DNA from: a virus
Virus record (IMG/VR): IMGVR_UViG_3300033182_000538
Location: 64,001 to 128,000 of that record
Length of the DNA: 64,000 bases
Reading direction: 5' to 3' (one strand)
Positions 1-64,000 of the stretch are shown here, in pieces (positions within the stretch are counted from its first letter, which is position 1; each line of letters starts with the position of its first letter). Both the position numbers and the translations under genes were made by a program. Below the pieces are notes generated by a model. That model did not search any database. It was not told where the DNA came from and was given only the letters and a program-made list of their open reading frames with translations.

Positions 1-319
1 TCAATAAGGTTGCTAGAATCAAAGATATTACAGTTTTAGGAGTCATACCTTGATTAAACAAGGCTGACACCCCAATAGCGTAAATAATCATTCCGATTCC
101 AAATCCAATAAATCTGGCTGGCCAAAACATACCACCTAATCCATCGATGGTATATCTTGTAGCCCAAATGTAACAAAATGAAATAGGTACACCAAGTATG
201 GCAAGTATTAGTGAATTTTCTTTAGCCCAATCCCATTTGAATTGAGAGTTCAATTGTAAAAATACAGCGATGTGTCCTATAAAGAACCAAAAAATTCCTA
301 TGAGTAATCTAATATTCAT
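1..319 (-). CDS. Small multi-pass membrane protein (partial, runs off window start)
   Basis: Manually translated, not in ORF track: MNIRLLIGIFWFFIGHIAVFLQLNSQFKW...PISFCYIWAT...ARFIGFGIGMIIYAIGVSALF; several hydrophobic segments. Confidence 0.6.
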   Translation of the reverse strand, partial: MNIRLLIGIFWFFIGHIAVFLQLNSQFKWDWAKENSLILAILGVPISFCYIWATRYTIDGLGGMFWPARFIGFGIGMIIYAIGVSALFNQGMTPKTVISLILATLL

Positions 320-488
320 CATCATCAATAATTTCACCATCATCATATGCTTCGGTTGATGGTAGTCCCGAATAGTGACAATATTGTTCATACCAATATA
401 CATCATCCACAAAATCTTCGTGGTCTTCGTTAAGAGGGTCGTTCCCCTTCATCTTTTCGGATTCAATCCAGCGTTTAGTTAGACCCAT
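309..488 (-). CDS. Hypothetical acidic protein (59 aa)
   Basis: Manually translated MGLTKRWIESEK...CHYSGLPS...DDDEY; fills the gap and overlaps both neighbours. Confidence 0.55.
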   Translation of the reverse strand: MGLTKRWIESEKMKGNDPLNEDHEDFVDDVYWYEQYCHYSGLPSTEAYDDGEIIDDDEY

Positions 489-765
489 TGATTAACATTA
501 AAATTTCTTGTTCACGATACATATTGTACTTCTCACCATCCAACTTCATTTGGATGCCGGTGTTGGGGACAATTACTTTGTCACCTTCTTTAAGGTTCAT
601 TGGAATGAGTTTACCATTGGCTGTATAGATACCACTACCTATAGCGACTACTTCACCCTTCATCTGCTCTTTAGCATCCGATGGTTTGTATAGCCCACCT
701 TTAGTTTTCTCTTCTTCTTTGATTACTTTAACCAGTACATAATCGTTCAAAGGTTGATATTTCAT
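475..765 (-). CDS. groES: Co-chaperonin GroES (Cpn10)
   Basis: QPLNDYVLVK, mobile loop EEKTKGGLYKP, GEVVAIGSG, GDKVI, REQEIL; 96 aa. Confidence 0.95.
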   Translation of the reverse strand: MKYQPLNDYVLVKVIKEEEKTKGGLYKPSDAKEQMKGEVVAIGSGIYTANGKLIPMNLKEGDKVIVPNTGIQMKLDGEKYNMYREQEILMLINGSN

Positions 766-812
766 AACTTGTTTTCTTTTATTTTAAACTAATATACGAA
801 AAATATTTCGTA

Positions 813-1055
813 TTACAAAATTCTTTTTAATATTTCTATGAAATCCCAAATATCTGATGAGGTATTGAATTTTACTTCAGTATCCATTATCTCAACAAAG
901 ATACCATCTGAATCCCATTCATCGGATGCGTTTGATATAAGTGTTAACCCACCCAAGTCTAAATTGTAGTAGCACCAATCTTGTGGTGACCCACTACTTT
1001 CTGCGGTTTCATCGACCCTTTCGAATCCAAGGTCGATTAAATCTTGTTCGTTCAT
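813..1055 (-). CDS. Hypothetical phage protein
   Basis: ORF track; AAGGAGG upstream of ATG. Confidence 0.7.
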   Translation of the reverse strand: MNEQDLIDLGFERVDETAESSGSPQDWCYYNLDLGGLTLISNASDEWDSDGIFVEIMDTEVKFNTSSDIWDFIEILKRIL

Positions 1056-1068
1056 TATGTGTCCTCCT

Positions 1069-1269
1069 TTACCTAACTATACTAAAAGATACAATTCCAT
1101 CACAATTTGTACAAATTTTTGTGTCAATTCTTCCTCTAACACAAGAATCGTGCTCCCACAACTCTACTACGTTCTGAGAAGTACACTCACATTTGGAATC
1201 CGTACATTTCTTCCAACCATACTTTTTTAGGTTAGGATGTTTAGCCCACTCTTCCCTTAAATAAATCAT
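1069..1269 (-). CDS. Small Cys-rich, putative Zn-binding protein
   Basis: CTDSKC and CTNC pairs; start overlaps upstream stop (ATGA). Confidence 0.55.
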   Translation of the reverse strand: MIYLREEWAKHPNLKKYGWKKCTDSKCECTSQNVVELWEHDSCVRGRIDTKICTNCDGIVSFSIVR

Positions 1270-1619
1270 AGACTTACATTTTCAAAACCACCATTCTTTG
1301 GAACAGTGATTGCTTTAGCTCTGACTTCGTTAGGGGTTCTTTCACTATTGTTATTGATTAGGATTCTCTCGGCTCTCCCAACCCCCATCACAAGTTGGTG
1401 GAATGGAATACCTAACAAATCCATCTCTTGAATAGTGTCATCCCTTAGTTCTTCAGGTCTAGCAGTCGTTAAGACTATGTGGTGACCTTCTTTGAACCAT
1501 TGAGTCATCTTCTCTACAACGCCTGGCAAAGCCACACTTAGAAAAGGGTCTAACTCTTCGAATTTGACTTGATGTACTAATGTTCCATCAATGTCGGTGA
1601 AAATAGTTTTTGGTTTCAT
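1266..1619 (-). CDS. HAD-superfamily phosphatase (capless, PNKP phosphatase-like)
   Basis: Motif I FTDIDGTL, motif II LTTARP; motif IV region reads INNN rather than an acidic DD. Confidence 0.8.
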   Translation of the reverse strand: MKPKTIFTDIDGTLVHQVKFEELDPFLSVALPGVVEKMTQWFKEGHHIVLTTARPEELRDDTIQEMDLLGIPFHQLVMGVGRAERILINNNSERTPNEVRAKAITVPKNGGFENVSL

Positions 1620-1635
1620 ATTTTTAAATTATTAT

Positions 1636-1705
1636 CTCTCATTACAGTACTAATATACGAAAATATCTGTATATATCCAAATATTAATGTTAAGAAATTG
1701 TTAAG
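1636..1705 (-). promoter_or_regulatory. Extended early promoter repeat (TTAACA-N5-TTAACA + Bacteroidota -33/-7), copy 1
   Basis: Sense ttaacaatttcttaacattaataTTTGgatatatacagatattttcgTATATTAGtactgtaatgagag; related copies at 3629, 4127, 4450, 35958, 63809. Confidence 0.8.
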
Positions 1706-1707
1706 TT

Positions 1708-2355
1708 TTACCAATTTTCTTTGGCTTTTTGTTGGTCTGATTCTACCCAACTGAACAATCTTGTATCTTCAATATCGTGAAGAACTATTGTTTTATCAGT
1801 AACTCTATTATCATAGAAATATTCATAACCAAACAAAGCCACATCAGAATCACAATATTTAATGATTTCATCTGAAAACATTTTACACCCGTTTGCCCAA
1901 TAAATGTCGGTGTAAGTATCCAAACATACATTTACAATTCTTGAATTAGGAGCCGACCCATACACGGTACAATCAACTAATGTGTTGTTGTCTTGTGAGG
2001 GTTTCATACCTGAAAAGAATGTATGATTTGGATTTAGTTTGTCAAGAATTTTATCAAATGACTGAATTGGGTTACAATCCACATCAACGTAGATACCACC
2101 ATAGTCTCTCAACAATAGCAATCTAATCCTATCACAAATAAAAGCCCATTTATATAATTGAGGGTCTTTTGTATATTCTTTAAGAAACGGGTCATCCTTG
2201 TAAAGTTCCGTAAATACTTCGTTACCCCACAATTTATGCTCGTAATCAGGATTTACCAAAGACATTCTCTTGACAAATTCTTGACAATGTTTTGGCATTT
2301 CGTTGTCCCCAATCCACAACTGATGGATTATCTTGGGTATTTTTATTTCACTCAT
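1708..2355 (-). CDS. Glycosyltransferase family 32 (DXD, OCH1-like)
   Basis: IPKIIHQLWIG, CDRIRLLLLRDYGGIYVDVD. Confidence 0.9.
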   Translation of the reverse strand: MSEIKIPKIIHQLWIGDNEMPKHCQEFVKRMSLVNPDYEHKLWGNEVFTELYKDDPFLKEYTKDPQLYKWAFICDRIRLLLLRDYGGIYVDVDCNPIQSFDKILDKLNPNHTFFSGMKPSQDNNTLVDCTVYGSAPNSRIVNVCLDTYTDIYWANGCKMFSDEIIKYCDSDVALFGYEYFYDNRVTDKTIVLHDIEDTRLFSWVESDQQKAKENW

Positions 2356-2390
2356 ATCAACTTGTTTCGTATAAATATGTTTTTTTAAAG

Positions 2391-2579
2391 TTAGTAAGAC
2401 AAGTGACTTAACTTTGTACCAAGTCTTTTCATATGTTTACAAGGAGTATATCTACTAAACTCTCTAGCTTTACACTCACAATCTACAATTCTATAATCTT
2501 CTACCGTAACATTGTAATAAGACAACTTACCTGTCTTTTTGTTACGAGACCCCATTTCTCTATACTGCCACCTTTTCAT
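2391..2579 (-). CDS. SWIM zinc-finger protein (62 aa)
   Basis: CECKA...PCKH (CxC-xn-CxH); start reassigned to MKRWQY at 2579. Confidence 0.75.
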   Translation of the reverse strand: MKRWQYREMGSRNKKTGKLSYYNVTVEDYRIVDCECKAREFSRYTPCKHMKRLGTKLSHLSY

Positions 2580-2898
2580 TTTGTTTCTGAATTTTTTCAA
2601 GTTCCACTTCCAACCCACCGACTTTATCGGGAGCACTCCATTGAATCTCGTGACCAAGATACTCAAACTTCTCAGCTATCGTATTTTGTTTCTCTAAAAC
2701 AACCTTGATAGCAGCCTCCAAATCGGCTGTATCAGCGTACATAATCTCATCCGAATCAATCGGCATCAGAAAATAGTGGCCACCTTTCGGTTTCCAGTAA
2801 GGAACTTCACCGAACCCCTCAGGTCCGACATTATAGTTCTCGTAATACTGACACTCTACTAATAGATTAACCTTCATTTTTGACAAGTTTAAATTCAA
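2560..2898 (-). CDS. Hypothetical phage protein
   Basis: ORF track; QYYENY...YWKPKGG; true start probably MKVNLL. Confidence 0.7.
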   Translation of the reverse strand: MNLNLSKMKVNLLVECQYYENYNVGPEGFGEVPYWKPKGGHYFLMPIDSDEIMYADTADLEAAIKVVLEKQNTIAEKFEYLGHEIQWSAPDKVGGLEVELEKIQKQNEKVAV

Positions 2899-3061
2899 TA
2901 CTCATAAATCCCCCAACCCCAATTAGAAAGGACATAAAACAAAAGAACATCTCATTCAATGGGTCATCGAATTTAATTACTTCTTGAACGTGGCCGGTCA
3001 TTGTACCAATACCGATAACAATTCCGAGAATACCAACTAAAATAGATTTGAAATTATTCAT
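2867..3061 (-). CDS. Small two-TM membrane protein
   Basis: Two hydrophobic stretches ILVGILGIVIGIG and FFCFMSFLIGVGGF. Confidence 0.6.
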   Translation of the reverse strand: MNNFKSILVGILGIVIGIGTMTGHVQEVIKFDDPLNEMFFCFMSFLIGVGGFMSIEFKLVKNEG

Positions 3062-3062
3062 A

Positions 3063-3635
3063 TTACTTGTTTAGGATTAGACTAGCTTTTTGAATCACTT
3101 TTTGATTAGAAAGATATTTCGTAGTGTCCTCAAGAGTTCTACCAATGTTCTTTACTTCATTAACAATCCACTCAACAGTTCCGAACTGAGGTCTATTGTT
3201 TACCATAACGTATTTACAATTACCTTCAAGGTCATTACCATTGTCAGTTTTGTAATTTGCATCTTCGTGTTCGTACATATCAATCATACCATTGAAACTT
3301 CCGTACTTCCACAACTGAACAAAGTTTTTGATTGTGTTGTAATCTTCGGTAGGAATCTCACTACCATCTTGGTTAGTGACATAGACATCAAGTGAGTTAC
3401 CCCCACTAAACCAACTAGCTTTGACCTTACAAAGGTAGTTTTTGTTGAGGTTCTTTACGAATTGTTTAGTCATTTGACCAGCCTCAGTTGGGCCGATGGA
3501 AAGGTATTTTTTACCTTTGTTATCACCCCAAGTATATTCTCTTAGAGCGGTCTTTCTTACTTTGTAAGTCACACCTTGGAAACTTACTTCAATGTTTGGA
3601 TTTTGTTTTTTCATATCTTTATTATTAACTCTCAA
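3063..3635 (-). CDS. LPD29-like (large polyvalent protein-associated) domain protein
   Basis: SWFSGGNSLDVY...YGSFNGMIDMY recalls the LPD29 pattern; true start probably MKKQNP (3614), downstream of the promoter repeat. Confidence 0.55.
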   Translation of the reverse strand: MRVNNKDMKKQNPNIEVSFQGVTYKVRKTALREYTWGDNKGKKYLSIGPTEAGQMTKQFVKNLNKNYLCKVKASWFSGGNSLDVYVTNQDGSEIPTEDYNTIKNFVQLWKYGSFNGMIDMYEHEDANYKTDNGNDLEGNCKYVMVNNRPQFGTVEWIVNEVKNIGRTLEDTTKYLSNQKVIQKASLILNK

Positions 3636-3700
3636 TCTTACAGTACTAAAGTACGGATAATATTTGAATTATCCAAACTTTTAATGTTAAGAAATTGTTA
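3629..3700 (-). promoter_or_regulatory. Extended early promoter repeat, copy 2
   Basis: Sense ttaacaatttcttaacattaaaagTTTGgataattcaaatattatccgTACTTTAGtactgtaagattgagag. Confidence 0.8.
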
Positions 3701-3934
3701 AGCTTTCATCCACATTTCGTAGATGGTAGTGTAACTTAATCGGAGTTGTTTTGCCAATTCTTCAAACACTCGTTCTCTGATAATGCTATCAAATACTCCA
3801 AGAAAGTCGTACACATCAGTACGAGGTTTAGTTTGTAACATCCAAAGTAACCCAATGAAAGTTACATCCTCATTAATCTCATTACCCAACTCATCACTTG
3901 GGTAGTTCTTCAAATAAAACTCTTTAATTGTCAT
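3698..3934 (-). CDS. Hypothetical phage early protein
   Basis: ORF track; YPSDELG...DSIIRERVF. Confidence 0.7.
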   Translation of the reverse strand: MTIKEFYLKNYPSDELGNEINEDVTFIGLLWMLQTKPRTDVYDFLGVFDSIIRERVFEELAKQLRLSYTTIYEMWMKA

Positions 3935-3939
3935 AACTC

Positions 3940-4119
3940 TTATTTTAAAACTCCAATTACTTTACCCAGCGTAACGAAGTCTTTATTGGACAATGCCTTT
4001 ACCCAATCCGCATCCACATCATCTATGTGAACACCATTGTCAAGGCCATCAAACTTTGCGTGAACTAACATTGTCTTTGTGTCAATCACACTTCCTACTG
4101 AACTTAAATCTACTAACAT
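3940..4119 (-). CDS. Hypothetical protein (59 aa)
   Basis: Manually translated MLVDLSSVGSVIDTKTMLVHAKFDG...; directly downstream of a promoter repeat. Confidence 0.6.
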   Translation of the reverse strand: MLVDLSSVGSVIDTKTMLVHAKFDGLDNGVHIDDVDADWVKALSNKDFVTLGKVIGVLK

Positions 4120-4126
4120 AACTTAT

Positions 4127-4201
4127 CTCTCTTATTATTACATTATAAATGTAGTGAATAATTTTGTGAATTCCAAACTTTTAATGTTAAATTTGTGTTA
4201 A
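4127..4201 (-). promoter_or_regulatory. Extended early promoter repeat, copy 3 (divergent)
   Basis: Sense ttaacacaaatttaacattaaaagTTTGgaattcacaaaattattcacTACATTTA. Confidence 0.65.
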
Positions 4202-4449
4202 ACTTTTCCCATATTCATTGTATGGATACCTAACTCACGATTAAGGGCCCGAGTCTCGGCGTTGTCTAACATATGAGTTGGAACGATGTAAGACTCGTAT
4301 CGTGAATTGGTTCTGACAATATCAAGTTTACCTATCGTGTAAAGGTACTTATGGTCGTAGTAATGTTGAACCTCCTTCTCACGATATATCTTATTTTCTT
4401 CAGCGATATCTTGGAGGGCCATTTGTTGAACTGACATCTTGTTTTTCAT
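4198..4449 (-). CDS. Hypothetical phage early protein
   Basis: ORF track; flanked by promoter repeats. Confidence 0.7.
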   Translation of the reverse strand: MKNKMSVQQMALQDIAEENKIYREKEVQHYYDHKYLYTIGKLDIVRTNSRYESYIVPTHMLDNAETRALNRELGIHTMNMGKV

Positions 4450-4524
4450 CTCTCTTAATCTTACAGTACTAATGTAAGGAATAAGTTTGAGATATCCAAA
4501 TTTTAAATGTTAAATTTATGTTAA
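4450..4524 (-). promoter_or_regulatory. Extended early promoter repeat, copy 4
   Basis: Sense ttaacataaatttaacatttaaaaTTTGgatatctcaaacttattcctTACATTAGtactgtaagattaagagag. Confidence 0.8.
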
Positions 4525-5147
4525 AGTTTTCGTAGTGGAAACAAGGGCTGTTTGGGTTTAGAATCCCATAAATGGTCATAATTATCCCACTTACCATACC
4601 CTAACTTATCATAGTCAACTTTAAATCGTTTGTAAACCGCTTCTCTTAATTGCTCTTCATCCCAATTATATCCTTTAGGAATATATGTTCTTCCAACTGA
4701 TGGGACATCTAATACATAATCATCTGGCATAAATGGTAATAACCGAATGTCATCTTGTATCGTTTCAGCGTGAATAATATAATCTATTCGTGGATTTGTA
4801 TTTATTGATATCCCATATGAAGTCCAAGCTTGAAACCAATCATTGTTCATTTCAAGTATGGCTGTTAATGGGTCAACATTAACTCTTTTTAATTCATTTC
4901 TATCATTTTGAGCATACTTCCAATATGATAACCATCGATAATACGGGTGTCTTACTAAAGTAATGTGTAAGTAATCATCTTCGGCTTCTTCAGGCCAAAG
5001 ATTAGCGTGAGTAAAATCCGATGGGTGGTCTTCACTTGGCCAATGTGGGTTGAGGTCGCAGTGTTTTTTGAAAATGTCTCTGACAGTTCTACTACCCACT
5101 TTAGGAGGGGCTGTCCATACAAATCTATTTTTGTGACTTATATTCAC
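4521..5147 (-). CDS. Sulfotransferase (Sulfotransfer_2-like)
   Basis: 5'-PSB loop PPKVGSRTV, 3'-PB VRHPYYRWLSYW, C-terminal YKRFKVDYDKLGY. Confidence 0.8.
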   Translation of the reverse strand: MNISHKNRFVWTAPPKVGSRTVRDIFKKHCDLNPHWPSEDHPSDFTHANLWPEEAEDDYLHITLVRHPYYRWLSYWKYAQNDRNELKRVNVDPLTAILEMNNDWFQAWTSYGISINTNPRIDYIIHAETIQDDIRLLPFMPDDYVLDVPSVGRTYIPKGYNWDEEQLREAVYKRFKVDYDKLGYGKWDNYDHLWDSKPKQPLFPLRKL

Positions 5148-5731
5148 TACTTTTCAGTATCAAAAAAGAATGTTTGAAATAATCTACCATCAAGTAGACC
5201 TTGACCAAAATAGTCCATAGACATATGAAAGTGGTCACCTCTATATAATACAAGTCTATTGTATTTGTTTGCTAATCTATCTACCAACTCCCATTTAGTC
5301 ATATCTTGAGAGTCATTATAGATTTCAGATAGTAACTCATTATTGTATGACCCATCTTCATTTTTTGGAGCCATAGTAAGTCCTGTTGGTTTGTGTCTAA
5401 ATAAACCAGTCCCACTACTTAAAGGTGCATCGGGTGTCAAATAACAAACTCCCGCCCACTTTGTAGTTTGGTCTGCGTGAATCCAACTTCTATCTCGTGA
5501 AGTTGTGTATTGGTAAGCGCCGGTGTATTGTTCATCTGACCAATAAGTTACACTACCATAAAATGGTTTTACTACATTTTCGATTGTACCTTTTATTGAA
5601 TCATTTAAAAACGAAGTAGTTCGTGGGCCTGGATAATTTCCACGAACTGAAAAGTCTTGTTCTAACGCTTGTTCTCTGACTGAATCTACATCTGAGTAGA
5701 AATCATCAATAATATACGCTGATATTTGCAT
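5147..5731 (-). CDS. 2OG-Fe(II) oxygenase-like protein (DUF6445-like)
   Basis: IIDDFY, NYPGPRT, WIHAD (HxD), YNRLVLYRG..FH, RLFQTFF. Confidence 0.8.
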   Translation of the reverse strand: MQISAYIIDDFYSDVDSVREQALEQDFSVRGNYPGPRTTSFLNDSIKGTIENVVKPFYGSVTYWSDEQYTGAYQYTTSRDRSWIHADQTTKWAGVCYLTPDAPLSSGTGLFRHKPTGLTMAPKNEDGSYNNELLSEIYNDSQDMTKWELVDRLANKYNRLVLYRGDHFHMSMDYFGQGLLDGRLFQTFFFDTEK

Positions 5732-5734
5732 AAC

Positions 5735-5878
5735 TTAGATTGTTCTATATCTTCTTTTGTTGTTTAGTTTAAGTCTATACGACTTACCCATATAACTTTT
5801 TGATTGTACTCTATCGTTAAAATCGTTTCTAATGGTATTTAATTGTGTATTACCATTTTCTTGATTATTATTATTCAT
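5735..5878 (-). CDS. Small basic hypothetical protein (47 aa)
   Basis: Manually translated MNNNNQENGNTQLNTIRNDFNDRV...KRRYRTI; exactly fills the gap. Confidence 0.55.
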   Translation of the reverse strand: MNNNNQENGNTQLNTIRNDFNDRVQSKSYMGKSYRLKLNNKRRYRTI

Positions 5879-5879
5879 A

Positions 5880-6809
5880 TTACATATTTTTAGTGATAAC
5901 ATCAGGTGCGTTATCTTTCACCCATTGGAACAACTTGTCCTTCCAAACCTTCTCAGGTAGAATTCCACTACCAGCCTTTTTAACTGGTAATGATAAGAAT
6001 CCTTTTGCTATACCTTTTACACTTTTACCTTCAGCGTCTTTGTAGAATACTGTATGTTGTGGGTTATTAAGAATAACATCAACTCTACCATTCATACCCT
6101 TTGGTAATGCTCTTGTTACTAAAGACCAAACCGTGTTAGCAGCACCTTCGTGAGTTTTCAATAGAATATCTTCAGGCACCATTCTTTCACGACCTTTGTT
6201 ATTTTCCATAGCAGTTACATAATTCGTAAGAATCCAAGTAAGGTGAATATTCTTTGAATCATATCCTGCTTTTTTCAACTGAGGAAGTACATCAGTAACA
6301 TCTGATAAATCCTTAGCCGTGATATCAAACATAATGTTAGGTAATGTATCAGGATTATCTTTTCCTTTTAACAAATACATTAAAGAGTTATCCTTGATAC
6401 CCATAGCTTTTACTAAGTTATGTAAAACACTAACGTGGTCAGGATTCTTTAGATTTAAGTTACGAAGAGTTTGTTTAATACCAGTTGGAGTTTCCGAATT
6501 GAATACCTTTTGTACAAGTTTCATATCTTTTGGTTTAATGTTTTTACCATATTTTCTAATAATAGTACCAACATCAATTTTACCCAAACGATTCAATCTC
6601 TGAAGTTGTTTCTTTATTTTATCAACATCACGAACTTTGAATCCGGCGGAATCCAAGAAGTGTGACCCTGCGAATCCTTTACCAGAACCAGCACCACCAG
6701 CCAAGAATACCACTTGACCATAAGGTTTTCTATTACCATAAGTAATCAACTTTTCATCAAGTTGTTCTTCATTGATTACTTCCATTATTAATTTTTTAAT
6801 AAAATTCAT
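5880..6809 (-). CDS. P-loop kinase (zeta-toxin/AAA_33-like), probable head-cargo protein
   Basis: Walker A LAGGAGSGKGF, IMFDITA, lid NKGRERMVPEDILLKTH; N-terminal KKLIMEVINEEQLDE leader. Confidence 0.75.
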   Translation of the reverse strand: MNFIKKLIMEVINEEQLDEKLITYGNRKPYGQVVFLAGGAGSGKGFAGSHFLDSAGFKVRDVDKIKKQLQRLNRLGKIDVGTIIRKYGKNIKPKDMKLVQKVFNSETPTGIKQTLRNLNLKNPDHVSVLHNLVKAMGIKDNSLMYLLKGKDNPDTLPNIMFDITAKDLSDVTDVLPQLKKAGYDSKNIHLTWILTNYVTAMENNKGRERMVPEDILLKTHEGAANTVWSLVTRALPKGMNGRVDVILNNPQHTVFYKDAEGKSVKGIAKGFLSLPVKKAGSGILPEKVWKDKLFQWVKDNAPDVITKNM

Positions 6810-6810
6810 A

Positions 6811-6984
6811 TTACTCCTTCGACCTGTATGGGAACATACGATTTAGCTTTTCTCTACGCTTATTACAACCACAGTCTTCTTTACCAGCAACCTCAGCAAT
6901 TTTTTCTGCTAGTTTATCTAATTTAGTAGCTGATGTGATTTTAGCGACTGTGTCACCTAATCCTTTTGATTTGTTGTTACTCAT
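6811..6984 (-). CDS. Small CGC-motif phage protein (57 aa)
   Basis: Manually translated MSNNKSKGLGDTVAKIT...EDCGCNKRREKLNRMFPY. Confidence 0.7.
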   Translation of the reverse strand: MSNNKSKGLGDTVAKITSATKLDKLAEKIAEVAGKEDCGCNKRREKLNRMFPYRSKE

Positions 6985-7204
6985 ATTCAGTTCTAAGCTC
7001 TACATTAAATCCATATTCTCTAAAAACTTCATATAATTCCTCAGCAGTAGGGCCTTCGTATATCCTACACTCACCTGATGTGTGAACTATATTAGCGATA
7101 GACATCCCTTGAGTGGTAGGATATGATAGATACTTTCTACACATAGATACTACCTCATCAAAAGAGTGTACGTTATCATTTAATAAATATAGTGATGCTT
7201 TCAT
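6977..7204 (-). CDS. clpS: ClpS-like N-end-rule adaptor
   Basis: LYLLNDNVHSFDEVV matches ClpS V.L.NDD.H.F.EV; ANIVHTSG matches A..VH..G. Confidence 0.75.
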   Translation of the reverse strand: MKASLYLLNDNVHSFDEVVSMCRKYLSYPTTQGMSIANIVHTSGECRIYEGPTAEELYEVFREYGFNVELRTEYE

Positions 7205-7392
7205 TAAAGGTCAAAATATATAACTTGTTTAATATTGTACTCTGATTTAAAGGTTTGTATACGCTCGGCTAACTCCGATTCTTTACAAACCTCTGCTTTT
7301 ACATTTATACCATCTTCGGTTTGGACATATATTAGTCGGTCACCTTTTAAACTCTTTACTTCTTCATCGAGTCTTTTTATTATCAGATTCAT
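7204..7392 (-). CDS. Hypothetical protein
   Basis: ORF track; overlaps neighbours in operon fashion. Confidence 0.55.
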   Translation of the reverse strand: MNLIIKRLDEEVKSLKGDRLIYVQTEDGINVKAEVCKESELAERIQTFKSEYNIKQVIYFDL

Positions 7393-7579
7393 TGTTATTC
7401 TCCAATGTACTCATAAGTTCAACAATATGTTGACACTTTTTGTAGTCTTCTATCGTTTCATAGTAGTCTAACATTTTTTTCAAAACACGTTTTTTAGTAG
7501 ATAAATCGACCATCTCAGGATTATACAATAAAATATCGTATACTTCATCGATAGCCTTATCTATGTACTCTTCACTCAT
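7364..7579 (-). CDS. UVR-like helical hairpin protein
   Basis: YYETIEDYKKCQHI resembles the UvrB/UvrC E.YE.AA.I motif. Confidence 0.5.
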   Translation of the reverse strand: MSEEYIDKAIDEVYDILLYNPEMVDLSTKKRVLKKMLDYYETIEDYKKCQHIVELMSTLENNNESDNKKTR

Positions 7580-7617
7580 AAATATATTTTGGAAAATTAA
7601 TAAAAACTAATTTTTGA

Positions 7618-7992
7618 TTATTTTAATGCTTCTGATAGAATCCAACCTAACAAACCAATGATACCGCTGAAAAGAACCCATAATGCTCTACTTACACCAG
7701 ATTTCCAATCTTGTAACTTTTCTATCTCAGTTTCTAACTCAAGAATTCGTTCGTTACTACCTTCAGAAGCTTCTCTATGTTCTGTGTTTTTATTTACACG
7801 AACGATTACACCATTTTCTGGATTAAGTAATGTATACTTAATATCGGACATATCTTCTTTTAAATCGTGATACACATTCTTGATTTCAGTAATATCACTT
7901 TCCATTCGTTTCAACTCACCATTTGGGAGTTTAGTTTTCATTACTGATAACTCATTAAGAATATTTTCTAATATGTCTTTTTGTGTAGCCAT
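7618..7992 (-). CDS. Coiled-coil protein with C-terminal TM anchor
   Basis: Heptad-rich, LPNGEL and PENGVIVRVNKNT, C-terminal ALWVLFSGIIGLLGWIL; start reassigned to MATQK (AGAGG upstream). Confidence 0.7.
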   Translation of the reverse strand: MATQKDILENILNELSVMKTKLPNGELKRMESDITEIKNVYHDLKEDMSDIKYTLLNPENGVIVRVNKNTEHREASEGSNERILELETEIEKLQDWKSGVSRALWVLFSGIIGLLGWILSEALK

Positions 7993-8009
7993 TTTAAATC
8001 CTCTTAGTA

Positions 8010-8276
8010 CTATGTCCAAATAGCGGATGCGATTGATTGTACTAACGAGTTTTCACCAGAGACATCAGTAGCATCACCATTATCTTCAACAAATCTATAA
8101 ATAAATCTATGAATTTTATTTTCTACTGGTAAATCATTATCAGAAACATCATCAATTGTAACCTTTTCGTGAATGAGAATATAAGGATGAGCTATATTCA
8201 TACCAGCGTCACCATCAGGGTCTTCTGCTAAATATACATCAGCGTGTAAAAAGTCGATTGTTTTTGTTATTGCCAT
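8010..8276 (-). CDS. Small acidic protein, probably virion-associated
   Basis: MAITKT start, DVSGENSLVQSIASAIWT end; late-type motif upstream. Confidence 0.55.
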   Translation of the reverse strand: MAITKTIDFLHADVYLAEDPDGDAGMNIAHPYILIHEKVTIDDVSDNDLPVENKIHRFIYRFVEDNGDATDVSGENSLVQSIASAIWT

Positions 8277-8304
8277 AATTTATAAATTTATATACTAATA
8301 AGTA

Positions 8305-8874
8305 TTACAAACATTCCAAGAACGTATCGGAAATATAATTTTCTAATAGTTCTTTCTTTTCATTAGAATTTAAGTGTTCAACGGTTAGAACCGATTTGAT
8401 TCTAACATTAGGATATTTCTTTTGTAGACTAGCAACTGCTCTTACATTTTTGATTGAGTCATCCATAAATGCAATATCAGTATATCCCTTTGAAATATGT
8501 TTTTCAATCCAACGAGCTTTATCCATTGGGTCGTTAGAACCAAGAGTTACAGGATAAACATTCAACCCATACTCATCTTTGAAGAATTTTCTGATAGGGA
8601 ATCCTAACTTCCTTGCAGTTAGAATAGTCACCTTCTTTTGTGGATTCTTCAACATTCGTTGGAGTAGTTTGAAGTTCTTCTTGATGACTTGTGGATTATT
8701 TAACATACGATTAAAGTCTCTGAAATCGTACTCATCACCTGGCTTTTCATTATACTTTGCGTATTCTTCTGGTGAAAGGGCAGTCTCAGTCCCATCTTTG
8801 TGTTTTACATAGATGTACGATGCAGTCGTTGCCAACGTGTCATCAAAATCAAATACTCTTAATACTCTAGCCAT
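8305..8874 (-). CDS. HAD-superfamily phosphatase (RNA-repair/PNKP-like)
   Basis: VFDFDDTL, ILTAR, K, FMDDSIKN. Confidence 0.85.
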   Translation of the reverse strand: MARVLRVFDFDDTLATTASYIYVKHKDGTETALSPEEYAKYNEKPGDEYDFRDFNRMLNNPQVIKKNFKLLQRMLKNPQKKVTILTARKLGFPIRKFFKDEYGLNVYPVTLGSNDPMDKARWIEKHISKGYTDIAFMDDSIKNVRAVASLQKKYPNVRIKSVLTVEHLNSNEKKELLENYISDTFLECL

Positions 8875-8875
8875 A

Positions 8876-9157
8876 TTATTCGTTTACAAATATAATCTCA
8901 TCACCAACGTGCATATGAGCCTTCTTTAATGTTGGTGCTAATAAAGGATGTTCTGCCATCGAACTATGCGCAGCGTGAACACAGTATGGGCAATTTTCCT
9001 CATATACCTTATCAAGAGTTTCAATCACATCTTCAGTTTTAAGTTTGATTTCAACGATATCTTTTTGAATCTCTAATGTTGTGTTTAAAACCCAAGCACA
9101 TACACCTAATATAAGTGTACCTGCAAGTCCTGTTATTATTTTACTATCTAATTTCAT
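8876..9157 (-). CDS. N-terminal TM + coiled-coil protein with CxxC/His-rich tail
   Basis: IITGLAGTLILGVCAWVL; CPYCVHAAH...H...HMH. Confidence 0.65.
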   Translation of the reverse strand: MKLDSKIITGLAGTLILGVCAWVLNTTLEIQKDIVEIKLKTEDVIETLDKVYEENCPYCVHAAHSSMAEHPLLAPTLKKAHMHVGDEIIFVNE

Positions 9158-9172
9158 AAAATATCTTCTTTC

Positions 9173-9931
9173 TTAATTTAATGTTGGAAGTCCACCAATC
9201 TTTGGGATTCGTTTCTTCCATTTGTTGTAAATCAATTCTCTATTCTTCTTACTGATAATACCATCATCAACAAGCGAATCTAAATAATCATCAACCACTT
9301 TCTGATATGGTTGTTTGATTGTCTTTGCTTTAGAATACAATCCGTGGATGTTAGCATCTACCTCTTTTGGTAACAAGAAATACTTGTAGAACAACTTTTC
9401 ATCACCACGAATCTTTTGTCTCATTTTGAGGTCACCCCTCATCCACTTGGATGGTTTTGAACCATATGAATTTCTTCCGTGAGTTAGGTGTTCGAGTTCG
9501 TGTCTTACCAAGTCACGAAGGACTGGCTGAATCTTTGAAAAGATTCTCTCACCATCTTCGGGATGAACTCCAATAATTACTTCCATACTTGGAAAGTCCT
9601 TATCAGTTTCGGCAGCACCATCGATGTAAAATGTTCCCTTCTTTACACCATCTTCGGATACAGCCAACTTCATTTCAACATCTACCGACAACCCACTAAT
9701 ATTATCTGAAAATTCACCAACATAGATTGTTCGGTCTTCTTTCTCGAACATATTCTTTAATGAGGTCATTGGGATTGGGTCTTTACGAACTTCGTACCCC
9801 TTGTACTTCTTTGGTTTCTCTTGAGTACCACTAGCTTTAATTGCGTCTTTAACCTTCTTAAAGATTGCCTTGTTGATTTCACCCGTGAGTTTATCGTACA
9901 TTCCTTCTAATATGAGTTCTTTGAGTTTCAT
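9173..9931 (-). CDS. Zincin-like metallopeptidase-domain protein, probable head cargo
   Basis: RHELEH (HExxH) with downstream EVDAN; leader MKLKELILE. Confidence 0.65.
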   Translation of the reverse strand: MKLKELILEGMYDKLTGEINKAIFKKVKDAIKASGTQEKPKKYKGYEVRKDPIPMTSLKNMFEKEDRTIYVGEFSDNISGLSVDVEMKLAVSEDGVKKGTFYIDGAAETDKDFPSMEVIIGVHPEDGERIFSKIQPVLRDLVRHELEHLTHGRNSYGSKPSKWMRGDLKMRQKIRGDEKLFYKYFLLPKEVDANIHGLYSKAKTIKQPYQKVVDDYLDSLVDDGIISKKNRELIYNKWKKRIPKIGGLPTLN

Positions 9932-9952
9932 TACAAATATACGAATTTTTTA

Positions 9953-11023
9953 TTAAATCTCCAACTTTTTGTCGGGAGTTTTGAAATCTTTTTTACGCAT
10001 TACAGTCTTTGCAATGGCTTTGTTTGCCTGTTTCATAAATGGAATGTTGATGTTTGTTCTATCATCAACTGCAACCAATGAGTTGTATTTGTTGAGGAAT
10101 TCAACGAACTCTTTCTTATGTTTAGATAGTCTCTTAAAGAATCCAATGAGTTCTGCTTGTGAGATTTCCTTACCATTACGAGGGTCGTTCAATCTATCAA
10201 AGAAGTGTTTGTCGGTTAGTACCACATCTACTGGATTGAGTTTCTTATCAGCAAATTGGTCAATCTTCTGAAGGTCTCCCATTGGGATTTCGTTGATTGG
10301 TAGTTTATTCCAACCTTTTTCTTTGACTATTTTTCTACCACTATCTTTTACAGTCATCAAGTGGTTTTTGTCGTGGTATATCTTTACATACTCAACACCC
10401 TTACCACTTTTGAATAGTTTCTCAGAACCATACTTAGCTACATCTTTTAAAAATGAGTCTGATGACCTTTTGGTTGTCTTTAGTACTGGTTTGTTATTAC
10501 TATCATATCCAACCAAATCAAATCTAACACCACCAAACTCGTTGATTGTTGATTCATCAAGAAGTCTATATTTTAGAAGTGGTTTACCATTGATTGTGAT
10601 GTCACCCTTTTCGTTTTTACCGATTGACTTCACTACGATTCTCTTATTCTTGAATTTACCACCAAGGATTGTATCACCAACTGAAATAGGAATGTTGATG
10701 TCTTCACCAATCGGTTTCATCCCAGCAGACTTTCTCAATTTGTTGAGTTGGTCGAGTGTCTTCTTTTGAGCAGGTGAGCCAGGCATTTGTCTCATTGCCT
10801 TGTTGATAAGTTTCATCATCTCAAGGTCAGTACCTTCTTGAATCTTGGCGTTCATATGTTTCTTATACAAATACATAAGGAATGGAGTGAGCTCCTTTAC
10901 CATCTTCGCCTTTTCTTTCTGAAAATTGTGCGATACCGTCACCTTATCCCCTGCTTTAGGTGGATGGTGGATGGTCTGAACAGCTGACCTTTTTATTTGT
11001 TTTGTAGTGATTCCAAGCGGCAT
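9953..11023 (-). CDS. Modular hypothetical protein, probable internal head protein
   Basis: Short domains joined at IQE/IGE/LDE/INE sites; last domain HFFDRLNDPRN...KTVMRKKDF. Confidence 0.6.
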   Translation of the reverse strand: MPLGITTKQIKRSAVQTIHHPPKAGDKVTVSHNFQKEKAKMVKELTPFLMYLYKKHMNAKIQEGTDLEMMKLINKAMRQMPGSPAQKKTLDQLNKLRKSAGMKPIGEDINIPISVGDTILGGKFKNKRIVVKSIGKNEKGDITINGKPLLKYRLLDESTINEFGGVRFDLVGYDSNNKPVLKTTKRSSDSFLKDVAKYGSEKLFKSGKGVEYVKIYHDKNHLMTVKDSGRKIVKEKGWNKLPINEIPMGDLQKIDQFADKKLNPVDVVLTDKHFFDRLNDPRNGKEISQAELIGFFKRLSKHKKEFVEFLNKYNSLVAVDDRTNINIPFMKQANKAIAKTVMRKKDFKTPDKKLEI

Positions 11024-11042
11024 TACAATCGTTCCATTAATT

Positions 11043-11372
11043 TTATTTGTGTTTTGCGTTTTCTATTTCTAACTCTTTTACTACTTTTCTTAGTTCATCT
11101 ACTTCTTTTTGTAAGTATTCGATTCTAAGGTCTTGTTTTGCGTCATCAGGTAATGCACCCATTTCACCTCTTGGCCACTTTACTCTAAATTCGTGATTTA
11201 ATTCAACATCATCTTGCATTCTAATTATATCTAATTGTAATTGAGAAATCTCTGCGGTTAAACTAAACCAAACACCTGCGACAGATACAATACCTAATAC
11301 CATTCCTATCAATGCTTTAATGTCTAATTGTACTTTAGACTTTTCACCTATTATGTTTTCTTGCGCTTCCAT
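11043..11372 (-). CDS. TM + coiled-coil protein (paralog of 12593..12877)
   Basis: IGEKSKVQLDIKALIG + TM + heptads. Confidence 0.7.
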   Translation of the reverse strand: MEAQENIIGEKSKVQLDIKALIGMVLGIVSVAGVWFSLTAEISQLQLDIIRMQDDVELNHEFRVKWPRGEMGALPDDAKQDLRIEYLQKEVDELRKVVKELEIENAKHK

Positions 11373-11401
11373 CGGTTATTTATCTCCTATTAATATAAAT
11401 G

Positions 11402-12046
11402 TCATAACCGTTGCATCTTTTTTAGATACTTGAACATTTCGTTACCAAGTTTCTCACCAAATCGTGAATCTGATGGGTAGTGAGCCCTTGCTATATTTCT
11501 TGAATAAGATATATCCTTACCAATACTCATAAAATTGTATTGATGGTCAGGATACATATCACCCAATACTTTAGCAATCAGTATACCCTGAGTAGAGTGA
11601 CCACTTGGATAAGATGGAGTTTTCATCGACTCCAACTCATTACCTCTTAGTGGTATGTTTACCAAAGGGTGTTTCGCCAATTGTGTTGGTCTTGGTCTAT
11701 TATATAAGTATTTAAGTGTAGTGATAATAATTGAAGAATCATCTAACAAAGTTTCAACTAATTGTTTAGGAAAGTCCAATCCAGCCGTATCACAATATTC
11801 TTTGAATACTTTAGAAACATTATCCATCTCTTCAACAAACTTTTTATCAGATGGTAATTGTGATAATTGTTGTAATTCTATCTTTACTTTAGATGAATCA
11901 TTACAATGTGGTGGTTGTCCTGCGAACTGTTTCCATTCAAAATCCTTCAACATAGATGGAGTTTGTTTCATTCTCTTGAGATGTTTAGATTTTATCTCTT
12001 CAGAGTATCCCATTGTTTTTAGTTGAACGATGTCTGATAATTTCAT
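11402..12046 (-). CDS. PAP2/vanadium-haloperoxidase-family acid phosphatase
   Basis: KYLYNRPRP (KxxxxxxRP), PSYPSGH, SRNIARAHYPSD. Confidence 0.9.
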   Translation of the reverse strand: MKLSDIVQLKTMGYSEEIKSKHLKRMKQTPSMLKDFEWKQFAGQPPHCNDSSKVKIELQQLSQLPSDKKFVEEMDNVSKVFKEYCDTAGLDFPKQLVETLLDDSSIIITTLKYLYNRPRPTQLAKHPLVNIPLRGNELESMKTPSYPSGHSTQGILIAKVLGDMYPDHQYNFMSIGKDISYSRNIARAHYPSDSRFGEKLGNEMFKYLKKMQRL

Positions 12047-12177
12047 CTTCCTTGTCCGTTGTAAGGTTTTTTGTAATTCTTAGCATTCTTACTCTTACTA
12101 TTCTTAGTTTTTGCGTGAACACCTGGTTTTTTTCTTTTGTGACTCTTTAGTTTTGTGGATGATATAATTTTTGCCAT
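12043..12177 (-). CDS. Very basic 44-aa protein
   Basis: Manually translated MAKIISSTKLKSHKRKKPGVHAKTKNSKSKNAKNYKKPYNGQGR; stop overlaps next start (ATGA). Confidence 0.7.
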   Translation of the reverse strand: MAKIISSTKLKSHKRKKPGVHAKTKNSKSKNAKNYKKPYNGQGR

Positions 12178-12180
12178 AAT

Positions 12181-12588
12181 TTAAAATTTAGAAGATTCTT
12201 TGATTTCATCTATTGTTTCTTGGAGTTCTTCTAAATCAACAGGACACTCCAAATCCAATCCTGCCTTAAAGGTCTCCTGTAAAATACCATCTTTAAAAAT
12301 TAAGATAGTGGGAGCCATTCTGATTCTATATTTCTTTTTAGCTTCAGGCGATACAGCAACATCACATCTATAATAGTTACTAATTCCTTTTACTTTATTC
12401 CAATCTTGAAATGCGTTTATATCATTGAACTTTGCCCAAAATTCAACAACTACTATTGATACTTCATCATCTCCAAATGCTGACTTCTCGTGTATCTTTT
12501 CTTCGTATGTTTTGTCACTTATCCATTCTTGACCGTGTAAATTAAATACACTCATTAATAAGAAACTGATTAATAACAATTTTTTCAT
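12181..12588 (-). CDS. Exported thioredoxin-fold protein lacking CxxC
   Basis: Signal peptide MKKLLLISFLLMSVFNLHG-Q; VVVEFWAKFN where WCxxC is expected; YRIRMAPTILIFKDG; start reassigned to 12588. Confidence 0.75.
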   Translation of the reverse strand: MKKLLLISFLLMSVFNLHGQEWISDKTYEEKIHEKSAFGDDEVSIVVVEFWAKFNDINAFQDWNKVKGISNYYRCDVAVSPEAKKKYRIRMAPTILIFKDGILQETFKAGLDLECPVDLEELQETIDEIKESSKF

Positions 12589-12592
12589 TTCA

Positions 12593-12877
12593 TTACCTCG
12601 TTTGTTGTATCTGATACAATCTCTCATCTATTTTATCAAGCTTTTCTTTGATTTCATCAACATCATCTTGAGTATCCATAATTGTTTGGCGGATGAGCTC
12701 ATCTTTCATATCAAATTCCATTCTATCAATAACAGGTGCGGGTAACTCTTTAGCTTCTTGTATATCGGCTTGAAGGGCAAACCACATACCAACCACTGTC
12801 GCTACAGCGAAAAGAATGATACCTATCGTTTTAAGGTCAAGTGTGATTTTAGTATCTTCACCAATTTGCTTTGCCAT
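12593..12877 (-). CDS. TM + coiled-coil protein
   Basis: IGEDTKITLDLKTIG + TM (IILFAVATVVGMWFAL) + heptads. Confidence 0.7.
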   Translation of the reverse strand: MAKQIGEDTKITLDLKTIGIILFAVATVVGMWFALQADIQEAKELPAPVIDRMEFDMKDELIRQTIMDTQDDVDEIKEKLDKIDERLYQIQQTR

Positions 12878-12888
12878 TTTTATCCTTA

Positions 12889-14130
12889 TTACCTAAATGT
12901 ATAGTTAATACCAAATGTTGTTATGAAGAACTTAGAATCCCACATTCTTGTGTATTCACCTTCAGCGAATAATCCAACGGATTTACTCAACTTCCAACCT
13001 AAGTTAGCGCCAACTTGGAAATCCCACCATTGTTCACCAGTTGCGGCATCAGCCAAACCATACTGGTCCCAATCGTTTCTGAATAAGTAAGATAATGGAA
13101 CTCTACCATATTCATCGGTGTCACCCATCACATATTTGTGCATTGGTAAAAATGCCGTTCCGTATGCGTGAACCCAAAACTTTGAATCATAGTGATAGTA
13201 ATCAAACCCAACTACTGGCGATATCACTCCGAATAAACTTGTGTTTCCTAATACTTCTTGATTGTATAATGAAATTAGTCTCTTGTAAGCTCCATCTCTA
13301 AATTCTAAATCTGAAGATGCGATTCTATTTCCATCCGGGTCCCACCAAAAATATCCGTATATTTGTTCTTCTTCACCCGTGATTGGGTTGTTGATGGTAG
13401 TAGTGTAAAATGCGTCTTGATATCCGTATTCATACGCTAATTCATACCAATAGTTTACTTGGTCGCCATTTGCGTCTAAAGCACTTACCCAAATTTCATA
13501 TGGGTTTACACCATATACTCTTTCGTGAGTTCTAAATGCACCGCCTGCTGATAGTGAGAATTTTTTACCTATTGGTATTCTTCCCCTAACATCAACTGCA
13601 TCATAATTAAAATCAATAGCACCTTGATATCTTCTTTCTAATTTAACAATGTGGTGTTTACCTGTATGTCTAAGGAAGTATCTTTCGTTTTCCCATACCT
13701 CACCTCTTCTTCTTTCCTTTTCCCAATGAAATATATATTCCCATCCCATTACAGCAGAAGTGGGTGCGATTAGTGCGTTTTGTCTTTCTAAGTTTTGGTC
13801 ACCAGTCCAGAAATTACCTGGCTTTCTTTCGTAATCAAATCTACCAAGTTTACGAATACCAAATCCGATTCTATAATCGGCTGGGAAGTATTCAGTTACA
13901 TCAACAACTTCAGGTACATCATAAATACCTTGCCCATCAGGTGTTCTAATTAAATATTTCTTATCCGATGATTCGTATGGCGCTCTATAATCACCTGCTC
14001 CGTATACCGTAGCATACTTAAAGAAACTATCGTAAAATTGTTTTAAAATGCCATCATCCTTCTTTTTACTTTGAGCACTAGCAGGAAGGATAAATAATAT
14101 ACTGATTAAAATTGTTATGAACCTTTTCAT
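12889..14130 (-). CDS. Predicted outer-membrane beta-barrel protein
   Basis: Signal peptide ending ASA-Q; aromatic-rich alternating strands (FSLSAGGAFR, WDFQVGANLGWK, VGLFAEGEY); C-terminal beta-signal-like TTFGINYTFR. Confidence 0.7.
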   Translation of the reverse strand: MKRFITILISILFILPASAQSKKKDDGILKQFYDSFFKYATVYGAGDYRAPYESSDKKYLIRTPDGQGIYDVPEVVDVTEYFPADYRIGFGIRKLGRFDYERKPGNFWTGDQNLERQNALIAPTSAVMGWEYIFHWEKERRRGEVWENERYFLRHTGKHHIVKLERRYQGAIDFNYDAVDVRGRIPIGKKFSLSAGGAFRTHERVYGVNPYEIWVSALDANGDQVNYWYELAYEYGYQDAFYTTTINNPITGEEEQIYGYFWWDPDGNRIASSDLEFRDGAYKRLISLYNQEVLGNTSLFGVISPVVGFDYYHYDSKFWVHAYGTAFLPMHKYVMGDTDEYGRVPLSYLFRNDWDQYGLADAATGEQWWDFQVGANLGWKLSKSVGLFAEGEYTRMWDSKFFITTFGINYTFR

Positions 14131-14155
14131 AACTCCCCTTTTCTAAATGTTTATC

Positions 14156-14410
14156 TTATTTTTTTGCGAACTTTTCTAATCCCGCGATACCAAAACAGCC
14201 AAGGGTGATGAATACAAAAGAGTTATAGATGAACTCATTGATTACTAAATCTTTTCCAAAGTAACCAGTTGCTAAATCTACCGTTGCGAACACTACCATC
14301 ACAGCAAACGACATAAATCCGATTACGTTTTTTTCGTTTACATCGTTGTCATCTTTAAAAATGTCTTTAAAAGCCATCCAACTCCTCCTAATATAGTTTA
14401 TCATACCCAC
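14156..14410 (-). CDS. Putative holin (two TM)
   Basis: Two TM segments, basic C-terminus EKFAKK, next to the endolysin. Confidence 0.55.
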   Translation of the reverse strand: MGMINYIRRSWMAFKDIFKDDNDVNEKNVIGFMSFAVMVVFATVDLATGYFGKDLVINEFIYNSFVFITLGCFGIAGLEKFAKK

Positions 14411-14488
14411 AACTCTTTTTATAATAATTATACTGATTTTTTGTAAAGATGCTCAGCGAATCCTATTTTTACTGTTAAATCGACTATA

Positions 14489-15100
14489 CTATACAATATC
14501 ATTTGAATTAATTAATGTATATGTAAATGAGTTACCCCACACATCTCGTGCTTTTCTACAAATCTCCATAAATAATTTGAAGTCATCATTTGCGGCTATC
14601 ACTTGACATCCAGCAGACCACTTATCTACCTGTACTGATTTACCACCTTCTCTAGCAGTTGCTCTATGGATATTGATGCCATAGATACCTTCGGTTACAT
14701 TCTCTTCGATAAAGTCATAGGTGTCATCTCTATCACCATCACGATATACCTTTAGTGGTTTTTTCTGCCCCAATGCTTCGTACTTACCTTGGTGAAGTCT
14801 AATTTTATGTGAACCTCTGTATTGACCCTCTTTAAGAATTGCTACTCCGTTTTTATTTAGAAGTTGTTTCTCAGTCCAATGTGAACCAGGGTCGGTTGTT
14901 GCCTCAAAGCAGTGGAAGTTCCACTCACCATTCTCATCTTTGTAAGAGATAGTAATGTGGTCATCAAACTTGTTTGTGACCTTACCATTTGTGTCAGCAT
15001 TTCTAACACCAACGATGTTTACATCATAATTGTCTGAAGTGAACCACTTATAACCTTTTCCTATTACAGCGGCTTCGATTTGTTCTCTTGTGTAACGCAT
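14489..15100 (-). CDS. Putative endolysin, L,D-transpeptidase (YkuD)-like Cys peptidase
   Basis: GINIHRA...WSAGCQV (H-xn-SxGC); NIVGVRN, KFDD, TTDPG. Confidence 0.7.
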   Translation of the reverse strand: MRYTREQIEAAVIGKGYKWFTSDNYDVNIVGVRNADTNGKVTNKFDDHITISYKDENGEWNFHCFEATTDPGSHWTEKQLLNKNGVAILKEGQYRGSHKIRLHQGKYEALGQKKPLKVYRDGDRDDTYDFIEENVTEGIYGINIHRATAREGGKSVQVDKWSAGCQVIAANDDFKLFMEICRKARDVWGNSFTYTLINSNDIV

Positions 15101-15412
15101 TTATTTCCTTTTCTTTTTACCTGCACAATGTGCTTTTTGACTAAATCCTTTTGGATTATTACAATCTATTGATTTCTTATACTTGTCTGACCACTTCTCA
15201 TCAACTGAGTTAATAAGTCTTTCTAATGCTTGTTCTAACTTATTAGGTAAGTTTTTATGTTTAGTTGAAGCGTACTTTTTCAAGTCAGCTTTAGACATAC
15301 GTTTAGCCGTATCTCTAATATCCTTAGAAACATTAGATGGTTTTACATCACCCTTTTTTAGAGCGTATGCTAATCCCATATATTTTTGTTGTTGTTTAGA
15401 TTTAGCTGGCAT
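15101..15412 (-). CDS. DUF3008-like basic protein fused to a KWS..IDC..PKGFSQKAHC module
   Basis: MPAKSKQQQKYMG...KKYASTKHKNLP; start reassigned to 15412 (AGGAG upstream). Confidence 0.7.
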   Translation of the reverse strand: MPAKSKQQQKYMGLAYALKKGDVKPSNVSKDIRDTAKRMSKADLKKYASTKHKNLPNKLEQALERLINSVDEKWSDKYKKSIDCNNPKGFSQKAHCAGKKKRK

Positions 15413-15425
15413 ATAAACTCCTATA

Positions 15426-15617
15426 CTAATAAATATGTAGGAATTCAAAAGGAACTGACCATTCCATATCAAAAGGGTCGCTAACTACGGCTTCTCCCCT
15501 TTGTTCTCTGAGTGATATAAGAGTCACCTTTTCGCCCTCTACCAGACTTCCCTTGAATGTTGAGTAAGTCTTCTTCAGTATGACTTTTTTTCCTATTAGA
15601 TTTTCCAAATTTTTCAT
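15426..15617 (-). CDS. Small beta-rich hypothetical protein
   Basis: ORF track; ends just before the late-type motif; overlaps 15481..15672. Confidence 0.55.
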   Translation of the reverse strand: MKNLENLIGKKVILKKTYSTFKGSLVEGEKVTLISLREQRGEAVVSDPFDMEWSVPFEFLHIY

Positions 15618-15672
15618 AAGTTTCGTAATTATCCTCTTCCCAATCGAAAGAGTTTAGATTGAGTTTACCCAT
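15481..15672 (-). CDS. Possible small hydrophilic protein (overlapping frame)
   Basis: Start is coupled to the stop of 15665..15910, but it overlaps 15426..15617 by 137 nt. Confidence 0.35.
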   Translation of the reverse strand: MGKLNLNSFDWEEDNYETYEKFGKSNRKKSHTEEDLLNIQGKSGRGRKGDSYITQRTKGRSRS

Positions 15673-15910
15673 TTCGGATTACCTTTAAATTTTTGAGTTT
15701 GTCCAAGAATTCTTCCACGGAATAAGATTTTGATTTTTCATCTTTGATTATCACCTCTTCTAAGGTGTCGGGATACTTTTCTACCAATCTGACTAAGATT
15801 TCGAACCCTTGGTCTGCCCAAAAGTTTTTAAACGAAACCTCGCCTAAGATGTTTGTTGAGTAGTTTACATCTTCTTCTGAATCTTCTGGTAGTAATATAA
15901 AGTATCTCAT
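15665..15910 (-). CDS. Hypothetical phage protein
   Basis: ORF track; NILGEVSFKNFW; ATGA coupling. Confidence 0.75.
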   Translation of the reverse strand: MRYFILLPEDSEEDVNYSTNILGEVSFKNFWADQGFEILVRLVEKYPDTLEEVIIKDEKSKSYSVEEFLDKLKNLKVIRNG

Positions 15911-17064
15911 AGATTAATTAAGTCGTTTTCGTAATGTTTTACACGATTGACCTTTATATTAAATATGTCAAATTCATACTCACCACTATCAAATTCATTA
16001 AAATCAAAAATTTCCGATAAGTTTTGGATGAACTGAAATGAGTTCTGATTCAGAGCTTTAGCATCAAAACTGACCTCTATATCTGAATCAATATCTACAT
16101 TAATTCGTTTAGTCAAATCAATTGTTGTATTTGGTTGTTCGAAATCAATGTATTGTTTGATTGCATCTGAATCAAGGTCAGTTACAATCCTATCACACCA
16201 AGGTTCTAATGCATTTAGAATCTCAATGGTACAATTTTCTATATTAAACTGAACATCATACTTGTGTGGTATGATTGGTTTCATTAATTTATCGTGTTTG
16301 ATGAAGTGACCCCATTTTCTAACAAAGTTTCTTCCATTTTTAGTAGTAGTGTGAATCCACTCATCGGAGTTTTTACCAGCAGCTCCACCAGAATGTTTGT
16401 TGAATCTACTACCCCTTGAAGTAAAGTGATACACCAAAGCATCCCAACTCTGAACCAACGTATATCCATTTAGAAAGAACCTATTGAACAGGTCAGAATC
16501 TTCTTTTGATTGAGGAGCAAATAATTCATCGTGGCCCCCAATTGATAGAAAGTCTTCTTTGTACATACACCAAGGAGCAAAGATACCCTCAGTTGTTTTA
16601 TCTTCTTTTAGAGATTCACTCTGAGTGTACCAATCTTCAAATTTAAATTCTTCAACCTCAACACCAAAGTTTTTCATAATTTTTTCAGGCCCATCGGGAT
16701 GAAGTGGTGGTTCTACTCTTGTCGCTGATACCACGGTGAGTGGTTTCAAGTGTTTAAGTATGTTCTTATCAAAGTCCTTACATACTACCATATCAGCGTG
16801 AAACGCCATTATGATTTTAGTACGGGCCATTTCAATACCTTTGTCAAACATCCCTACAATACCAATACGTTCTGGACCAGGATTATGATAAACAATTAAG
16901 TCTTCATCATTCTGAGCCCCAATCCATTCAGCAGTACCATCCGTACTAGCATCATTCAAAACCAATACTTCGTGTTTAGTATCTAAATCACGAATTGATT
17001 TATATGCTAATTGTAGAAACTCTAAGTTGTTTCTTGAAGGTATAACAAATGTAATTTTTTCCAT
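15907..17064 (-). CDS. Glycosyltransferase family 2
   Basis: ITFVIPSRNN, NDASTDGT, HADM, GGHDELF..KEDSD. Confidence 0.9.
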   Translation of the reverse strand: MEKITFVIPSRNNLEFLQLAYKSIRDLDTKHEVLVLNDASTDGTAEWIGAQNDEDLIVYHNPGPERIGIVGMFDKGIEMARTKIIMAFHADMVVCKDFDKNILKHLKPLTVVSATRVEPPLHPDGPEKIMKNFGVEVEEFKFEDWYTQSESLKEDKTTEGIFAPWCMYKEDFLSIGGHDELFAPQSKEDSDLFNRFFLNGYTLVQSWDALVYHFTSRGSRFNKHSGGAAGKNSDEWIHTTTKNGRNFVRKWGHFIKHDKLMKPIIPHKYDVQFNIENCTIEILNALEPWCDRIVTDLDSDAIKQYIDFEQPNTTIDLTKRINVDIDSDIEVSFDAKALNQNSFQFIQNLSEIFDFNEFDSGEYEFDIFNIKVNRVKHYENDLINL

Positions 17065-17065
17065 T

Positions 17066-17902
17066 TTATAGATTCTTTATATAATCCTTAATATCAATCT
17101 CAGGATTCCATCCTAAGATTTCTCTAGCACTTGTATCAGTATTCAACGTATGTCTAGCTTCACCCGGCTTTGGGTCTTTGTATACAGCATCAATTCCAAA
17201 GAATTCAGCTATCTGATTTACTGAATAGTTTTCACCTCTACCTAATTCAAAAATATGACCATATGCTTTTTGTTCCATAATTCTAACCAAAGCATCTACG
17301 ATATCTTCAACGTGGGTAAAGTCTCTCCTTTGTTCTCCATCACCATAGATTTCACATTGGATTTCGTTTTTGATATTGTTAATCCATCTACCAATCAAAG
17401 TAGTATGACCACCCTCAGTAAGTTCATACGGGCCATATACATTGTAAAATCTTGTGATACTAGCTTGTAGGTTAAAATGTTTCTGATAAAGTTCTACCAC
17501 ATCCTCACCGATGTCTTTAGTAAAGGTGTATGGGTTTTTATACTTTCCACTATGTTTAGATGATGTACCAGCGTAAACCAAAGGTACGTTGTTTCTTGAA
17601 CACCAATCAACCAAATTCAAAGTAGCATTAGCATTGGTTGTAAAATAATTTTTAGGGTCTTCAAATGATGGTTGGATTCTAGCAATAGCTGCTAAGTGAA
17701 ACACTATATCAACTTGAGGAAACTCTGATAGATTCCTCAGGTCGTGATTCATATACTTACAACCAAATTGATGATTTTTCTCTAAACCTGTATGATAGTT
17801 ATCTATTGATATTACTTGGTGTCCTTCCGACAAAAGTCTTTTGATGAGGTTTGTTCCTACAAATCCTGCACCACCTGTTACTAATATTTTCATTTTATCC
17901 AT
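17066..17902 (-). CDS. NAD-dependent nucleotide-sugar epimerase/dehydratase
   Basis: VTGGAGFVG, HLAA, YTFTK (YxxxK), RFYNVYGP, GDGEQRRDFTHV. Confidence 0.95.
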   Translation of the reverse strand: MDKMKILVTGGAGFVGTNLIKRLLSEGHQVISIDNYHTGLEKNHQFGCKYMNHDLRNLSEFPQVDIVFHLAAIARIQPSFEDPKNYFTTNANATLNLVDWCSRNNVPLVYAGTSSKHSGKYKNPYTFTKDIGEDVVELYQKHFNLQASITRFYNVYGPYELTEGGHTTLIGRWINNIKNEIQCEIYGDGEQRRDFTHVEDIVDALVRIMEQKAYGHIFELGRGENYSVNQIAEFFGIDAVYKDPKPGEARHTLNTDTSAREILGWNPEIDIKDYIKNL

Positions 17903-18635
17903 ATAATTTGTTAAATGTTTTCTCCATCCAAAAACCTGGAGTTGGTTTTATACCCGCGTTAAAGTGACAAACATATCCATATTTTGTGAATAGTAAATCT
18001 TCCCCTATAAGTTCAGACCTATTCAAATCTTGCATATTCCACTCGTACCCAAGTACTTTATATTCATCACCCAAGTCTTTATTAACAAAAAAGTTGAACA
18101 CAGGTTGGTCGTGACCCACACCATAGTTATTTTGCATCCAAACTATTTTTTGTTGATTCTTGTTGTAAAATTCTTGTATATTCTTAAAGAAGTCTTTATG
18201 TGATTTGTTAAACAATAAGAAACCAGAGTTGAAATATTTGTAGTATGGAAGTTGGTATCCGTTGAACAACTCAAGAGAGTATGCCTCTATACTTCTCAAC
18301 ATCCAATCCGAATCTCCAAAGTTTGGAACTGCACAAAACTTATGCTCACTCAATTCAAATATGTTTGGAGCATTTGGCGTTACAATCGTATCTGAATCTA
18401 CATACAGTACTTGGTCATAGTCTATTTCATTTGCATCTAATACATCAAGTATATACATTTTAGTCCAATGTGGTTTCATATAAGATATATCAGCCACAGG
18501 TTGATTTAGAATGAATAATTCACAATCGTATTTATCAGCATATTCTTTCCAACTTTTGATTGAAAACTCATATCCCTGATTCCTACTTCGTTCGTTGTGA
18601 ACGATGTTAATCATAAAGATAACATTTTTACTCAT
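17895..18635 (-). CDS. GT-A glycosyltransferase (GT8/GT34-like)
   Basis: VLYVDSDT, YFNSGF, HDQPVFN, CHFNA. Confidence 0.8.
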   Translation of the reverse strand: MSKNVIFMINIVHNERSRNQGYEFSIKSWKEYADKYDCELFILNQPVADISYMKPHWTKMYILDVLDANEIDYDQVLYVDSDTIVTPNAPNIFELSEHKFCAVPNFGDSDWMLRSIEAYSLELFNGYQLPYYKYFNSGFLLFNKSHKDFFKNIQEFYNKNQQKIVWMQNNYGVGHDQPVFNFFVNKDLGDEYKVLGYEWNMQDLNRSELIGEDLLFTKYGYVCHFNAGIKPTPGFWMEKTFNKLYG

Positions 18636-19407
18636 ACCTATCCTTTATAATGTCCCACGTTTGTTTCATAAGAGAATTACGCTGTCTCCTATCAAATCCT
18701 GAAAACTTCCAAATCTTACCATATTTTATAAAGTACGGAGTTTTGTCATTTCCAAATTGCCAGTTGTGGTTAAACCACCCAAACCTTGTCATATGATTTA
18801 TGTTAAATGATGGGTTTAATTCAAATCTAAAATCAATTCCTAACTCTTGTAACATATAATTATAAACCGGCTGGTCAGTTCCTTTTTTTACATCTTTCTC
18901 AAATATACAAATTTTTTCGTAATTATCAAAGTAAAATTCTTTTAATTTGTTTAGAAACTCTAAGTGGGATTTTGTAAATATTTGAAATCCACAATCTATA
19001 TACTCTCTGATATTGAATGTTGTGTTTGGAAACATAGTTTGATAACCAGCGATACCTTCAGATATCCATCTTAAATTTTCTAAACTTTTAAATACACTAA
19101 GGTTATCCGATGTTTGGTCGAAGAAATTAGGCGTATCCCATTTTATCATATAACTAGCATCTACCACAGCAACTTTATTCCAATCTAAATGTGATAGTTT
19201 AGAATCTAAATCAAACCAACGAGTCCAAGTCACTTTGTGCTTTGATGTATCATAATTTGTGGAATCATATTCATAAAACTCTACATTGTTTTTATTACAC
19301 CAATCTTTCCAAGTTCTTTTTGAGTACTCGAAGTAATCGAAGTTTCCGTGTTTTTCTAATACAGTAGGATTATCACTTTTTACACCTACCCAAAATACTA
19401 CATTCAT
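18628..19407 (-). CDS. GT-A glycosyltransferase-like, paralog of 17895..18635
   Basis: VVDAS, YIDCGF, TDQPVYN. Confidence 0.7.
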   Translation of the reverse strand: MNVVFWVGVKSDNPTVLEKHGNFDYFEYSKRTWKDWCNKNNVEFYEYDSTNYDTSKHKVTWTRWFDLDSKLSHLDWNKVAVVDASYMIKWDTPNFFDQTSDNLSVFKSLENLRWISEGIAGYQTMFPNTTFNIREYIDCGFQIFTKSHLEFLNKLKEFYFDNYEKICIFEKDVKKGTDQPVYNYMLQELGIDFRFELNPSFNINHMTRFGWFNHNWQFGNDKTPYFIKYGKIWKFSGFDRRQRNSLMKQTWDIIKDRYE

Positions 19408-19422
19408 AACTTACTATATTTA

Positions 19423-20337
19423 TTAGACTTTCCAATTCTTATCCATCCATTCTAAAATAGATGAAAATGTATTTAGTTGTACTACGTTACTACCAGATAA
19501 ATGTTTTAACCAAGAGTTTGTTTTAAATATCCCACGTTCACCACGTTTGATTCCATATTTTACACCAGAACCATACTTCCAAGTCTCACCCAAATATATT
19601 ACAAGGTCTCCACCGAAGTAAGCGGATACAGTACAATTACCACCGATTGTAGAAAGGTGTTTGTCCGATGTAGCTTCAAGTTCCATTTGACATATGTTAT
19701 ATGATTTTCCGGTAACTTCCATATGTTCTTTGATTGTATATACTTCGGGTAGATTCTCTTGAATATATTCAAAATCATTTAAGTCTAATAAGTGATTATC
19801 ATCTTTAAAGTAGTTCTTATCAACAACAGGTGATATATAAATTATTTTGTAATCATCAGAAAATCTACGAACAACCTCGGTCAAGAATTCCATACTGTAA
19901 TGGTTCATTGAAACGTGATTACCATTCTTTCTTTTAACGTATTGGGTAAGTAACGGATTATAACTCATATCCAAGTTTGGATATGCTTTTTTACATTCAT
20001 CTATCTGGCTCTCAGACAAATCTGCACTTACACGGTTGTTTACAACAATTGTCGGTTTATCAAAAGTTACTTTACCTTCAAACATTTCTTGAAGTGGTGG
20101 TGGTGTCCACCCACTCAACGTAAAGCTTGGTCGTTGGTGGTTATAAAATTCTGAAGGATTGTTGGGTGTAAAGTTTTGTGTCGCCTTGAGATTATCAGTT
20201 ACTAACCCATACAACTCTAAGAGATTTTCTTTAACATATACAATATGTTTTTCACCATTTATCTTAGAGTGGTATGCTCTTGGTAATCCTCTAAGCATAT
20301 CCAACCCAAATTCAGTAGTTTCGTTTATTACTTTCAT
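19423..20337 (-). CDS. Hypothetical protein of the glycosylation cluster
   Basis: EFG...WTPPPL...YNICQMEL...GG; possible divergent GT-B. Confidence 0.55.
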   Translation of the reverse strand: MKVINETTEFGLDMLRGLPRAYHSKINGEKHIVYVKENLLELYGLVTDNLKATQNFTPNNPSEFYNHQRPSFTLSGWTPPPLQEMFEGKVTFDKPTIVVNNRVSADLSESQIDECKKAYPNLDMSYNPLLTQYVKRKNGNHVSMNHYSMEFLTEVVRRFSDDYKIIYISPVVDKNYFKDDNHLLDLNDFEYIQENLPEVYTIKEHMEVTGKSYNICQMELEATSDKHLSTIGGNCTVSAYFGGDLVIYLGETWKYGSGVKYGIKRGERGIFKTNSWLKHLSGSNVVQLNTFSSILEWMDKNWKV

Positions 20338-21332
20338 TTTAATACACCTGTTTTGACTAAAAATTCATAAGCTTCATCAAACCCCATAAGTGAATTTTTA
20401 GAATTGTACGAGTCAATCTCCTTAGTTTTTGAATTCGTGGGTGATGGTTCGCCTGGTGCAAAGAAGTCCAAACGCTCTTGATTGATAAGATAGTTCTCAC
20501 CACCATCTTCCGTGCGTAACCACTCTTCCGTAGAAATCATTTCTTCGTGAATTTTTTCACCAGGCCTAATACCAACTTCGTGCAATTCACAATCAGCATT
20601 CGAATATTTGATTAAACATCTTGCAATATCAGTAATCAAAAATGATTTCACTTTTGGTATAGCAATCTTTCCGTGTGACTTTTCATTATCATATGACCAT
20701 TGAATTAAGTCAGTCGCCTGTTCAAGGGATAATAAAAACCGTGTCATACCATAATCTGTAATTGGTAATGATTTCTCACCACTCTCTATCAATCTTTTGA
20801 AAAATGGTATAACAGACCCCGTAGACTCCAACACATTTCCATATCTAACAAGACAAACCTTGATATCAGTTTGCTTTCTAGCAAAATCCAAATACAACTT
20901 TTCTGAAATAGCTTTACACATACCATAGATGTTGATTGGCTTACAAGCCTTATCGGTAGATATGAAAATCAAAGTTTCTATTTTATGAGTACTTCTGCGT
21001 ATAGAATCAATCAAGTTCTGATGTCCTATAATATTTACATTTACTGATTCAAGTACATTACTTTCACAAATTGGAACGTGTTTCAATGCGGCTGTATTTA
21101 TTACGACATCTGGCTTAAACTCATCAATAGAATTTCTAATAGAATCAGCATCTTTAACATCGCCAATTTTATATTGTATGTCTGAGTTGAACTCAGTTAA
21201 TTTTTGCATATTAACGTGTTTGTGTTCATCTCGTGAAAACACAATTATTTTGTTATTGTCTTGGTATCTACGAATGAGAGTCTTTCCCAATGCACCAGTA
21301 CCACCTAATATTAATATCGTTTTATTCTTCAT
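20334..21332 (-). CDS. UDP-GlcNAc 4,6-dehydratase (PseB/FnlA/CapD family)
   Basis: GGTGALG, FSRDEHK, AALKHVP, STDKACKP, YGMCK, RYGNVLES.GSVIP, GIRPGEKIHE. Confidence 0.9.
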   Translation of the reverse strand: MKNKTILILGGTGALGKTLIRRYQDNNKIIVFSRDEHKHVNMQKLTEFNSDIQYKIGDVKDADSIRNSIDEFKPDVVINTAALKHVPICESNVLESVNVNIIGHQNLIDSIRRSTHKIETLIFISTDKACKPINIYGMCKAISEKLYLDFARKQTDIKVCLVRYGNVLESTGSVIPFFKRLIESGEKSLPITDYGMTRFLLSLEQATDLIQWSYDNEKSHGKIAIPKVKSFLITDIARCLIKYSNADCELHEVGIRPGEKIHEEMISTEEWLRTEDGGENYLINQERLDFFAPGEPSPTNSKTKEIDSYNSKNSLMGFDEAYEFLVKTGVLK

Positions 21333-22041
21333 AACTACACTCTACTTTTTTTCCATTAAAATTAAAGTAAGGTCTTGGTCTGTCTTTAAAACTCCAAGCT
21401 CTTACAAAGTTGTAAACCTCTTTGAGGGTCAATTTTTCATAATTCATTTCTAAGTTTTTATTAGAATCTATGTCATAGTAATATGAATTTGGATGTGGTT
21501 CAATGAATTCAATAACTTCATCATTTAATATTTTGTGATATGTGTTTGTGAACATCGTATATGCCAACTCCTCGACTCTATTAAATAATGTTTCAGAAGT
21601 ATCAGTATCTTCTATTTCACATTTGTAACTTTCTATTATTGGGCCATCATCTAATTTATCTGTAATATAATGTAATGTTGTACCGTGATAAGTTTCACCA
21701 TTAGCAATAGCCCAACTACACATATATCTACCTTTATATTTTAGTCTATATGAATGATGTAAATTAATAATACGACCCCTCATACGATGAATGTGCTCTT
21801 TTGTGATTAATTTCCAATAGTTGATTGAGAATATTATATCTGGATTTAAATCTATAACTTGACTTATATCATCAAATACTGGAATTCCAAGTTCATCTGC
21901 TGTTTTTTTCAACTGGTCGTTCCACCAGGTTTTGTAGGTTGGAGCTACAACCCCAACTACTTCAGAATCATTTTGTTCGAGAATCCATTTGAGTATTCGT
22001 ATTGAGATATCTCTACTACCTAATATGGCGATTCGTTTCAT
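21322..22041 (-). CDS. Sugar N-formyltransferase (Fmt family)
   Basis: INLHHS..KYKG, GTTLHYITDKLDDGPII. Confidence 0.9.
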   Translation of the reverse strand: MKRIAILGSRDISIRILKWILEQNDSEVVGVVAPTYKTWWNDQLKKTADELGIPVFDDISQVIDLNPDIIFSINYWKLITKEHIHRMRGRIINLHHSYRLKYKGRYMCSWAIANGETYHGTTLHYITDKLDDGPIIESYKCEIEDTDTSETLFNRVEELAYTMFTNTYHKILNDEVIEFIEPHPNSYYYDIDSNKNLEMNYEKLTLKEVYNFVRAWSFKDRPRPYFNFNGKKVECSYEE

Positions 22042-23168
22042 AACTTTTCTATCAACTTTTCTGCGATAAATTCTATATCTTCCCTATCCAACCACCATCC
22101 ACACGGTAATGATATCTGATGCTTGTGGAAGTAATCAGTTTCTTTTAGTTCAACAAAACTGTCATCAAAACAGGTGTAGTAATGATTTGGTGTGTGTACA
22201 AGTCCTGCGTTAATACCTATATCATTTAACTCTTGAACTATTGAATCCCTATCTAAACTAGCATCTAAAATCAAAGTATACACCCAAAAAGTAGGTTCTG
22301 TACCTTGTGGATATTTTAATGATTGTATTTTAACATTATTACTAAATAAAGATTCATACAATTTACCATTTCTTTTATGTGCTTCTATGATAGAATCCAT
22401 ATAGTCAATCTGAGACAATCCAATAGCGGCAGTAATATTGTTCATATGAAATTTGAACCCAGCTTCAACAACATCCATTTCCCAACGCTGTCCCTTCCAC
22501 TCCCCCTTTTCATCTTTTGTAGCATCACGGTCGATACCAAACCATTTCAATGCCTTTGCTCTCTTAAAATCTTTTTCATTAGTATTGACTACTAAAATAC
22601 CACCATCGCCTGTTGTAATGTGTTTAATTGCTTGTAAACTATAACAGGTGTAATGTGCATAGTCGTGAATTTGATTACCATCTACCTTTGCACCCATAGA
22701 ATGCGCTGCGTCTTGGATAAATTTTAATCCATTAGATTGGCAAATACTATATATTTTCTTTAAATCAGCAGGTAGCCCCGACCAATTAACACACAACACC
22801 GCTTTTGTTTTTGGAGTAATTAATTTTTCTATCTGAGATGGGTCTATATTACCAGTCATATGGTCAATATCAGCCCAAACTACCTTAGCACCAAAAGTAT
22901 GTATTGGTGTATTTGATGCGACACAAGTCATCGATGTAGCTATTACCTCATCTTCTGGACCAACATCAGACAACTTTAGAGCTAATGTCAAAGCGGATGT
23001 ACAGCTATTTAACATTATTGTTTGGTCGTGATTCAACCAATTTTTGAAGTGGTTATTTAGTTTTGTTACTTGCTCACCCTCATTAACAAACCCACTATCT
23101 AATACAGGTTTTAACTCATTTAGTGCACTATTCGTATCAATATGCACTTTAAACATTGGATATTTCAT
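22038..23168 (-). CDS. DegT/DnrJ/EryC1/StrS PLP aminotransferase
   Basis: NSCTSAL, QDAAHSMG, SLQAIKHITTGDGG. Confidence 0.95.
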   Translation of the reverse strand: MKYPMFKVHIDTNSALNELKPVLDSGFVNEGEQVTKLNNHFKNWLNHDQTIMLNSCTSALTLALKLSDVGPEDEVIATSMTCVASNTPIHTFGAKVVWADIDHMTGNIDPSQIEKLITPKTKAVLCVNWSGLPADLKKIYSICQSNGLKFIQDAAHSMGAKVDGNQIHDYAHYTCYSLQAIKHITTGDGGILVVNTNEKDFKRAKALKWFGIDRDATKDEKGEWKGQRWEMDVVEAGFKFHMNNITAAIGLSQIDYMDSIIEAHKRNGKLYESLFSNNVKIQSLKYPQGTEPTFWVYTLILDASLDRDSIVQELNDIGINAGLVHTPNHYYTCFDDSFVELKETDYFHKHQISLPCGWWLDREDIEFIAEKLIEKL

Positions 23169-23175
23169 AATTTAT

Positions 23176-23913
23176 TTATTTATGCACATCACTTACTTGT
23201 GCTCGTTTTTTACCTAATTCACTTATCTCGTTACTATCTTGTGGTCTTGATACAAATAGAGCTTTACTTCTGTCTGATGATTTTCCAGATTTCAATACAC
23301 TCCAAGTTATAGACCTACGTTCTTTTTTAACATCAGGAACACCGTGATATGATGTTTCAGAGTTTAAAAAAACAACGAGTCGATTTGAAATAGGGTCAAT
23401 TTTATGGGTACATTCAGTCATATCATCATTCCAAATTTCAAAAGTACCAGTATCATCTACTGACCAACCTTCGTTGAAATAAATTAAACACGTTAATTCT
23501 TTTCGTAATCCTGAGTCTGGACTTACTCTGGCATCACTATGTACAGCTTGAAACCCACCACTTAACATAGTTCTGATACCAGACCATCTCATATGCTTAT
23601 CGGGTAACAACCCATCTATATTAGTTAATTTAGCCAATTGCTGAGTAAACTCATCAGAATGTAAATGATGTAAAAATTGAAACATAGAGCCGGTGGTGTG
23701 TTTTATGTCATATGACATCATACCTTGCTCAAGTATATTTACTTTGTTTTCAATATTATCTCTAACCCCGTGCCATTTTGCATCATTTGAATCTGGCCAA
23801 TTGTTTAGCACATCAATATAGACATCATTGTGGAGGAAGTTATCAAATACCCATACTGGATATGGCTCTTTAATTGCTTGTGTTAATTTTATATTATCGT
23901 TTATAACCTTCAT
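23176..23913 (-). CDS. 2OG-Fe(II) oxygenase
   Basis: VHSD (HxD), LIYFN, SYHGV, RRSI. Confidence 0.85.
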   Translation of the reverse strand: MKVINDNIKLTQAIKEPYPVWVFDNFLHNDVYIDVLNNWPDSNDAKWHGVRDNIENKVNILEQGMMSYDIKHTTGSMFQFLHHLHSDEFTQQLAKLTNIDGLLPDKHMRWSGIRTMLSGGFQAVHSDARVSPDSGLRKELTCLIYFNEGWSVDDTGTFEIWNDDMTECTHKIDPISNRLVVFLNSETSYHGVPDVKKERRSITWSVLKSGKSSDRSKALFVSRPQDSNEISELGKKRAQVSDVHK

Positions 23914-23924
23914 TATTTTTTACC

Positions 23925-24596
23925 TTATCGTTTGGCTTCCCTTACATCTTGTATATGAAGTGTAACTTCATCTAAAGGACAAGCTTGTTTTATCTTTTTA
24001 TCTCTATAATTGTTTGATATTTTTTCACAACCATCAATTTGTTTCATAGCGGATTGACCTTTGTATGTACTTTTTACATCTCGTAGTACATCCAAAAATA
24101 ATTCCTTATCCCATATTCCGGCTAATGGATAACAACAATCATATGGTACATTAAAATCAAAGGTTCTAATGGTTTCAAGTTCTTTAAATTTTGTTTTTTT
24201 CCATAAATTTGGGTTAGAGTACTTTCCAGTTTTACCTAACATCAAATGTTTAGCATCAGAGGTATGAAACTCATCAAACATTTTATGAAAATATTCATTG
24301 GTTACGATATTACTAAAGTCAGCATCTTCAAACAAATAATATATGTATGGGGTATTTGAACTTTCGACCATCTCGATAGTTTTATCTACCCATTGAGATT
24401 CTACATCTGATGAGAAATCACAATCTGGTACATTAGTTTCATATAACTTTTTAATCGATTCATAATGTTCTGGCGAATCACAATTGATTATAAATTTATA
24501 ATCTTTAAGTACCTTCATCCAATTTGGAAATATTTTATGTAATGTATCAAGCCTACTTTTATGACTACATTTAAAATTTAATACTACTGTTATCAT
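23925..24596 (-). CDS. Divergent GT-A-like protein
   Basis: YIYYLFEDADF, GIWDKE; cluster context. Confidence 0.5.
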   Translation of the reverse strand: MITVVLNFKCSHKSRLDTLHKIFPNWMKVLKDYKFIINCDSPEHYESIKKLYETNVPDCDFSSDVESQWVDKTIEMVESSNTPYIYYLFEDADFSNIVTNEYFHKMFDEFHTSDAKHLMLGKTGKYSNPNLWKKTKFKELETIRTFDFNVPYDCCYPLAGIWDKELFLDVLRDVKSTYKGQSAMKQIDGCEKISNNYRDKKIKQACPLDEVTLHIQDVREAKR

Positions 24597-25576
24597 TTGT
24601 TTTGTTTTTTAAAGAAGTCCAACCAGTAATCTGCCATTTCTTCCATCATTTGTTGAAAAGTATAAGTTGGAGCCCACCCCATTTCTGTTCTAAGTTTAGT
24701 AGAATCTCCTCTTAAATAAGGTAATTCTTCTGGTCTTAAAAATTTAGGATTTTGTATAACATAATCTTTATAATTTAATCCCAAGTGACTAAATACCACA
24801 TCACACATTTCTCTAACTGAATGTGTTTCCATTGTTGATACTATCCAATCTCCTGGCGTGTCATTTTGCATCATCAAATGTATAGCTCTTACATAATCAA
24901 AAGAATGCCCCCAATCTCTATAAGAATCCATATTACCCAATTCTAAGGTATCTTGTAATCCTAATTTGATTTTTGCAGCTGCTTTTGCTACCTTATTAGT
25001 TACAAAATTAGTTCCTCTTCTCGGAGATTCGTGATTAAATAAAATACCATTTGTAGCGTGTAATCCATATGCTCTTCTGTAATTCCTTACGATATTGTAA
25101 GCGAATACTTTTGAACATCCATATGGAGATACTGGATTCATTGGTGTAGTTTCTCTTTGAAAATTATCATCTTCAACAGACAAACCAAACATCTCAGATG
25201 AACTTGCTTGATAAAACTTAGCTTTTGGACAACTTCTCCGGTATGCTTCTAAAATATTTAATACTCCAATCGAGTTTGTCTCTACTGTAAATTGTGGTAT
25301 ATCAAAACTAATTCTAACGTGGGATTGTGCAGCTAGGTTATATATTTCATCGGGTTGTATTTTATCTAATAATTTATACAATCTGGCTTGGTCTAACAAA
25401 TCACCATAATATGTATGTATTTTACTATGAATTTGTGATATTCTATAATCTTGATATTCGGGCATAGAGTTTCTTCTCACAATACCGTGAACTTCATATC
25501 CTAACTCTAATAAGTATTCCGCTAAATACGACCCATCTTGGCCTGATATTCCGGTAATAAATGCTTTTTTTATCAT
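24593..25576 (-). CDS. gmd: GDP-mannose 4,6-dehydratase
   Basis: ITGISGQDGSYL, YNLAAQSHV, QASSSEMFG, SPYGCSK, FNHESPRRG, RDWGH. Confidence 0.97.
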   Translation of the reverse strand: MIKKAFITGISGQDGSYLAEYLLELGYEVHGIVRRNSMPEYQDYRISQIHSKIHTYYGDLLDQARLYKLLDKIQPDEIYNLAAQSHVRISFDIPQFTVETNSIGVLNILEAYRRSCPKAKFYQASSSEMFGLSVEDDNFQRETTPMNPVSPYGCSKVFAYNIVRNYRRAYGLHATNGILFNHESPRRGTNFVTNKVAKAAAKIKLGLQDTLELGNMDSYRDWGHSFDYVRAIHLMMQNDTPGDWIVSTMETHSVREMCDVVFSHLGLNYKDYVIQNPKFLRPEELPYLRGDSTKLRTEMGWAPTYTFQQMMEEMADYWLDFFKKQNK

Positions 25577-26160
25577 CTAAATAATTCCATTTTTGTTAAA
25601 TCTGGCCAATCTTCTACAACCCATTTTTGTGGGGTTGTTTTAATTGCCAGAGGTAATTTTTCTAAACCTAAGCGTGCAGTTTCAGGTGTCATATAATAAT
25701 GATATCCCATTGAATTTATATTTTGGTCTCTCCAAGGAACATCAGGCAATCTACCATCATAACTCATTTTCTTTAATTTCAAAGCAACTTCTTTATTGTC
25801 TGTTAGTATAACTCCACCCCTACCTAATGATAAATGTTTTCTGAACTGAAATGACACACTCATTAATGTATTAGATATATAACTATTAGGTTTCCACAAT
25901 ACAGCGGCATCAATCACATTATCAGTTACATAATAATAATCACTCCAATTCTCATCTTTCCACTCTAAATCAATACCAAGTTTACGAGATAACATAGGTA
26001 TAGATAAGTAAGTACGTTTAGGGCATTGAATCTTGGTAGCATTTGTAAGTCTTAATGATAATTCTACTCCGTGAGTACAACAATCTACAGCCACAGCATA
26101 TGGAGCTCCAAAGAACTTAGCTATTTCGGATTCAAAATTTTTAATTGTATCAAAATTCAT
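25573..26160 (-). CDS. Miniature DegT-family aminotransferase (195 aa)
   Basis: AVDCCTHG, IDAAV, SFQFRKHLSLGRGG retains the PLP lysine; C-terminal domain absent. Confidence 0.8.
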   Translation of the reverse strand: MNFDTIKNFESEIAKFFGAPYAVAVDCCTHGVELSLRLTNATKIQCPKRTYLSIPMLSRKLGIDLEWKDENWSDYYYVTDNVIDAAVLWKPNSYISNTLMSVSFQFRKHLSLGRGGVILTDNKEVALKLKKMSYDGRLPDVPWRDQNINSMGYHYYMTPETARLGLEKLPLAIKTTPQKWVVEDWPDLTKMELFR

Positions 26161-26683
26161 ATCCTAGCTTTTTCGCGTTTTTAATTATGATATCTTTATC
26201 TCGTGTTTTTATTGGTTTAGCTGGCGAACCTACATAAATTGTCCAAGGTTCTAAATCCTTTACTGCTAGAGAGTTTGCTCCAAGAATAGCACCTTCACCA
26301 AATTTAACACCAGGCATTATAGAGCAATTTACACCACATCCTGAAAATCTTTCGAATTTTACTTCAGAAAACATAACTTCTCTATACTCTATTGGTATTG
26401 TGGGGCCTACTAACCCTTTACCAGTATAATCTTCACTTCCAGCAACAACGCGTGTACCAGCTGCAATGAATGTAAAATCTTCCAATGTTACTTTAGAAGC
26501 CTTACCCCCAATAAAGGTTACATTTGGGGCTATATGTACATAGTCACCTATTTCTAAGGCTGTTGAAACTGATACCCCATTGTCGATTGCACAATGATTA
26601 CCAATAGAGACTAAATCTGGGTTTTTAATAAGCGCTTGGTCACTTATAAAAACATCATTTCCAATTGATTTGAAGTTATTCAT
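26150..26683 (-). CDS. Hexapeptide-repeat (LbH) acyltransferase
   Basis: IGNDVF, IGNHCA, IGDYVH repeats; GANSLA...VGSPAKPI. Confidence 0.9.
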   Translation of the reverse strand: MNNFKSIGNDVFISDQALIKNPDLVSIGNHCAIDNGVSVSTALEIGDYVHIAPNVTFIGGKASKVTLEDFTFIAAGTRVVAGSEDYTGKGLVGPTIPIEYREVMFSEVKFERFSGCGVNCSIMPGVKFGEGAILGANSLAVKDLEPWTIYVGSPAKPIKTRDKDIIIKNAKKLGYEF

Positions 26684-27092
26684 CTATAAACACTTTATCT
26701 AATGATTGACCTTCATATGGGCCCGTTTTGTATTCATACACTAAAGTATTATCCTCTAATATAGTATATGTATGCCCACCCTCTAACGTAAAAGAAGCAT
26801 CACCAGCCTTTAAAATGGGTTCTACTATAATAGTATCATCAATATCAAAAAAAGTACATTTTACAGAACCATCAACTACAATCCAACTCTCTTGAGCAAT
26901 AACATTTTGTGTTCGTTCTTTAAAAATGTGTCTATGTGGTTTAAATGTTTTACCTTCATTCATATTTAGAAGAGCACATTGAATAAAGTTGTTTTCAGGA
27001 ACAACATCCACTCTACCTGGAGTTAAATCAGATTTTCGTACCACTATATGTAATAGTTTAGATGGGTCTTTTTTTGAATAAACTTTTTCCAT
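26676..27092 (-). CDS. Cupin-fold protein (WbuC-like)
   Basis: PHRH...QESW...GGHTY...EYKTGPY. Confidence 0.8.
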   Translation of the reverse strand: MEKVYSKKDPSKLLHIVVRKSDLTPGRVDVVPENNFIQCALLNMNEGKTFKPHRHIFKERTQNVIAQESWIVVDGSVKCTFFDIDDTIIVEPILKAGDASFTLEGGHTYTILEDNTLVYEYKTGPYEGQSLDKVFIDE

Positions 27093-27115
27093 AATATTCT
27101 TTAGTGTATATTATA

Positions 27116-28078
27116 CTAATATACGAAATTTTTTATTAAGTTCCAACTGTTTTTATAAGTAGTTTCACTAAAATGTTTGTTATAGTTTTCAACAGAAAGT
27201 TTCGACATTTCTTCATAAAAGTCAGAATCTTCTTTTAATCTCTTAGCTAACTCCTTTGCTTTTTTCAAATCATTATGCTCTACTGATAACTCAGGAAAAC
27301 ATAATCGTTGAGTATTACTATGTATGTTACCAATACAAGGTATACCAAGATAACCACAATTCAAGGAAAATGTTCCACCGATTGTATTTGGATTTAAATG
27401 TACAGCGTACTTAAAGTTATTCAACTCTTTCATCCAATCGTACCATTCTAAATATGGTAAGTGGTTGATATCTTCAACATTTAGTTCAGCCTTATCCATT
27501 CGACCCATTTGAGGAGCTGATATCTTCTCTCCCATTTCCGATGCTACCATATATGAATCGATACCACCATACCATCTCCCCAAATTACCACCAATAATCA
27601 CACCACTACGTTCTACTTTTGGTATATCCTTCAATGAATCTTCAATCATTAGAGTTGGATTGATGTATGTTGGTTTTTCTAATAACCCTTCATAGTATTT
27701 TTTATCAATATCATTATGTGCAAATACAACATCAACCGACATCATTTGATTCAAAAACCACATAGATTCATACAAAGGTAAACTTTGATAGTACCAACTC
27801 GGGCCCTCTTGCATAAAGGCTACCTTCTTACAAATACGTTTCATATCTGAAACAATATCCATATTCATAAAATTCTTAACATTCTTTGGAATGATTAGAA
27901 CACCCAAATCATAAGTTACACCATTTTCAGTTGGTATAGATTTTATTGGGATGTGGTCTGCATCTAAGGCTACGAACCAAGCAAACTCAGTTCTCATATT
28001 CTTGTGGGTTCTTGGTGTTTTACCCATAAACCCCATCTCACTAAAAAATGCTATTTTACCTTCCATACATCTTCCCAA
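27116..28078 (-). CDS. GT-B glycosyltransferase-like protein
   Basis: HKNMRTEFAW, QEGP, GTFSLNCGYLGIPCIG. Confidence 0.7.
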   Translation of the reverse strand: MGRCMEGKIAFFSEMGFMGKTPRTHKNMRTEFAWFVALDADHIPIKSIPTENGVTYDLGVLIIPKNVKNFMNMDIVSDMKRICKKVAFMQEGPSWYYQSLPLYESMWFLNQMMSVDVVFAHNDIDKKYYEGLLEKPTYINPTLMIEDSLKDIPKVERSGVIIGGNLGRWYGGIDSYMVASEMGEKISAPQMGRMDKAELNVEDINHLPYLEWYDWMKELNNFKYAVHLNPNTIGGTFSLNCGYLGIPCIGNIHSNTQRLCFPELSVEHNDLKKAKELAKRLKEDSDFYEEMSKLSVENYNKHFSETTYKNSWNLIKNFVY

Positions 28079-29016
28079 GTTTTAGATTTGTAATTAGGGT
28101 TGAATAAATTGTAAACATTTTGTTCACATAGTTTATTCGCTGGTTTATACCAATTGTGTACACCTCTTTGAGCACCAGTATCAGTCTTATCAATATTTTC
28201 TTCACCCAAGACATATGTTCTTTTGTTTGGGTGTTTTCTATTGTGTACAAGTAATATATTCTTAAAATGATATTGTGGAATGTTACCAAGTACTTTTTGT
28301 GTCATCAACATAAACGCTGTATCTTCGTGTACAAAGAATACTGAACGTGGAATGTTTACTCCTGCTTTGATTACTTCCGATGATATTACCAACCCACAAC
28401 CATTAAATTTGTGTGGAGATACTAAAGTTAAATCAAGGTCAGTAACCTTTGAGTTTATCTCATTCATCTCATCAGCATTCATCTTATATCTAAGACTCCA
28501 CCAATTTTCAGTATCACCTTCTATAAAAGGTTTATCAGTAAAATCAACGTGTTCTAATGGTTTCCAACTATTGTCCCACATTTTACAAATTCCAAACGTG
28601 GCTAAATATTTTGGAGTTCCTTCTGAATAAGACTGATGAAGTAGATTCAAAGACCCAAACATTTCTTTAGGTACTAACATATCAGATTCACCCCATACAA
28701 GAACATCTACTAAATCACAAAAATCTTCGTTAAAGTTTCTACGATAATCGGCTATGGTAACCAATTTATTTGACATCGTGTAATTCGACCTAAATCCAGC
28801 TTCATTCAAAATCTTTTGGATTTCAGTTACAGCCGTTGTTTTGTCAGACACCGATGTAGGTTTCTCCAACTCTTCATTTGTAGTAATCAAAAAGTCAACA
28901 AGAACTTCACCATCGTATTTTTCGATAGCTTCTTTTAAGGTACTAACGTATTCTGAGATTATCCCAACCTCATACCATTGAACCAAACACCCTATTGCAA
29001 ATTTTGTATTACCCAT
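28051..29016 (-). CDS. GT-A-like glycosyltransferase
   Basis: VWGESDM (ExD), VHEDT, VHNRKHP. Confidence 0.6.
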   Translation of the reverse strand: MGNTKFAIGCLVQWYEVGIISEYVSTLKEAIEKYDGEVLVDFLITTNEELEKPTSVSDKTTAVTEIQKILNEAGFRSNYTMSNKLVTIADYRRNFNEDFCDLVDVLVWGESDMLVPKEMFGSLNLLHQSYSEGTPKYLATFGICKMWDNSWKPLEHVDFTDKPFIEGDTENWWSLRYKMNADEMNEINSKVTDLDLTLVSPHKFNGCGLVISSEVIKAGVNIPRSVFFVHEDTAFMLMTQKVLGNIPQYHFKNILLVHNRKHPNKRTYVLGEENIDKTDTGAQRGVHNWYKPANKLCEQNVYNLFNPNYKSKTWEDVWKVK

Positions 29017-29851
29017 CTGATACGGCTCTTCCTTCCATTTGTTCCCAATCTCTATTGTCTCTAACTACATTATTTTTAGAATCAGTAGCCATCAACATAG
29101 TAGGAGTTATCCCTAAACCCTTTGCTACATTAATCATAGCTTTTACATCTTTAGGAAAACAATGACCACCATACCCAAAATAACCATCAGGTCCTGGCAC
29201 AGCCCAATGTGACTTACCCAATCTATCATCGTATGTTGCGTATTCTACGACCTTATCAAAGTCCAAATCTAACTTATTACAAATTTGGTACATCTCATTA
29301 GCAAAGGATACCTTTGTAGCTAAGAACGAATTTGTAACATATTTTACCATCTCTGCGTGTGTAGAACCTGTTTTGATGATGGGTGTAGTAGGAAACACCA
29401 AACGATAAATTTGTTTGAGTAAAGTCGTTCCTTTTCTTGGCCCACCTAAAATAATCTTTGATTGATTCTCAAAATCTTGTACTGCGTTTGCTTCCGTTAA
29501 AAACTCTGGATTAAAGATAATGGTAATGTTACCAAATCTATCATTAAAATTTTCCGTGGTTGTTGGTGGAATTGTTGACTTGATAACAACAATAACATCT
29601 TTACCAACTTCATTGATTTCATTCAAGACCGAAGCGACAATAGAAGTATCACAAGTACCATCCGACCTTTTCATTGGAGTAGGTAAACATACAAATACAA
29701 CTTCGGAAGCTTGGACTACCTCTTCTAAGGTATCCGTATTTCGTTTAGTTTCATCAAGGTCATAAGTTAGAACGCTAAAGTAGTTCTTGAACTTTTGGTA
29801 TATAGCATTACCAACAAACCCTTGACCAATAATTCCAATATTATGTTTCAT
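29009..29851 (-). CDS. ugd: UDP-glucose/GDP-mannose 6-dehydrogenase (lacks C-terminal domain)
   Basis: GQGFVG, CLPTP, KSTIPP, FNPEFL, AEMVKY..N, GYGGHCFPKD; start reassigned to MKHNIG at 29851. Confidence 0.9.
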   Translation of the reverse strand: MKHNIGIIGQGFVGNAIYQKFKNYFSVLTYDLDETKRNTDTLEEVVQASEVVFVCLPTPMKRSDGTCDTSIVASVLNEINEVGKDVIVVIKSTIPPTTTENFNDRFGNITIIFNPEFLTEANAVQDFENQSKIILGGPRKGTTLLKQIYRLVFPTTPIIKTGSTHAEMVKYVTNSFLATKVSFANEMYQICNKLDLDFDKVVEYATYDDRLGKSHWAVPGPDGYFGYGGHCFPKDVKAMINVAKGLGITPTMLMATDSKNNVVRDNRDWEQMEGRAVSDG

Positions 29852-29903
29852 AATAAAAATGTAAATTTTTCTTTCGACACACGATATCGTTCCCAAAATG
29901 GAA

Positions 29904-30530
29904 TTACACGAGGGTGTCGTAATATTCGTTTTGTCGTTCTTGTCTATCGATTGTCTTTGGGTGATATAGAGCCAACTCTTCTGCCCAAGGTAGATTTGAA
30001 ATAGTTTCGTAACCAACGAGTTTCTCGTGTACCTTATTTTCCCAACGAATGGATTCTGAATTTTTATAAATTCTCCATTGAGGGTCTGGAAAGTTTACCC
30101 AACCGTGTTCATTAACCTGCCACCCCCATTTCTGAATGTGTTCTTGAGTTAACCCTTCGACTGTATTTACTCGTGGGACAAGAATTACATCTACATTATT
30201 TGCTTCCAAGATTTCGTGAATGTTATCCATCAAGGTTTTATTTGGGTATTCATCTGCGTCAATCTGAAAGATATAATCACCACTACAATGTTTGGTAAGT
30301 TCATTCTTCAAATCTGCGAAGTGTCCATCAAACTCATATGGGTGCCACACGAACAATGATTTTTCAACATTCATTTTTCGTAAATAAGTTTCGATATCCT
30401 TAGAACCATTTTTTGAATCCCACAAAACCACAATCTCATCTTGTGGTTGTTTGAGTGTCAATAACTTTTGAAGTAATGTTTGGATTTCAAGAAACTCATC
30501 CTTGACTGTAACTGCGTAACTAATTTTCAT
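29904..30530 (-). CDS. Glycosyltransferase family 2 (beta-1,4-glucosyltransferase-like)
   Basis: HFADLKN, IFQIDADE, WENKVHE. Confidence 0.9.
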   Translation of the reverse strand: MKISYAVTVKDEFLEIQTLLQKLLTLKQPQDEIVVLWDSKNGSKDIETYLRKMNVEKSLFVWHPYEFDGHFADLKNELTKHCSGDYIFQIDADEYPNKTLMDNIHEILEANNVDVILVPRVNTVEGLTQEHIQKWGWQVNEHGWVNFPDPQWRIYKNSESIRWENKVHEKLVGYETISNLPWAEELALYHPKTIDRQERQNEYYDTLV

Positions 30531-30533
30531 ATT

Positions 30534-31046
30534 TTATATTTCTTTTAGAAAGTCTGGCATATCATCATCCTTTTCTACTTGTTCCCTCTGCCTTCTTTCT
30601 GCTTCCGATGGAACTCTATCGAATATACCATAATCATAATTGTATACCGTAACCGTAGAAATGTTTTTTTCGACTAATGTTCTATATGCTGTTTTTAGAT
30701 TCTTATTTCTATCTTTACCTTTGATTTCTCTGATGTAAAATTGTTTAGAATTCAAATCCAATTGTAACTTTGTTAAATCTAACTTTCGTACTTTAGGAGT
30801 CCTACTTATAACCTCATCTAACCCCTTAGCCAAATTAACCATATCGGTTAATGTTATATGTTTTAAGTCTAAACAATGAAAGTAAGTTTTAAAATTAGGT
30901 TGTAATACAAACACATAATAGTCACGAGATTTACCATCCACTTTTTTATAACGGATTTTAGCTACCATTCCCCTCTCTAACTTTGTTTTGGGGATTCTGA
31001 AAGCATCTGATAATTTGTTCCTATGTTGTGCCGTATAATCAGCCAT
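30534..31046 (-). CDS. Hypothetical basic protein
   Basis: ORF track; no recognised motif. Confidence 0.65.
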   Translation of the reverse strand: MADYTAQHRNKLSDAFRIPKTKLERGMVAKIRYKKVDGKSRDYYVFVLQPNFKTYFHCLDLKHITLTDMVNLAKGLDEVISRTPKVRKLDLTKLQLDLNSKQFYIREIKGKDRNKNLKTAYRTLVEKNISTVTVYNYDYGIFDRVPSEAERRQREQVEKDDDMPDFLKEI

Positions 31047-31047
31047 A

Positions 31048-32316
31048 TTACACTTTCTTTAGTTTAGGTAATTTCAAACCAACTTGAGTTGGGCCTTGAC
31101 CAGCACTATGAGTGTCAAGTATCTTTGACAATTTACTTGTCATATGTTCCTTCGTAAAGTTAGTTTTTACATAATGTCTATTCTTACGAGATTGCTCGTG
31201 AGCTTTCTTGTAGTTAGTATAAATAGCCTTCATTGTACCAGAAGCTTGTCCATAATTAATTTTAAACCACTTTGAACCCTTTCTAATCCAATCATTAGTA
31301 GCGGATGGATGTACATCTTGTAGTTTACCACCAACTAAAAAGTTGAAGTTTGGATTCAAGAAGTCTAAGTGACCTGACCAAGCAGATACAGCAATTGGCT
31401 TTCCACTTACACAAGCTTCTAACAAGGGTCTACCAAACCCTTCACCGTGAGTAAATGAAACGTGTGCTTTTACCTTCGGATGATTGTATAATGAATTCAT
31501 TTCCTCATCTGATAAATCACCATCAAGGATGTATACGTTAGGTAGATTTTTAGAACCAAGTGAATTACTAATCACCTCTATACGTTTTTTGATTTCGTGT
31601 ACACTTGTGATAGATGGCCCACCAATAGATGTTTTCAAAATGAGAGCTGGTTTTACTTTCTTATTTTTAAATGTGTTTAAGAATGTGTGAATCAGCCCAC
31701 CAACATTCTTTCTATCTTCACCAGGTATACCTTGTAACCAATGACCTACAAACAAGAAAGCAAACGATTCATCTACTTGTGACATCATATCTTTTACAGA
31801 CTGATGTACTTCAAGCTTATGGTCATATATTTTTGAGTCAAATCCTTCAAACAAAACTTCAACGGGTTTGGTAAGACCAATCTCACCGATTTTTTGTTTT
31901 GTCTTATCATCTACTTTATCATATTTAACTGATAATGTTTTTGCCGAATGATTCGAAGATACGATGTTTAAATCCATACGATTACACCCCTCGATAAACT
32001 GAGGACTAGCACTATCCGTTTCAATAACAGCCGAGACTCCAATGTTGAAGTTACCAACTGGTTGGAATTCATTTGGAATTGTAATTTGAATCCAAACATC
32101 CGGCTTTTGTTCTAACTTTAACAAGAACCTTGATGTTAAATCACTATCTTCTTGTGAGAGTGCGTTTTGTGGAGTCTCACCCCACTTTTGAGGTAAGATT
32201 TTGATATCCCACTCCTCTCCCTTAACTTCTATAAGTGACCTAACAAAATCTCTTGAACGTGCCCCATAACCACTTCTCGTAGCGATAGGACAACTAACTA
32301 CACATAACTTTTTCAT
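31048..32316 (-). CDS. Glycosyltransferase family 4 (GT-B)
   Basis: TRSGYG, DRKNVG, HGEGFGRPLLEA. Confidence 0.9.
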   Translation of the reverse strand: MKKLCVVSCPIATRSGYGARSRDFVRSLIEVKGEEWDIKILPQKWGETPQNALSQEDSDLTSRFLLKLEQKPDVWIQITIPNEFQPVGNFNIGVSAVIETDSASPQFIEGCNRMDLNIVSSNHSAKTLSVKYDKVDDKTKQKIGEIGLTKPVEVLFEGFDSKIYDHKLEVHQSVKDMMSQVDESFAFLFVGHWLQGIPGEDRKNVGGLIHTFLNTFKNKKVKPALILKTSIGGPSITSVHEIKKRIEVISNSLGSKNLPNVYILDGDLSDEEMNSLYNHPKVKAHVSFTHGEGFGRPLLEACVSGKPIAVSAWSGHLDFLNPNFNFLVGGKLQDVHPSATNDWIRKGSKWFKINYGQASGTMKAIYTNYKKAHEQSRKNRHYVKTNFTKEHMTSKLSKILDTHSAGQGPTQVGLKLPKLKKV

Positions 32317-33731
32317 ACCTTGTAAATATTAAATCTTTCTCTTGGTTTCCAATTTTCAAAACATCCATCAATAGCATCAATGAATCTTTCACCCATACTT
32401 TCTGATGCCATTCCACTATCACCTGAAATCCACTCGTGACCTTTTTGACCAATTTTTTCTAAGTGTTCTCTACCAGCTCTAAAAGCAAATCCTAACTTTT
32501 CAGCTACATCCATAAAATCACATCTATCATCAAAGATATATGGAGTTACTGGCGAACCTTGAAGTGAACGATTTGATGGCCATACTACATAAGCCCAATC
32601 ACCATATGTGAGTAACTCATTGTTTTCCCACTTTCTCCTATCGTGTAAAGAGCCGTGTTCTACATAATCCTTTTCAGTCAATGGAATACCCATATATTCA
32701 AAACCACATTGGTCTTGAAGACCGCCAGTTACATTTACGATAATTGGTGTACCAGCTCTAAGTGCCTCACACGATGCAAGACCGAACCCTTCGTTTGATG
32801 CGATGTTAAGAATGATATCACCTGAGTTGTAATATAGATTCAAATCCTCGGTTGAGAATTTAGTATTAGTAAACTTGTATTCACCATAGTGACCATTGTG
32901 TTTGATTACTTCAGGTATATCAGTACCATTGTTATCACTTGGTACAGTGTGTAAGAACAAACATACTTTCTTATCTTGATGTTGTTTAGCAAACTCGTTA
33001 AATGCAAGTACTACATCACCTGGCACTTTTCTACGAATGTTTCTATTATTCCATAGAACCACAAAATCAAACTCAGTCAATCCAAACTTTTCTTTGAACT
33101 TCACCAACTTTTCATCATCTGATGGAACTGGTTTGAAAAGTTTAGATACTCCGTGTGGAATATACTTGTATGCCCAATCTTCCTTTGCCATACCATACTT
33201 CTCAAGAGTTCTCTTGTTAATACCATATGTTTGTTTTGAGATTGACATCAACAAATCACAACTTGCGTAGAACGGAGCGTTCCACATTGGGTCTGGTAAT
33301 GAATCCCAAATGTTATAATACATAATAGGACATATTTGCCTAACCTCGTTTTCCATATCATACAACCATTTCCAAAAACGTGGGTCGGTAAAGTGTAGGA
33401 TAGCATCTGGCTTTTCAAGGTTTATCAACTCCCTAAGAACACCAGGATTTCCGTAACCTGTATGTGCGTATATCTTTACATCGGCATCTTCAACACCAGT
33501 TTCCTTTCTCACATCTTCTGAAATATCAAATTTCTTTCCGTGGTCTGGATGTTTTAGTGCCGCACCTAACTGAACCCAATCGTATTTGTGAACAGTTGAT
33601 AGTACAATCTCTTTTGATTGTGTAGCGATACCACTATGTACTCTAAGGTCATCCGAAAGAAGTAGAATCTTTTTCTTCTTCGGTTTATTTGGGTCTACCT
33701 TTTTTAGTTTAGGTAGTTTTAATTCTTGCAT
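32313..33731 (-). CDS. Glycosyltransferase family 4 (GT-B)
   Basis: SDDLRVHSG, NRNIRRK, NEGFGLASCEA. Confidence 0.9.
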   Translation of the reverse strand: MQELKLPKLKKVDPNKPKKKKILLLSDDLRVHSGIATQSKEIVLSTVHKYDWVQLGAALKHPDHGKKFDISEDVRKETGVEDADVKIYAHTGYGNPGVLRELINLEKPDAILHFTDPRFWKWLYDMENEVRQICPIMYYNIWDSLPDPMWNAPFYASCDLLMSISKQTYGINKRTLEKYGMAKEDWAYKYIPHGVSKLFKPVPSDDEKLVKFKEKFGLTEFDFVVLWNNRNIRRKVPGDVVLAFNEFAKQHQDKKVCLFLHTVPSDNNGTDIPEVIKHNGHYGEYKFTNTKFSTEDLNLYYNSGDIILNIASNEGFGLASCEALRAGTPIIVNVTGGLQDQCGFEYMGIPLTEKDYVEHGSLHDRRKWENNELLTYGDWAYVVWPSNRSLQGSPVTPYIFDDRCDFMDVAEKLGFAFRAGREHLEKIGQKGHEWISGDSGMASESMGERFIDAIDGCFENWKPRERFNIYKV

Positions 33732-33779
33732 ATCGTAACTCTCTTGTTTTGTTTGATATAAATATACGAAAAATATTTA

Positions 33780-34124
33780 TTAAATCCTATTATAATCATC
33801 TTCAATTCGGACAATATCATCCTCACCAAAATATGTTCCTGTTTGAACTTCTATGAACTCAACAACTTCATCAGTTTCATTCCAAGCTCTATGTTTTGCT
33901 CCCAAAGGAATATTTATACTTTCACCATAATCTCTGAATACTTTATCATCATCCAAAACTATTGTAAGTGTTCCTTTTGTAACAATCCAAACTTCTTGTC
34001 GTTTATTGTGATATTGGTATGATAACTTTTGTCCAGGATTTACTGTAATCTTTTTGACCTTACATTCAGTCCAATCATAAAGTACTTCATACTTTCCCCA
34101 CGGTCTATTCTCTATAACTCTCAT
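33780..34124 (-). CDS. Mannose-6-phosphate isomerase type II cupin domain
   Basis: RPWGKY, LSYQYHNKRQEVW, KHRA, EVQTGTYFGEDDIVR. Confidence 0.92.
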   Translation of the reverse strand: MRVIENRPWGKYEVLYDWTECKVKKITVNPGQKLSYQYHNKRQEVWIVTKGTLTIVLDDDKVFRDYGESINIPLGAKHRAWNETDEVVEFIEVQTGTYFGEDDIVRIEDDYNRI

Positions 34125-34516
34125 TGTATAAATTTAGCGGTTTTACCACCTCTAACTAATACCCTACTGAAGTGGTTATATTCGTTTCTTTTTATTTCTC
34201 CAAAATAATAAATCTTATCTGAGCCTCTTACAATACAATCATATTGATGTAGAGGTTGTGTTGGATGATATGGTTTTTCGTAGTAGTCTTTATCCATCCC
34301 ACTATACAACGACATTGGAGTATGAGCTGGATTGTACTCTATGTACTTAACACCCATTTCCAATGCGAATTTACGAACCCATTTTTCTATACCATCCGTA
34401 TTACCACGAGTGATGAGAATTAACTCATCACCAAATTTTTGTTTTAGATTCCAAACAAGGTCTTTTATTTCAACCCTATTCTCATACTTCGGACTGCCTA
34501 TTAGTGCTATTCTCAT
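34121..34516 (-). CDS. SLOG-superfamily protein (DUF2493/YspA-like)
   Basis: MRIALIGS...ITRGNTDGIEKWVRKFA; start reassigned to 34516. Confidence 0.6.
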   Translation of the reverse strand: MRIALIGSPKYENRVEIKDLVWNLKQKFGDELILITRGNTDGIEKWVRKFALEMGVKYIEYNPAHTPMSLYSGMDKDYYEKPYHPTQPLHQYDCIVRGSDKIYYFGEIKRNEYNHFSRVLVRGGKTAKFIQ

Positions 34517-35012
34517 TGTAGTTGAGTCTTTTTTGAACCTTTCTCCAATACTTTTCGGTTTGTTTCTTTTGTAGTCCCTTCGGCCCACCATTCCAACACC
34601 TAGCGATTTTCTCATATGTACTTGTTTCGTGATAATGATTTACGATTATTTTAAACATCTCAATAGACTTCTCTCTATCCCATCTATCATCCAATGTATA
34701 TACTAAGTCAGACCCACTCATAGATAAAACTCTATTTACTTCTTTCAACATTATAGGTCTGATTTGTAATACACCAACAGCATCCTCTCTCTTACAATAA
34801 GCATTTTCCTTACCTCTACTTTCAACCCAAATAAGAGCTTCTATCAATGGGGTTAGGTCTCTTGTGGGTTTTGTAATTTTTAGTTCAACTTTGGGAGTTG
34901 GGATTTCAAGTACTACTTCTTTCGTAGGAATCTCAATAATGGTTTGAGGTTCAACGGGATTAGATACCGATGATGTTAAAATAATTGCTGAAATTAAATA
35001 TAAAACTCTCAT
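34482..35012 (-). CDS. Lysozyme-like/lytic transglycosylase with signal anchor
   Basis: LIWVESRG, AVGVLQI, RCWNGGP; hydrophobic N-terminus. Confidence 0.85.
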   Translation of the reverse strand: MRVLYLISAIILTSSVSNPVEPQTIIEIPTKEVVLEIPTPKVELKITKPTRDLTPLIEALIWVESRGKENAYCKREDAVGVLQIRPIMLKEVNRVLSMSGSDLVYTLDDRWDREKSIEMFKIIVNHYHETSTYEKIARCWNGGPKGLQKKQTEKYWRKVQKRLNYNENSTNRQSEV

Positions 35013-35015
35013 ACA

Positions 35016-35957
35016 TTAAGGTTTGATTCTTTCTTTTCTCGGACACAAATCACTTTTATTAAAAGGACAATACTTACAATTCTTGTTGTTCTTTCCGGCC
35101 AAAGCTGGAAACTCACCTTCGGTATTGTAAGAACCATCATCATTGAAAGACTTGGAAATAAACTCATCAAAACTTGTTGTGATGTTTCTCATAGTTCTAC
35201 TTCCGTGAGCTGGTACAAATTGTTGTACTCTCTTTTGAGCGAACATAGCCTCTTCCCATAGTTTTCTTTTGACAATGAAATACCTAACTTGAATCTTATC
35301 GATTGGGTATCCATATTGTTCTGAGAAAAACTTCTTATATAAGACTAATTGTGCGGTTTTTGTTTTATCTTTCTTTTGATACTCGTTCCAACCTTTTGTA
35401 GATGTTTTAATATCCCAAATCTCGATGATACCATCTTCAATGACTTCAAACACTAAATCAAGGAAACCCTTCATCATAATGTTTTTGTTGGATGTGGGAT
35501 AATAAATAGGTAACTCTACCCCAACCAATCTCATTTTCTTGGTGGAAAAGTATTCAGTCCGATTCTTTTTAATAAAGTCTATGATTTGTATACCATCATC
35601 ATAGAACTCATTCATTTCATCTTTGGTTGTAAACTTGACACCATAAACAGCCATCATCTTTTTGTACTCTTTGGCCATCTCATCTAATAAGATTTCATTT
35701 AAGTTCATCTCATTAGCAGCCGATGGGCCATCCTTATACAAAACTTGTAACCAACCTTGAAGTGTTTCGTGCATCGCTGTACCAAACACAAGATGAATTG
35801 AAGGGTCAAAGTCTTTGTGACCATCCATATAAGTCAACTTCCATTGTTTAGGACAATTAGCCCACATAGTGTATTGAGAATAGGAAACTTTAGAATCCCC
35901 CTGCTTTTCCTCGTGGACTGGAAAATTGAATATGTTAGACACCATTGACTTTTTCAT
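35016..35957 (-). CDS. PD-(D/E)XK exonuclease, Cas4/AddB-like
   Basis: SYSQ...CP, GTAMHE, GFLDLV...WDIKTS, QLVLY, CKYCPF...CP. Confidence 0.88.
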   Translation of the reverse strand: MKKSMVSNIFNFPVHEEKQGDSKVSYSQYTMWANCPKQWKLTYMDGHKDFDPSIHLVFGTAMHETLQGWLQVLYKDGPSAANEMNLNEILLDEMAKEYKKMMAVYGVKFTTKDEMNEFYDDGIQIIDFIKKNRTEYFSTKKMRLVGVELPIYYPTSNKNIMMKGFLDLVFEVIEDGIIEIWDIKTSTKGWNEYQKKDKTKTAQLVLYKKFFSEQYGYPIDKIQVRYFIVKRKLWEEAMFAQKRVQQFVPAHGSRTMRNITTSFDEFISKSFNDDGSYNTEGEFPALAGKNNKNCKYCPFNKSDLCPRKERIKP

Positions 35958-36020
35958 CTATATAAATGTAATAAAAAGATTTGAAACCACCAAACCTTTA
36001 ATGTTAAGAAATTGTTAAAG
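35958..36020 (-). promoter_or_regulatory. Extended early promoter repeat, copy 5
   Basis: Sense ttaacaatttcttaacattaaaggTTTGgtggtttcaaatctttttatTACATTTA. Confidence 0.7.
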
Positions 36021-36022
36021 TT

Positions 36023-36430
36023 TTACTTAGCCCACTTCTTTCTTTGGACTATCTGAGATATGATTCCGTATACACTTAAATCTTCGTAAGTGTCTTGGAT
36101 ATTTTCACCAACCTCATCTGGTTCACCTAATACAACTAATTGTTTTAGTCTCTGAATTTTGTCGTTCTTTCTAAACCATAGTCCCACTAATGATAGTTTA
36201 ATATCATCATCAGATTCTAAGTTAGTTCCGACTGAGATGTTACCAGGTCCGTAGTTTCTTTGTTTTTTACAAAAGGTTTCGTACATCTCATCTAAAATCT
36301 TTTTAAACTCTTTTGTAGTCTCAGGGTACAATCTTTCACAATACTCTATTGCGTTTTCTTCTTGCTTATCCTTTTCAACCCTCTCAGAATAATTCACCTT
36401 GTTTTTTCTTTCTTTTATTACTTCAACCAT
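36023..36430 (-). CDS. DUF1599 / nucleotide modification associated domain 1 (MazG-like helical)
   Basis: KKQRNYG, DKIQRL, ENIQDTYEDLSVYGII. Confidence 0.8.
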   Translation of the reverse strand: MVEVIKERKNKVNYSERVEKDKQEENAIEYCERLYPETTKEFKKILDEMYETFCKKQRNYGPGNISVGTNLESDDDIKLSLVGLWFRKNDKIQRLKQLVVLGEPDEVGENIQDTYEDLSVYGIISQIVQRKKWAK

Positions 36431-36858
36431 TTTTTGATTTCTTTTTTATCAACACCAAATTTTTGAATGATTTCCATCACCTCATCTTTGGATAATATTT
36501 CAAGGTAATCCTTGACTTCTCTCTGAGATACTTCAAAATATTTTGATAGGTAACTCAGTACTTTCTCATTGTATTTATCACTACCCTTTGCTTTGATGTA
36601 TTTATCAAAACTTCGTTTCTTAGGTAGAACATCTAAATACAATTTGTAAACATCCCTTGGATTGAGCTGACCAATGGTGTACTTTTGTAACTCATTGACC
36701 AACTCTAATAGTCCCATATTCATAGATAAAAATCTATTGACCATAAATGGTTCAAAGGTTTTTCTATCCATAACCGAAAGAGACTCCCAAGAGGTTTTCT
36801 TCTCCTTTATGCCAGAAAGATGCTGAAATAGTGTTTTAGCTTTCTTCGTTTCCGACAT
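36418..36858 (-). CDS. Clamp loader small subunit (T4 gp62-like)
   Basis: FEPFMVNRFLSM, LPKKRSFDKYIK, YFEVSQRE; adjacent to the large subunit. Confidence 0.75.
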   Translation of the reverse strand: MSETKKAKTLFQHLSGIKEKKTSWESLSVMDRKTFEPFMVNRFLSMNMGLLELVNELQKYTIGQLNPRDVYKLYLDVLPKKRSFDKYIKAKGSDKYNEKVLSYLSKYFEVSQREVKDYLEILSKDEVMEIIQKFGVDKKEIKKWLK

Positions 36859-37114
36859 CTTCGATTAATTCTTTTGGAGTAAATTTAGGGTGTACAGTTC
36901 CACAATTGTTACAAATCACAACTGGAATAGGTAACATAGATGGTTGTCCGTTCGGCGATTGTACAGCCGATACCTCTTTGTACATTGTTAACTCATCGAA
37001 GAAAATACCATCACATTGTGGACAAGTTACATTTTTTAACTTACGAACATCCAAGTTCATAGTTGGGGACTTTGCGTGTTGTCCCATTTCTACAATTTTA
37101 CCTTTTTTAGCCAT
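36836..37114 (-). CDS. Zinc-ribbon protein
   Basis: CPQC and CNNC; between the clamp loader subunits. Confidence 0.7.
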   Translation of the reverse strand: MAKKGKIVEMGQHAKSPTMNLDVRKLKNVTCPQCDGIFFDELTMYKEVSAVQSPNGQPSMLPIPVVICNNCGTVHPKFTPKELIEDVGNEES

Positions 37115-38037
37115 TACTTATTAATTCCCATTAAAATGTTTAACATCATCGCCATTACGTTGATTTCTTTATCAACTACCATAGAATCTTTGTACTGACC
37201 ATCTGCGATGTTTAAGATAGTCTGACCCACTTTACCACTTGCGTAATTATCTACCTCATCATAAAGAGCCCTATATAAAGGAGTAAAGTCCTTTACCTTA
37301 GAGTCAGCGATGATTTGTCTGATTTCAGTAAATTGTTGTTTTATATCACCAGTTTCTTTGAGAATGTTTATAACATTTTCAGTATAGTTCGCTTGAACAG
37401 TGGATGTAGCATCAATCTTTAATGTACCATTTACCACTTGTCGCTGTGCAGCATTTAATACTCTACGAATATCAGGATAACCACTATTGACAAGAACGGC
37501 AAGGTCTTCTTTATTGAACTCAACACCCTCTTCATTTAAGATATCAAACAATCGCTTTGCCACTTCTTTTTTAGATGGTGGTGTAATAGCGAATGTCTGA
37601 CATCTACTTTGGATTGGGTCAATCACTTTTTCGACATAGTTACAAGTCAAAATGAAACGAGTAGATTTACTGAAAGTTTCCATTAGATTACGAAGTGCAG
37701 CTTGAGCGTTTGGTGTCAAGTAGTCTGCCTCATCCAAGATTACAACTTTCCACTTACGGAATCCCATAGATGATGCGAATCCACGAATCTTATCACGAAC
37801 TGCATCTACGGAGTTTTCATCCGAAGCGTTGATGTACATAACATCACAATCAATCTGATTGGTAATGATTTTAGCGAGGGTAGTCTTACCTGTACCTGCT
37901 ACTCCGTAGAGTAACAAGTGAGGTACATCCTCATTCTCAATGTAAATCTTTACTTTCTCAAGGATATGTTCGTTTCCAACATAACCTTCTAAACTATTCG
38001 GGCGGTAGCGTTCCACCCAGAGACTATTATTACTCAT
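37114..38037 (-). CDS. Clamp loader ATPase (T4 gp44/RFC small subunit)
   Basis: LWVERYRP, GVAGTGKTT, INASDE, LDEAD, QSRC. Confidence 0.95.
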   Translation of the reverse strand: MSNNSLWVERYRPNSLEGYVGNEHILEKVKIYIENEDVPHLLLYGVAGTGKTTLAKIITNQIDCDVMYINASDENSVDAVRDKIRGFASSMGFRKWKVVILDEADYLTPNAQAALRNLMETFSKSTRFILTCNYVEKVIDPIQSRCQTFAITPPSKKEVAKRLFDILNEEGVEFNKEDLAVLVNSGYPDIRRVLNAAQRQVVNGTLKIDATSTVQANYTENVINILKETGDIKQQFTEIRQIIADSKVKDFTPLYRALYDEVDNYASGKVGQTILNIADGQYKDSMVVDKEINVMAMMLNILMGINK

Positions 38038-39224
38038 CGACCTACTTCTTTTAAGTATTTCTTTTTACAATCTTCCCAAGACATTCCAATGATATCTAAG
38101 TAAAACAATGGTTCTGGCTTAATACGACCTTCATCATAGAGTTTTGTATATCTACGAATAGCTTTAGGTTTCCACCAATTCATTGTGTATTCATCACCAT
38201 CAACAAACTTTTTCTTCATATTTAACTGATTATCATCAATTTCATTACGAAGAAACTCATTCCCATTATCATACATCTGAGCGAAGTATACACCTCTTTT
38301 GAATCCGTGTTGATACTGAGATTGTTTGATTCCCAACTCTTTGAAAATCATAGTTAGAATACGTTGTTTTACACCTGATACAGGCCCTTCGATACCTTCT
38401 TTCTGAGTAGTATTCTTTGTATACTCTTCAGATTTATGTTCTTTCAACCATTGGTGCCACACATCGTAATATGTGTCATCTGGTTTAATTGATACCTTTC
38501 CTGCTGACTCACCCAATGTCTTAAAGTGTGGGATACCATTATATTGAGAGTGGATACCATACAAAGATGTGGTGCCTACTGCGATAAGGGTCTGACCATA
38601 TTTTTCTTTCCAATAATCTCTAACTATTGGGCTGGTCGTTAAACAGGCGACTAACTTACCACCTAAGAAATTGTATCCTAAAGGTTGTGTACATACAATG
38701 GTGGTAGCGATAGTAGTGTGATTTAATTTACCATCTTTGAATTTGTTGTCTTTTGACCAACCAATGTAGGTATCTCGAACTCCCAATGAGGTAACATCAG
38801 AACCCAACGAAACTAATCCTAATAACTTACCACTAACTCGGTCTTTGATGTATAACTTTACGTTACGACCTGGATTAGCTACGAAAGACATCGTGTGAAT
38901 CAGTTTACGGATTTCAGTCCAACGAGTGGATTCCTTTGAATCCTTAACAATCTCAACATATGGTTCAAGGGTCTCAATCTCTTGGATTGTTTGTTCTTTG
39001 TTCATAATGTCAGTTGGAGCCCACAATTGGTCAATATATTGAGCCATTGCGGCTTTCCTCTTCATAGAGTTGGATAAGTCTGAATTCCACTCATCCCACT
39101 TCTTGTAAAGAGTTTGTTCCTCTACAGTCATAGATTGAAGATAGTCCATATTCTCAATGAACTTCTTCTTCTCGTTATCGTAGTTGAACTCTGGCTTCGC
39201 TGGTTCTGTGTCCCAAAATTGCAT
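38034..39224 (-). CDS. DUF4338 (DruA-like) protein, probable GNAT/Mom-related fold
   Basis: NPGRNVKLYIKDRVSGKLLG, PLGYNFLGGKLVA, TTSLYG..SQYN. Confidence 0.7.
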   Translation of the reverse strand: MQFWDTEPAKPEFNYDNEKKKFIENMDYLQSMTVEEQTLYKKWDEWNSDLSNSMKRKAAMAQYIDQLWAPTDIMNKEQTIQEIETLEPYVEIVKDSKESTRWTEIRKLIHTMSFVANPGRNVKLYIKDRVSGKLLGLVSLGSDVTSLGVRDTYIGWSKDNKFKDGKLNHTTIATTIVCTQPLGYNFLGGKLVACLTTSPIVRDYWKEKYGQTLIAVGTTSLYGIHSQYNGIPHFKTLGESAGKVSIKPDDTYYDVWHQWLKEHKSEEYTKNTTQKEGIEGPVSGVKQRILTMIFKELGIKQSQYQHGFKRGVYFAQMYDNGNEFLRNEIDDNQLNMKKKFVDGDEYTMNWWKPKAIRRYTKLYDEGRIKPEPLFYLDIIGMSWEDCKKKYLKEVGR

Positions 39225-39225
39225 A

Positions 39226-39921
39226 TTACTTAATTTCTACTAAATAATAATTTGATTTAAATCCATCGTGCTCAAACGAAACGTGAGCAAGTCCTTGAGG
39301 AGAAATCTTCAATGAAGATGATTTAGCACCTCTATTAGCATTTAGAATTTCTTTCAAATACTTAGCTGAGAAAGAAATAGGTTCAACATCACCCTCACAA
39401 GTACAATCAACATTGATAGAGATTCTATTTGAGTTGATTTTAGAATAACCCAAGATTACCTCACCTTTGTTTTCTTTACAAGTGAATGTAAATGTATCTG
39501 AATCAGACATAGCACCCTTTGCTTTTGTAAACGTAGATACAAAGTCATCATCCATTGTGATTGTAGATGTAAAAGGAGGAAGTTGTTTCAACTCAGGTAC
39601 AACTGGAATCACCGATAAATCAGCCAACATATAGTTTACTGATGTTTTAGTGTCCGAGAAAACCAAAGCTGCGTCACCTTCGTTTACATCAACTTGACTA
39701 CCCAATACACCGAGTAGACCTTTTAGTTGAGATGTGGTGTAAACACCATACTCACCATTTGGAAATTCCTTCTCCTCAGATGATACACTACCCAAAAGAG
39801 TTTTGTCATCCGAAATAAAAGATACTTCCATTCCTTCATCGGTTGAGTTGATTTTTACACTCTCAACCTCACCACCCAAGTTATATCGGGCGATAAATCC
39901 TTCAAACGAACTTTTTTTCAT
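39226..39921 (-). CDS. Sliding clamp (T4 gp45/PCNA-like)
   Basis: 231 aa, acidic, beta-rich, ISFSAKYLKEIL, ends YYLVEIK; lies between PolB and clamp loader. Confidence 0.7.
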   Translation of the reverse strand: MKKSSFEGFIARYNLGGEVESVKINSTDEGMEVSFISDDKTLLGSVSSEEKEFPNGEYGVYTTSQLKGLLGVLGSQVDVNEGDAALVFSDTKTSVNYMLADLSVIPVVPELKQLPPFTSTITMDDDFVSTFTKAKGAMSDSDTFTFTCKENKGEVILGYSKINSNRISINVDCTCEGDVEPISFSAKYLKEILNANRGAKSSSLKISPQGLAHVSFEHDGFKSNYYLVEIK

Positions 39922-39943
39922 ACTTTTTATTGTTTAATGTTAG

Positions 39944-39977
39944 ACTAATATACGAAATTTATTTTTAATATCCAAAT
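39944..39977 (-). promoter_or_regulatory. Bacteroidota-type -33/-7 promoter
   Basis: Sense TTTGgatattaaaaataaatttcgTATATTAG. Confidence 0.75.
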
Positions 39978-42496
39978 TAAAATGAGAAAAATTGTGATGC
40001 AGCTGCAAGGTTCGGATTTGGTTTCTCCCAATCCATAGCTTTGTAGAAGTCATCAAGTTTATTATTCAACTCTTTTTCCCAAATCAAATCATAATCAATG
40101 TATTGTTGGATAAACTCATTTATTTGTGGTGGGTCTGAGTGACCCGTAAACGCTGTGGTCTGAAGACCAAGCGGGTTCTTCTTCAAATATACCCATTTAA
40201 TCTTGTCACCATCTTTCATTGGTTCATACTTGTAAGGTGCGTTAAACTTCTTCAACAATTGGTTGTAAGTAATAGCCGCCTTAACGTGAGCAGGCGTTCC
40301 CTTCTTGAATTCACCCAATGCTTGATTCTTAAATAGATACTTTGACATATCCTTTACCGCTGAGTTCTTTGCGATGTCTACAAAGTTTTGACTGGTCATT
40401 CCATCTTTATAATCCAAAATCTTTTGGTCAATCTCATCTTTGTTAGTAGACTTTAGAATGTCCATCAAAACCGTTGACATCACTTCCTTGAAGTATGTTG
40501 GGAATGAACTTCGTTTTACATCAAGTCCCTTCACATCCAACTTATCACAAGGTACAGTATTGTCATTAATAATCCATTGTGCGTATCTCTTCTTTGATAC
40601 CCAAAAACCACCCTTTGCGATAGTCTCTTGTTTGATATCAAATCGGTGAGTATCCACATTGAACATCTTATATGCCATTACATCATATACTTTGTTGATA
40701 TGTGTTTCTACTTCTTTTGCAACTGATAGAATCGCTGGAATCATTTCTTCATCCGAATCTTCGTTGATGTTTGGATTACGAGACTTTACCAATGGTGCAG
40801 CTTGATAGAATACTGAATCAGTATCAGTATATACATTGTAATCTGCTTCCTTACCAATGTTCTTTGTATAGTATTGGTTAGCAATCATCTCAGTAGTCTT
40901 AATCACCGACTGACCTGTAATGGTAGTTGCTTCCGCATTATCCACATCGTAGAATCTGAATGATGGTAGACCCAATACACCATAAAGGGAGTTCAACATA
41001 ATCTTTTGAACCAATTGTCTCTGAGAGTAGAACTTGTAGAGTTCATCATTACCTTCTTTACCATACTTCTTCATAAGGTCTTTGTACTCCACACGTTTGT
41101 CAAACCAAACATTAAGAATCTCAGGAATCACACCAACTTTGTCTCTACGATAAAGTACACCATTTGCTGCGATTGAGTAATCATTCTTCTGAACAAACTC
41201 TAAGAATCGGTCTTTAGGTAGTGGTGGGAACTCATTACCATCATCATCTACAATTGAGTATGATTCAATCTTACCCTTCATATGGTCTTCAGATGAATAG
41301 TTCTTCAATTTACCAATCTTGGTCTCTGGCGAGATATTGATTGTCATAATGATAGATGGATATAGTGATGTCAAATCCAAATCGTATACCCACTTGTAAA
41401 GACCAGGTTTTGGTTCTTTTACATAAGCACCCGTAAACTTACCTTCACCATCAGACCCATCAGCATTACGATTCATTCTCTTTGGTTTATTAGGAGCTAC
41501 CCTACCACTCCTTCTCAAGAATGTCAAGATAGCACCCTCTAACCACTTTGATGAGAATAAAAAGTCTTCATAGAAAACGTGACCAGCGTGACAAATCGCC
41601 TGAGCCAATTGAATGAACTGAAGTTTCTTGTCCATATCAACAACCAACTCCACATCCACCAAGTTATACTCAATGAACTTTTCCAAGTCATCTCTGAATA
41701 GTTGGTCAAGGTTTCCTTCATACTCAATCTTACCACGACCCAATGTCATATTAGCAATAGTGTCTAATCGGTAGTTTGGGAATTCTTGGTAGGTAAAGTT
41801 CTTGAACAACGCAAGATAATCCAAACACGAAATACCAGCGATGATATATCTATTACGATACTTGTTCCAACTAACCTTTCCAATAGGAGACAATTCGTTT
41901 GCTTTTCGTTCACCAAAAAGAACCTTAATACGATTGTATAGGTAGGTAACATCAAAGTAGTCAATGTTCCAACCAGTCACAATAGTAGGATTGATTTCTT
42001 TCCATTTGTTGATGAAAGCAATCACCATTTCCTCTTCAGTATCAAACGACTCTACTTGAGCTCCCTTGATAGTTTTGTTGATTTTCTCACCTTTGTTTAC
42101 TACATAGACAAAGTAATCGCCAGTTACGGAATCGTGACCAGCGACTGATGTCATTGCGTTCTGAGCTTCATTAATATCAGGTAAACCACTATTCATCTCT
42201 ACCTCAATATCAAATGTCAAAATAGTATGACCTTTAGAGATTTCATCTGAATCACCATACTCATCAATCAGAAAACGAGTTACTTCATTTACATCACTTT
42301 CGTATAGCTCCAAGTCATCTTCTTGTTTCCAAAAGTTTATCTTTTTAAGACGCTCTCCGTGAATAGAAGTATGAGCACCATTACCATCTCTAACGTAACC
42401 ATATCTACGGTACTTAGATGTGAAGTAACCTTTTTCATCATCCCAACAATGGATGATAGATTTTTCTTTTTCATAGTATACGTTTTGATATGCCAT
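39977..42496 (-). CDS. DNA polymerase family B (T4 gp43-like)
   Basis: Exo FDIEVE, GWNIDYFD, YNLVD; pol DLTSLYPSII, KIMLNSLYG, YTDTDS, KKRY. Confidence 0.98.
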   Translation of the reverse strand: MAYQNVYYEKEKSIIHCWDDEKGYFTSKYRRYGYVRDGNGAHTSIHGERLKKINFWKQEDDLELYESDVNEVTRFLIDEYGDSDEISKGHTILTFDIEVEMNSGLPDINEAQNAMTSVAGHDSVTGDYFVYVVNKGEKINKTIKGAQVESFDTEEEMVIAFINKWKEINPTIVTGWNIDYFDVTYLYNRIKVLFGERKANELSPIGKVSWNKYRNRYIIAGISCLDYLALFKNFTYQEFPNYRLDTIANMTLGRGKIEYEGNLDQLFRDDLEKFIEYNLVDVELVVDMDKKLQFIQLAQAICHAGHVFYEDFLFSSKWLEGAILTFLRRSGRVAPNKPKRMNRNADGSDGEGKFTGAYVKEPKPGLYKWVYDLDLTSLYPSIIMTINISPETKIGKLKNYSSEDHMKGKIESYSIVDDDGNEFPPLPKDRFLEFVQKNDYSIAANGVLYRRDKVGVIPEILNVWFDKRVEYKDLMKKYGKEGNDELYKFYSQRQLVQKIMLNSLYGVLGLPSFRFYDVDNAEATTITGQSVIKTTEMIANQYYTKNIGKEADYNVYTDTDSVFYQAAPLVKSRNPNINEDSDEEMIPAILSVAKEVETHINKVYDVMAYKMFNVDTHRFDIKQETIAKGGFWVSKKRYAQWIINDNTVPCDKLDVKGLDVKRSSFPTYFKEVMSTVLMDILKSTNKDEIDQKILDYKDGMTSQNFVDIAKNSAVKDMSKYLFKNQALGEFKKGTPAHVKAAITYNQLLKKFNAPYKYEPMKDGDKIKWVYLKKNPLGLQTTAFTGHSDPPQINEFIQQYIDYDLIWEKELNNKLDDFYKAMDWEKPNPNLAAASQFFSF

Positions 42497-43629
42497 TAAC
42501 CTTGTAACCTTTTATGTAATTCTTTAATCATTATATCTTCATTCAAAGATAGTTCCACAGCCCTTACGACTGACATACTGTCTCGTTCTTGTCTGAATGT
42601 GTCATCATCCAACAATTTATCAAGATAATCAAATAAGTCTTTTTTATACTTGAAGAACATTCCGTTTGGGTCAATCTCGTGATAACAATCAGATTCATTC
42701 CAAATCATAGGACACCCGTTCATCATACAATCCGTACCACTTACTGACCACCCATAGTTAGTTTGTCTCATTTGGATACCTACCAAACAATCTTGCAATC
42801 TCTTGTAGTAATCGTGTTTAGGTACTTTTGTATTATCAATCCAAGAATATGGTGGGTCACCTTTTAGTTGTGGAATCCACACCTTGAAATCTTCTCGTTG
42901 TTTACGATACTCTTTCATCAGTTCAATAAACTTTGGATATCCCTTGTATGCAGCTGCACGATGGTTAAATACGATTACTCTATCTTTAGAGTCTTTGATA
43001 CCATCAACAATCTTGTCTTTAGGTAATCCTAAGTTCCATACTTTTAGAATTCCATCCAACTTCTGAACAAACTCTTCGTTGAATAGTTCTCTTGCTTCAT
43101 TCAATACTCTATTCTTTTGGTCTTGAGTATTAAGATAACATACATCCATTTGAGATACACCAAGTAGTTCAATAGGTAACCACAACCACTTAGGTTTACC
43201 AGCTCTATTGTCCGGCCCATTACACGATTTCATTTCCCACCAATGACAATAACCCACAATCTTAGTGTCCATTGTTTTTTTGTATCTACCCACTTGAACC
43301 CAATCTGGTAGGTGTGAATAGATTACATCGTAATCAATGTCTTTGAGTAGATTGATAAGTTTAGATGATGGGAATGACCTCTGATTCATCATATCACCAG
43401 GAATGTCAATTTGGTGTTGTTTGACATTTGGTAGATTCAACTTCTTACTGATTTTGCCAGTGGGCATTAGGATATTCCAATAGTAATCGCCATAAGAGTC
43501 CAATGCTTTGATGTGGTTATGAATCACATCAACAAATGAATCTTTATCAATGTTGGAAGAATTCGTTATGTTTGGTATAACGAGTACCTTCCTTGCTTTA
43601 CTATAATCTATTGCTTCCCAAAACTGCAT
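42496..43629 (-). CDS. GT-B glycosyltransferase, candidate DNA-base glycosyltransferase
   Basis: VIYSHLPD, VFNHRAAAYKGY, GWSVSGTDCMMNGCP; translationally coupled to PolB (TAATG). Confidence 0.7.
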   Translation of the reverse strand: MQFWEAIDYSKARKVLVIPNITNSSNIDKDSFVDVIHNHIKALDSYGDYYWNILMPTGKISKKLNLPNVKQHQIDIPGDMMNQRSFPSSKLINLLKDIDYDVIYSHLPDWVQVGRYKKTMDTKIVGYCHWWEMKSCNGPDNRAGKPKWLWLPIELLGVSQMDVCYLNTQDQKNRVLNEARELFNEEFVQKLDGILKVWNLGLPKDKIVDGIKDSKDRVIVFNHRAAAYKGYPKFIELMKEYRKQREDFKVWIPQLKGDPPYSWIDNTKVPKHDYYKRLQDCLVGIQMRQTNYGWSVSGTDCMMNGCPMIWNESDCYHEIDPNGMFFKYKKDLFDYLDKLLDDDTFRQERDSMSVVRAVELSLNEDIMIKELHKRLQG

Positions 43630-45404
43630 TATACAAATAAGTTTTTATGAGCAGTATTAACCTTAGATTCTACATTGTAATAATCGGTGATTAATTCATC
43701 TTTTTTATATAATCTAACTCTACCCAAACTTCTATCAATACCAATCCCATACTTTGGTTTCTCATAGTGATTCTTACTATTCACAAAGTTGAATTTAGTA
43801 TAAGGGCCTATTTTTCGTTGATTATATTCGTATGTAGAAAACGATGCGTATTTAGTAGCTGAGTGATTATTAGGTACTCGCTGTCCATTTTGAATGTTTG
43901 GTTTAATGTATTTTTTCCAAGCATCACTAATTGTTTTTATTATTAAATCATCAGATTCAACGCCCACTAACGCATCTTCAACATTAAATGATGTAATTGA
44001 ATTTTCATATAATTCAATTGCGGATGAGAATGATGGTTCATCATAAACATCATCATCGTAAGCAGAGTATAAAGAAATACCCAATTCTTTAGCTATATCT
44101 AAATAATAATCAGTATTTAATTGAAAGTCTTTTGGATTTTCTAATATATCAATTCCCAATTGAGCTGTTGGTTTATCAAATGAAACAAACATATTTTGAA
44201 ATAAATCCTCATAAGTTTTATTAAACTCACCCATATCATCAACATACCTACATAATCTACCTAATAAACCTTGTAGTAAAGATGTAACTACCTTTGATGA
44301 TTCAACAATACCCTTTATGAATGGTTTGTTTTGATGATATAGATTAGTCAATTCTCCATATGTTTGAACAGGGAATAACTCTTTATCAACTAACTTATCC
44401 AAGTTAACACCACATCCCAAAGAACCATCAATAAACAATGCAACATCTTTTCCATTTAATTTTGAATATTCAAATGTTCTTTTGATTATTTCGGTTAAAG
44501 TTCTTTCAGATTTATCAACTGTATCCAATCCTATCAACTCCAAACCTTCGTTATATGCTTCAGAGTTAAGTTCAACTTTGTTTGAAGTTTCACCCATACA
44601 TATAACAGATGGTATACCCCAATCTGATAACATACGCAATGCAGCTTCCATTATTTCTCTTGGCTTTAATCTAATAATATAGACACCAAATCTATCTACT
44701 TCAGTAGTATTACTATGTTGAGCCAATCTTTGCATTATATACGATACATTATTTTTATCATACTGAATAAAGTAGGTCACTCCATCATCAACATTTTTTA
44801 ACAAATGAGGAACGCCTCTATAATGTTCATTTGGTTCTATTTTATGATAAATGATATCACTACCACGAGATGCATCTAACATAGAAATATTAGTTGCACC
44901 AACTGCTCCAAATGTACAACCAATATCTCTTAGCTCCTTAGCCAAATTTACATATCTACTTTTAGCTTGGGGTGTAGTTCCAAACTGGTCCTCATCAAAG
45001 AATACCAAATCTTGAGGCGTTAAATTTTTTATGAATTCATCTTGCTTATGTGGTTTGAAGAAGTGTAGTAATCGCTGAAATCTATAATCAACGGAACTCA
45101 TTTGGGTTACTGCTCTATTCAAACCATCAACGTGAGCAGTAGATGTATATGATGTAGTTATATATGATTTTGATTTTGGGTCTCTATCTAACCACAAAGA
45201 AGCAACACCAATCATAATTTGAGTTTTACCACTCTGCATTGGTGCAGATATTGTAAAGTAAGGAAGTTCAGACTTATACGCAGGGTCAGTTATCTTTTTG
45301 AAGATAGATTGAGCTTCATCAATCTCATCGGGTTTTGGTGGATTAATTGGATTGGTTTTCCAAGTTTCAAATAAGCTTTTTGAATTTTCTTTTTTTAATC
45401 TCAT
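43629..45404 (-). CDS. SF2 helicase/ATPase-like protein
   Basis: Walker A APMQSGKT, Walker B FFDEDQ, motif III GAT, GCGVNL, QGLLGRLCRY. Confidence 0.7.
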   Translation of the reverse strand: MRLKKENSKSLFETWKTNPINPPKPDEIDEAQSIFKKITDPAYKSELPYFTISAPMQSGKTQIMIGVASLWLDRDPKSKSYITTSYTSTAHVDGLNRAVTQMSSVDYRFQRLLHFFKPHKQDEFIKNLTPQDLVFFDEDQFGTTPQAKSRYVNLAKELRDIGCTFGAVGATNISMLDASRGSDIIYHKIEPNEHYRGVPHLLKNVDDGVTYFIQYDKNNVSYIMQRLAQHSNTTEVDRFGVYIIRLKPREIMEAALRMLSDWGIPSVICMGETSNKVELNSEAYNEGLELIGLDTVDKSERTLTEIIKRTFEYSKLNGKDVALFIDGSLGCGVNLDKLVDKELFPVQTYGELTNLYHQNKPFIKGIVESSKVVTSLLQGLLGRLCRYVDDMGEFNKTYEDLFQNMFVSFDKPTAQLGIDILENPKDFQLNTDYYLDIAKELGISLYSAYDDDVYDEPSFSSAIELYENSITSFNVEDALVGVESDDLIIKTISDAWKKYIKPNIQNGQRVPNNHSATKYASFSTYEYNQRKIGPYTKFNFVNSKNHYEKPKYGIGIDRSLGRVRLYKKDELITDYYNVESKVNTAHKNLFV

Positions 45405-45429
45405 TGATATGTTTTAGATTTTAATGTTT

Positions 45430-45465
45430 TACAAACATACGAATAATTTTTTAATTATCCAAATA
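45430..45465 (-). promoter_or_regulatory. Bacteroidota-type -33/-7 promoter
   Basis: Sense TTTGgataattaaaaaattattcgTATGTTTG, a full TAnnTTTG match. Confidence 0.8.
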
Positions 45466-45468
45466 TTT

Positions 45469-46260
45469 TTACCAAAAACTTACTTGATTTTCTGGCTCGT
45501 AAGTTTCGTGTCTTTCAATCGGTGGTAAGAACTCTTCTGCGTTCTTAGGATACGGACTCGTTTTGTGTTTGAGTCGTTTAGTTAGTTGCCGCTTTTCAGA
45601 TTTGTTCTGACCTAATACTTGAATGTATCGGTGTTTAGGAGCTTCTCTCTTTCTCCAAAACTCTTTGTACCCATCTTTACCAATCTCGGTTTTGAGATGT
45701 TCTACGTTGTGACTACCCCACTTTGAAAATACAGTTCTTGAGTGAATCCACTTATGTGGGTTTTCTAAGGATACTGAATAGTTAGGCATTAGTTGAATAT
45801 CACGACAATCTTGATATAACCAATTCGTTGCTTGATAGATACCACCTAAATGTAATTGTTCAGGGTCAGCGTAACTCAACAACATTTTTATGTTTGGTGC
45901 GTTTTCACGAATCCATTTAAATGATTGACCCATAGCGTATGATTCAATATTTGACCCATAACCATCGTGGATGAACAATCGTGTCAATTCCAAACATTGG
46001 TCTTTTTCTAATCCATCAATTACTGAAGTGATTGCTGACCTTCCTACTGGATATCCATAAACTAAACATCCGATTAATTTTTCATCATTTCCAAGAATGT
46101 CTATTTCATCTGATTTATAGAAGATACCAAGAGCATATCTACACATAGTCCAAGCGTGGGAGTAGTGATGGGTTACAATCATCTCCTTAGCAATAGGTTT
46201 ATTTATTTCACGAATCGTTACTCGTGATGTGTCAACATATGTCTTATTTGCTTCTTTCAA
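45469..46260 (-). CDS. Mom-like DNA modification protein (GNAT fold), copy 2
   Basis: HHYSH, LIGCLVYGYP, LELTRLF, NIES, LSYADP, GGIYQATNW, KHRY. Confidence 0.85.
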   Translation of the reverse strand: MKEANKTYVDTSRVTIREINKPIAKEMIVTHHYSHAWTMCRYALGIFYKSDEIDILGNDEKLIGCLVYGYPVGRSAITSVIDGLEKDQCLELTRLFIHDGYGSNIESYAMGQSFKWIRENAPNIKMLLSYADPEQLHLGGIYQATNWLYQDCRDIQLMPNYSVSLENPHKWIHSRTVFSKWGSHNVEHLKTEIGKDGYKEFWRKREAPKHRYIQVLGQNKSEKRQLTKRLKHKTSPYPKNAEEFLPPIERHETYEPENQVSFW

Positions 46261-46999
46261 TCGGTTCTAATTTATAAATCTCTTCCTCAAATAATTCACT
46301 TTTCTTCGGATAGGGTAAAGATGGGTACTTGAGTGTTTTCAATATACGACTTTTTTTTGACTTATCCAAAATATAAACGTATCTATGTTTCCGTGGTTCT
46401 TTTTTAATCCAAAATGGTTTATTTATCATCTCTTGGATTTTTTTTGGGTTGTTTGTCCCAAATTTTACGAATGAAGTCCGACTATGATGCCACTCATCAT
46501 CTTCAGACCACTTGAAAGACCAAGAATCGTTAGGTCTTACTTTGTTTCCTTGATATATCCAATTTGTTGACTGATATACAGTCCCCAAGTGACCAACCTT
46601 TGGGTCTGAGTAGGATATCAATGCTCTAATGTGTTTTGCGTGTTCTCGTAACCACTTGAATGTTTGTCCAACGAACCAGCTTTCTATATTACACCCATAC
46701 CCATCAAATACGAATAATCGTGTAAGTTCTAATACTTCGGTTCGTTCAAGAAGTGGTGATATGGACTGACCAGAGTGTCTACCTATGGGGTCACCATATG
46801 TAGCTACTCCAATCAACTTGTCCGTGGATTCAAAGAATTGGTGAGAGTCATCTTGTATATACAATCCAAGTGCGTAAGATACCTTTGTCCAAATCCCACT
46901 ATAATGGTTGTTTACCACTATATCTTTTGCGACTGATTTGGAAATAGGTCTTACTGATAACTTAGAAATGTCAGTATATACCTTCCCTTCAATTTTCAT
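46244..46999 (-). CDS. Mom-like DNA modification protein (GNAT fold), copy 1
   Basis: NHYSG, LIGVATYGDP, LELTRLF, NIES, ISYSDP..GHLGTVYQSTNW, KHRY. Confidence 0.85.
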   Translation of the reverse strand: MKIEGKVYTDISKLSVRPISKSVAKDIVVNNHYSGIWTKVSYALGLYIQDDSHQFFESTDKLIGVATYGDPIGRHSGQSISPLLERTEVLELTRLFVFDGYGCNIESWFVGQTFKWLREHAKHIRALISYSDPKVGHLGTVYQSTNWIYQGNKVRPNDSWSFKWSEDDEWHHSRTSFVKFGTNNPKKIQEMINKPFWIKKEPRKHRYVYILDKSKKSRILKTLKYPSLPYPKKSELFEEEIYKLEPIERSK

Positions 47000-47214
47000 T
47001 GATAATCGTTAAATTCACCAAATAATATATGAGTCCAAGTTTCACCTTTCACAATCTTACGAATGTTGGCGGGTGATACACCATTGTTTCGGGCCAATAC
47101 TCTAATGTTTCGGTGTCCCACAGCCCATAGTTTACGAATAGACCTTACTTGTTTTTCCGTTAATTTATGTTGTGGATGTGATTCGCCTCTTAATGCCATT
47201 TTGTATCTTTTCAT
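46996..47214 (-). CDS. Stand-alone HTH DNA-binding protein (HNH homing endonuclease C-terminal type)
   Basis: GESHPQHKLTEKQVRSIR...LARNNGVSPANIRKIVKGETW. Confidence 0.75.
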   Translation of the reverse strand: MKRYKMALRGESHPQHKLTEKQVRSIRKLWAVGHRNIRVLARNNGVSPANIRKIVKGETWTHILFGEFNDYQ

Positions 47215-47621
47215 TCAAAGGGTATTTCTAATTGACCACCATCAGTCAAAAATTGTCCAATATTAGGTTTAGAAAAGTTAGGCCCCTTTAATACCTTACC
47301 ATCTTCACGATAGATAGGTTTACCATCTTCTCCTAATTTAGACATATTAGAACGATGTACCTCATCAAACACTTGTTCAATGATATTGCTCATTCCGTGA
47401 GCAACCATAGTACCCAAAAGGATATATAATTGGTCAGCAAGTGCATCGGTAACCTCAACAAGGTCATCGTTATTACAAGCATCTAAATACTCAACCAATT
47501 CCTCTTTACCCAACCGATATCTCAAGTAATAATCATCTGGCTCAAGTAATGTTGGTTTTGAGTTTCTTGTTTGGTTATAAGCTTTCTGAAAATCCCAAAG
47601 TTGTTGTAACTGCTTTTCCAT
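47211..47621 (-). CDS. MazG-like nucleoside triphosphate pyrophosphohydrolase
   Basis: KEELVEY...EVTDALADQLY, EVHRSNMSK, DGKVLKG. Confidence 0.9.
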   Translation of the reverse strand: MEKQLQQLWDFQKAYNQTRNSKPTLLEPDDYYLRYRLGKEELVEYLDACNNDDLVEVTDALADQLYILLGTMVAHGMSNIIEQVFDEVHRSNMSKLGEDGKPIYREDGKVLKGPNFSKPNIGQFLTDGGQLEIPFE

Positions 47622-47646
47622 AATATACTAATATACAAAAATTTAT

Positions 47647-48204
47647 TTAATTTTCCAAAATCATTTCATTGTTTTTTAAACCACTTGGTTCAGTATCCCA
47701 AAGGTTTATAGCTATTGCGTATCTTGTACCACGAGTAACTTTAGTAACTCGGTGTGGATACTCACCCGCTGGAAATATTACGAGTCTATTATATTTTGCT
47801 TCTATACGTTCTGGCTCATTATCTTGACCTTTAGAGAATATTTCTAAATACCCACCATCGATGTCGTGGTTTCTTGGGTAATATACCGTACCAATTACAG
47901 GAGTAACCAAAGTTCTTTCAGTATCCCACAAATATTCATCTTTGTCAAAGTGCATCTTTAATTCATCCCTTTCATCTTCTTGGGAATATACACCTGTCCA
48001 ATATTCAAATCCAACACAATTTATTGGAACGTGTGGTGACCTTTCACCCCAAATGTATTCTATAAGTTCTTTTTTCAAAGTGTTTGCTGGAGAGTTCCAC
48101 CACCCATACCACCAAAAGTAACCTTTGGTTTCAAAAAAAGTCTCATCACGTTCTAATCTATTTAAAAACTCTTGGTCTTTTATAAAATCATCTATTACTA
48201 TCAT
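47647..48204 (-). CDS. 2OG-Fe(II) oxygenase (prolyl hydroxylase-like)
   Basis: MHFDKDE (HxD), GGYLEI, HRVTKV..GTRYA. Confidence 0.85.
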   Translation of the reverse strand: MIVIDDFIKDQEFLNRLERDETFFETKGYFWWYGWWNSPANTLKKELIEYIWGERSPHVPINCVGFEYWTGVYSQEDERDELKMHFDKDEYLWDTERTLVTPVIGTVYYPRNHDIDGGYLEIFSKGQDNEPERIEAKYNRLVIFPAGEYPHRVTKVTRGTRYAIAINLWDTEPSGLKNNEMILEN

Positions 48205-49295
48205 AATGTCTTCACTTTCTTTAATGCCGAAGCTATAACTTGATGCATATCGTAATATTTGTATTCAGCCAATCTACCACCAAAAATCACATTTGGTGTA
48301 TCATCAGCCATTTGTTTGTATTTACGATATTTCTCATTATTTACCTCATCATTCAAAGGATAAAACGGCTCTACCCCTCTTTTGTAATTCTGAGGATATT
48401 CATAACTTATATATGTACCTTTTTGATTTTGATTATCAAAATGTTTGTGTTCTATTCTTCGAGTTTGTAGTGATGTTGAATCCGTAAAATTCATACCAGC
48501 ACATCCTTGTAAATTATCTACATCTTCAAAGTAGAAGTTTTCCCATCTAACGGACTTATATTCCAAATCACCATATTTGTAATCAAAATACTTGTCGATT
48601 GGGCCTGTATAAATTACTTTATCGGTGAGGTCATCCCAATACTCTTTATTTTCCAAATAATCACAATCGGTATAAACTTTAACATCTTTCAACAACTTTT
48701 CAAATATCTGAGTGTATCCTCCGATTGGTATTCCTTGATATTTGTCAAAGTAATAGTTGTTATCCCAAGTAAACCTTACAGGTAATCGTTTTATGATTGA
48801 CTTTGGTAGGTCTTTCGGGTCTTTTTTCCATTGTTTGATTGTATAATGTTTTATCAACTTTTCATAGATGTCCGTACCAACAAGTGAAAGAGCTTGCTCT
48901 TCAAGATTTGTAGGATTTCCTTTGAATCGTTGTGATTCAATCTTTTGCTTTGCTTGTTCTGGTGTCTTTACACCCCACATTTGATTGAATGTAAACATAG
49001 TAAATGGTAAAGAATACAACTCACCATTATAATTAGCTATTGGATTATATCTAAAACTATTGAATTCAGCAAAATGATTAATCCAATCCCAAATACGCTT
49101 ATCATTCGTATGAAATATATGTGGGCCGTACTGATGAACGTGAATTCCACCAACATCTTCAGTATATGTATTTCCTCCAATATGATTACGCTTTTCCAAA
49201 ACAAGAACTTTCTTACCTTTCTTGTTTAACTCGTAAGCACATATAGAACCGAAAAATCCAGCCCCAACGATTATGTAATCGTATTTATCACTCAT
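48201..49295 (-). CDS. glf: UDP-galactopyranose mutase
   Basis: VGAGFFG, HIGGN, HQYGPHIFHT, YQGIP, GRLAEYKYYDM. Confidence 0.97.
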   Translation of the reverse strand: MSDKYDYIIVGAGFFGSICAYELNKKGKKVLVLEKRNHIGGNTYTEDVGGIHVHQYGPHIFHTNDKRIWDWINHFAEFNSFRYNPIANYNGELYSLPFTMFTFNQMWGVKTPEQAKQKIESQRFKGNPTNLEEQALSLVGTDIYEKLIKHYTIKQWKKDPKDLPKSIIKRLPVRFTWDNNYYFDKYQGIPIGGYTQIFEKLLKDVKVYTDCDYLENKEYWDDLTDKVIYTGPIDKYFDYKYGDLEYKSVRWENFYFEDVDNLQGCAGMNFTDSTSLQTRRIEHKHFDNQNQKGTYISYEYPQNYKRGVEPFYPLNDEVNNEKYRKYKQMADDTPNVIFGGRLAEYKYYDMHQVIASALKKVKTL

Positions 49296-50413
49296 ATATT
49301 ATTCAATGCTATTTGATGTAATTTTTGAGGTTCATCACTTGTATCAAAGTAAGCCCAATCGTTTATAAGAAATACTTTATTTGGAAACGGATTTGGTCGA
49401 TTCTCATCCACCATCATACTTGTAGCTTGATACATCTGAAGATATTCATTTCTATCATTATGGATTTTAGCTAATTCATAGTATGATTCGTTTCTACTCT
49501 TACAAAATTCAGATGCTCTATTGTACCAAATAATGGAATCATCAATTTTACCAATCAATTTACAAATATTACCAATACAATGAGCTGCATAGAATGAGAA
49601 CTCATCATCAAATTCAACAACTTTATCAGATTCGTATTTTGGATGTTTTCTATTTATAAATTGTCTAAAATAAAATATAGCTCTTCTTGCAAACTCTTCT
49701 CTATGTGCGTGTCCGAATGGAAATTCATCTCTAAGTGTATCGTGGTATGATTTACCAATATACCATAGGTGATAATCATCCTCAAGAACTTTATTGTTTG
49801 GAATTACATCTAATTCTAAATTTAGAGCATCCTTTAGAAACTTCATAGGTTGTAACCAAGTTTGACCATCATTCGTTAGATAGTGTCTAAATGATTTCGG
49901 TAGATTTACTCTTTGAAAGTTTTCACCAATATCATCTCTATCCAAGTAAATTGTTTCGTGAGCTTTCTCAGGATAAAATCTCCAAGGTTCTTTAGCATTC
50001 CATAACCAAGTTCTAAAATAAGAAACACCTGGCGCTGTACAAGGTATATTAAAACTCTGAATTGTTGTATCATCGAATATAGACCAATCAAAGTCTTCAT
50101 CAACTATTAGTTGTTCATCAGCATCTACTCTCAAAATCCAATCACATCCGTGGTCAGCCTCAAGAGCGGTTTGTACACAATGGTCTCTATTGATACCGTG
50201 ACCCTTCCACCAATCTAATTCATATAAAAAGCCAGGTATACCCTTTTCTTCAAAAAAGTTACGAATGATATCTTGAGTACCATCGGTAGACCCGTTGTCT
50301 TGTATAACCCAATAATCAATATATGGATAAACTGAATTCAACATACGTTCGATAACGTGTGCTTCATTGTTTACCATAGTATTAAAACAAAACTTTGTTT
50401 GTGTGTTTTTCAT
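49292..50413 (-). CDS. Glycosyltransferase family 2 with TPR-like C-terminus
   Basis: MVNNEAHVI, DNGSTDGT, VDADE, YIGKSY. Confidence 0.85.
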   Translation of the reverse strand: MKNTQTKFCFNTMVNNEAHVIERMLNSVYPYIDYWVIQDNGSTDGTQDIIRNFFEEKGIPGFLYELDWWKGHGINRDHCVQTALEADHGCDWILRVDADEQLIVDEDFDWSIFDDTTIQSFNIPCTAPGVSYFRTWLWNAKEPWRFYPEKAHETIYLDRDDIGENFQRVNLPKSFRHYLTNDGQTWLQPMKFLKDALNLELDVIPNNKVLEDDYHLWYIGKSYHDTLRDEFPFGHAHREEFARRAIFYFRQFINRKHPKYESDKVVEFDDEFSFYAAHCIGNICKLIGKIDDSIIWYNRASEFCKSRNESYYELAKIHNDRNEYLQMYQATSMMVDENRPNPFPNKVFLINDWAYFDTSDEPQKLHQIALNNI

Positions 50414-50414
50414 A

Positions 50415-50651
50415 TTACACGTTTAGATATTCTGCTTCCGGCTTTGCTCCAATAATTCGTTTAACCTCTTGACCATTCTCTAACAAAACGACCGTTGGAA
50501 TGTTTCTCACATTGTATTGTTGTGCCATCTGAGATTGTTCATCCACATTGATTTTTTGGACAGGAATCGTGTTATTAACTCGTTGCATTACAGGCCCTAA
50601 CATTCTACAAGGCCCACACCAAGGTGCACTAAAATAAAGATATTGTTTCAT
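50415..50651 (-). CDS. trxA: Thioredoxin
   Basis: FSAPWCGPC, VRNIPT; start reassigned to MKQYLY. Confidence 0.95.
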   Translation of the reverse strand: MKQYLYFSAPWCGPCRMLGPVMQRVNNTIPVQKINVDEQSQMAQQYNVRNIPTVVLLENGQEVKRIIGAKPEAEYLNV

Positions 50652-50659
50652 AATATTTC

Positions 50660-52444
50660 CTAACCATCGCAAGATACACAATCAGGGTCGGTGGCACGAG
50701 TTGCGATGTCTCCACGAAGTACCGACTCCGTTCTCATATAATAGAGAGTTTTAATTCCTTGTTTCCACGCTTCCAAATGAACTTGGTTAATCCACTTTGG
50801 AGATGCTTGAGATGGGAACGCCAAGTTAAGTGATACTGCTTGGTCGATGTATTGTTGTCTTACACCGGCTTGTCTCACCAACTCCAATTGGTTGATTTCT
50901 TTGAATGTTTTAAATACATCCTTTACCCAATCAACCTCTTGTCTATCAATTGACTCTTGTAGTATGTCTTCTTTTTTAGTAAGTTTACCATTGACATATC
51001 CCCAATTGTCAAGTTCATCCAAACCTTGAACCGAACCTCCATCTTCAAGGATTTGAGCCCAAGTGTCTTTATTGTTCATACCCATTTTACGAAGAGCTCT
51101 TTCCAACTCAGCGTTTTTACGGATAAACGTACCCTTGGCTGTTTGTTCCGTAAATACGTTTGCAGCCCAAGGTTCAATACCTGGTGATACATTACCACTC
51201 AACTTAGAGTTAGATACTGTTGGAGCAATTGCTCTCAAGTGAGTGTTTCTCATACCTGTACCAACACACCATAGTGGTTCACCATATTCATTAGCAAGGT
51301 CACGAGATGCTCTTTCTGATTCAATCTTGATTTGAGAGAATATTCTTCGAGTTTCAAACTGAGCTGGAAGTCCTTCGAAAGACATACCTTTTTGTTGTAG
51401 ATATGTATGCCACCCAAGAACACCCAATCCAAGAGCTCTACCCTTTTCAGCCGAACGAACTGAATTCTCAAATCCTCTCATATTCTTTGCTCTCTGAATA
51501 AACTCTTCGAGTACACCATCCAAGAACCAAGTAGCTGTATAAATTAAATCCGTGTTTTTCCACTCTTCATACTTAGCCAAGTTTACTGATGATAGACAAC
51601 ATACAAATGAATGTGACTCATCGGTATGAAGTACAATCTCAGAACAAATGTTGGTCATAAAGACTTTGAGTGAGTTTTGTTTATATGCTTCTGGATTTTG
51701 TTTGTTTACATTCCCCTTATACATAATATAAGGTTCACCAGTCGCCTTTCTCTTTTGAAGAAGTTTACCCCACTTTCTTCTAGCTTCAGGGTCACCATCT
51801 TCAAGTTTTCTCATAAACTTATCACCAACAATCGCACATTGATGTAGATTCAAACATTGTCTATTAACATCACCTTTTGGTTCTCTAATTTCTACCCACT
51901 CATCAAAATCTTCGTGGTCGATGTTTAGATTTACCGATGCGGCTCCTCTTCTTACTGCACCTTGATTGGTAGCAAGAATAGTTGAATCATAAATTTTAGC
52001 GAATGGTACTACACCATCTGATGTACCATTTTGAGTAATCTTAGACCCGGCTGGTCTAATCATATTAAGACCAATACCTACACCACCTCCGTGTTTTGCT
52101 AACAACATTAATTCAAGATTCTTAGACCCAATCTCTTGAACCGAGTCACCTACATCGATACCAAAACAAGAAATAGGTAATCCTCTATCAGTACCTGTAT
52201 TTGAAAGAACTGGTGATGCCAAGTTTAACCAACCTCTCCAAATGTAATCAAAAAACTTTGATGCCATTTGTGGTTTGTCCAATCTTCTAGCAACAGCCGT
52301 AGCAACTCTCCAATAGGCATCTTTGGGAGTTTCTCCAGCCAAAAGATATCCATTTGAAATGGTTTTAACGTAAATTTCAGTATTTGCCCAAGTTGGGAAG
52401 TCAACTCCCAACTCCCAACCTAATTTTTCTCCGTGATTTTTCAT
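50660..52444 (-). CDS. nrdA: Ribonucleotide reductase class Ia alpha subunit (no ATP cone)
   Basis: PISCF, GGGVG, TNICSEI, APTVS, KTLYY, C-terminal CVSCDG. Confidence 0.95.
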   Translation of the reverse strand: MKNHGEKLGWELGVDFPTWANTEIYVKTISNGYLLAGETPKDAYWRVATAVARRLDKPQMASKFFDYIWRGWLNLASPVLSNTGTDRGLPISCFGIDVGDSVQEIGSKNLELMLLAKHGGGVGIGLNMIRPAGSKITQNGTSDGVVPFAKIYDSTILATNQGAVRRGAASVNLNIDHEDFDEWVEIREPKGDVNRQCLNLHQCAIVGDKFMRKLEDGDPEARRKWGKLLQKRKATGEPYIMYKGNVNKQNPEAYKQNSLKVFMTNICSEIVLHTDESHSFVCCLSSVNLAKYEEWKNTDLIYTATWFLDGVLEEFIQRAKNMRGFENSVRSAEKGRALGLGVLGWHTYLQQKGMSFEGLPAQFETRRIFSQIKIESERASRDLANEYGEPLWCVGTGMRNTHLRAIAPTVSNSKLSGNVSPGIEPWAANVFTEQTAKGTFIRKNAELERALRKMGMNNKDTWAQILEDGGSVQGLDELDNWGYVNGKLTKKEDILQESIDRQEVDWVKDVFKTFKEINQLELVRQAGVRQQYIDQAVSLNLAFPSQASPKWINQVHLEAWKQGIKTLYYMRTESVLRGDIATRATDPDCVSCDG

Positions 52445-52450
52445 AACTAA

Positions 52451-53446
52451 TTAAAATATATCATCCCAATCTTCACCTTCGTTTGCTTTAGAGTAATCCG
52501 TTGGTCTTACTGCAAAGAAGTCGGTGTGGGTAGTTCCGCCAGTTAAGTGATAAAACCACTCCAACTCATTTGCTGAGTTTTCATCGTAGTCAAACAACTT
52601 ACCTTCGTAACCTAATTCATTGTATTTTTCATTTACTCTTCTTCTGATAAAGTTGATTAGGTCATTTTTCTTTAGATTTTCTAAATCACCCATTTCAAAC
52701 ATTTTATCAATGTATTTCAACTCCAAGTCTAACATAATGTTAGCAGCTTCTTCTACAGCCTCTTTTGCTTGGTCTTTAAGTTCAGGATACTCCTCACACA
52801 TATGTCTGAATAGTTGACATCCCATTTTAGAATGTAGAGACTCATCACGAACTGACCATTTCATTTGTTGACCAATTCCCTTTAACATATTTCTCATTTG
52901 GAATGAGTATAATACAGCGAATGATGAATACAATGCAACACCTTCAGTAAATGCTGAGAATATAGCAAGAGACCTTGCTACTTCTTTTCTCGCCTCAGCA
53001 TTATCTTTCAAATCTTCCCAAGTATATCTATTTGTAATATTAGCTAAGTTTTCGAATCTATCAGCCGTAGCTGGTTCGTGTAAGAATGCCTCAAAGTCTT
53101 CCAACCCAAGAGATTCATTCAAATAAGAGTAAGCAGTAGCGTGAATAGTTTCTTGTGAACCAAACATCATAGCCATTTGTTTGATTTCGTGTTTAGGAAA
53201 CCATTCGGTCACCCAACCAGTCCAATAGTCCGACACCGCACATTCCGTTTGAGCAAATCCTAACAAGATATTACCTACCAAATTCTTTTCAGCGGGTGAC
53301 AAATTTTCATTCCAATCTTTAATGTCACCTTGCATTGGTATTTCAGTATGTAACCAAAAAGCTTGTGCTTGTTTCAGCCAACCTTCGGTATAGTATTCAG
53401 GATATTCAAACGGTTTAAACGGTATTCGGTTTTCAAATAATGCCAT
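52451..53446 (-). CDS. nrdB: Ribonucleotide reductase class Ia beta subunit
   Basis: AFWLHTE, QETIHATAY, EGVALYSSF, RDESLH, DFF. Confidence 0.96.
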   Translation of the reverse strand: MALFENRIPFKPFEYPEYYTEGWLKQAQAFWLHTEIPMQGDIKDWNENLSPAEKNLVGNILLGFAQTECAVSDYWTGWVTEWFPKHEIKQMAMMFGSQETIHATAYSYLNESLGLEDFEAFLHEPATADRFENLANITNRYTWEDLKDNAEARKEVARSLAIFSAFTEGVALYSSFAVLYSFQMRNMLKGIGQQMKWSVRDESLHSKMGCQLFRHMCEEYPELKDQAKEAVEEAANIMLDLELKYIDKMFEMGDLENLKKNDLINFIRRRVNEKYNELGYEGKLFDYDENSANELEWFYHLTGGTTHTDFFAVRPTDYSKANEGEDWDDIF

Positions 53447-53508
53447 ATTATTATTTCTCTATTAGATTATTATTGTAAAAGGTTAAATTGGGTGATAATA
53501 TATATTAG

Positions 53509-54867
53509 TTAAAATCCAATATCACCTTGCATTTCCTTATATTTTTGGGCTAATTCTTTTCTTACTAAACTCTCCCCTTGTTTCATCTGGCTTTTGGTCT
53601 TTTTACCATCAATGGAATCATCATTATAAATGTGAATTTGACCCGTTGAGAAGTTTGCTTTAGATGGGAATGTCATCCCATCTGGCCCAAATCGATTCTT
53701 GATAACGTGCCACCTACCAGTTCCAGCTAATTTGTCTTCAATTTTACGAGATAATGATACCACAAAGTCAGCGGTCATCATCTTGGAAAAAGACCCAGCA
53801 ATTTTAATACCTGTAATAATGTCATCTTCTGCGCCACTTCTATTGATTTGTGATGCTGTAAATACGGGTACTTCGTATTCACCTGCCATACCACGAAGGT
53901 CTTCAATGATTTCTTCCAACTCTTCGTGTCTTTTTTCTTTAGATGGGCCCCTCAAAAGGTCAGCGTAATCGACAATAACTACATCTGGTCTTTTACCTTG
54001 AAGAATCATCTTATCCATATGAGCTTTCAACGAAGTTACACTAGCGGTTTTGGTAGGATAATGTTTTACAACTAAGTCACCACTTACATTTTGTACTGAC
54101 TTTTTAACATCTTCCATATTGTACTTGAGATTGGCGACAGCGACACCACTTAAAACGGCATCATACCTTTGACCTACATAACCTTCATTCAATTCTAATG
54201 TGTAATGTGCCACAACTTTACCCTTTTTCATAGCATTCACACCTATGTTGACCAAAGACCAAGATTTACCAATACCAGGAGGAGCTGCAAAAAGAATCAA
54301 CTCTCCTTTACCAAAACCGCCTTGTGTAATTTCATCAATAACATCCCAACCACTTGAAACTACGTTTCTAACTTCAGATTCGTACCTTTCATCAATCATA
54401 GTCTTGTATTCGTGACCAATATCCGAATCTTGACCAGCTTTCATAGCAGTATCAATCTTCTTTTTGATGGTATCGTACTTACCATCCTCCAAAAGGGTCA
54501 CAGAGTCTAAGATTGCGTTCTTAATAGACTGATTCTTACAAAAGTCAAGAACTTGTTCTTTTACGAATTGTAAATCTTCACTATCTAAGTGATTCCAAGC
54601 GTACTTGAGAGTATCTACAACGGAAGTTTTTAATACCTCTCTTTCAATACTATTAATTTTTACCTTGAGAACATCCAAAGTCGGCATCTTCTCATATTGG
54701 TCAAAATAGTTCATAATAGTTTTTACCAACCACTCTGAAGCCTCAGCATCAAAGTACTCTGGCTTTAGAATATCATAGATTTGGCGTGTAAACGACCTAT
54801 CCGATATAATAGCGGAGATTACTTTGTTCTGAAATGATGTACTAAATTTACTTCCTAATTTCTCCAT
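53509..54867 (-). CDS. Replicative DnaB-like helicase (T4 gp41-like)
   Basis: APPGIGKS, TLEL, IVDYADL, TASQINR, KNRFG. Confidence 0.95.
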   Translation of the reverse strand: MEKLGSKFSTSFQNKVISAIISDRSFTRQIYDILKPEYFDAEASEWLVKTIMNYFDQYEKMPTLDVLKVKINSIEREVLKTSVVDTLKYAWNHLDSEDLQFVKEQVLDFCKNQSIKNAILDSVTLLEDGKYDTIKKKIDTAMKAGQDSDIGHEYKTMIDERYESEVRNVVSSGWDVIDEITQGGFGKGELILFAAPPGIGKSWSLVNIGVNAMKKGKVVAHYTLELNEGYVGQRYDAVLSGVAVANLKYNMEDVKKSVQNVSGDLVVKHYPTKTASVTSLKAHMDKMILQGKRPDVVIVDYADLLRGPSKEKRHEELEEIIEDLRGMAGEYEVPVFTASQINRSGAEDDIITGIKIAGSFSKMMTADFVVSLSRKIEDKLAGTGRWHVIKNRFGPDGMTFPSKANFSTGQIHIYNDDSIDGKKTKSQMKQGESLVRKELAQKYKEMQGDIGF

Positions 54868-54873
54868 ATAGGT

Positions 54874-54906
54874 TCAAATATACGAAATTATTTCTTATTA
54901 TCAAAA
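54874..54906 (-). promoter_or_regulatory. Bacteroidota-type -33/-7 promoter
   Basis: Sense TTTGataataagaaataatttcgTATATTTG. Confidence 0.75.
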
Positions 54907-55943
54907 TGGTTTCTCAAATAATTTTCAAGAGATGTAAATGAGTTCCGTAACCAACTATCAACATTAGCAAATGCTGTGTATAGTTTATCGTACATAAACA
55001 TCTTCTTGAACTCTACTAAATCCAACTGAGGTCGGTGAGAATCCATTATTTCTCGTACATTTGATTTTATGGATGAGGATATATCTGGGTTTTTCAACTG
55101 CATCAACTGATAGTTTAACTCAATAGTTGTCACAAATTTAGTCAATTTTTGTGACAACTTCTCATCACACTCTGTTGAACATTTCTGAATGAATGTATCT
55201 AAAGAAATCTCATCTTCATTCAAAAATCCCATTTTATTGTGTATTGTCTTTACACCAACTCCACGAACACCATCAATATTATCAGATTTGTCGCCCGTTA
55301 ATACTCTATAATATACAAGGTTTTGAGGAATCACACCATACTCTTCTTTTACAAGAGCTTCATCATACATTTTCTTCTTTGTGGGTGCCCACACTTTGAT
55401 TCTTGGGTTAACAAGTTGAAGAAAATCTTTGTCTGATGAGATGATTGTAACTTCTTTTTTGAAATAGTGGTTAGCCAAATATGCGATGATATCATCAGCT
55501 TCCACATAATCAATGTAGGTGAGTGAAATGGGTAGGACTTGAAGATATTCTATCAATCTTGAGAATTGATTTCTCATTGATACTCTTTGGTCTTCTAAGT
55601 CTTCATATCCAGCCAATCTATTTACTTTGGTAAGGCCAGTTCGACCTTCTTTATACCCTTTATAGACTTGCTTTCTACGATTTGACCCACCTTTACCATC
55701 AAATACGATAACAACTCGTGTAGGTTTCAATGTTCTAATGGTTGCAGCGGTGGACAAGAGAAATCCTGTCACACCACCACAATGTTCACCATCATCGTTC
55801 AACGCAGGAACTGCCCCAAACACTCTGATAAATTGGTTAAGTCCATCAATTATGAGAACTCTATCGTTTAGACTCTCACTTTTTACTTCATTATGTTCCT
55901 TGTTTACCTCTTTGAGGAGTTCTGCGTATTTACTATTCATCAA
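54888..55943 (-). CDS. 5'-3' exonuclease / flap endonuclease (T4 RNase H, PolI N-terminal type)
   Basis: IIDGLN, VFDGKGG, YKEGR, EADDII, SSDKDFLQL, GDKSDNIDGV. Confidence 0.95.
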   Translation of the reverse strand: MMNSKYAELLKEVNKEHNEVKSESLNDRVLIIDGLNQFIRVFGAVPALNDDGEHCGGVTGFLLSTAATIRTLKPTRVVIVFDGKGGSNRRKQVYKGYKEGRTGLTKVNRLAGYEDLEDQRVSMRNQFSRLIEYLQVLPISLTYIDYVEADDIIAYLANHYFKKEVTIISSDKDFLQLVNPRIKVWAPTKKKMYDEALVKEEYGVIPQNLVYYRVLTGDKSDNIDGVRGVGVKTIHNKMGFLNEDEISLDTFIQKCSTECDEKLSQKLTKFVTTIELNYQLMQLKNPDISSSIKSNVREIMDSHRPQLDLVEFKKMFMYDKLYTAFANVDSWLRNSFTSLENYLRNHFDNKK

Positions 55944-57063
55944 AATCTGCTACTTCGATATTATCTATATTTGATTCTTCACTTGATTTTTTGTAAGACA
56001 TAATATATGCATCACAAATTTGATTGTAGATTGATTCTTTGAGTTCACTTCTTTCTGATAGAAGGTCTTCAAAGTTCTTGGCTTGGAATTTTATTTCCTC
56101 ACCAGTTTCAACATCTACATAAGTGTACCAAGCACCACTTTGATTTACCAACTTGTAAGTCTTCATCATTTGTAACCAAGACCCATAGTTGTCGATACCA
56201 CTATCAAAGTAGATATCATAGTCTACTGAACGAAGTGGTGGCCCCATTCTATTCTTGATTACTTGTGCACGAGTCTTAATACCTACAACTTGGTCAACTC
56301 CACCAATCTTGGATTTCAATTGACCCATTTGTTTCAACCTAATTCTACAAGAAGAGTGGAATGCGATTGCCTTACCACCACTCGTAGTCCAAGGGTCACC
56401 AAATGAAACACCTAATCGTGTTCTCAATTGATTTGTAAAGATTAGTGAAATTCTTTCTCTACCAATAAGGTTAGTTACTTTTCTCATTGCCTTCGAGATA
56501 ATGATAGCTTTTTGAGTTGCATAACCAGCTTGGTCATAATCAGCTGAAATCTCAACTTTAGTAGATGCACCAGCAACGGAGTCTACTACGATTGTAACCA
56601 ACTTTTTCTTATCAGATGCTCTTACCGATTCAATGATTGAATCAATTGCCTCAAAGATGTCTTCAACTGTCTCAAGTGGAACATACAACATCTTTTTAAT
56701 GTCAACACCAATCGCTTCTAAAAACTCTTGGTTCAGTGCGTTCTCAGTATCAATATAAACACCAAGACCACCTTTTTGTTGGGTATCTGCTATAGCGTGA
56801 GCAGCCAACAACGATTTACCACTTCCTTCTAATCCTGTAATCTCAGTAATTCTACCTACTGGTAAACCACCACTTGGTCTATTCGAGATTGCCAGGTCTA
56901 ACATTGGAGAGCCAGTTGATACCCACTCATCTAAGTCGGTAGGTGTCTGCTCTTCCCCATCCAAGAAGTAAGCCACCTTGTGGGCGGACTTAAACTTCTT
57001 GTTGAGGTTGTTAGCTAGAATCGAAGATAGTTCATCGCGAGAACTTTCTTTCTTCTTTGCCAT
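55933..57063 (-). CDS. recA: RecA/UvsX recombinase
   Basis: GRITEITGLEGSGKS, YIDTENA, VVDSVA, FTNQLR, TSGGKA, GAWY. Confidence 0.95.
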   Translation of the reverse strand: MAKKKESSRDELSSILANNLNKKFKSAHKVAYFLDGEEQTPTDLDEWVSTGSPMLDLAISNRPSGGLPVGRITEITGLEGSGKSLLAAHAIADTQQKGGLGVYIDTENALNQEFLEAIGVDIKKMLYVPLETVEDIFEAIDSIIESVRASDKKKLVTIVVDSVAGASTKVEISADYDQAGYATQKAIIISKAMRKVTNLIGRERISLIFTNQLRTRLGVSFGDPWTTSGGKAIAFHSSCRIRLKQMGQLKSKIGGVDQVVGIKTRAQVIKNRMGPPLRSVDYDIYFDSGIDNYGSWLQMMKTYKLVNQSGAWYTYVDVETGEEIKFQAKNFEDLLSERSELKESIYNQICDAYIMSYKKSSEESNIDNIEVADFDE

Positions 57064-57070
57064 ACTTTAA

Positions 57071-57832
57071 TTATTCGTTGAATAAATCATCAAAAGCATC
57101 CTTCACATTAGCAGCTGGTGAAGTAGCTTGAGTTGTTTGAGTTGTTTCAGCTTTTGGTTCTTCTTTGGTATCTGATACCTCGCCAGTTTCCAACCACTGC
57201 TTCAACATATTTTCCATTTCTTCGTAAGATACCTTCTTGAACATACTTGGAAGTTCAATCTGGTCTTTAGCCAAATTCAAGATGTTTGAATCTTCTGAAA
57301 TAGCTGATGTGTTTGGTTTTACTCTGATGTAAGTCTCAGGATAAGTTTTACCCAACTCAGCTGCAGTTTTGAATTCTACGGTAATATCACGACCATTTAC
57401 AGGATCAGTCAAATCACCATAATCAGGGTCAGCGAAGAAACCAAGAAGTTCTTGATATACATTCTTACCGAATCCCCAAAACTTAACACCTTCAGATTCT
57501 TCACCACGAACCAATACTGGAACGTAAGTTCTCATCTTAGGAGTCAGTTTTCTTGAAAGTTGGTAATCTTCACGAGAACCAGTCGCTTTCAATTTTTCTG
57601 CGAACTCTAATAGTGGGTCAGCTTCACCAAAAGAAGATGGTGAAATAATGTTCTTACCACCAAATCCAAAGTGGAAGTATAATTCAATAAATGGATTTGA
57701 AGGGTTGTGTACATAAGGCAAAATGCGAATTTGTTGTTTGCCTGGTTGAGGTTTCCAAAGATTATCAGTCTTTGTTACTTTTGTTTGAAGTGTATTCAAA
57801 CGATTGCGGATTGCGTCTAAATCAATAGCCAT
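57071..57832 (-). CDS. Single-stranded DNA-binding protein (T4 gp32-like)
   Basis: LWKP...IRILP, GVKFWGFGK, DYGDLTDPVNGRD, acidic tail AFDDLFNE. Confidence 0.85.
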   Translation of the reverse strand: MAIDLDAIRNRLNTLQTKVTKTDNLWKPQPGKQQIRILPYVHNPSNPFIELYFHFGFGGKNIISPSSFGEADPLLEFAEKLKATGSREDYQLSRKLTPKMRTYVPVLVRGEESEGVKFWGFGKNVYQELLGFFADPDYGDLTDPVNGRDITVEFKTAAELGKTYPETYIRVKPNTSAISEDSNILNLAKDQIELPSMFKKVSYEEMENMLKQWLETGEVSDTKEEPKAETTQTTQATSPAANVKDAFDDLFNE

Positions 57833-57987
57833 AATTGTACCTTTTTTTAATTATTAATTGTTAAACTTGTCATTAATATACAACATTTGGGTGACAAATC
57901 CAAATGTTTTTTCAATTTTTTTTTCAATGTTCAATTTTGTAGTGATACTACCTGTATAAATATTGGCCTACAACTAATAACACTAAT

Positions 57988-58710
57988 TTACGCAGGTTTT
58001 CTTCTATTTGCTACTAAGTTATTTTGTGCAATCTCTTTGTTGGACAATGCCCTATCATACAAACATAACATTTTTACATTTGCGGCTAAGAAAGAACTTG
58101 CACCTGTGAATAACTCATCAAACACCATAGGTGCAGTTGGCGTGGTTGCCCAATATGAGTTTGAACCTGGGTCTAATATTGTTGCATTTGCTCCATTTAC
58201 ACTTGTAGAGGTTCTACCATTTACCGCAGTACCAAATGCGTATGATGAATATCCCGTAGATGCCATATCACTGTGCGCAGCAGTACCTGCGTATGAGATA
58301 TTATCTTTGTAGTGGAAATGGTCTGCGCCTGTACCATATTGACCAAATTCGTATTTGTGACTATTTGATGGATTGTGATATATGAAGTAATTCCAACCAC
58401 CACTTGACTGAGATGGTAAATCCCAAACTACCCAAAAGGTAAATCCAGTATGTACATCGATTGAGAAATTAGAACCCCAGGTCAGTTTGTCGTTAGACCC
58501 ATCAAATTGAAATTCATCGGTGTTAAATGTAGCACCTACAATAGTAGCGTCATTATTATTACCACTCAAATCATACCAAGTATTACCACTACCAGGATAT
58601 GATTTAGGATTCTCGGCATCCAAGAACAAAATCAGAGAATCATCAATAATTAGGTGTGGGTTTACCTCACCTTTCCCTAAAATACTTGTATTTGAAATTT
58701 GAACACTCAC
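57988..58710 (-). CDS. LamG/concanavalin A-like lectin domain protein (probably virion)
   Basis: LDAENPKSYPGSGNTWYDLSG, FDGSND, YDRALSNKEIAQN. Confidence 0.85.
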   Translation of the reverse strand: MSVQISNTSILGKGEVNPHLIIDDSLILFLDAENPKSYPGSGNTWYDLSGNNNDATIVGATFNTDEFQFDGSNDKLTWGSNFSIDVHTGFTFWVVWDLPSQSSGGWNYFIYHNPSNSHKYEFGQYGTGADHFHYKDNISYAGTAAHSDMASTGYSSYAFGTAVNGRTSTSVNGANATILDPGSNSYWATTPTAPMVFDELFTGASSFLAANVKMLCLYDRALSNKEIAQNNLVANRRKPA

Positions 58711-58756
58711 TAAAATACCAATTTAATTTACACTAATATAAATATCCCGATTACTT

Positions 58757-59539
58757 TTATTTAATAAACTTTTTTCTCGTTGTCATCCAACTACCATCCA
58801 TATAAGTTACTTCTGGCCTACCTAATAACTCATCTACTGCTCTTGTAACCCCATCGTGTTGATTATTTTGACCGTAATCGTGTCCAGCCAAAATCATAGA
58901 TGTTTTGAATCTATAATCAAAAATATCTTTGTAAATATCTTCATATTTATGAGACCCATCAATGTATATAAAGTCAAAATGACCATCAACAAACGAATTT
59001 GCTAAATTGTAACTATAATCTCTATGGTAAACAATTTTATTTTTGAACAATCGTGTATTTGTAAAAAAGTCTGACTGAACGCTATTCCAATCTTCCGTAA
59101 ATAACTCATTTGCCTCTTCATACCCAGCGTGAGGGTCTATACAATGTATTTCATCAAATAATCCAGAAGCAGCAAACATAAGTGTAGATTCACCTTTGTA
59201 TGACCCAATCTCTAACATTCTTCTACGTTTTCTTGGAGCGTGTATTGTCGGATTTATCCCAGCACCCCTTTGAGTTGTGTCATCAATATAAAATTTATTG
59301 TGAACATCTTGTAGTAAATGTGTTAATCCAAAAAAATGGTTGTTAAAGTAAAACTTACCAAACCATTCTCGTGGTGGATTGAATCTTAAACTGTAATTGT
59401 TTGGATTTTTCTCTTTAGGTCTAAACGGAAATAGCGGAGATTTCACTTTTTTACCATTCACCTCAGCATCTACTTCTTCAGGCGTATTGGATGAAAAGCT
59501 AATATTGCTAAAATCCTCAATAACTTCTTGTTCTTGCAT
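58757..59539 (-). CDS. Class I SAM-dependent methyltransferase (Methyltransf_24-like)
   Basis: LEIGSYKGES, CIDP, FDFIYIDGSHKYE, GHDY. Confidence 0.9.
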   Translation of the reverse strand: MQEQEVIEDFSNISFSSNTPEEVDAEVNGKKVKSPLFPFRPKEKNPNNYSLRFNPPREWFGKFYFNNHFFGLTHLLQDVHNKFYIDDTTQRGAGINPTIHAPRKRRRMLEIGSYKGESTLMFAASGLFDEIHCIDPHAGYEEANELFTEDWNSVQSDFFTNTRLFKNKIVYHRDYSYNLANSFVDGHFDFIYIDGSHKYEDIYKDIFDYRFKTSMILAGHDYGQNNQHDGVTRAVDELLGRPEVTYMDGSWMTTRKKFIK

Positions 59540-59546
59540 TATAAAC

Positions 59547-59945
59547 TTATTTTACATCAACTATTCTGAATAGAGATGTTTTTAAAACTTTATACCCATC
59601 ACCATCGGTTAAAATCATAGAATTTCTATAATTTTCCCAATTTACTTGATAGCTTTTATCAACAACCCCACCATTTAGATTTGATATCAATCTATTAAGA
59701 GCGTTGATAGTGTACATTGTATTTGTTTCTTTTTTTCTATGTGTCAATATTGTACTACTTAAAAATTTAGTATTATGATTTGGTATAATATTGTAACTCA
59801 CAACTAATTCGTTTGAAGGAGATAGTTTGAATATGAATATTTTTCTACTATATAAGTCAAATTGATTGATGTCTTGTAATATGGACTCAAAATTATCTTC
59901 ATTAGTAAATGTACATAGTAATTGTGTTCTCACCCATATCTCCAA
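59547..59945 (-). CDS. Hypothetical phage protein
   Basis: QLLCTFT...HRKKETNTMYTINALN...VNWENY; start may be GTG at VRTQ. Confidence 0.75.
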   Translation of the reverse strand: MEIWVRTQLLCTFTNEDNFESILQDINQFDLYSRKIFIFKLSPSNELVVSYNIIPNHNTKFLSSTILTHRKKETNTMYTINALNRLISNLNGGVVDKSYQVNWENYRNSMILTDGDGYKVLKTSLFRIVDVK

Positions 59946-61784
59946 TTATTTCTTTAAAAGACCTGTACCTTGGTCTTCCATATCAACGATATCATCTTCA
60001 AATTTCTTCAAAGCTTTTGGACTCCAATCATCCGTGTTGAACGTACCTTGTTTCAATGCGTGAGCCATAAATGGAGTTTGTGCCATTTCCATAACAGGAG
60101 AAGCTCCTATACCACGAGTTCTACCTTTCATATAAAACAATGGGTACTTTTTATTGTTCTCGTGTTTGAATAATATTTGGCCTGAATCATAGTCGATTTC
60201 TATCGAATCTTGTATTACTCGATTCAACTCTTCTTTCGAAGTATTTCCTTTTCTTACCTCATTTAGGTCTTCATCTAAAGTTTGTTTGAATCTTGACCCA
60301 AATAATGTGATAAGAGTATTTTCATTTAATACAGCCCCATCAGGGTCAATACCATATGTAGTCATAAACTCATCTACACCACCATCTTTTATGGTTTCGT
60401 TTAATCCTAAAGTTTCAGAGATATGCATTGATTTTATAATGTGAGATTTCATACCTCTTTTAGCATCTTCAGATGAATTTATAGCATCAAAAGCCCTTTT
60501 AGTCAATCCATTATCAGATTCTCTGAGATGTTTGTATTCTTTAACGTGGTAAGTTTGTAGTAATTTAGCGTAAGCTTTTTGCTCATTACTATTGGCTGTA
60601 CCTAATTCGATTTTCTTGATTAAAGTTTGAGGGTCACTAAGTATCTTAAAATAAGTTTCTCTACTCGAACCCATAAATTGTTTTTGGTCTTGTGGATTTT
60701 CTAATAGCTTTTTATATGATTCCTCAATCTCTCTAGCTCCAACTGTACCCGTTACATATTTGAATCTATCTTCCAAATCTTGTTTGTATGCATCGATAGA
60801 CATAGCTTCTGATAACCTTTTGTGGTCATTTGCATTCATTGTACCTTCTAAGTCAGCCAACAATAATTCAGATTGTTTAGCCCATCCACCATTATTTAAA
60901 AATACAGCACCATCTTTTTTGAGAGATACCCCAATATTTTTACCATCTTTTGTTCTAACGAACATATCCGATGATGTTTCAAGATTTGGGTCTACACCAA
61001 TCGCTGTTCTACCTTCTGGCGTATCCCACGATACAGTATCTATATTTTCCGAACCAATTGTTTCACTAATTTTCGTTAAAGTAGCTGATGCTGATTTTAC
61101 CCACTTTTTACCCGATGATGTATTTAGAACGTGGTCTTTTGAATTTACAACTTGGTTGAAATATTCGGAAATTTCTTCAATTGACTTACCCTCTTGCATC
61201 ATTCTAAGCCCTTTATGAACCATAGCTTCACCAGCTCTTGATTCAGCTGTACCAGCACCTACACCTTTTACACCTTTTTGTTTGGCTTGTGCAGCGGCTT
61301 CGGTTTTTGTCATCATCAATTGTTTATCAGTAATTTCGTGGTCTTTTGAGGTAAGTTCTGATTTAGTTTGGTTTGTACTATCTGACCCTTGTGGTTTATT
61401 TGTAGATTTAGCATCTTTCTCAGCTTGAGTCATCATAGCTTCTTGGTCAGATTTAGAAAACTTTTCATCATCTTTCTTTTCTTCACCATCAGGTTGTATG
61501 GCTGTATACTTATCACCATCCTTTTTAAATCTCTGAGCGTCTTTCTTGTCCTCATCACCCTTTTTAACGTAAACACCCTTACCAACGTGAGAGTATTTAT
61601 CATCATCATCGGCTTCTAATAGATTTACAATAAGTTTTTCTGCGATTTCTTCACCCAATAGTTCGGATGCTACTTTATATGTAGCTTTCAAGGATTCTTC
61701 GGTAGTAATACCCTCATTTAAGGATATACCTACTTCATTCCAAACTTTTTTAGCGATGTAATTGATAAGTTTCTTCATAACCAT
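59946..61784 (-). CDS. Large probable head-cargo protein with PD-(D/E)XK nuclease-like domain
   Basis: Leader to LLE-A, K/D-rich linker, then SRAGEA...TSSDMFV...GVSLKK (E...D...SLK). Confidence 0.55.
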   Translation of the reverse strand: MVMKKLINYIAKKVWNEVGISLNEGITTEESLKATYKVASELLGEEIAEKLIVNLLEADDDDKYSHVGKGVYVKKGDEDKKDAQRFKKDGDKYTAIQPDGEEKKDDEKFSKSDQEAMMTQAEKDAKSTNKPQGSDSTNQTKSELTSKDHEITDKQLMMTKTEAAAQAKQKGVKGVGAGTAESRAGEAMVHKGLRMMQEGKSIEEISEYFNQVVNSKDHVLNTSSGKKWVKSASATLTKISETIGSENIDTVSWDTPEGRTAIGVDPNLETSSDMFVRTKDGKNIGVSLKKDGAVFLNNGGWAKQSELLLADLEGTMNANDHKRLSEAMSIDAYKQDLEDRFKYVTGTVGAREIEESYKKLLENPQDQKQFMGSSRETYFKILSDPQTLIKKIELGTANSNEQKAYAKLLQTYHVKEYKHLRESDNGLTKRAFDAINSSEDAKRGMKSHIIKSMHISETLGLNETIKDGGVDEFMTTYGIDPDGAVLNENTLITLFGSRFKQTLDEDLNEVRKGNTSKEELNRVIQDSIEIDYDSGQILFKHENNKKYPLFYMKGRTRGIGASPVMEMAQTPFMAHALKQGTFNTDDWSPKALKKFEDDIVDMEDQGTGLLKK

Positions 61785-61790
61785 AAATAT

Positions 61791-63017
61791 CTAAATATTA
61801 ACCTTAACCATATCTTTATAATTTTCCCCAATTTCCACTTCAGTAGGAAATCCATCAACTTCCATTATTTGTTTTATCCCAACTATAAACTCATCTTTAT
61901 CATCTGGATGTAAGTCAAACAAAAGTGAGTCATATGTATAAAGAATTGGCAAGGAGTTTTCACATAATTGTGATTTTGACAATTTCTCTAATATAAGTAT
62001 GTTTCTTTCAGTCTCAACGGCCTGAAGGATATAGTTAAATAGTTTATTTTTGTTCAAATTTGAATCAAAGACTATCTTTCTACCAAGAATTGGTGTATAT
62101 ACTTCTTTCTTTAGTAAGAATTCACTCCAAAGGGATTCCACATAATCTGAGGTTTTTTTGAAGAATGGAATATGTTTGTATTCATCTTGAACACCCCCAT
62201 ATAATTGTCTAAACGTGATTGCCTTTGCATCCTTGAGGTCAGCACCATATTGGTCTGCCAACCATTTGTGTGCTTTGATGTCCAATGGTATGTCTACACC
62301 TATCAATTTAGCAATCAAACGAATGTGATACCCATCAAAGTCTAATTGACATAATTTACCACCCTCAAATCGTGATATAAATCTTTTACGAGTATCTCCA
62401 TCTTTTGGAAGTGCTGCATAGTTGACTCCACCAAAAGTATTAGATGGTCTTGAGGTCGTAGTCAACATATTATATTGTGTATATTCAGTTATATGTGAAT
62501 CCGTATAAAGACCCCCCAATTCCACCCAATTGTATGTTTTCGGATATAATTGAGCGAATTTGCTAGGTTTCACATCCACCCACTTCTTCTTCCACTCTTG
62601 GAATTGTTCGTAGTGTTTCCAAATTGGGATGAGGTCGTTTGCTTTGGGTGCTTTCCTTCTTCTGAATATGGTGTAGATGGGTTTTTCCTCTACATCAAAG
62701 TCTCTTGCTTCGTGGAATAGACTCATTTCGAGGTCATACATATTAGGTAGGAAATCGTAGTGGTGTAAGAACTCTTTCATTCCCACTATCATCACCTCTT
62801 CGAATCGACTGAAGTCTATTCCATCCCAAACACAATCTGCATCTATGTTGTTATAATTCACAAATAGGTCAGTTACCCCATCGGATATCAAAACAGCGGA
62901 TATACGAGTTTGGTGAGGGTGTTTCTCCAAACTGGTTAGAATGGGAAACACCAACACCTTACTTGACAGGGCAGAGATGCGTTTATGTAATCTTTCGTTT
63001 GTATCTACTATCTTCAC
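61791..63017 (-). CDS. Minimal family A DNA polymerase
   Basis: TTTSRPS, motif A LDFDGYHIRL, motif B KAITFRQLYG, NYILQ, motif C YTYDSLLFD; only 408 aa. Confidence 0.85.
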   Translation of the reverse strand: MKIVDTNERLHKRISALSSKVLVFPILTSLEKHPHQTRISAVLISDGVTDLFVNYNNIDADCVWDGIDFSRFEEVMIVGMKEFLHHYDFLPNMYDLEMSLFHEARDFDVEEKPIYTIFRRRKAPKANDLIPIWKHYEQFQEWKKKWVDVKPSKFAQLYPKTYNWVELGGLYTDSHITEYTQYNMLTTTSRPSNTFGGVNYAALPKDGDTRKRFISRFEGGKLCQLDFDGYHIRLIAKLIGVDIPLDIKAHKWLADQYGADLKDAKAITFRQLYGGVQDEYKHIPFFKKTSDYVESLWSEFLLKKEVYTPILGRKIVFDSNLNKNKLFNYILQAVETERNILILEKLSKSQLCENSLPILYTYDSLLFDLHPDDKDEFIVGIKQIMEVDGFPTEVEIGENYKDMVKVNI

Positions 63018-63021
63018 AAAT

Positions 63022-63055
63022 ACTAATATACGAAATTATTCCTTAATATCCAAAT
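63022..63055 (-). promoter_or_regulatory. Bacteroidota-type -33/-7 promoter
   Basis: Sense TTTGgatattaaggaataatttcgTATATTAG (20-nt spacer), a few nt before the GTG start. Confidence 0.75.
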
Positions 63056-63060
63056 ATCTA

Positions 63061-63291
63061 TCACTTTAGATGATATGAGTATTTGTAACCACAATCATCA
63101 TCGTAGTCAGACTCCTCAACTGCGGTGTTAAGATGACCAAGAATTTCGTTCAGTTTAGTAACATCAACTTGTTTCCAATATCCAAATCTTAGATAGACAT
63201 CATTATCTCCACCCCAAACTTGACCAATTTCAAAGTCACCAAATACTTGATTGATTTTCTCAAGAACTTTAAAAGCGAGTTTGTTTCTCAT
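63061..63291 (-). CDS. Hypothetical early protein
   Basis: ORF track; LRFGYW, DDDCG. Confidence 0.7.
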   Translation of the reverse strand: MRNKLAFKVLEKINQVFGDFEIGQVWGGDNDVYLRFGYWKQVDVTKLNEILGHLNTAVEESDYDDDCGYKYSYHLK

Positions 63292-63294
63292 ATC

Positions 63295-63510
63295 TTATCT
63301 ATAAAGAGTTACTATTGAACCGAAGTTCTTATCAAACACTTGAAGAAGGTTTTCGTAATCACCACTCTTCATTTCTTCCATAATTTGGTTACCATCCAAC
63401 CCCAATTGGGAAGCCAGTTTTTTGGCAGTCCCAAGAAGGAAGAATGCGTTCCCTTGAGGACCTGTTAGGTCAATCTCAATTCCGTTGGTTTTGGGTTTCT
63501 GAACAATCAT
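63295..63510 (-). CDS. Small hypothetical phage protein
   Basis: IEIDLTGPQGNAFFLLG...MKSGDYENL. Confidence 0.75.
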   Translation of the reverse strand: MIVQKPKTNGIEIDLTGPQGNAFFLLGTAKKLASQLGLDGNQIMEEMKSGDYENLLQVFDKNFGSIVTLYR

Positions 63511-63513
63511 ATC

Positions 63514-63786
63514 TTACTTGTTTAGTTCAATCATACTTAGTGGGACATTGTAAGAACCATATCCGTTCAACACCTTGAGAACTGCCTTAGTTCGGTTAAT
63601 TTTCTCAACTCGGAGTTGTTTACCCTTCATCTTAGGGTGATTAACACTCACATTAGCACCGACATAAAGTTGTTGCTTCATTTCGTAACCTTCTAAGGTT
63701 CTCTTACTTTTGATAACTTCAACTACTTTAGAGTTTAACTCCCTTAGTTGTTCAATTGTCATTTGATTTAATTCTGAATAAGTCAT
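63514..63786 (-). CDS. Small coiled-coil + SH3-like early protein
   Basis: LYVGANVSV...VEKINRTKA...YNVPLSMI. Confidence 0.7.
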   Translation of the reverse strand: MTYSELNQMTIEQLRELNSKVVEVIKSKRTLEGYEMKQQLYVGANVSVNHPKMKGKQLRVEKINRTKAVLKVLNGYGSYNVPLSMIELNK

Positions 63787-63808
63787 AAATTGTTTTTTAT
63801 ATGTTTAA

Positions 63809-63882
63809 CTCTCAATCTTACAGTACTAAAGTACCACTTTTTTTTCACTTTTCCAAATTTCTAATGTTAAGAAATTGTTAAA
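63809..63882 (-). promoter_or_regulatory. Extended early promoter repeat, copy 6
   Basis: Sense ttaacaatttcttaacattagaaaTTTGgaaaagtgaaaaaaaagtggTACTTTAGtactgtaagattgagag; both ends near-identical to copy 2, 60 kb away. Confidence 0.8.
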
Positions 63883-64000
63883 CTTTTGCGAACTGAGTTA
63901 GATTATTTAGATAAAATTCTAACCCTTCAAAGTCGTTTTTGTATATATTGATGGTTCTTCTATTAGTGTCTATGATACCACTATCCAATCCAACATCGTT

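Follow-up and report, generated by a model that had tools for sequence, protein, structure and literature searches.

What breaks the outer membrane at the end of infection is the question raised by this locus, where an endolysin-like gene and a holin-like gene stand beside a gene for a predicted outer-membrane beta-barrel. The locus, positions 11043 to 15100 of the window (the whole stretch of DNA analyzed, 64,000 nucleotides), is best read as the lysis cassette of a roughly 167-kb marine phage of the myophage type, on a contig that is 87% complete. Every gene of the cassette lies on the minus strand:

14489 to 15100, minus strand: YkuD-fold Cys/His peptidoglycan peptidase of 203 aa, the candidate endolysin of the cassette (PHROG matches and AF2 fold)
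14156 to 14410, minus strand: small two-TM membrane protein, holin or antiholin candidate (two hydrophobic segments)
12889 to 14130, minus strand: exported protein of 413 aa, modelled as an outer-membrane beta-barrel of ~14 strands, from a new, apparently phage-only family (signal peptide and AF2)
12593 to 12877, minus strand: predicted inner-membrane protein of 94 aa, N-terminal TM segment and periplasmic heptad-repeat helix, i-spanin-like topology (hydropathy and sequence)
12181 to 12588, minus strand: exported thioredoxin-fold protein without catalytic Cys, conserved aromatic residue at its end (family profile against PDB)
12043 to 12177, minus strand: very basic ORF of 44 aa, overlapping the PAP2 start, membership of the module uncertain (ORF list)
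11402 to 12046, minus strand: PAP2-family phosphatase, an accessory gene (PF01569, E 2.4e-9, above the cut-off)
11043 to 11372, minus strand: TM and coiled-coil protein of 109 aa, family phrog_20984 (E 5e-13)

The six features recognized in the initial annotation were all found where it had placed them, with small corrections, and it had overlooked two genes, those for the PAP2 phosphatase and the 44-aa ORF. An ~18-kb glycosyltransferase cluster adjoins the cassette, beginning about 0.8 kb upstream at 15907.

The host of this uncultured phage probably belongs to the Flavobacteria, most likely falling within the Flavobacteriia. Its phylum is indicated by homologues that Flavobacterium and Bacteroides phages carry, and by a protein with a T9SS tail encoded beside the module at one related locus (L100). 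Both exported proteins carry Gln directly after the predicted cleavage site, which had been read as a Bacteroidota trait; that reading holds, and Gln at +1 recurs in 71 of 73 barrel homologues, matching the Q-rule of Bacteroidetes (PMC5837995).

A predicted phage-encoded outer-membrane barrel

The signal peptide of the 413-aa protein ends in PASA, followed by Gln, and its C-terminus reads FGINYTFR; the mature protein has no Cys, is 19% aromatic and has amphipathic strands. The AF2 model (pLDDT 78) contains about 14 long strands, its top Foldseek and VIA matches are all outer-membrane barrels (OmpG, Z 10.7), and the ESM Atlas neighbours of the protein are outer-membrane barrels throughout. Model and structural matches thus agree on the barrel first proposed from the sequence.

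No sequence match was found in Pfam, PHROG, NCBIfam or PDB. There are 1655 homologues in the protein database, and at least 589 contigs in IMG/VR carry one. Because a search of 185,579 species genomes returned only 4 matches, all of them MAG contigs in which the phage synteny recurs, the gene appears to be confined to phage contigs, with no cellular relatives. Mean column identity is 66% among homologues sharing 52 to 82% identity; E131 and H321 never vary, and H202, S304, D370 and E390 hardly do, down to members only 26 to 35% identical. So many invariant charged and His residues suggest catalysis or a specific channel more than a passive anchor.

The coiled-coil and thioredoxin-fold partners

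The 94-aa protein has a single TM segment (KD 2.29) followed by a heptad run, V-x2-I-x3-L-x2-I-x3-L-x2-I, and only weak family matches (phrog_1009 and DUF7365). It is conserved at its cytoplasmic N-terminus and around the TM segment, and in most related loci it is 57 to 83% identical. It had been paired with the 109-aa protein as paralogous TM coiled-coils. This stands for the N-terminus and TM segment, where the two share 38% identity over 37 aa (E 1e-9), and fails for the remainder, since the 109-aa protein is a member of phrog_20984, a separate and broader family whose representatives in Pelagibacter podophages lie beside a small overlapping gene, near peptidase M15 or the large terminase.

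The thioredoxin-like gene likely starts at 12588 (MKKLLL..) and not at 12627. Its product falls just under the cut-off of Pfam PF00085 (22.9 bits against 23.5; E 9e-5), and its family profile matches 217 PDB thioredoxins (best E 1.4e-11; best 60, 1e-11 to 3e-5). In the alignment F-N-D-I-N stands opposite W-C-G-x-C, both catalytic cysteines being substituted and the cis-Pro (RMAPT) retained, and the family has no conserved Cys. The cysteine-less exported thioredoxin fold of the initial annotation is therefore sound, while the replacing residues, given there as WAKFN, become N-D-I-N for C-x-x-C.

Conservation of the trio

We compared 86 related loci, which form 53 groups after dereplication at 90% barrel identity. 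The barrel, the 94-aa coil and the thioredoxin-fold protein (the trio) form a genuine unit, conserved and closely coupled: their order is kept in about 90% of the groups, and is maintained even around a barrel of only 26% identity. The coil gene accompanies the barrel, following it, in 84 of the 86 loci (47 of 53 groups) and the thioredoxin-like gene in 74 (49 groups). Six loci have the permuted order coil, thioredoxin, barrel, with a shorter, 108-aa form of the thioredoxin-like protein. In this phage 11 nt separate the barrel stop from the coil start and 4 nt the coil stop from the thioredoxin start; the median gaps across loci are 2 and -1 nt. The linkage expected when the module was proposed is thus present in relatives. 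Of the two overlooked genes, that for the PAP2 protein occurs at 3 of the 86 loci; its product shows all three catalytic motifs in translation (K-x6-RP, PSGH, SR-x5-H-x3-D), with no signal peptide and no TM or other hydrophobic segment by hydropathy. The 44-aa ORF has tblastn matches in 9 of the 86, and none to a Pfam or PHROG family.

A cassette with exchangeable endolysins and no classical spanin

The 203-aa protein matches phrog_3000 (E 9e-31) and phrog_33083, annotated as endolysin (E 2e-14). The best 20 VIA matches of its AF2 model (pLDDT 79, pTM 0.82) are all YkuD-fold L,D-transpeptidases or carboxypeptidases, at Z 5.5 to 8.7, and the next falls to Z 3.6. With Csd6 (Z 8.7), Pgp2 (8.6), LdtMt2 and DpaA (7.2) it shares the fold, at an rmsd of 3 to 4 Å over 104 to 132 residues, and the catalytic motif His ... 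Ser-x-Gly-Cys, present as H145 and S162-A-G-C165, which are invariant in the family. Unlike these enzymes, it has no sequence-level Pfam YkuD match and is a standalone protein of 203 aa without a signal peptide. The endolysin-like call made for this gene is borne out; from its position in the cassette, the enzyme would be hydrolytic rather than a transpeptidase.

The gene at 14156 does encode two hydrophobic segments, as had been noticed, but probably starts at an ATG at 14377, preceded by a TAGGAGGAG site (RBS), which would give 73 aa. The protein has no family match in Pfam or PHROG and is 58% identical to gp192 of the cultured Flavobacterium phage immuto, whose gene immediately precedes those annotated as endolysin and holin.

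In 34 of the 53 groups the trio has, within 3.5 kb, an endolysin belonging to one of three unrelated families, frequently in the order 2TM, barrel, coil, thioredoxin, endolysin, holin-like. The slot filled here by the YkuD-fold protein is taken in relatives by Peptidase_M15_3 or PG_binding_1 plus Amidase_2 endolysins; the endolysin is exchanged while the trio stays constant. In at least six loci (of the L002 and L005 types) the trio lies away from any recognized endolysin. A profile search of the complete immuto genome did not detect the trio, and immuto has the backbone 2TM, endolysin, holin; the trio is therefore an insert inside the cassette. Nor was it found within 9 kb of twelve related 2TM/endolysin/holin cassettes.

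The contig contains no match to Rz, Rz1 or DUF2514, and a lipobox search found no ORF of that kind in or near the cassette, in agreement with the initial failure to see a lipobox o-spanin there. Cassette lipoproteins do coexist with the trio in 22 of the 53 groups, among them a Pro-rich protein of ~135 aa right after the endolysin that looks like an o-spanin, and because of them something other than the barrel may serve as outer-membrane anchor in those groups. A lipoprotein with a C-E-K-E-E motif lies inside the module in 16 loci. Bacteroides and Croceibacter phages have been listed as spanin-less, and the same 2018 spanin survey raised as an open possibility that "an OMP could act as an o-spanin" (PMC6139136).

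A possible trans-envelope lysis module

We tentatively favor a reading, at somewhat less than even chances, in which the trio forms a trans-envelope lysis module with an outer-membrane protein in the place that classical spanins give to a lipoprotein. The 413-aa protein would leave the cytoplasm through Sec, be cleaved ahead of its Gln and be placed in the outer membrane by BAM as a barrel of ~14 strands, while the 94-aa protein would sit in the inner membrane, N-in, its short coiled coil reaching into the periplasm. The Cys-free thioredoxin-fold protein may be a periplasmic structural adaptor or chaperone linking the two. It would probably dock on the most conserved stretch of the barrel, G-I-R-K-L-x-R-F-x-Y-E, and the turn after strand 2, which is poorly modelled and lies on the periplasmic side in the model. 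Once holin and endolysin had removed the peptidoglycan, the complex would break or fuse the outer membrane, the translationally coupled trio acting as one unit in the role of a two-component spanin.

Of the two readings first offered for this locus, disruption of the outer membrane by a non-canonical system and a complex for superinfection exclusion or transport, the first is partly supported. The conserved and coupled trio, the swapped endolysins and the lack of a spanin or lipoprotein here speak for it; the optional nature of the trio and the lipoproteins in other groups speak against it. So do the loci in which the trio stands apart from any recognized endolysin, the invariant charged and His residues of the barrel, and the periplasmic part of the 94-aa protein, which at only about 55 residues is short for spanning the periplasm. 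Classical spanins usually depend on disulfides, and the absence of Cys from barrel and coil, and of conserved Cys from the thioredoxin-fold protein, counts against a mode of action like theirs.

Because the trio is optional among relatives, a role in lysis timing or superinfection exclusion is possible, if on balance rather unlikely. The barrel would be a sensor, decoy or receptor mask, and the thioredoxin-fold and coil proteins would signal to the two-TM holin-type protein, much as in T4 RI/T lysis inhibition or Imm/Sp exclusion, with different parts. Timing and exclusion genes are usually accessory and patchy in close relatives, as the trio is, and the trio is directly beside the two-TM gene, which adjoins that of the barrel, in 18 of the 53 groups. 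The conserved part of the 94-aa protein is exactly the part common to its 109-aa paralogue, and is easier to reconcile with a partner inside the membrane than with a passive anchor; in size and topology the protein recalls T4 RI (97 aa, with an N-terminal anchor and a helical domain in the periplasm), and conservation is high in the outer loops predicted for the barrel. However, neither sequence nor profile comparison shows similarity to RI, T, Imm or Sp, no Phage_holin_T member is present, and we know of no timing or exclusion system that uses an outer-membrane barrel. The swapping of endolysins around a constant trio would also go unexplained.

It is unlikely that the trio is a moron-type envelope set unrelated to lysis (a phage porin, uptake channel or surface-remodelling complex placed near lysis genes like NmpC/Lc, Lom and Bor in lambdoid phages). 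Substrate channels (OmpG, Tsx, CymA, NanC, KdgM-type) are among the best structural matches, the lumen residues of the barrel are charged and conserved, and some loci have no endolysin nearby. The C-E-K-E-E motif is typical of surface-exposed Bacteroidota lipoproteins, and a barrel with a surface lipoprotein is a common uptake design in that phylum. A channel, however, needs neither an inner-membrane coil nor a Cys-less thioredoxin, both of which accompany the barrel in about 90% of groups; known phage porin morons, unlike this family, have cellular homologues, and conversion genes are less expected in large lytic-type phages.

We consider it improbable that the barrel is an enzyme like LpxR, PagL or OMPLA, hydrolyzing lipid A or phospholipids so that the outer membrane is chemically weakened at lysis, the coil and thioredoxin-fold proteins serving as regulator or chaperone. 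Its conservation is unusually high for a barrel, the invariant and nearly invariant residues named above would suit catalysis, and LpxR is among the structural matches (Z 9.1); colicin lysis proteins, moreover, permeabilize the outer membrane by activating OMPLA. Yet no enzyme stands out, since OmpG, Tsx and OpcA rank above LpxR with matches tied within about 1 Z, and S304 and H321 are unpaired in the strand register read from the AF2 model. Very improbable, finally, is an export accessory (an outer-membrane conduit for glycans of the adjacent cluster or a PorV-like helper for T9SS-tailed phage proteins), for which the nearness of that cluster, matches to PelB, BcsC and other polysaccharide-export barrels, and the 1084-aa Por_Secre_tail protein encoded before the barrel at L100 can be cited, but only 6 of 86 loci combine the first glycosyltransferase with the barrel, whose neighbours are mostly lysis and ribonucleotide reductase genes, Por_Secre_tail has no match in this genome, and no PorV or FadL match is prominent (FadL homologue, Z 7.6).

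New here are the conserved order of the trio, its apparently phage-only barrel, the swapped endolysins nearby, a cultured relative lacking the trio, and a cassette free of spanin and lipoprotein. If the spanin-like reading is true, phages would have in it a new means of breaking the outer membrane of the host, and the trio is carried by hundreds of relatives besides this phage.

Comparison with known systems

Like the two-component spanins (lambda Rz/Rz1, T4 PseT.3/PseT.2, T7 gp18.5/gp18.7), the trio consists of tightly linked genes in or beside the lysis cassette, with one subunit predicted to be anchored N-terminally in the inner membrane and to carry a periplasmic coiled coil, and a second predicted to be anchored in the outer membrane; for outer-membrane disruption, the job of those spanins, this genome offers no other candidate. 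The second subunit is a small lipoprotein in spanins and a 413-aa integral barrel here, and the trio has a third, thioredoxin-fold subunit. It also differs from them in its Cys content and the shortness of its coil, and Pfam, PHROG and Rz/Rz1/DUF2514 searches gave no sequence similarity to any spanin family.

Lambdoid phages encode outer-membrane proteins (the porins NmpC/Lc; Lom; the lipoprotein Bor) near their holin, endolysin and spanin genes. The barrel resembles these in being phage-encoded, destined for the host outer membrane and placed near lysis genes. They are single genes of cellular families, prophage-expressed conversion factors, whereas the barrel appears to lack cellular relatives, is accompanied by two envelope proteins and occurs in large lytic-type phages. 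The T4 antiholin RI, an N-anchored protein of ~95 aa with a helical periplasmic domain, from a large myophage, resembles the 94-aa protein; it acts with a membrane holin, T, and its function is accessory, as the trio is. RI/T and the trio share no sequence similarity, Phage_holin_T included, and RI/T has neither an outer-membrane protein nor a thioredoxin fold.

Non-spanin envelope disruptors are known in the phiKT gp28 "disruptin," a cationic peptide (bioRxiv 10.1101/515445), the mycobacteriophage esterase LysB (PMC5707550) and the corynephage inner-membrane protein LysZ (bioRxiv 10.1101/2025.06.24.661397). No outer-membrane barrel and no set of three proteins is among these. Like the trio as read here, they are extra lysis-cassette genes directed at the outermost envelope layer in spanin-less phages, and like the trio they were first found by their position in the cassette.

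The envelope module and its neighbors

The source record is 166,988 bp long and 87% complete (CheckV), and the window spans its bases 64001 to 128000; its real genes are all on the minus strand, and the G+C content is ~34%. The initial annotation had described an envelope module beside an endolysin and a holin, and the ORF list places its six features where they had been put. Two genes between the thioredoxin and the second coiled-coil protein, encoding a PAP2-family phosphatase and a 44-aa basic ORF, had been missed. Two starts also change: that of the thioredoxin gene is most likely 12588, 4 nt past the stop of the coil gene, and that of the 2TM gene is most likely 14377.

Genes of the module and its surroundings (window positions)
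15101-15472, minus strand: DUF3008 gene beside the endolysin
14489-15100, minus strand: endolysin candidate, 203 aa
14156-14410, minus strand: small two-TM holin candidate (2TM protein)
12889-14130, minus strand: outer membrane barrel candidate, 413 aa
12593-12877, minus strand: TM coiled-coil protein, 94 aa (coil)
12181-12588, minus strand: Cys-free thioredoxin
12043-12177, minus strand: 44-aa strongly basic ORF, Lys rich, with few hydrophobic residues; its stop overlaps the PAP2 start; no family match
11402-12046, minus strand: PAP2-family phosphatase
11043-11372, minus strand: second TM coiled-coil protein, 109 aa
8876-9157, minus strand: 93-aa membrane and coiled-coil protein; TM segment at the N terminus, tail rich in Cys and His (C-P-Y-C-V-H)
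7618-8019, minus strand: 133-aa tail-anchored coiled-coil protein with a weak match to phrog_937, "hemolysin" (E 8e-4)

The phosphatase scored 37.5 bits against PF01569 (cut-off, 27.2), with K-x6-R-P, P-S-G-H, and S-R-x5-H-x3-D all intact. Unlike most of its family, it has neither a TM segment nor a signal peptide, and it occurs in 3 of 86 related loci; should holin lesions release it, lipid phosphates of the envelope could be its substrates. The 44-aa ORF, which gave tblastn matches in 9 of the 86 loci, was considered as a disruptin-like peptide and rejected, since a sequence so poor in hydrophobic residues, and with several Pro and Gly, does not make an amphipathic helix. The DUF3008 gene has ~90 bases at its 3' end that are 80 to 86% identical in DNA to Prochlorococcus and Synechococcus myophages (P-TIM68, S-SCSM2R, and S-SRM01), a sign that phages whose hosts belong to different phyla may have exchanged genes. 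A scan for sigma-70-type promoters was no better than with shuffled sequence (22 found, 18.9 expected), and the T4 late-promoter motif TATAAATA was not enriched (8 found, 9.8 expected).

A predicted phage-borne outer membrane barrel

The signal peptide of the 413-aa protein ends in PASA, with Q as the first mature residue. The mature chain contains no Cys and is 19% aromatic, polar and aromatic faces alternate along its strands, and its C terminus reads G407-I-N-Y410-T-F412, a beta-signal of the form G-x-x-aromatic-x-aromatic, followed by one additional R. The closing basic residue, which is atypical, belongs to the C-terminal consensus of 73 homologues, [IL]-N-[YFIV]-T-[FL]-[RK].

To follow up the proposal of a barrel, the structure was modeled with AlphaFold2 from an alignment of 37 sequences with identity down to 26%, which gave ~14 long antiparallel strands (pLDDT 78.3, pTM 0.67). 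The significant Foldseek matches of this model in the PDB were exclusively outer membrane barrels (chitoporin, OmpM1, NanC, PelB, and BamA), at E values of 7e-5 to 1e-3 and with low TM-scores. A second structural search (VIA), independent of Foldseek and covering 48,161 chains, placed OmpG (Z 10.7; rmsd 6.1 over 195 aligned residues), Tsx (Z 10.6), and OpcA (Z 10.5) at the top and also returned CymA, autotransporter barrels, TamA, and LpxR. The named language-model neighbors were all outer membrane barrels as well. The single sequence had no PHROG, NCBIfam, or Pfam match, Pfam searches with 37 diverse members gave no credible match (three single-member chance matches to unrelated families, E 0.012 to 0.044), and the family profile matched no PDB sequence. 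Because the top structural matches and the named language-model neighbors are all outer membrane barrels and none is family specific, the modeled protein is well supported as a member of the outer membrane beta-barrel class, with no assignable specific family, and the original proposal holds at that level.

The most conserved motif of the barrel, G-I-R-K-L-x-R-F-x-Y-E, involves residues 95 to 128 and the end of strand 2 and is invariant down to 26% identity; residues 95 to 128 are modeled at a pLDDT of <50. Outer membrane barrels have both their N and C termini facing the periplasm, and this rule, taken with the strand order of the model, would make residues 95 to 128 periplasmic. They and the motif would be a likely docking site. 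The barrel also has many invariant charged and His residues, among them Glu131 and His321, with His202 nearly so, which are compatible with an enzyme, a specific channel, or an anchor.

At least 1655 homologues were found at E ≤1e-3 in a collection of 5.8 billion proteins, all of them unnamed and most from marine metagenomes; a 50%-identity representative library held 184, and an alignment-based scan found the barrel in at least 589 IMG/VR contigs. Barrel-bearing genomes measure ~145 to 180 kb and come from Tara and other ocean samples. Cultured phages gave no match (tblastn, 50,697 phage records). In 185,579 species genomes, scanned with a closer alignment of barrel homologues, there were four occurrences, each on a MAG contig where the phage gene order recurs, and two of the four are binned as Bacteroidota.

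The thioredoxin-fold protein and the two coiled-coil proteins

As a single sequence, the thioredoxin fell slightly below the Pfam threshold, and a profile of 27 members matched 217 PDB thioredoxin sequences (best E 1.4e-11). In the alignment, F-N-D-I-N stands opposite W-C-G-H-C, so that N-D-I-N occupies the place of the C-x-x-C redox site, and R-M-A-P-T stands opposite the R-G-x-P-T cis-Pro loop, with P93 invariant, in keeping with the thioredoxin fold. No Cys is conserved among 63 family members. The protein thus has a thioredoxin fold that lacks the redox site, in line with the redox-dead thioredoxin of the first reading.

The 94-aa coil has one TM segment at approximately residues 17 to 39 (KD 2.29), a net acidic flank beyond it, and a 3-4-3-4 hydrophobic heptad run at residues 69 to 86. 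This predicted topology is that of an i-spanin (type II, with an N-terminal TM segment and a periplasmic coiled coil), with a short periplasmic part of ~55 aa. The coil and the 109-aa protein had been described as paralogs; the likeness (38% identity over 37 residues, E 1e-9) is confined to the N terminus and TM segment and does not extend to the rest of the proteins.

The 109-aa protein is a member of phrog_20984, with homologues in podophages of Pelagibacter. In HTVC027P, a small downstream gene overlaps that of the homologue, and a peptidase M15 follows two genes on; the T7-like HTVC121P has its large terminase two genes after the homologue, near the place of gp18.5/gp18.7 in T7. By analogy with these two gene contexts, the 109-aa protein is an i-spanin-like candidate independently of the 94-aa coil. 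No partner gene follows it in the window. In the two pelagiphages, its homologue is followed by an overlapping gene of ~72 aa (L-numbers here and below are compared phage loci or contigs, with positions after the colon):

L096:2480-3110 (HTVC027P): 109-aa homologue and overlapping gene
L097:2495-3093 (HTVC121P): 109-aa homologue and overlapping gene

The small partners have E-[LI]-K-E-H-R-I-Q in common and two Cys residues, and neither has a lipobox. Each overlapping pair may be an unrecognized spanin-like pair of pelagiphages.

Conservation of the trio

The barrel, coil, and thioredoxin genes (the trio) were compared in 86 loci, which form 53 groups after dereplication at 90% barrel identity. 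The coil gene comes after the barrel in 84 of the 86 loci and the thioredoxin gene next in 74; by group, the coil is present in 47 of 53 and the thioredoxin in 49 of 53. Median intergenic gaps within the trio are 2 and -1 nt. Six loci have the permuted order coil, short thioredoxin, barrel, and their 108-aa protein is a true thioredoxin homologue (E 2e-8). One contig has a barrel that is only 26% identical, yet the coil and thioredoxin still follow it:

L100:546-3800: 1084-aa protein with Por_Secre_tail (T9SS sorting tail), a phage-encoded T9SS substrate directly upstream of the divergent barrel
L100:3802-4869: divergent barrel

Since the three genes stay together across loci, even where their order is permuted or the barrel is divergent, the trio is one unit. 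The neighborhood conservation suggested as a check on the module is therefore borne out.

The lysis cassette and the probable host

The model of the endolysin candidate (pLDDT 79, pTM 0.82) had YkuD L,D-transpeptidases/carboxypeptidases as all of its 20 best VIA matches (Z 5.5 to 8.7; next, Z 3.6), and its best Foldseek match was 8qzg (probability 0.98). His145 and S162-A-G-C165 are invariant in 20 sequences, in agreement with the YkuD fold and motif. Pfam gave no match, and neither the single sequence nor a profile found anything in the PDB, so that the YkuD identity was resolved by the fold search only. Among 24 cultured or reference phage records with the YkuD protein, 19 are Bacteroides phages or crAss-like.

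The 2TM protein has two TM segments, ends in EKFAKK, and matches no holin family. It shares 58% identity with gp192 of vB_FspM_immuto, a cultured Flavobacterium phage of 160 kb, and adjoins the endolysin both here and in immuto. The relatives have a separate 4-TM protein with 62% identity to the annotated immuto holin; its gene is absent from the studied genome. The cassette context was found by clustering all neighboring ORFs. An endolysin lies ≤3.5 kb from the barrel in 34 of 53 groups, and its type varies: Peptidase_M15_3 (PF08291 E 9e-14, phrog_894) in 22 groups, PG_binding_1 plus Amidase_2 in 8, and YkuD in 4. Lysis cassettes typically combine a constant gene set with a swappable endolysin. 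Frequently, the order runs 2TM, barrel, coil, thioredoxin, endolysin, 4-TM holin-like protein, and a conserved ~370-aa multi-TM coiled-coil protein; in immuto, it is gp192, endolysin, holin, and, further on, the ~370-aa homologue, and neither barrel, coil, nor thioredoxin is found anywhere in the immuto genome. Because immuto has the same backbone without the trio, the trio looks like an insertion into a recognizable lysis cassette. Two further features belong to this setting:

Genome 32317-33408, minus strand (outside the window), and L009:10970-12130: ~370-aa protein in which four N-terminal TM segments precede a long coiled coil and more TM segments; in at least 573 IMG/VR contigs; no family match
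L102:7356-8019 (immuto gp187/gp186) and L100:6654-7386: overlapping gene pair of the gp187/gp186 type in the lysis cassette; the coiled coil comes with an N-terminal TM segment in one protein and with a C-terminal TM segment in the other

The ~370-aa protein closes the lysis cassette in the relatives and in immuto (gp185) and lies ~44 kb from the cassette in the studied genome. The gp187/gp186-type pair could be a separate spanin-like device. The idea that the trio replaces this pair was dropped: among the 51 loci for which the conserved 370-aa cassette-end gene served as anchor, the trio alone occurs in 7, the pair alone in 7, both in 5, and neither in 32.

Gln directly after the signal peptide cleavage site is the "Q-rule" of Bacteroidetes (PMC5837995). 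It was read as a Bacteroidota trait from the start, and we found it at the predicted site in 71 of 73 barrels and in most thioredoxins. Together with the backbone common with a Flavobacterium phage, the YkuD records, and the T9SS tail in a related contig, this sequence trait points to a host in the Bacteroidota, probably in the class Flavobacteriia.

Classical spanins and lipoproteins

Six-frame searches of the whole contig found nothing above the cut-off for PF03245 (Rz/Phage_lysis), PF06085 (Rz1), or PF10721 (DUF2514), and the best spanin-family score, 11.8 bits for PF03245, came from the far end of the contig and was below the cut-off. The check for canonical spanins elsewhere thus found none; the absence is not absolute, because the contig is 87% complete. 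No frame of 10700-12300 contained a lipobox ORF of ≥18 aa, and there was none ≤3.5 kb from the barrel, as expected from the initial annotation, which had seen no lipobox o-spanin. The coding strand of the contig has three lipobox ORFs, 13 to 24 kb from the cassette: an exported Endonuclease_NS and two unrelated ORFs. Lipoproteins of three recurrent families, none of them in the window, occur in the cassettes of relatives and are listed here after the nuclease:

L088:7638-8231, minus strand (genome 59638-60231, ~3.8 kb before the window): Endonuclease_NS, PF01223 E 2.5e-24; its signal is of the lipoprotein type, SLAC followed by G
L002:9239-9805 (example): ~185-aa lipoprotein with C-E-K-E-E, a surface-export-like signal
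L046:9517-9921 (example): ~135-aa Pro-rich lipoprotein, directly after the M15 endolysin
L008:10686-10856 (example): 56- to 62-aa lipoprotein with a lipobox and a hydrophobic C terminus

From its signal, the Endonuclease_NS of this phage is predicted to be exported or anchored in the envelope. Contigs of the L002 type have a homologue 2 kb upstream of the barrel.

Possible roles of the trio

The best reading of these results is a trans-envelope complex, in which the outer membrane barrel would be joined to the periplasmic coiled coil anchored in the inner membrane through the periplasmic thioredoxin-fold adaptor, and which would act at the final lysis step as a spanin analog. We hold this reading tentatively and give it somewhat less than an even chance. 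The trio is optional: immuto lacks it, as do twelve related cassettes (within 9 kb). Cassette lipoproteins coexist with it in 22 of 53 groups. There is no either/or pattern with the immuto-type pair. The coil is short, and Cys is absent from the barrel and coil and not conserved in the thioredoxin. The invariant charged and His residues of the barrel fit an enzyme or specific channel equally well.

In view of these points, the trio may instead act in lysis timing or superinfection exclusion, the barrel may be an outer membrane enzyme, for which those invariant residues speak, or the trio may be an envelope module unrelated to lysis. Glycan export was rejected as the main reading, a neighboring glycosyltransferase accompanying the barrel in just 6 of 86 loci. 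The initial annotation had offered either noncanonical outer membrane disruption or a superinfection exclusion or transport complex. Its observation of the module is confirmed and extended here, and its interpretation is only partly supported: the module is conserved among lysis genes, but it is optional in relatives, and a timing or exclusion role would also be possible.

We know of no account of how Bacteroidota phages pass the outer membrane at lysis, and the trio is a concrete and abundant candidate for this step. Much of the carbon of algal blooms is turned over by marine Flavobacteriia, and how and when these bacteria lyse therefore matters for oceanic carbon flow. No cultured phage with the trio is available yet; immuto, the closest cultured phage, lacks it and provides a natural minus-control background.

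Comparison with known spanins

In the spanin census of Kongari et al. (2018), phages of Bacteroides and Croceibacter are among the ~13% without an identifiable spanin, and the authors mention as an unexamined possibility that "an OMP could act as an o-spanin" (PMC6139136). Our literature search found no paper describing an outer membrane protein as an o-spanin, and the trio module is without a described counterpart. Compared with a two-component spanin, the trio has an i-spanin-like topology in its 94-aa coil, but the small lipobox o-spanin is absent. The barrel would be the first phage-only outer membrane barrel family, and the thioredoxin would be a new structural use of its fold. To us, the chances are evenly balanced that the trio of these marine Bacteroidota phages, with its phage-only barrel, Cys-less thioredoxin adaptor, and coiled-coil anchor, represents a new class of lysis device, either the first spanin built on an integral outer membrane protein or a timing signal from the outer membrane to the holin. 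Should the trio act as a spanin analog, it would be a new variant of the spanin principle.

What the first reader, a model, noticed from the sequence alone, without database searches (positions are those of the whole stretch)
36023..47621. Candidate replisome-embedded DNA hypermodification system (2x Mom + DUF4338 + GT-B + NTP-PPase + DUF1599)
Seen: between and around PolB, clamp and clamp loader, mostly with overlapping or abutting start/stop codons, lie a MazG-like NTP-PPase (47211), an HTH (46996), two tandem Mom-like paralogs (46244, 45469), an SF2 ATPase (43629), a GT-B coupled to PolB by TAATG (42496), a DUF4338 protein wedged between clamp and loader (38034) and DUF1599 (36023). Known: phage Mu Mom is a GNAT-fold adenine modifier, T-even DNA glucosyltransferases are GT-B, and DUF1599 and MazG-type enzymes co-occur with base-modification loci. 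Inference: up to three acyltransferase-like enzymes plus a glycosyltransferase install a multi-step base modification. I know of no characterised pathway with this combination. This GT lies apart from the main glycan cluster, which favours a DNA substrate.
Basis: partly seen in the sequence, partly recalled or inferred. Interest (0 to 1): 0.85.

Follow-up and report, generated by a model that had tools for sequence, protein, structure and literature searches.

The report
Mom, DruA and glycosyltransferase genes in phage replisome
An uncultured marine T4-like phage and its many relatives keep two Mom-type adenine-modifying enzymes, a DruA-family acyltransferase-fold protein and a phage-only glycosyltransferase among their DNA polymerase, clamp and clamp-loader genes, which most likely make one or two still unknown DNA modifications.

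Summary
All the genes lie at the stated coordinates on the minus strand and are mostly start/stop-coupled. Both TAATG junctions are there.

- **Mom paralogs:** both are firm Mom-family members (Pfam 1e-46 and 1e-48; PDB 8bv8). They keep R111, S124, D149 and Y159 but not R151.
- **DUF4338 protein:** it is a DruA-family member. Its model is a GNAT fold, and Mu Mom is its top solved match.
- **377-aa protein:** a GT-B, GT4-like glycosyltransferase from a small family almost restricted to phages.

The main result concerns linkage:
- Mom1, Mom2 and DruA are constant in about 35 long relatives.
- The site between Mom2 and PolB is a hypervariable slot. It is empty, or it holds this GT family plus unrelated cargo.
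- The 591-aa ATPase is such cargo.
- In far more distant T4-like lineages, DruA and the GT are adjacent in 75 of 81 loci. Twelve of these are compact Mom-DruA-GT-Mom-Mom cassettes.

So DruA and the GT look like a functional pair that is repeatedly joined to Mom genes and the replisome. MazG and the weak DUF1599 are not shown to take part. The chemistry and the substrate are inferred, not shown. This scan found the same system earlier in other genomes.

The parts
46996..47214 (-). 72-aa HTH protein, ATGA-coupled to Mom1. Possible regulator or DNA-binding accessory of the Mom genes.
   Evidence: It matches only the C-terminal DNA-binding parts of HNH-endonuclease and HTH PHROGs, E 2e-5 to 3e-4. 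It is conserved directly upstream of Mom1 in relatives at 55-92% identity.
46244..46999 (-). Mom1, a Mom-family GNAT (251 aa).
   Evidence: PF25680, E 2.5e-46; phrog_1384, 1e-51; PDB 8bv8 Mu Mom, E 2.7e-11. R111, S124, D149 and Y159 equivalents are kept, and R151 is K. Orthologues are 68-83% identical in relatives.
45469..46260 (-). Mom2, a second, anciently diverged Mom paralogue (263 aa, TTG start). It has a C-terminal extension ending in an invariant FW.
   Evidence: PF25680, E 1.5e-48; 8bv8, E 1.2e-9; 44% identical to Mom1. R151 is E. Orthologues are 58-87% identical, and all end in [SN]FW after a variable linker.
43629..45404 (-). 591-aa P-loop (Walker A/DEDQ) protein. It is accessory cargo of the hypervariable slot, not a core part.
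   Evidence: Motifs are visible, but no family hit was found. There are only 11 homologues in 5.8e9 proteins. It is absent from all 80 IMG/VR relatives, which carry unrelated proteins at this position. A DNA contig skips it at 43611->45469.
42496..43629 (-). GT-B (GT4-like) glycosyltransferase, TAATG-coupled to PolB.
   Evidence: AF2 model pLDDT 91.2. Foldseek top hits are GlgM, BshA and MshA, E 1e-11, TM 0.66-0.72. The family is small, 154 clusters, and is nearly absent from prokaryote genomes. Whenever the slot is occupied it lies immediately upstream of PolB, 26 of 26.
39977..42496 (-). Family B DNA polymerase (gp43-like), ending in FFSF.
   Evidence: PF00136, E 6.6e-43, and PF03104, 3.5e-20. 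The C-terminal FFxF is conserved in orthologues.
39226..39921 (-). Sliding clamp (gp45-like).
   Evidence: phrog_223, DNA polymerase processivity factor, E 3e-10. It is syntenic with the clamp of relatives.
38034..39224 (-). DruA-family (DUF4338) protein with a GNAT-fold core (about residues 81-342), wedged between clamp and clamp loader.
37114..38037 (-). Clamp-loader large subunit (gp44-like AAA+).
   Evidence: PF00004, PF13177 and PF21328 Gp44_lid.
36418..36858 (-). Clamp-loader small subunit (gp62-like).
   Evidence: phrog_225, clamp loader of DNA polymerase, E 2e-19. Relatives carry PF16790 Phage_clamp_A at this position.
47211..47621 (-). MazG/PRA-PH-type NTP pyrophosphohydrolase. It is a neighbour of uncertain relation to the system.
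   Evidence: PF01503, E 1.1e-14; phrog_671, 1.4e-37. It is present upstream of the HTH gene in only part of the relatives.
36023..36430 (-). 135-aa DUF1599/Nmad1-like protein (weak assignment). It is a neighbour of uncertain relation.
   Evidence: PF07659, E 1.1e-3, 19.7 bits, below the cut-off of 25. 19 of 19 orthologues hit the same family, best E 2.8e-5. It was not detected in L016, L017 or L067.

Best explanation
This is the replication gene block of an uncultured marine T4-like myovirus. Two kinds of modification genes have been built into it.

**(1) Two old Mom paralogues, preceded by a small HTH protein.**
- By homology to Mu Mom they take an aminoacyl group from a charged tRNA and put it on N6 of adenine in double-stranded phage DNA after replication.
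- The two paralogues work either as a heterodimer or as enzymes with different sequence or donor specificity.

**(2) A DruA-family GNAT-fold enzyme and a phage-only GT-B glycosyltransferase that work as a pair.**
- The DruA enzyme performs a first group transfer, and the GT adds a sugar to its product where the GT is present.
- The substrate is most likely also phage DNA.
- The GT sits in a recombination hotspot between Mom2 and PolB. It is swapped between two subtypes or lost there, as expected for a decoration under pressure from host nucleases.

**Not core parts:** the 591-aa ATPase is unrelated cargo of that hotspot, and MazG and the DUF1599-like gene are neighbours.

**Shown:** family memberships, folds, catalytic residues of the Mom paralogues, and the linkage patterns.

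**Inferred:** the donor and acceptor of every enzyme, that DruA and the GT act in sequence, and that they act on DNA.
For: **Mom paralogues**
- Pfam and PDB homology, with R111/S124/D149/Y159 conserved even in divergent paralogues.
- The mechanism of Mu Mom is taken from PMC13219725.
- Each of Mom1 and Mom2 has its own orthologues in relatives, so the duplication is old and both copies are kept.

**DruA-like protein**
- PF14236 and the PADLOC DruA model.
- GNAT fold with Mu Mom as the top solved match.
- DUF4338 is called a GNAT domain in PMC10853773.

**GT**
- Confident GT-B model, closest to retaining GT4 enzymes.
- A conserved HR...YKG donor-loop-like motif and other near-invariant residues.

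**DruA-GT pairing**
- In a distant T4-like group (gp44 33-37% and PolB 31-33% identical to ours), DruA lies directly upstream of the GT in 75 of 81 loci, mostly with 1-nt overlap, between gp44 and gp62.
- Twelve of these loci are contiguous Mom-DruA-GT-Mom-Mom cassettes.
- GT-DruA adjacency is also seen in a phage with a different genome layout, next to the terminase; in L252; and in 3 of 6 MAG contigs.
- In L049 a second DruA gene sits just upstream of the GT.

**Nested distribution**
- DruA occurs alone in 80 of 80 Mosig-type loci and in cyanophages.
- The GT is absent from 7 relatives that keep DruA and both Mom genes.
- The GT is almost never seen without DruA nearby.

**Selection**
- The GT (69-85%) and DruA (63-88%) are as conserved as PolB (53-90%) or more so within the clade.

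**Inserted status**
- The closest cultured relative by PolB, Microcystis phage Mel-JY01, has PolB-clamp-loader without Mom, GT or DruA.
Against: - No result shows modified bases. All public runs that hold the stretch are kept as contigs, which cannot show base modification.
- R151, which is essential in Mu Mom, is K in Mom1 and E in Mom2.
- The genome encodes an ordinary thymidylate synthase and no ThyX. No hydroxylated-pyrimidine acceptor for a DNA glycosyltransferase is evident, and the Mu-type Mom product has no hydroxyl.
- The structural neighbours of the GT are small-molecule and lipid glycosyltransferases. A phage DNA arabinosyltransferase (9iqz) ranks only 14th, within the same range.
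- At least one locus (L270) has the GT with no DruA within 6 kb.
- All lineages examined are T4-like phages, so part of the linkage could be inherited gene order.
Confidence: 0.55

Rival explanations
1. DruA and the GT work as a pair but not on DNA. They modify a protein (for example a replisome or virion protein), a nucleotide, a tRNA or a small metabolite. Only the Mom paralogues modify DNA.
For: - The nearest solved structures of the GT are MshA, BshA, GlgM and PimA-type enzymes with small-molecule or lipid acceptors.
- DruA matches ordinary small-molecule and protein GNATs almost as well as Mom.
- No hydroxylated base precursor pathway was found.
- DruA occurs alone in Mom-less pelagiphages and cyanophages.
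Against: - The pair is repeatedly fused into one overlapping gene run with up to three Mom genes.
- It always sits among clamp, clamp-loader and polymerase genes, although its exact position differs between lineages.
- The GT switches subtype or is lost between close relatives, which is the pattern of anti-restriction DNA decorations.
- The phage keeps its many other glycosyltransferases elsewhere (notes 4 and 6; not tested by me).
Confidence: 0.25
2. One reading: all the named genes (MazG, HTH, two Mom, ATPase, GT, DUF4338, DUF1599) form one multi-step pathway that builds a single complex base.
For: - The genes are co-oriented and mostly start/stop-coupled.
- The compact Mom-DruA-GT-Mom-Mom cassettes show that the three enzyme types can form one operon.
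- Pfam labels DUF1599 as nucleotide-modification associated.
Against: - The parts separate freely. The slot is empty with Mom and DruA kept, and DruA occurs alone.
- The ATPase has 11 homologues and is replaced by unrelated proteins elsewhere.
- MazG is missing next to the locus in many relatives, and DUF1599 is missing in some.
- Mu Mom needs no helper enzyme (PMC13219725).
Confidence: 0.12
3. The linkage is inherited gene order only. These are unrelated accessory genes that happen to sit in the replication block of one phage lineage, with no functional tie to each other or to replication.
For: - T4-like phages keep long syntenic core blocks with many unrelated small insertions, for example the 2OG-Fe(II) oxygenases scattered through the Mosig and HTVC008M replication genes.
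- The promoter and terminator scans give nothing beyond chance.
Against: - DruA-GT adjacency survives rearrangement. DruA and the GT lie apart (clamp/loader and upstream of PolB) in this clade, together between clamp and loader in L252, together between gp44 and gp62 in the distant group, and beside the terminase in another phage.
- The closest cultured relative lacks all of them.
Confidence: 0.06
4. The phage DruA homologue is a decoy or inhibitor of host Druantia defence rather than an enzyme.
For: DruA is a component of type I Druantia, and phages sometimes carry homologues of defence proteins (PADLOC hit; Phold paper).
Against: - It is very strongly conserved (63-95% across hundreds of clusters), with many invariant polar residues and a motif-A-like QPLGYNFLGGK loop.
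- It is tightly paired with a glycosyltransferase.
- It is present in phages of very different hosts.
- Decoys usually evolve fast.
Confidence: 0.02

Closest known systems
Bacteriophage Mu Mom (PF25680; PDB 8bv8), a Gly-tRNA(Gly)-dependent GNAT that makes N6-carbamoylmethyl-adenine in dsDNA (PMC13219725)
   Same: - Mom1 and Mom2 are family members over the full length.
- They keep the R111, S124, D149 and Y159 equivalents.
- Like Mu mom, the gene is preceded by a small overlapping gene.
   Different: - There are two to four diverged paralogues per genome instead of one.
- R151 (essential in Mu) and the dimer residue W48 are not kept.
- Mom2 has a 25-aa tail ending in an invariant FW.
- The genes sit in the early/replication block next to PolB, not at the end of a late operon.
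- They are joined to DruA and GT genes.
- The small upstream gene is an HTH protein, not the Com zinc finger.
DruA (DUF4338, PF14236) of type I Druantia anti-phage defence
   Same: Clear family membership by Pfam and PADLOC models. The domain is a GNAT fold, as already stated for DUF4338 in PMC10853773.
   Different: - No other Druantia gene is nearby; the neighbours are the clamp and the clamp loader.
- It is encoded by a phage.
- It is paired with a glycosyltransferase in several lineages.
- The function of DruA itself is unknown, so nothing can be transferred from it.
T-even phage DNA glucosyltransferases (AGT, BGT) and the phage HY126/RB69-type 5-hydroxycytosine arabinosyltransferases (PDB 9iqz; PMC13326640)
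   Same: - GT-B fold.
- Phage-encoded.
- Variable between close relatives.
- 9iqz is among the structural matches (rank 14).
   Different: - No sequence similarity.
- No dCMP hydroxymethylase or hydroxylase-type thymidylate synthase homologue was found; the only ThyA scores as a normal thymidylate synthase.
- The conserved partner is a GNAT-fold enzyme rather than a base-hydroxylating one.
DruA-like 'putative cytoplasmic protein' of T4-like cyanophages and pelagiphages (Kyanoviridae; noted in the Phold preprint 10.1101/2025.08.05.668817)
   Same: Homologous to the window's DruA-like protein: 35% identity to Pelagibacter phage Mosig and 27-30% to Synechococcus phages.
   Different: In those phages it stands alone, without a GT or Mom gene within 6 kb, and several kb away from the clamp genes.

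Membership tests
Mom family (PF25680) | Full-length match to the family profile above the curated cut-off | tested here: met
   158.4 and 165.6 bits against a cut-off of 27.1. phrog_1384, E 1e-51 and 8e-48.
Mom family (PF25680) | Homology to the solved Mu Mom structure, with catalytic R111, S124, D149 and Y159 | tested here: met
   8bv8, E 2.7e-11 and 1.2e-9. The aligned residues are R, S, D and Y in both proteins. They are invariant or nearly so in 14 paralogues.
Mom family (PF25680) | R151, essential in Mu Mom (R151A is inactive) | tested here: not met
   The aligned residue is K in Mom1 and E in Mom2, and it varies in orthologues. This is a sequence alignment only, so a shifted or compensating residue is not excluded.
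Mom family (PF25680) | Aminoacyl-tRNA-dependent modification of N6-adenine in dsDNA | not testable with these tools
   It needs biochemistry or nucleoside mass spectrometry. The public runs are contigs only.
DruA / DUF4338 (PF14236) | Match to the family profile above the curated cut-off | tested here: met
   80.5 bits against a cut-off of 27. PADLOC PDLC00002, E 1.5e-25.
Type I Druantia defence system | DruA together with DruB-DruE (large helicase) in one locus | tested here: not met
   The flanking genes are the sliding clamp and the gp44-type clamp loader. No PADLOC hit was found for the other region proteins tested.
GNAT superfamily (for the DruA-like protein) | GNAT fold | tested here: met
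GNAT superfamily (for the DruA-like protein) | Specific sequence relation to Mom beyond the shared fold | tested here: not met
   hhalign of DruA against Mom alignments gives E 0.56 and 0.15. BLASTP gives E 0.46.
GT-B glycosyltransferases, GT4-like | Two-Rossmann-domain GT-B fold | tested here: met
   The model has pLDDT 91.2 and pTM 0.89. Foldseek E is 1e-11 to 1e-9 with TM 0.63-0.72 to GlgM, BshA, MshA and PglA.
GT-B glycosyltransferases, GT4-like | Match to Pfam Glyco_transf_4 / Glycos_transf_1 above the cut-off | tested here: not met
   23.1 and 16 bits against cut-offs of 28.5 and 26.4. Only 5-8 of 45 family members hit at E <= 1e-3. The family is a distant offshoot.
Phage DNA glycosyltransferase systems (T4 hmC-glucose, RB69 5hoC-arabinose) | A thymidylate-synthase-like enzyme that makes the hydroxylated pyrimidine acceptor | tested here: inconclusive
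   The single ThyA homologue scores as thymidylate synthase by NCBIfam equivalogs (323 bits against a cut-off of 108), and there is no ThyX. The record is only 87% complete, and active-site residues were not inspected.
MazG / PRA-PH NTP pyrophosphohydrolases (PF01503) | Match above the curated cut-off | tested here: met
   55.1 bits against a cut-off of 21.3. phrog_671, E 1.4e-37.
DUF1599 / Nmad1 (PF07659) | Match above the curated cut-off | tested here: inconclusive
   19.7 bits against a cut-off of 25, covering only the second half of the profile. All 19 orthologues hit at E <= 0.01, best 2.8e-5.
SF2 (ResIII/DEAD-like) ATPases, for the 591-aa protein | Helicase-core profile match with motifs I and II | tested here: inconclusive
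   Walker A and DEDQ motifs are seen in the sequence. No Pfam, PHROG, NCBIfam or PDB-sequence match was found. Language-model neighbours are viral clusters, of which some members (18-35%) carry ResIII.

The most novel reading that the evidence does not exclude
DruA-family GNATs are DNA-base acyl or aminoacyl transferases, working like Mom. In these phages the DruA product carries a group that the dedicated GT-B then glycosylates. Together with multi-paralogue Mom modification of adenine, this gives a previously unknown glycosylated, amino-acid-derived purine hypermodification installed at the replication fork. The same chemistry would then explain what DruA does in bacterial Druantia defence.
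Probability: 0.25. Interest if true: 0.9.

Novelty: new variant of a known kind. Interest (0 to 1): 0.72.

Why it matters
- **Mom chemistry.** It was solved only recently, and only for the single enzyme of phage Mu. An abundant group of ocean phages keeps two to four diverged Mom paralogues, which offers natural variants for asking how donor and sequence specificity are set.
- **DruA.** It is a defence-system protein of unknown function. A phage version locked to a dedicated glycosyltransferase and to Mom genes gives a concrete, testable lead on its biochemistry.
- **A possible new pathway.** If the DruA-GT pair acts on DNA, this would be a new route to glycosylated DNA that does not start from a hydroxylated pyrimidine.
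- **Practical consequence.** DNA of this abundant phage group may resist restriction enzymes and be read poorly by some sequencing methods.

Tried and rejected
- **Clamp docking of the Mom2 tail.** I folded the clamp trimer with Mom2 residues 222-263. The score was 0.11 against a mark of 0.32, so there is no verdict and it counts neither way. The conserved terminal FW (Mom2), FFxF (PolB) and LF (ATPase) remain a sequence observation only.
- **Sequence link between DruA and Mom.** BLASTP and two profile-profile comparisons found nothing significant.
- **Close relatives among cultured phages.**
  - megablast of the region found none.
  - tblastn of the GT and of the ATPase against 50,697 phage records found no match.
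- **The ATPase.**
  - The search for related loci with the single protein found nothing.
  - A profile search against PDB sequences found nothing real.
- **Homology among slot cargo proteins.** The 595-610, 597, 393-450, 506, 583 and 657 aa proteins show none with each other or with the ATPase, and they have no P-loops. I therefore dropped the idea of a conserved 'GT plus NTPase' cassette.
- **Promoter and terminator scans.** Counts were at or below the shuffled expectation.
- **Direct evidence of base modification or transcription from public reads.**
  - All holders are contigs.
  - RNA-library contigs do lie on the DruA, clamp, PolB, GT, ATPase, Mom and MazG genes, but such libraries can contain DNA. 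This is only a weak hint of expression.
- **Literature searches.** Searches for Mom with DruA/DUF4338, for DruA biochemistry and for DUF1599 gave no description of this gene combination.
- **Search of 185,579 prokaryote genomes with alignment A2.** It failed for lack of conserved columns. The repeat with A10 gave six MAG contigs only.

Full report
**Where the window lies.** The window is bases 64001-128000 of a 166,988-bp IMG/VR virus record, estimated 87% complete. G+C is about 34%, and every gene in the region is on the minus strand. By its genes it is a T4-like myovirus. It has a family B polymerase, a gp45-like clamp, gp44- and gp62-like clamp-loader subunits and a PD-(D/E)XK nuclease. In relatives gp32, UvsX, a DnaB-type helicase and ribonucleotide reductase lie just upstream. 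The closest cultured phage by PolB is Microcystis phage Mel-JY01 at 48% identity, followed by Synechococcus myoviruses at about 33%.

**Checking the observation.**

Pfam confirms:
- MazG/PRA-PH (E 1.1e-14);
- two Mom-family proteins (E 2.5e-46 and 1.5e-48);
- PolB and the AAA+ clamp loader;
- a DruA/DUF4338 protein (E 1.5e-22).

The weaker assignments are these:
- The GT gets only sub-threshold GT4/GT1 hits.
- The DUF1599 call is sub-threshold (19.7 bits against a cut-off of 25), although all 19 orthologues tested hit the same family.
- The 591-aa protein has a Walker A (PMQSGKT) and a DEDQ box but no family match in any library. Language-model neighbours are viral clusters in which a minority of members carry ResIII.

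The two TAATG junctions (ATPase/GT and GT/PolB) are in the sequence.

**The Mom paralogues.**
- Both align over their full length with the crystal structure sequence of Mu Mom (8bv8; E 2.7e-11 and 1.2e-9). They are 44% identical to each other.
- I used the residue numbering of the 2026 paper on Mu Mom. That paper shows Mom transfers glycine from Gly-tRNA(Gly) to N6 of adenine in dsDNA, followed by an on-base rearrangement, and that R111, S124, D149 and R151 are needed (PMC13219725).
- The equivalents of R111, S124, D149 and Y159 are kept in Mom1, in Mom2 and in all further paralogues I aligned. R151 is K in Mom1 and E in Mom2, and the dimer residue W48 is not kept.
- Mom1 and Mom2 each have their own orthologues in relatives (68-83% and 58-87% identity). 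The duplication is therefore old and both copies are maintained.
- Some relatives have a third or fourth, shorter Mom.
- All Mom2 orthologues carry a tail beyond the PYPK end of Mu Mom that varies in sequence but ends in an invariant FW. PolB orthologues end in FFxF, and the 591-aa protein ends in LF plus one residue.
- This fits the clamp-docking idea noted elsewhere in this scan (e1-5743115), but my complex prediction gave no verdict.

**The DruA-like protein.**
- It matches PF14236 and the PADLOC DruA models.
- I built an alignment of 29 sequences that included Mosig-type pelagiphage relatives at about 35% identity. It gave an AlphaFold2 model with pLDDT 86.6.
- The best Foldseek match in the PDB is Mu Mom (probability 1.0, E 2e-3), followed by GNAT acetyltransferases.
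- The core, about residues 81-342, is therefore a GNAT fold. This agrees with a published remark that DUF4338 is a GNAT domain (PMC10853773).
- There is no detectable sequence relation to Mom.
- Homologues occur in Pelagibacter phages Mosig and HTVC008M and in many Synechococcus myoviruses. There they stand alone, several kb from the clamp genes.

**The glycosyltransferase.**
- A search of 1.84 billion cluster representatives found only 154 related clusters.
- A scan of 185,579 prokaryote genomes found six short MAG contigs. The family is small and essentially phage-borne.
- A model from 45 sequences has pLDDT 91.2 and is a GT-B fold. It is closest to retaining GT4 enzymes (GlgM, BshA, MshA, PglA; E about 1e-11, TM 0.66-0.72). 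The 5-hydroxycytosine arabinosyltransferase of phage HY126 appears at rank 14 within the same range.
- Near-invariant residues include an HR...YKG stretch at the start of the second domain, where GT4 enzymes bind the donor diphosphate. That comparison is my inference from general knowledge of GT4 motifs.
- The genome's only ThyA homologue scores as an ordinary thymidylate synthase, and there is no ThyX. No hydroxylated-pyrimidine acceptor pathway is evident.

**Linkage within the clade.**

I examined about 35 long contigs of the same clade, found through the ATPase, the GT and DruA. Their backbone is constant:

(2OG-Fe oxygenase)-(MazG)-HTH-Mom1-Mom2-[slot]-PolB-(extra Mom)-clamp-DruA-(dUTPase)-gp44-Zn ribbon-gp62-(DUF1599-like)-PD-(D/E)XK.

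The interval between Mom2 and PolB is hypervariable:
- It is 29-35 bp in seven loci and up to 4.9 kb in others.
- When occupied it always holds a member of this GT family directly upstream of PolB (26 of 26). There are two subtypes, only about 29% identical, that alternate between close relatives.
- The GT is preceded by cargo proteins that are unrelated to each other. These include the 591-aa ATPase of this window, proteins of about 600, 400-450, 583 and 657 aa, a GHKL-type ATPase, a GIY-YIG homing endonuclease and, in L049, a second DruA-family protein.
- The ATPase has only 11 homologues among 5.8 billion proteins.
- Metagenome contigs laid on the window show the alternative forms directly. 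One joins 42490 to 45471 (ATPase and GT both missing), and one joins 43611 to 45469 (ATPase missing).

Within the clade the GT, DruA and Mom1 are as conserved as PolB or more so. In L017, for example, the GT is 75%, DruA 66% and PolB 53% identical to ours.

The closest cultured relative, Mel-JY01, has PolB-clamp-loader with none of these genes. They are therefore insertions into an older replisome block.

**Linkage beyond the clade.**

This was the decisive test, because synteny inside one lineage proves little.
- A GT homologue at 43% identity lies next to a DruA gene beside the terminase of a differently organised phage.
- One at 39% lies in the order clamp-DruA-73 aa-GT-...-gp44.
- I then fetched 80 IMG/VR loci of that distant GT type, plus L252 already held, giving 81 loci. 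Their gp44 is 33-37% and their PolB 31-33% identical to ours, which is as far as cyanophages.
- In 75 of the 81, a DruA gene lies directly upstream of the GT, mostly with a one-base overlap, between gp44 and gp62.
- Twelve of them are contiguous, overlapping Mom-DruA-GT-Mom-Mom runs.
- Three of the six exceptions are cut by a contig end. At least one (L270) lacks DruA within 6 kb.
- Mosig-type pelagiphage loci have DruA only (80 of 80).

The distribution is therefore nested:
- DruA can stand alone.
- The GT is almost always with DruA.
- Mom genes join the pair in some lineages and are kept without the GT in others.

**Interpretation.**

The Mom part can be read with fair confidence as adenine modification of phage DNA of the Mu type. 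Which aminoacyl-tRNA is used is open, and so is why two paralogues are kept. Mu Mom is an obligate dimer, so a Mom1-Mom2 heterodimer is one option. Different target motifs or donors is another.

DruA and the GT behave as a two-step unit, with DruA first and the GT as an optional, exchangeable second step. Three patterns make DNA the most likely substrate:
- the pair is repeatedly fused with Mom genes;
- it is always placed among polymerase, clamp and loader genes;
- the GT shows the subtype switching and loss typical of anti-restriction decorations.

This is inference. A protein, nucleotide or small-molecule substrate is not excluded. No acceptor hydroxyl is evident, unless the DruA or Mom product supplies one.

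MazG, the DUF1599-like protein and the ATPase are not supported as parts of the system.

**Novelty.**
- Already published: Mom, DUF4338 as a GNAT domain, and DruA-like genes in cyanophages.
- I found no paper describing multi-paralogue Mom sets joined to a DruA-GT pair inside a phage replisome block.
- Within this scan, the same system has already been noted and followed up in other genomes with similar conclusions (e1-5697811, e1-5660103, e1-5699394). I read those only after my own analysis, apart from the clamp-motif lead.

Noticed in passing
window 45469-45545 (Mom2 C-terminus), 39977-39997 (PolB C-terminus), 43629-43640 (ATPase C-terminus): Several proteins of the block end in aromatic dipeptides that are conserved in orthologues despite variable linkers. 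Mom2 ends ...[SN]FW, PolB ...FFxF, and the ATPase ...LF plus one residue. Some small slot proteins of relatives end in YW or FF.
   Followed up: partly
L016:11421-14980, L067 and L070 (PolB region): In some relatives PolB is hit in two pieces separated by an inserted ORF of about 190 aa. This points to an intein, intron or homing-endonuclease insertion in the polymerase gene.
   Followed up: no
L067:1695-2624: A GIY-YIG/NUMOD3 homing endonuclease lies in the hypervariable slot between Mom2 and PolB. It may help explain why this site is a recombination hotspot.
   Followed up: no
L095:3229-4749: A 506-aa GHKL (HATPase_c_3) ATPase occupies the cargo position upstream of the GT in one relative. 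Together with the P-loop ATPase here, the slot looks like a small defence or counter-defence island.
   Followed up: no
L005:16563-17783: In a close relative (ATPase 92% identical) the DruA gene is read in four frame-shifted pieces and its Mom1 is shortened to 197 aa. This is either assembly error or decay of these genes in that strain.
   Followed up: no
window 47647-48204: A 185-aa 2OG-Fe(II) oxygenase (PF13640) lies just upstream of MazG. It is conserved at that position in most relatives at 55-71% identity. Whether it hydroxylates anything relevant to the GT is unknown.
   Followed up: partly
window 36836-37114: A 92-aa zinc-ribbon protein lies between the gp44-like and gp62-like clamp-loader genes. 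It is conserved there in nearly all relatives.
   Followed up: no
G000:C1:50026-50883 (outside the window): The genome's ThyA homologue scores as a normal thymidylate synthase (NCBIfam equivalog, 323 bits). No ThyX was found.
   Followed up: partly
window 33780-34124 and 48201-50413: Sugar-nucleotide and glycan genes flank the region: a mannose-6-phosphate isomerase-type cupin, UDP-galactopyranose mutase and a GT2-TPR protein. They could supply an unusual sugar donor.
   Followed up: no

What the first reader, a model, noticed from the sequence alone, without database searches (positions are those of the whole stretch)
39213..47235. Shared terminal Q-(x)-F-[FW] peptide suggests the modifying enzymes dock on the sliding clamp
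Seen: PolB ends ...AASQFFSF; the DUF4338 protein begins MQFWD; the unrelated GT-B begins MQFWE; Mom copy 2 ends NQVSFW; Mom copy 1 has an internal SHQFFES in a segment that differs from its paralog; the NTP-PPase ends QLEIPFE. Known: T4/RB69 gp43, gp33 and gp55 bind the clamp through a terminal aromatic peptide, and PIP boxes (Qxxhxxaa) and beta-clamp motifs (QL[SD]LF) are Gln plus aromatic. Two unrelated neighbours both starting MQFW is unlikely by chance. Inference: a clamp toolbelt couples base modification to fork passage, so nascent DNA is protected immediately.
Basis: partly seen in the sequence, partly recalled or inferred. Interest (0 to 1): 0.85.

Follow-up and report, generated by a model that had tools for sequence, protein, structure and literature searches.

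The report
Clamp-docking tags on phage DNA-modifying enzymes
In this uncultured marine phage and more than 150 related contigs, several unrelated DNA-modifying enzymes carry an invariant two-residue aromatic tag (Phe-Trp or Phe-Phe) at one end, like the DNA polymerase tail, so they probably hook onto the phage's own sliding clamp and modify DNA as it is copied; binding has not been measured.

Summary
The shared start MQFW is beyond chance: it is the most surprising repeated N-terminal tripeptide among 206 proteins (P about 5e-5).

Across about 170 related loci, terminal aromatic pairs are invariant or nearly so in only a few families:
- PolB, C-terminal [QK]FF[SG]F
- Mom2, C-terminal [FY]W
- a third Mom-like family, C-terminal QWF[GV]
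- GT-B, N-terminal M-x-FW-[DE]
- DruA-like, N-terminal M-x-FW-D
- a subclade of the clamp-loader subunit, N-terminal MSFF

Flanking residues vary, and an endonuclease elsewhere in the genome keeps FF near its C-terminus.

- The Gln is not conserved, so this is neither a PIP box nor a beta-clamp motif.
- The pyrophosphatase tail is a different, single-aromatic motif.

Support for clamp docking:
- The 231-aa protein folds as PCNA.
- The GT-B tag lies outside the folded core.
- A clamp-trimer plus DruA-like(1-30) prediction gave only weak support (0.55 against controls of 0.00).

Clamp docking is the best reading (about 0.6), but no binding has been shown. This scan has noted the same kind of tag on other phage DNA, including a 266-kb phage that is probably a relative sampled here.

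The parts
39226..39921 (-). Sliding clamp, 231 aa, PCNA/gp45-type two-domain monomer; the proposed receptor
   Evidence: phrog_223 'DNA polymerase processivity factor', 3e-10. AlphaFold model pLDDT 93.3, pTM 0.90. Foldseek top hits are PCNA, E about 1e-13, TM 0.71-0.78. It lies between PolB and the clamp-loader genes.
39977..42496 (-). Family B DNA polymerase, 839 aa
   Evidence: Pfam DNA_pol_B 6.6e-43 and exonuclease domains. 47.6% identical to the PolB of Microcystis phage Mel-JY01.
39980..39997 (-). PolB C-terminal tail SQFFSF, the presumed clamp-binding peptide
   Evidence: [QK]FF[SG]F in 76/76 complete orthologues. Mel-JY01 ends SKFFNFK. It sits at the position of the T4 gp43 tail EKASLDFLFG.
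38034..39224 (-). DruA/DUF4338-like protein, 396 aa; a putative DNA-modifying enzyme of unknown chemistry
   Evidence: Pfam DruA 1.5e-22, residues 53-326; phrog_19197.
39210..39224 (-). N-terminal tag MQFWD of the DruA-like protein
   Evidence: F3 and W4 are invariant and D5 nearly so in 47 distinct orthologues at 60-89% identity. Position 2 is variable or absent. 85/86 in de novo clustering. Distant homologues carry FF[DE] instead.
39177..39188 (-). Second aromatic-acidic element FNYD (consensus F-[DN]-[FY]-[DE]) after a variable linker
   Evidence: F13 is invariant. The linker at residues 6-12 varies and carries indels.
42496..43629 (-). GT-B (GT4-like) glycosyltransferase, 377 aa
   Evidence: Weak Pfam Glyco_transf_4 hit, below the cut-off. 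Model pLDDT 85. Foldseek hits MshA, BshA and GT4 enzymes, E 1e-11 to 1e-12, TM about 0.65.
43615..43629 (-). N-terminal tag MQFWE of the GT-B
   Evidence: An aromatic pair in all 83 orthologue rows at 64-89% identity: M-x(0-2)-FW-[DEG], with one FF variant (L056). A 28%-identical GT-B in the same slot lacks the tag. Residues 1-4 have pLDDT below 50 and the first strand starts at residue 13.
45469..46260 (-). Mom-family protein, copy 2, 263 aa
   Evidence: Pfam Mom 1.5e-48, residues 14-239.
45472..45543 (-). Variable C-terminal tail of Mom2 ending in an invariant FW
   Evidence: [FY]W as the last two residues in 73/73 orthologues. The preceding roughly 20 residues vary and carry indels. The paralogue Mom1 lacks the tail.
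46244..46999 (-). Mom-family protein, copy 1, 251 aa
   Evidence: Pfam Mom 2.5e-46.
46832..46843 (-). Internal loop HQFF of Mom1; a possible internal clamp-binding loop, uncertain
   Evidence: H-x-FF is conserved in all Mom1-type orthologues aligned. The loop is absent from the third Mom-like subfamily. Precedent: the internal LDFLF loop of T4 ligase binds gp45.
47214..47234 (-). NTP-PPase C-terminal QLEIPFE; not part of the FW/FF tag family
   Evidence: It has a single aromatic residue. Variants include EIPFDEEV, QIEFDEKV and NQMELPFE, and it is absent in some (WELDSQNK).
37114..38037 (-). Clamp-loader large subunit (gp44/RFC-like), 307 aa
   Evidence: AAA, DNA_pol3_delta2 and Gp44_lid hits. 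Here it starts MSNNSLWVERYRP with no tag. In a divergent subclade it gains an N-terminal extension MSFFAND.., MSFFE.. or MF[EI].. (16/84).
36418..36858 (-). Clamp-loader small subunit (gp62-like), 146 aa
   Evidence: phrog_225 'clamp loader of DNA polymerase', 2.2e-19.

Best explanation
The terminal Phe-Trp or Phe-Phe dipeptides are short linear docking motifs for the phage's own PCNA-like trimeric sliding clamp. Each sits on a variable, probably disordered linker.

Proposed mechanism:
- PolB holds the clamp through its C-terminal [QK]FF[SG]F tail.
- The other pockets of the ring, or clamps left behind on new duplex, take the N-terminal M-x-FW-[DE] tags of the GT-B glycosyltransferase and the DruA-like protein, and the C-terminal [FY]W tag of Mom2.
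- In relatives they also take the tags of further Mom-like proteins, a DNA methyltransferase, a GNAT protein and an endonuclease.
- The enzymes are thereby concentrated on freshly replicated phage DNA and modify it at once.

Shown: the motifs, their conservation, their restriction to polymerase, clamp loader and DNA-acting enzymes, the clamp fold, and the disorder of the GT-B tag.

Inferred: that the clamp is the receptor, that the tags compete for the PolB pocket, and that modification is coupled to replication.
For: 1. Unbiased scans of about 30 G000-seeded families over 100 loci, and of 43 de novo families over 173 loci, find conserved terminal aromatic pairs only in these:
- PolB, 76/76 (91/98 in the de novo scan)
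- Mom2, 73/73
- a third Mom-like family, 12/13
- DruA-like, 85/86
- GT-B, 83/83 orthologues
- a subclade of the clamp-loader large subunit, 16/84
About 33 other families score 0 or 1.

2. Flanks vary while FW does not. Position 2 uses 12 or more codons, the linkers carry indels, and both Phe codons occur.

3. A protein known to act on clamps, the loader, carries the same kind of N-terminal peptide (MSFF..) in relatives.

4. An endonuclease elsewhere in the genome (G000:13664-14095, phrog_945) keeps FF within 6 residues of its C-terminus in 79/80 relatives, on a variable linker.

5. Accessory enzymes in relatives also end or begin with FF, FW or WF:
- an N6/N4 DNA methylase, KSKKFFAL
- Mom-like proteins, QWFG and KTFFDI
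- a P-loop plus GNAT protein, NFWDVE
- a short DruA-like protein, MSFFDY

6. In a distant relative the PolB tail (ASKFFDF..) and the DruA-like N-terminus (..GSFFDID) resemble each other. Other DruA homologues at 35-51% identity start with x(2-8)-FF[DE].

7. The receptor is a PCNA-fold clamp. GT-B residues 1-4 have pLDDT below 50, ahead of the first strand at residue 13.

8. Predicted complex, clamp x3 plus DruA-like residues 1-30: verdict 'weak support'.
- Score 0.55 (runs 0.58, 0.55, 0.53); best of 3 controls 0.00.
- The mark was reached by 58 of 80 solved complexes and 2 of 110 mismatched pairs. At 0.60 or under it was reached by only 7 of those 80 and by both mismatches that passed.
- The runs agree in at least 72% of contacts; partner pLDDT is at least 53.
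- My own alignments and three copies were used, unlike the calibration.

9. Precedent. T4 gp43 (EKASLDFLFG), gp55 and gp33 tails and an internal T4 ligase loop bind gp45 through such peptides, with Kd about 10 uM for the ligase peptide.
Against: - No binding measurement exists.
- The complex prediction is only a weak pass. PCNA-peptide complexes are abundant among solved structures, so it may reflect likeness rather than binding.
- The enzyme tags (FW-[DE] at an N-terminus) are not identical to the PolB tail (FF-x-F at a C-terminus), and their orientation relative to the chain end is reversed.
- Several modification enzymes in the same slots lack any tag: a 28%-identical GT-B in L008, a TAGT glycosyltransferase in L022, and Mom1 at its termini.
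- The Phe codon of the N-terminal tags is TTT in 94 of 100 cases against 67% genome-wide. This may only reflect AT-rich starts.
- The one experimental precedent for a phage DNA glycosyltransferase on a clamp (T4 alpha-GT with gp45) was not reproduced in recent pull-downs.
Confidence: 0.6

Rival explanations
1. The tags dock on a different common hub, or on each other. Candidates are PolB itself, the gp32-like SSB, the helicase or the clamp loader. The result would be a modification complex that does not use the clamp pocket.
For: The comparative data show a shared ligand but do not name it. Terminal aromatic peptides serve other pairs in this same genome. The RNR small subunit ends [ED]W.D[IL][FW], the classical R1-binding tail, and the SSB ends AFDDLFNE.
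Against: The polymerase tail is the clamp-binding element in T4 and RB69, and the tags resemble it. The clamp loader gains the same peptide in relatives. The only partner tested in silico, the clamp, gave 0.55 against 0.00 for the controls, though that is a weak pass.
Confidence: 0.17
2. The aromatic pair has a role within each enzyme, not a recruitment role. It could be a wedge that stacks into DNA during base flipping, a contact for self-association, or a stabilising cap on the fold.
For: DNA-modifying enzymes often use aromatic wedges. The Mom1 HxFF is in an internal loop of the fold. GT-B residues 6-9 (IDY) after the tag are also conserved.
Against: The same dipeptide sits at the extreme N- or C-terminus of at least five unrelated folds, on variable linkers with indels. 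It is also on PolB and the clamp loader. GT-B residues 1-4 are not placed with confidence against the core.
Confidence: 0.13
3. There is no protein-level function. The pattern would be shared ancestry among close relatives, or a signal at the nucleic-acid level (ATG-NNN-TTT-TGG-GA) around the start codons.
For: The relatives sampled are mostly 60-90% identical. TTT is over-used at the tag Phe, 94/100 against 67% genome-wide.
Against: - Neighbouring positions have diverged freely while FW has not.
- TTC does occur, and W is replaced by F, and F by Y, in some relatives.
- The motif also occurs at C-termini, followed by a stop.
- It has been gained independently on different proteins.
- The DNA similarity at the two starts does not extend beyond the codons.
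Confidence: 0.05

Closest known systems
gp45-interaction peptides of T4/RB69 clamp clients: gp43 tail EKASLDFLFG, gp55 ..SLDFLYEAND, gp33, and the internal LDFLF loop of T4 DNA ligase
   Same: A short hydrophobic or aromatic peptide on a flexible terminus or loop. It is present on the phage's own family B polymerase tail and copied onto other proteins that must act on clamp-loaded DNA. The clamp is trimeric with the PCNA fold, in a T4-like replication module.
   Different: - The sequence differs: an F-[FW] core with no LDFL.
- Two clients carry it at the extreme N-terminus, right after Met.
- The clients here are DNA-modifying enzymes, not replication or transcription factors.
- The clamp has no Pfam hit, matches phrog_223 only at 3e-10, and matches PCNA by fold.
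T4 alpha-glucosyltransferase with gp45 (proposed in 2004, not reproduced in 2025-26)
   Same: The same idea: a phage DNA glycosyltransferase working from the sliding clamp so that new DNA is modified at the fork.
   Different: T4 alpha-GT has no recognisable gp45-type peptide at either end. Recent in vitro and in vivo pull-downs, done with C-terminally His-tagged enzymes, found no interaction. Here the argument rests on a conserved terminal motif shared with PolB, across several enzyme families.
Eukaryotic and archaeal PIP box (Q-x-x-[ILM]-x-x-[FY]-[FY]), including N-terminal examples such as DNA ligase I and the DNMT1-PCNA link (from general knowledge)
   Same: An aromatic pair that anchors into a PCNA-fold clamp. 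It can sit at an N-terminus. It links a DNA-modifying enzyme (DNMT1) to replication.
   Different: The defining Gln and the spaced hydrophobic residue are not conserved here. The tag is essentially two residues plus an acidic one.
Bacterial beta-clamp-binding motif QL[SD]LF / QLxLxL
   Same: A short terminal peptide shared by many clamp clients.
   Different: The clamp here is a PCNA-type two-domain protomer, not a three-domain beta protomer. Neither Gln nor Leu is conserved.
ParB-like partners or fusions that direct phage DNA-modification enzymes (PMC13229309)
   Same: An accessory module that brings or activates a DNA-modifying enzyme on DNA. Some DruA-like homologues carry an N-terminal ParB_N, UDG or DUF3102 domain where this protein has the FW tag.
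   Different: That is a folded domain or a separate protein, not a two-residue peptide, and no clamp is involved.

Membership tests
T4/RB69-type gp45-interaction peptide clients | A short hydrophobic or aromatic peptide on a flexible terminus or loop of the client | tested here: met
   The tags are at the extreme termini with variable linkers. GT-B residues 1-4 have pLDDT below 50.
T4/RB69-type gp45-interaction peptide clients | Sequence (S/T)LDFL(F/Y) or the RB69 SLFDMFDF type | tested here: not met
   Here the tags are F-[FW]-[DE] (N-terminal), [FY]W (C-terminal) and [QK]FF[SG]F (PolB). T4 tails were read.
T4/RB69-type gp45-interaction peptide clients | The same peptide is present on the phage's own polymerase tail | tested here: inconclusive
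   The PolB tail [QK]FF[SG]F shares the aromatic pair but is not identical to FW-[DE]. The resemblance is closer in the endonuclease (NFFDFSK), in the methylase (KFFAL), and in the distant relative L104 (PolB SKFFDF against DruA-like SFFDID).
T4/RB69-type gp45-interaction peptide clients | Physical binding of the peptide to the clamp pocket | not testable with these tools
   Only a prediction is available: weak support, score 0.55, best control 0.00, with the calibration counts given.
PIP box (Qxx[ILM]xx[FY][FY]) | Conserved Gln at position 1 | tested here: not met
   Position 2 of the enzymes is Q, S, N, T, K, E, A, D, I or absent. PolB has Q or K.
PIP box (Qxx[ILM]xx[FY][FY]) | Adjacent aromatic pair | tested here: met
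   FW, FF or YW is invariant or nearly so.
Bacterial beta-clamp-binding motif | QL[SD]LF-type peptide together with a beta-type (DnaN) clamp | tested here: not met
   The clamp model matches PCNA, not DnaN. Q and L are not conserved.
Sliding clamp (PCNA/gp45 class), for 39226-39921 | Two-domain PCNA fold | tested here: met
   pLDDT 93.3. Foldseek hits PCNA at E about 1e-13, TM 0.71-0.78. The sequence profile against PDB was only E 0.11 to PCNA.
Sliding clamp (PCNA/gp45 class), for 39226-39921 | Encoded with a clamp loader and the replicative polymerase | tested here: met
   The order PolB, clamp, (DruA-like), gp44-like, p92, gp62-like is seen, with the same synteny in relatives.
Mom family (PF25680), for Mom1 and Mom2 | Pfam match above the gathering score | tested here: met
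   165.6 and 158.4 bits against a cut-off of 27.1.
DruA/DUF4338 (PF14236) | Pfam match above the gathering score | tested here: met
   80.5 bits against a cut-off of 27. No Druantia partner genes are nearby, so it is a family member, not part of a Druantia system.
GT-B glycosyltransferase | Two Rossmann-like halves resembling GT4 enzymes | tested here: met
   Foldseek hits MshA, BshA and GT4 enzymes at E 1e-11 to 1e-12, TM about 0.65. The Pfam hits were below the cut-off.

The most novel reading that the evidence does not exclude
The phage-encoded clamp acts as a self-marker for DNA hypermodification. At least five unrelated enzyme families (GT-B, DruA-like, several Mom-like, a DNA methylase, a GNAT protein), plus an endonuclease, have each acquired a minimal two-residue F-[FW] anchor at whichever terminus is free. 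This includes a previously undescribed N-terminal 'Met-x-Phe-Trp-acidic' class of clamp-interaction motif. As a result only DNA carrying the phage clamp is modified, and it is modified immediately behind the fork.
Probability: 0.4. Interest if true: 0.75.

Novelty: new variant of a known kind. Interest (0 to 1): 0.62.

Why it matters
It is unclear how phages with heavily modified DNA ensure that every new duplex is protected before host nucleases see it, and that host DNA is not modified. The only experimental proposal, T4 alpha-GT on gp45, is now contested.

Here a conserved terminal tag shared with the polymerase gives a direct test using peptides and one small protein. It also warns that tagging the tagged end of such an enzyme could erase the interaction.

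If the reading holds:
- The tag predicts which unknown phage proteins, for example DruA-like ones, act on DNA at the fork.
- It adds a minimal N-terminal class to the clamp-interaction motifs.
- It points to clamp-pocket competition as a way of ordering several modification steps.

I found no paper describing this.

Tried and rejected
- **Clamp identity.** The clamp profile against PDB sequences gave only E 0.11 to PCNA. Folding settled it.
- **DruA-like against Mom.** hhalign of the DruA-like and Mom alignments found no relation (probability 0.6%). This says little, because both alignments have low diversity.
- **gp55.** A search for a T4 gp55 homologue in the genome found nothing, so late-transcription clamp clients could not be used to calibrate the motif.
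- **Context of distant DruA homologues.** P0124, P0125 and P0151 lie on short contigs or contigs without replication genes. Only P0121 (L104) was informative.
- **DNA methylase with tail KFFAL.** Only four identical copies were found, so conservation could not be tested.
- **Clamp alignment as a query.** It returned only relatives at 66% identity or more, so covariation between clamp type and tag could not be tested at depth.
- **Cultured pelagiphages Mosig and HTVC008M.** They have DUF4338 homologues (32-35% identical) without the tag, and a T4-gp45-type clamp. This fits lineage specificity but is not a test.

Considered and rejected:
- **Duplication of the start region.** Similarity is limited to the tag codons.
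- **A T4-type capsid-targeting leader cleaved after Glu.** Asp is as common as Glu, and PolB carries the tag.
- **An N-degron.** Met is retained before Q, N, K, E or F.

The Q-based PIP reading and the PPase tail were dropped.

Full report
**Setting.** The window is bases 64001-128000 of a 167-kb IMG/VR phage record. About 206 genes lie on one strand and GC is 31-38%. The replication module is T4-like:
- family B polymerase, 39977-42496
- a 231-aa protein, 39226-39921
- gp44/RFC-like loader subunit, 37114-38037
- gp62-like loader subunit, 36418-36858

The nearest isolate is Microcystis phage Mel-JY01 (PolB 47.6% identical). Interleaved with these genes are two Mom-family proteins, a DruA/DUF4338-family protein, a GT-B glycosyltransferase and a MazG-like NTP pyrophosphatase.

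**The observation.** Three checks address chance within this genome:
- QFW at positions 2-4 occurs twice against 0.010 expected. It is the most surprising repeated N-terminal tripeptide among 206 proteins (P about 5e-5, about 0.01 after correction).
- FW occurs 33 times in the proteome and three times at a terminus. All three terminal cases are in this block.
- The two starts share only the codons ATG-CA[AG]-TTT-TGG-GA. Nothing upstream matches, so there is no duplicated start region.

**Conservation.** I fetched 20 loci through the clamp, 80 through the GT-B and 73 more through a clamp alignment.
- *GT-B.* All 83 orthologue rows at 64-89% identity begin M-x(0-2)-FW-[DEG], with one FF variant. 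Position 2 is Q, S, N, T, E, A, I, D or absent.
- *DruA-like.* Orthologues at 58-89% identity begin M-x(0-5)-FW-[DN]. F3, W4 and F13 are invariant in 47 distinct sequences, and the linker at residues 6-12 is variable with indels.
- *Mom2.* It ends in [FY]W in 73/73, after a variable tail of about 20 residues that its paralogue Mom1 lacks.
- *PolB.* It ends [QK]FF[SG]F in 76/76. Mel-JY01 ends SKFFNFK.
- *Gln.* It is not conserved anywhere.
- *Codons.* Position 2 uses more than a dozen codons, both Phe codons occur, and Asp and Glu alternate.
- *More distant DruA-like proteins (35-51% identity).* They often start x(2-8)-FF-[DE]. Others carry an N-terminal ParB_N, UDG or DUF3102 domain instead. 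The N-terminus of this family is therefore a slot for targeting modules.

**Unbiased scans.** I clustered all ORFs of the loci in two ways: about 30 families seeded from the genome, and 43 de novo families with at least 5 distinct members over 173 loci. Conserved terminal aromatic pairs appear only in:
- PolB
- DruA-like
- GT-B
- Mom2
- a third Mom-like family, C-terminal QWF[GV], 12/13
- a subclade of the clamp-loader large subunit, which gains an N-terminal extension MSFFAND.., MSFFE.. or MF[EI]..

About 33 other families score 0 or 1.

Less widespread accessory genes in the same module follow the rule:
- an N6/N4 DNA methylase between PolB and the clamp, ending KSKKFFAL
- a Mom-like protein ending KTFFDI
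- a P-loop plus GNAT protein ending NFWDVE
- a short DruA-like protein starting MSFFDY

Outside the module, an endonuclease of the genome (G000:13664-14095, phrog_945) ends ENFFDFSK. It keeps FF within six residues of its end in 79/80 relatives, on a variable linker. The tag therefore tracks proteins that work on DNA, not a genomic neighbourhood.

Exceptions exist. A 28%-identical GT-B in the same slot (L008), a TAGT glycosyltransferase (L022), and the termini of Mom1 have no tag.

**The receptor.**
- The 231-aa protein has no Pfam hit and only a weak profile match to PCNA (E 0.11).
- It folds with pLDDT 93.3, and its best structural matches are PCNA (E about 1e-13, TM 0.71-0.78).
- The GT-B model (pLDDT 85; GT4-like by Foldseek) leaves residues 1-4 below pLDDT 50 and starts its first strand at residue 13.
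- One complex job was available: the clamp trimer with DruA-like residues 1-30, both as alignments. The verdict was 'weak support'.
  - Score 0.55 (0.58, 0.55, 0.53); best of three controls 0.00.
  - The mark was reached by 58 of 80 solved complexes and 2 of 110 mismatched pairs. At 0.60 or below it was reached by only 7 of the 80 and by both mismatches that passed.
  - The runs agree in at least 72% of contacts, and partner pLDDT is at least 53.
  - No contacts were reported. The set-up differs from the calibration, and likeness to the many solved PCNA-peptide complexes could explain a pass.

**Comparison with what is known.**
- T4 gp43 ends EKASLDFLFG and gp55 ends ..SLDFLYEAND.
- The LDFLF element also sits in an internal loop of T4 DNA ligase and binds gp45 with Kd about 10 uM (PMC6212786). 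That makes the conserved internal H-x-FF loop of Mom1 a legitimate but untested candidate.
- The present tags work like these peptides but fail the sequence definitions of the T4 motif, the PIP box and the beta-clamp motif.
- The closest functional precedent, T4 alpha-glucosyltransferase on gp45, was not reproduced in pull-downs that used C-terminally His-tagged enzymes.
- Cultured pelagiphages have DUF4338 homologues without the tag, and a T4-type clamp. The tag is therefore lineage-specific.
- Literature searches found no description of clamp-docking tags on hypermodification enzymes.

- The motif is F-[FW] (or [FY]W), not Q-(x)-F-[FW].
- The PPase tail (..IPF[DN]EEV, absent in some relatives) has a single aromatic residue, resembles an SSB-type tail and should be left out.
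- Terminal aromatic peptides also serve other pairs here: the RNR small-subunit tail and the SSB tail. The ligand therefore has to be shown, not assumed.

**Earlier notes of this scan.** Follow-up agents reached the same reading on other phage genomes. One is a 266-kb phage with a terminal [FY]W tag. It is probably the contig sampled here as L059, which comes from a 266,153-base contig. These are unchecked AI notes and are not counted as evidence.

**Verdict.** Clamp docking is the best explanation, at about 0.6. Its rivals are docking on another hub, a role within each enzyme, or no protein-level function. Binding has not been tested.

Noticed in passing
window 31048-32316 (-) and 32313-33731 (-): The upstream 422-aa protein ends ..LKLPKLKKV and the next, 472-aa protein starts MQELKLPKLK. 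Both ends keep the L-P-K-L-K-K core in the few relatives that reach this far: C-termini PKLKKIDA, PKLKKMNG, PKLKKVGE; N-termini MELPKLRKV, MEGLKLPTL, MEKLNLPKL. This is another shared terminal peptide, unrelated to FW.
   Followed up: partly
G000:13664-14095 (-), outside the window (locus L108:13664-14095): A 143-aa endonuclease (phrog_945, 1e-51) ends ENFFDFSK. FF is kept near the C-terminus in 79/80 relatives on a variable linker. It is a likely further client of the same receptor.
   Followed up: yes
window 57071-57832 (-): The gp32-like SSB (phrog_1192) ends with an acidic-aromatic tail, KDAFDDLFNE, conserved as AFDDLFNN in five relatives. This is an SSB-type partner-binding tail rather than the FW tag.
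   Followed up: partly
window 52451-53446 (-): The RNR small subunit ends EGEDWDDIF. The tail [ED]-[WF]-x-D-[ILM]-[FW] is conserved in 31 relatives. It is the classical large-subunit-binding tail, and a caution that terminal aromatic peptides have other ligands.
   Followed up: partly
window 43629-45404 (-): The 591-aa protein between Mom2 and GT-B (Walker-A-like SAPMQSGKT) has no homologue in any of the roughly 170 related loci. Relatives hold unrelated proteins of 415-440, 486-566 or 595 aa in this slot, so the slot is hypervariable inside a conserved module.
   Followed up: partly
loci L048, L051, L055, L056, L080 (relatives): In these loci PolB is read as two or three ORFs, separated by ORFs of 120-275 aa. 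The polymerase gene may be interrupted by inserted elements such as introns or homing endonucleases.
   Followed up: no
proteins P0127, P0132, P0156, P0143 (metagenomic DruA-like homologues): These DruA-like domains are fused at the N-terminus to ParB_N (P0127, P0132), a UDG-superfamily domain (P0156) or DUF3102 (P0143). This fits a family of DNA-acting enzymes with swappable targeting modules.
   Followed up: partly
window 46996-47214 (-): The 72-aa HTH/HNH-like protein between the PPase and Mom1 has an aromatic C-terminal end that varies between clades: FGEFNDYQ, NEFWSGS[LI], NWPYE[SN]. Its meaning is unknown.
   Followed up: no
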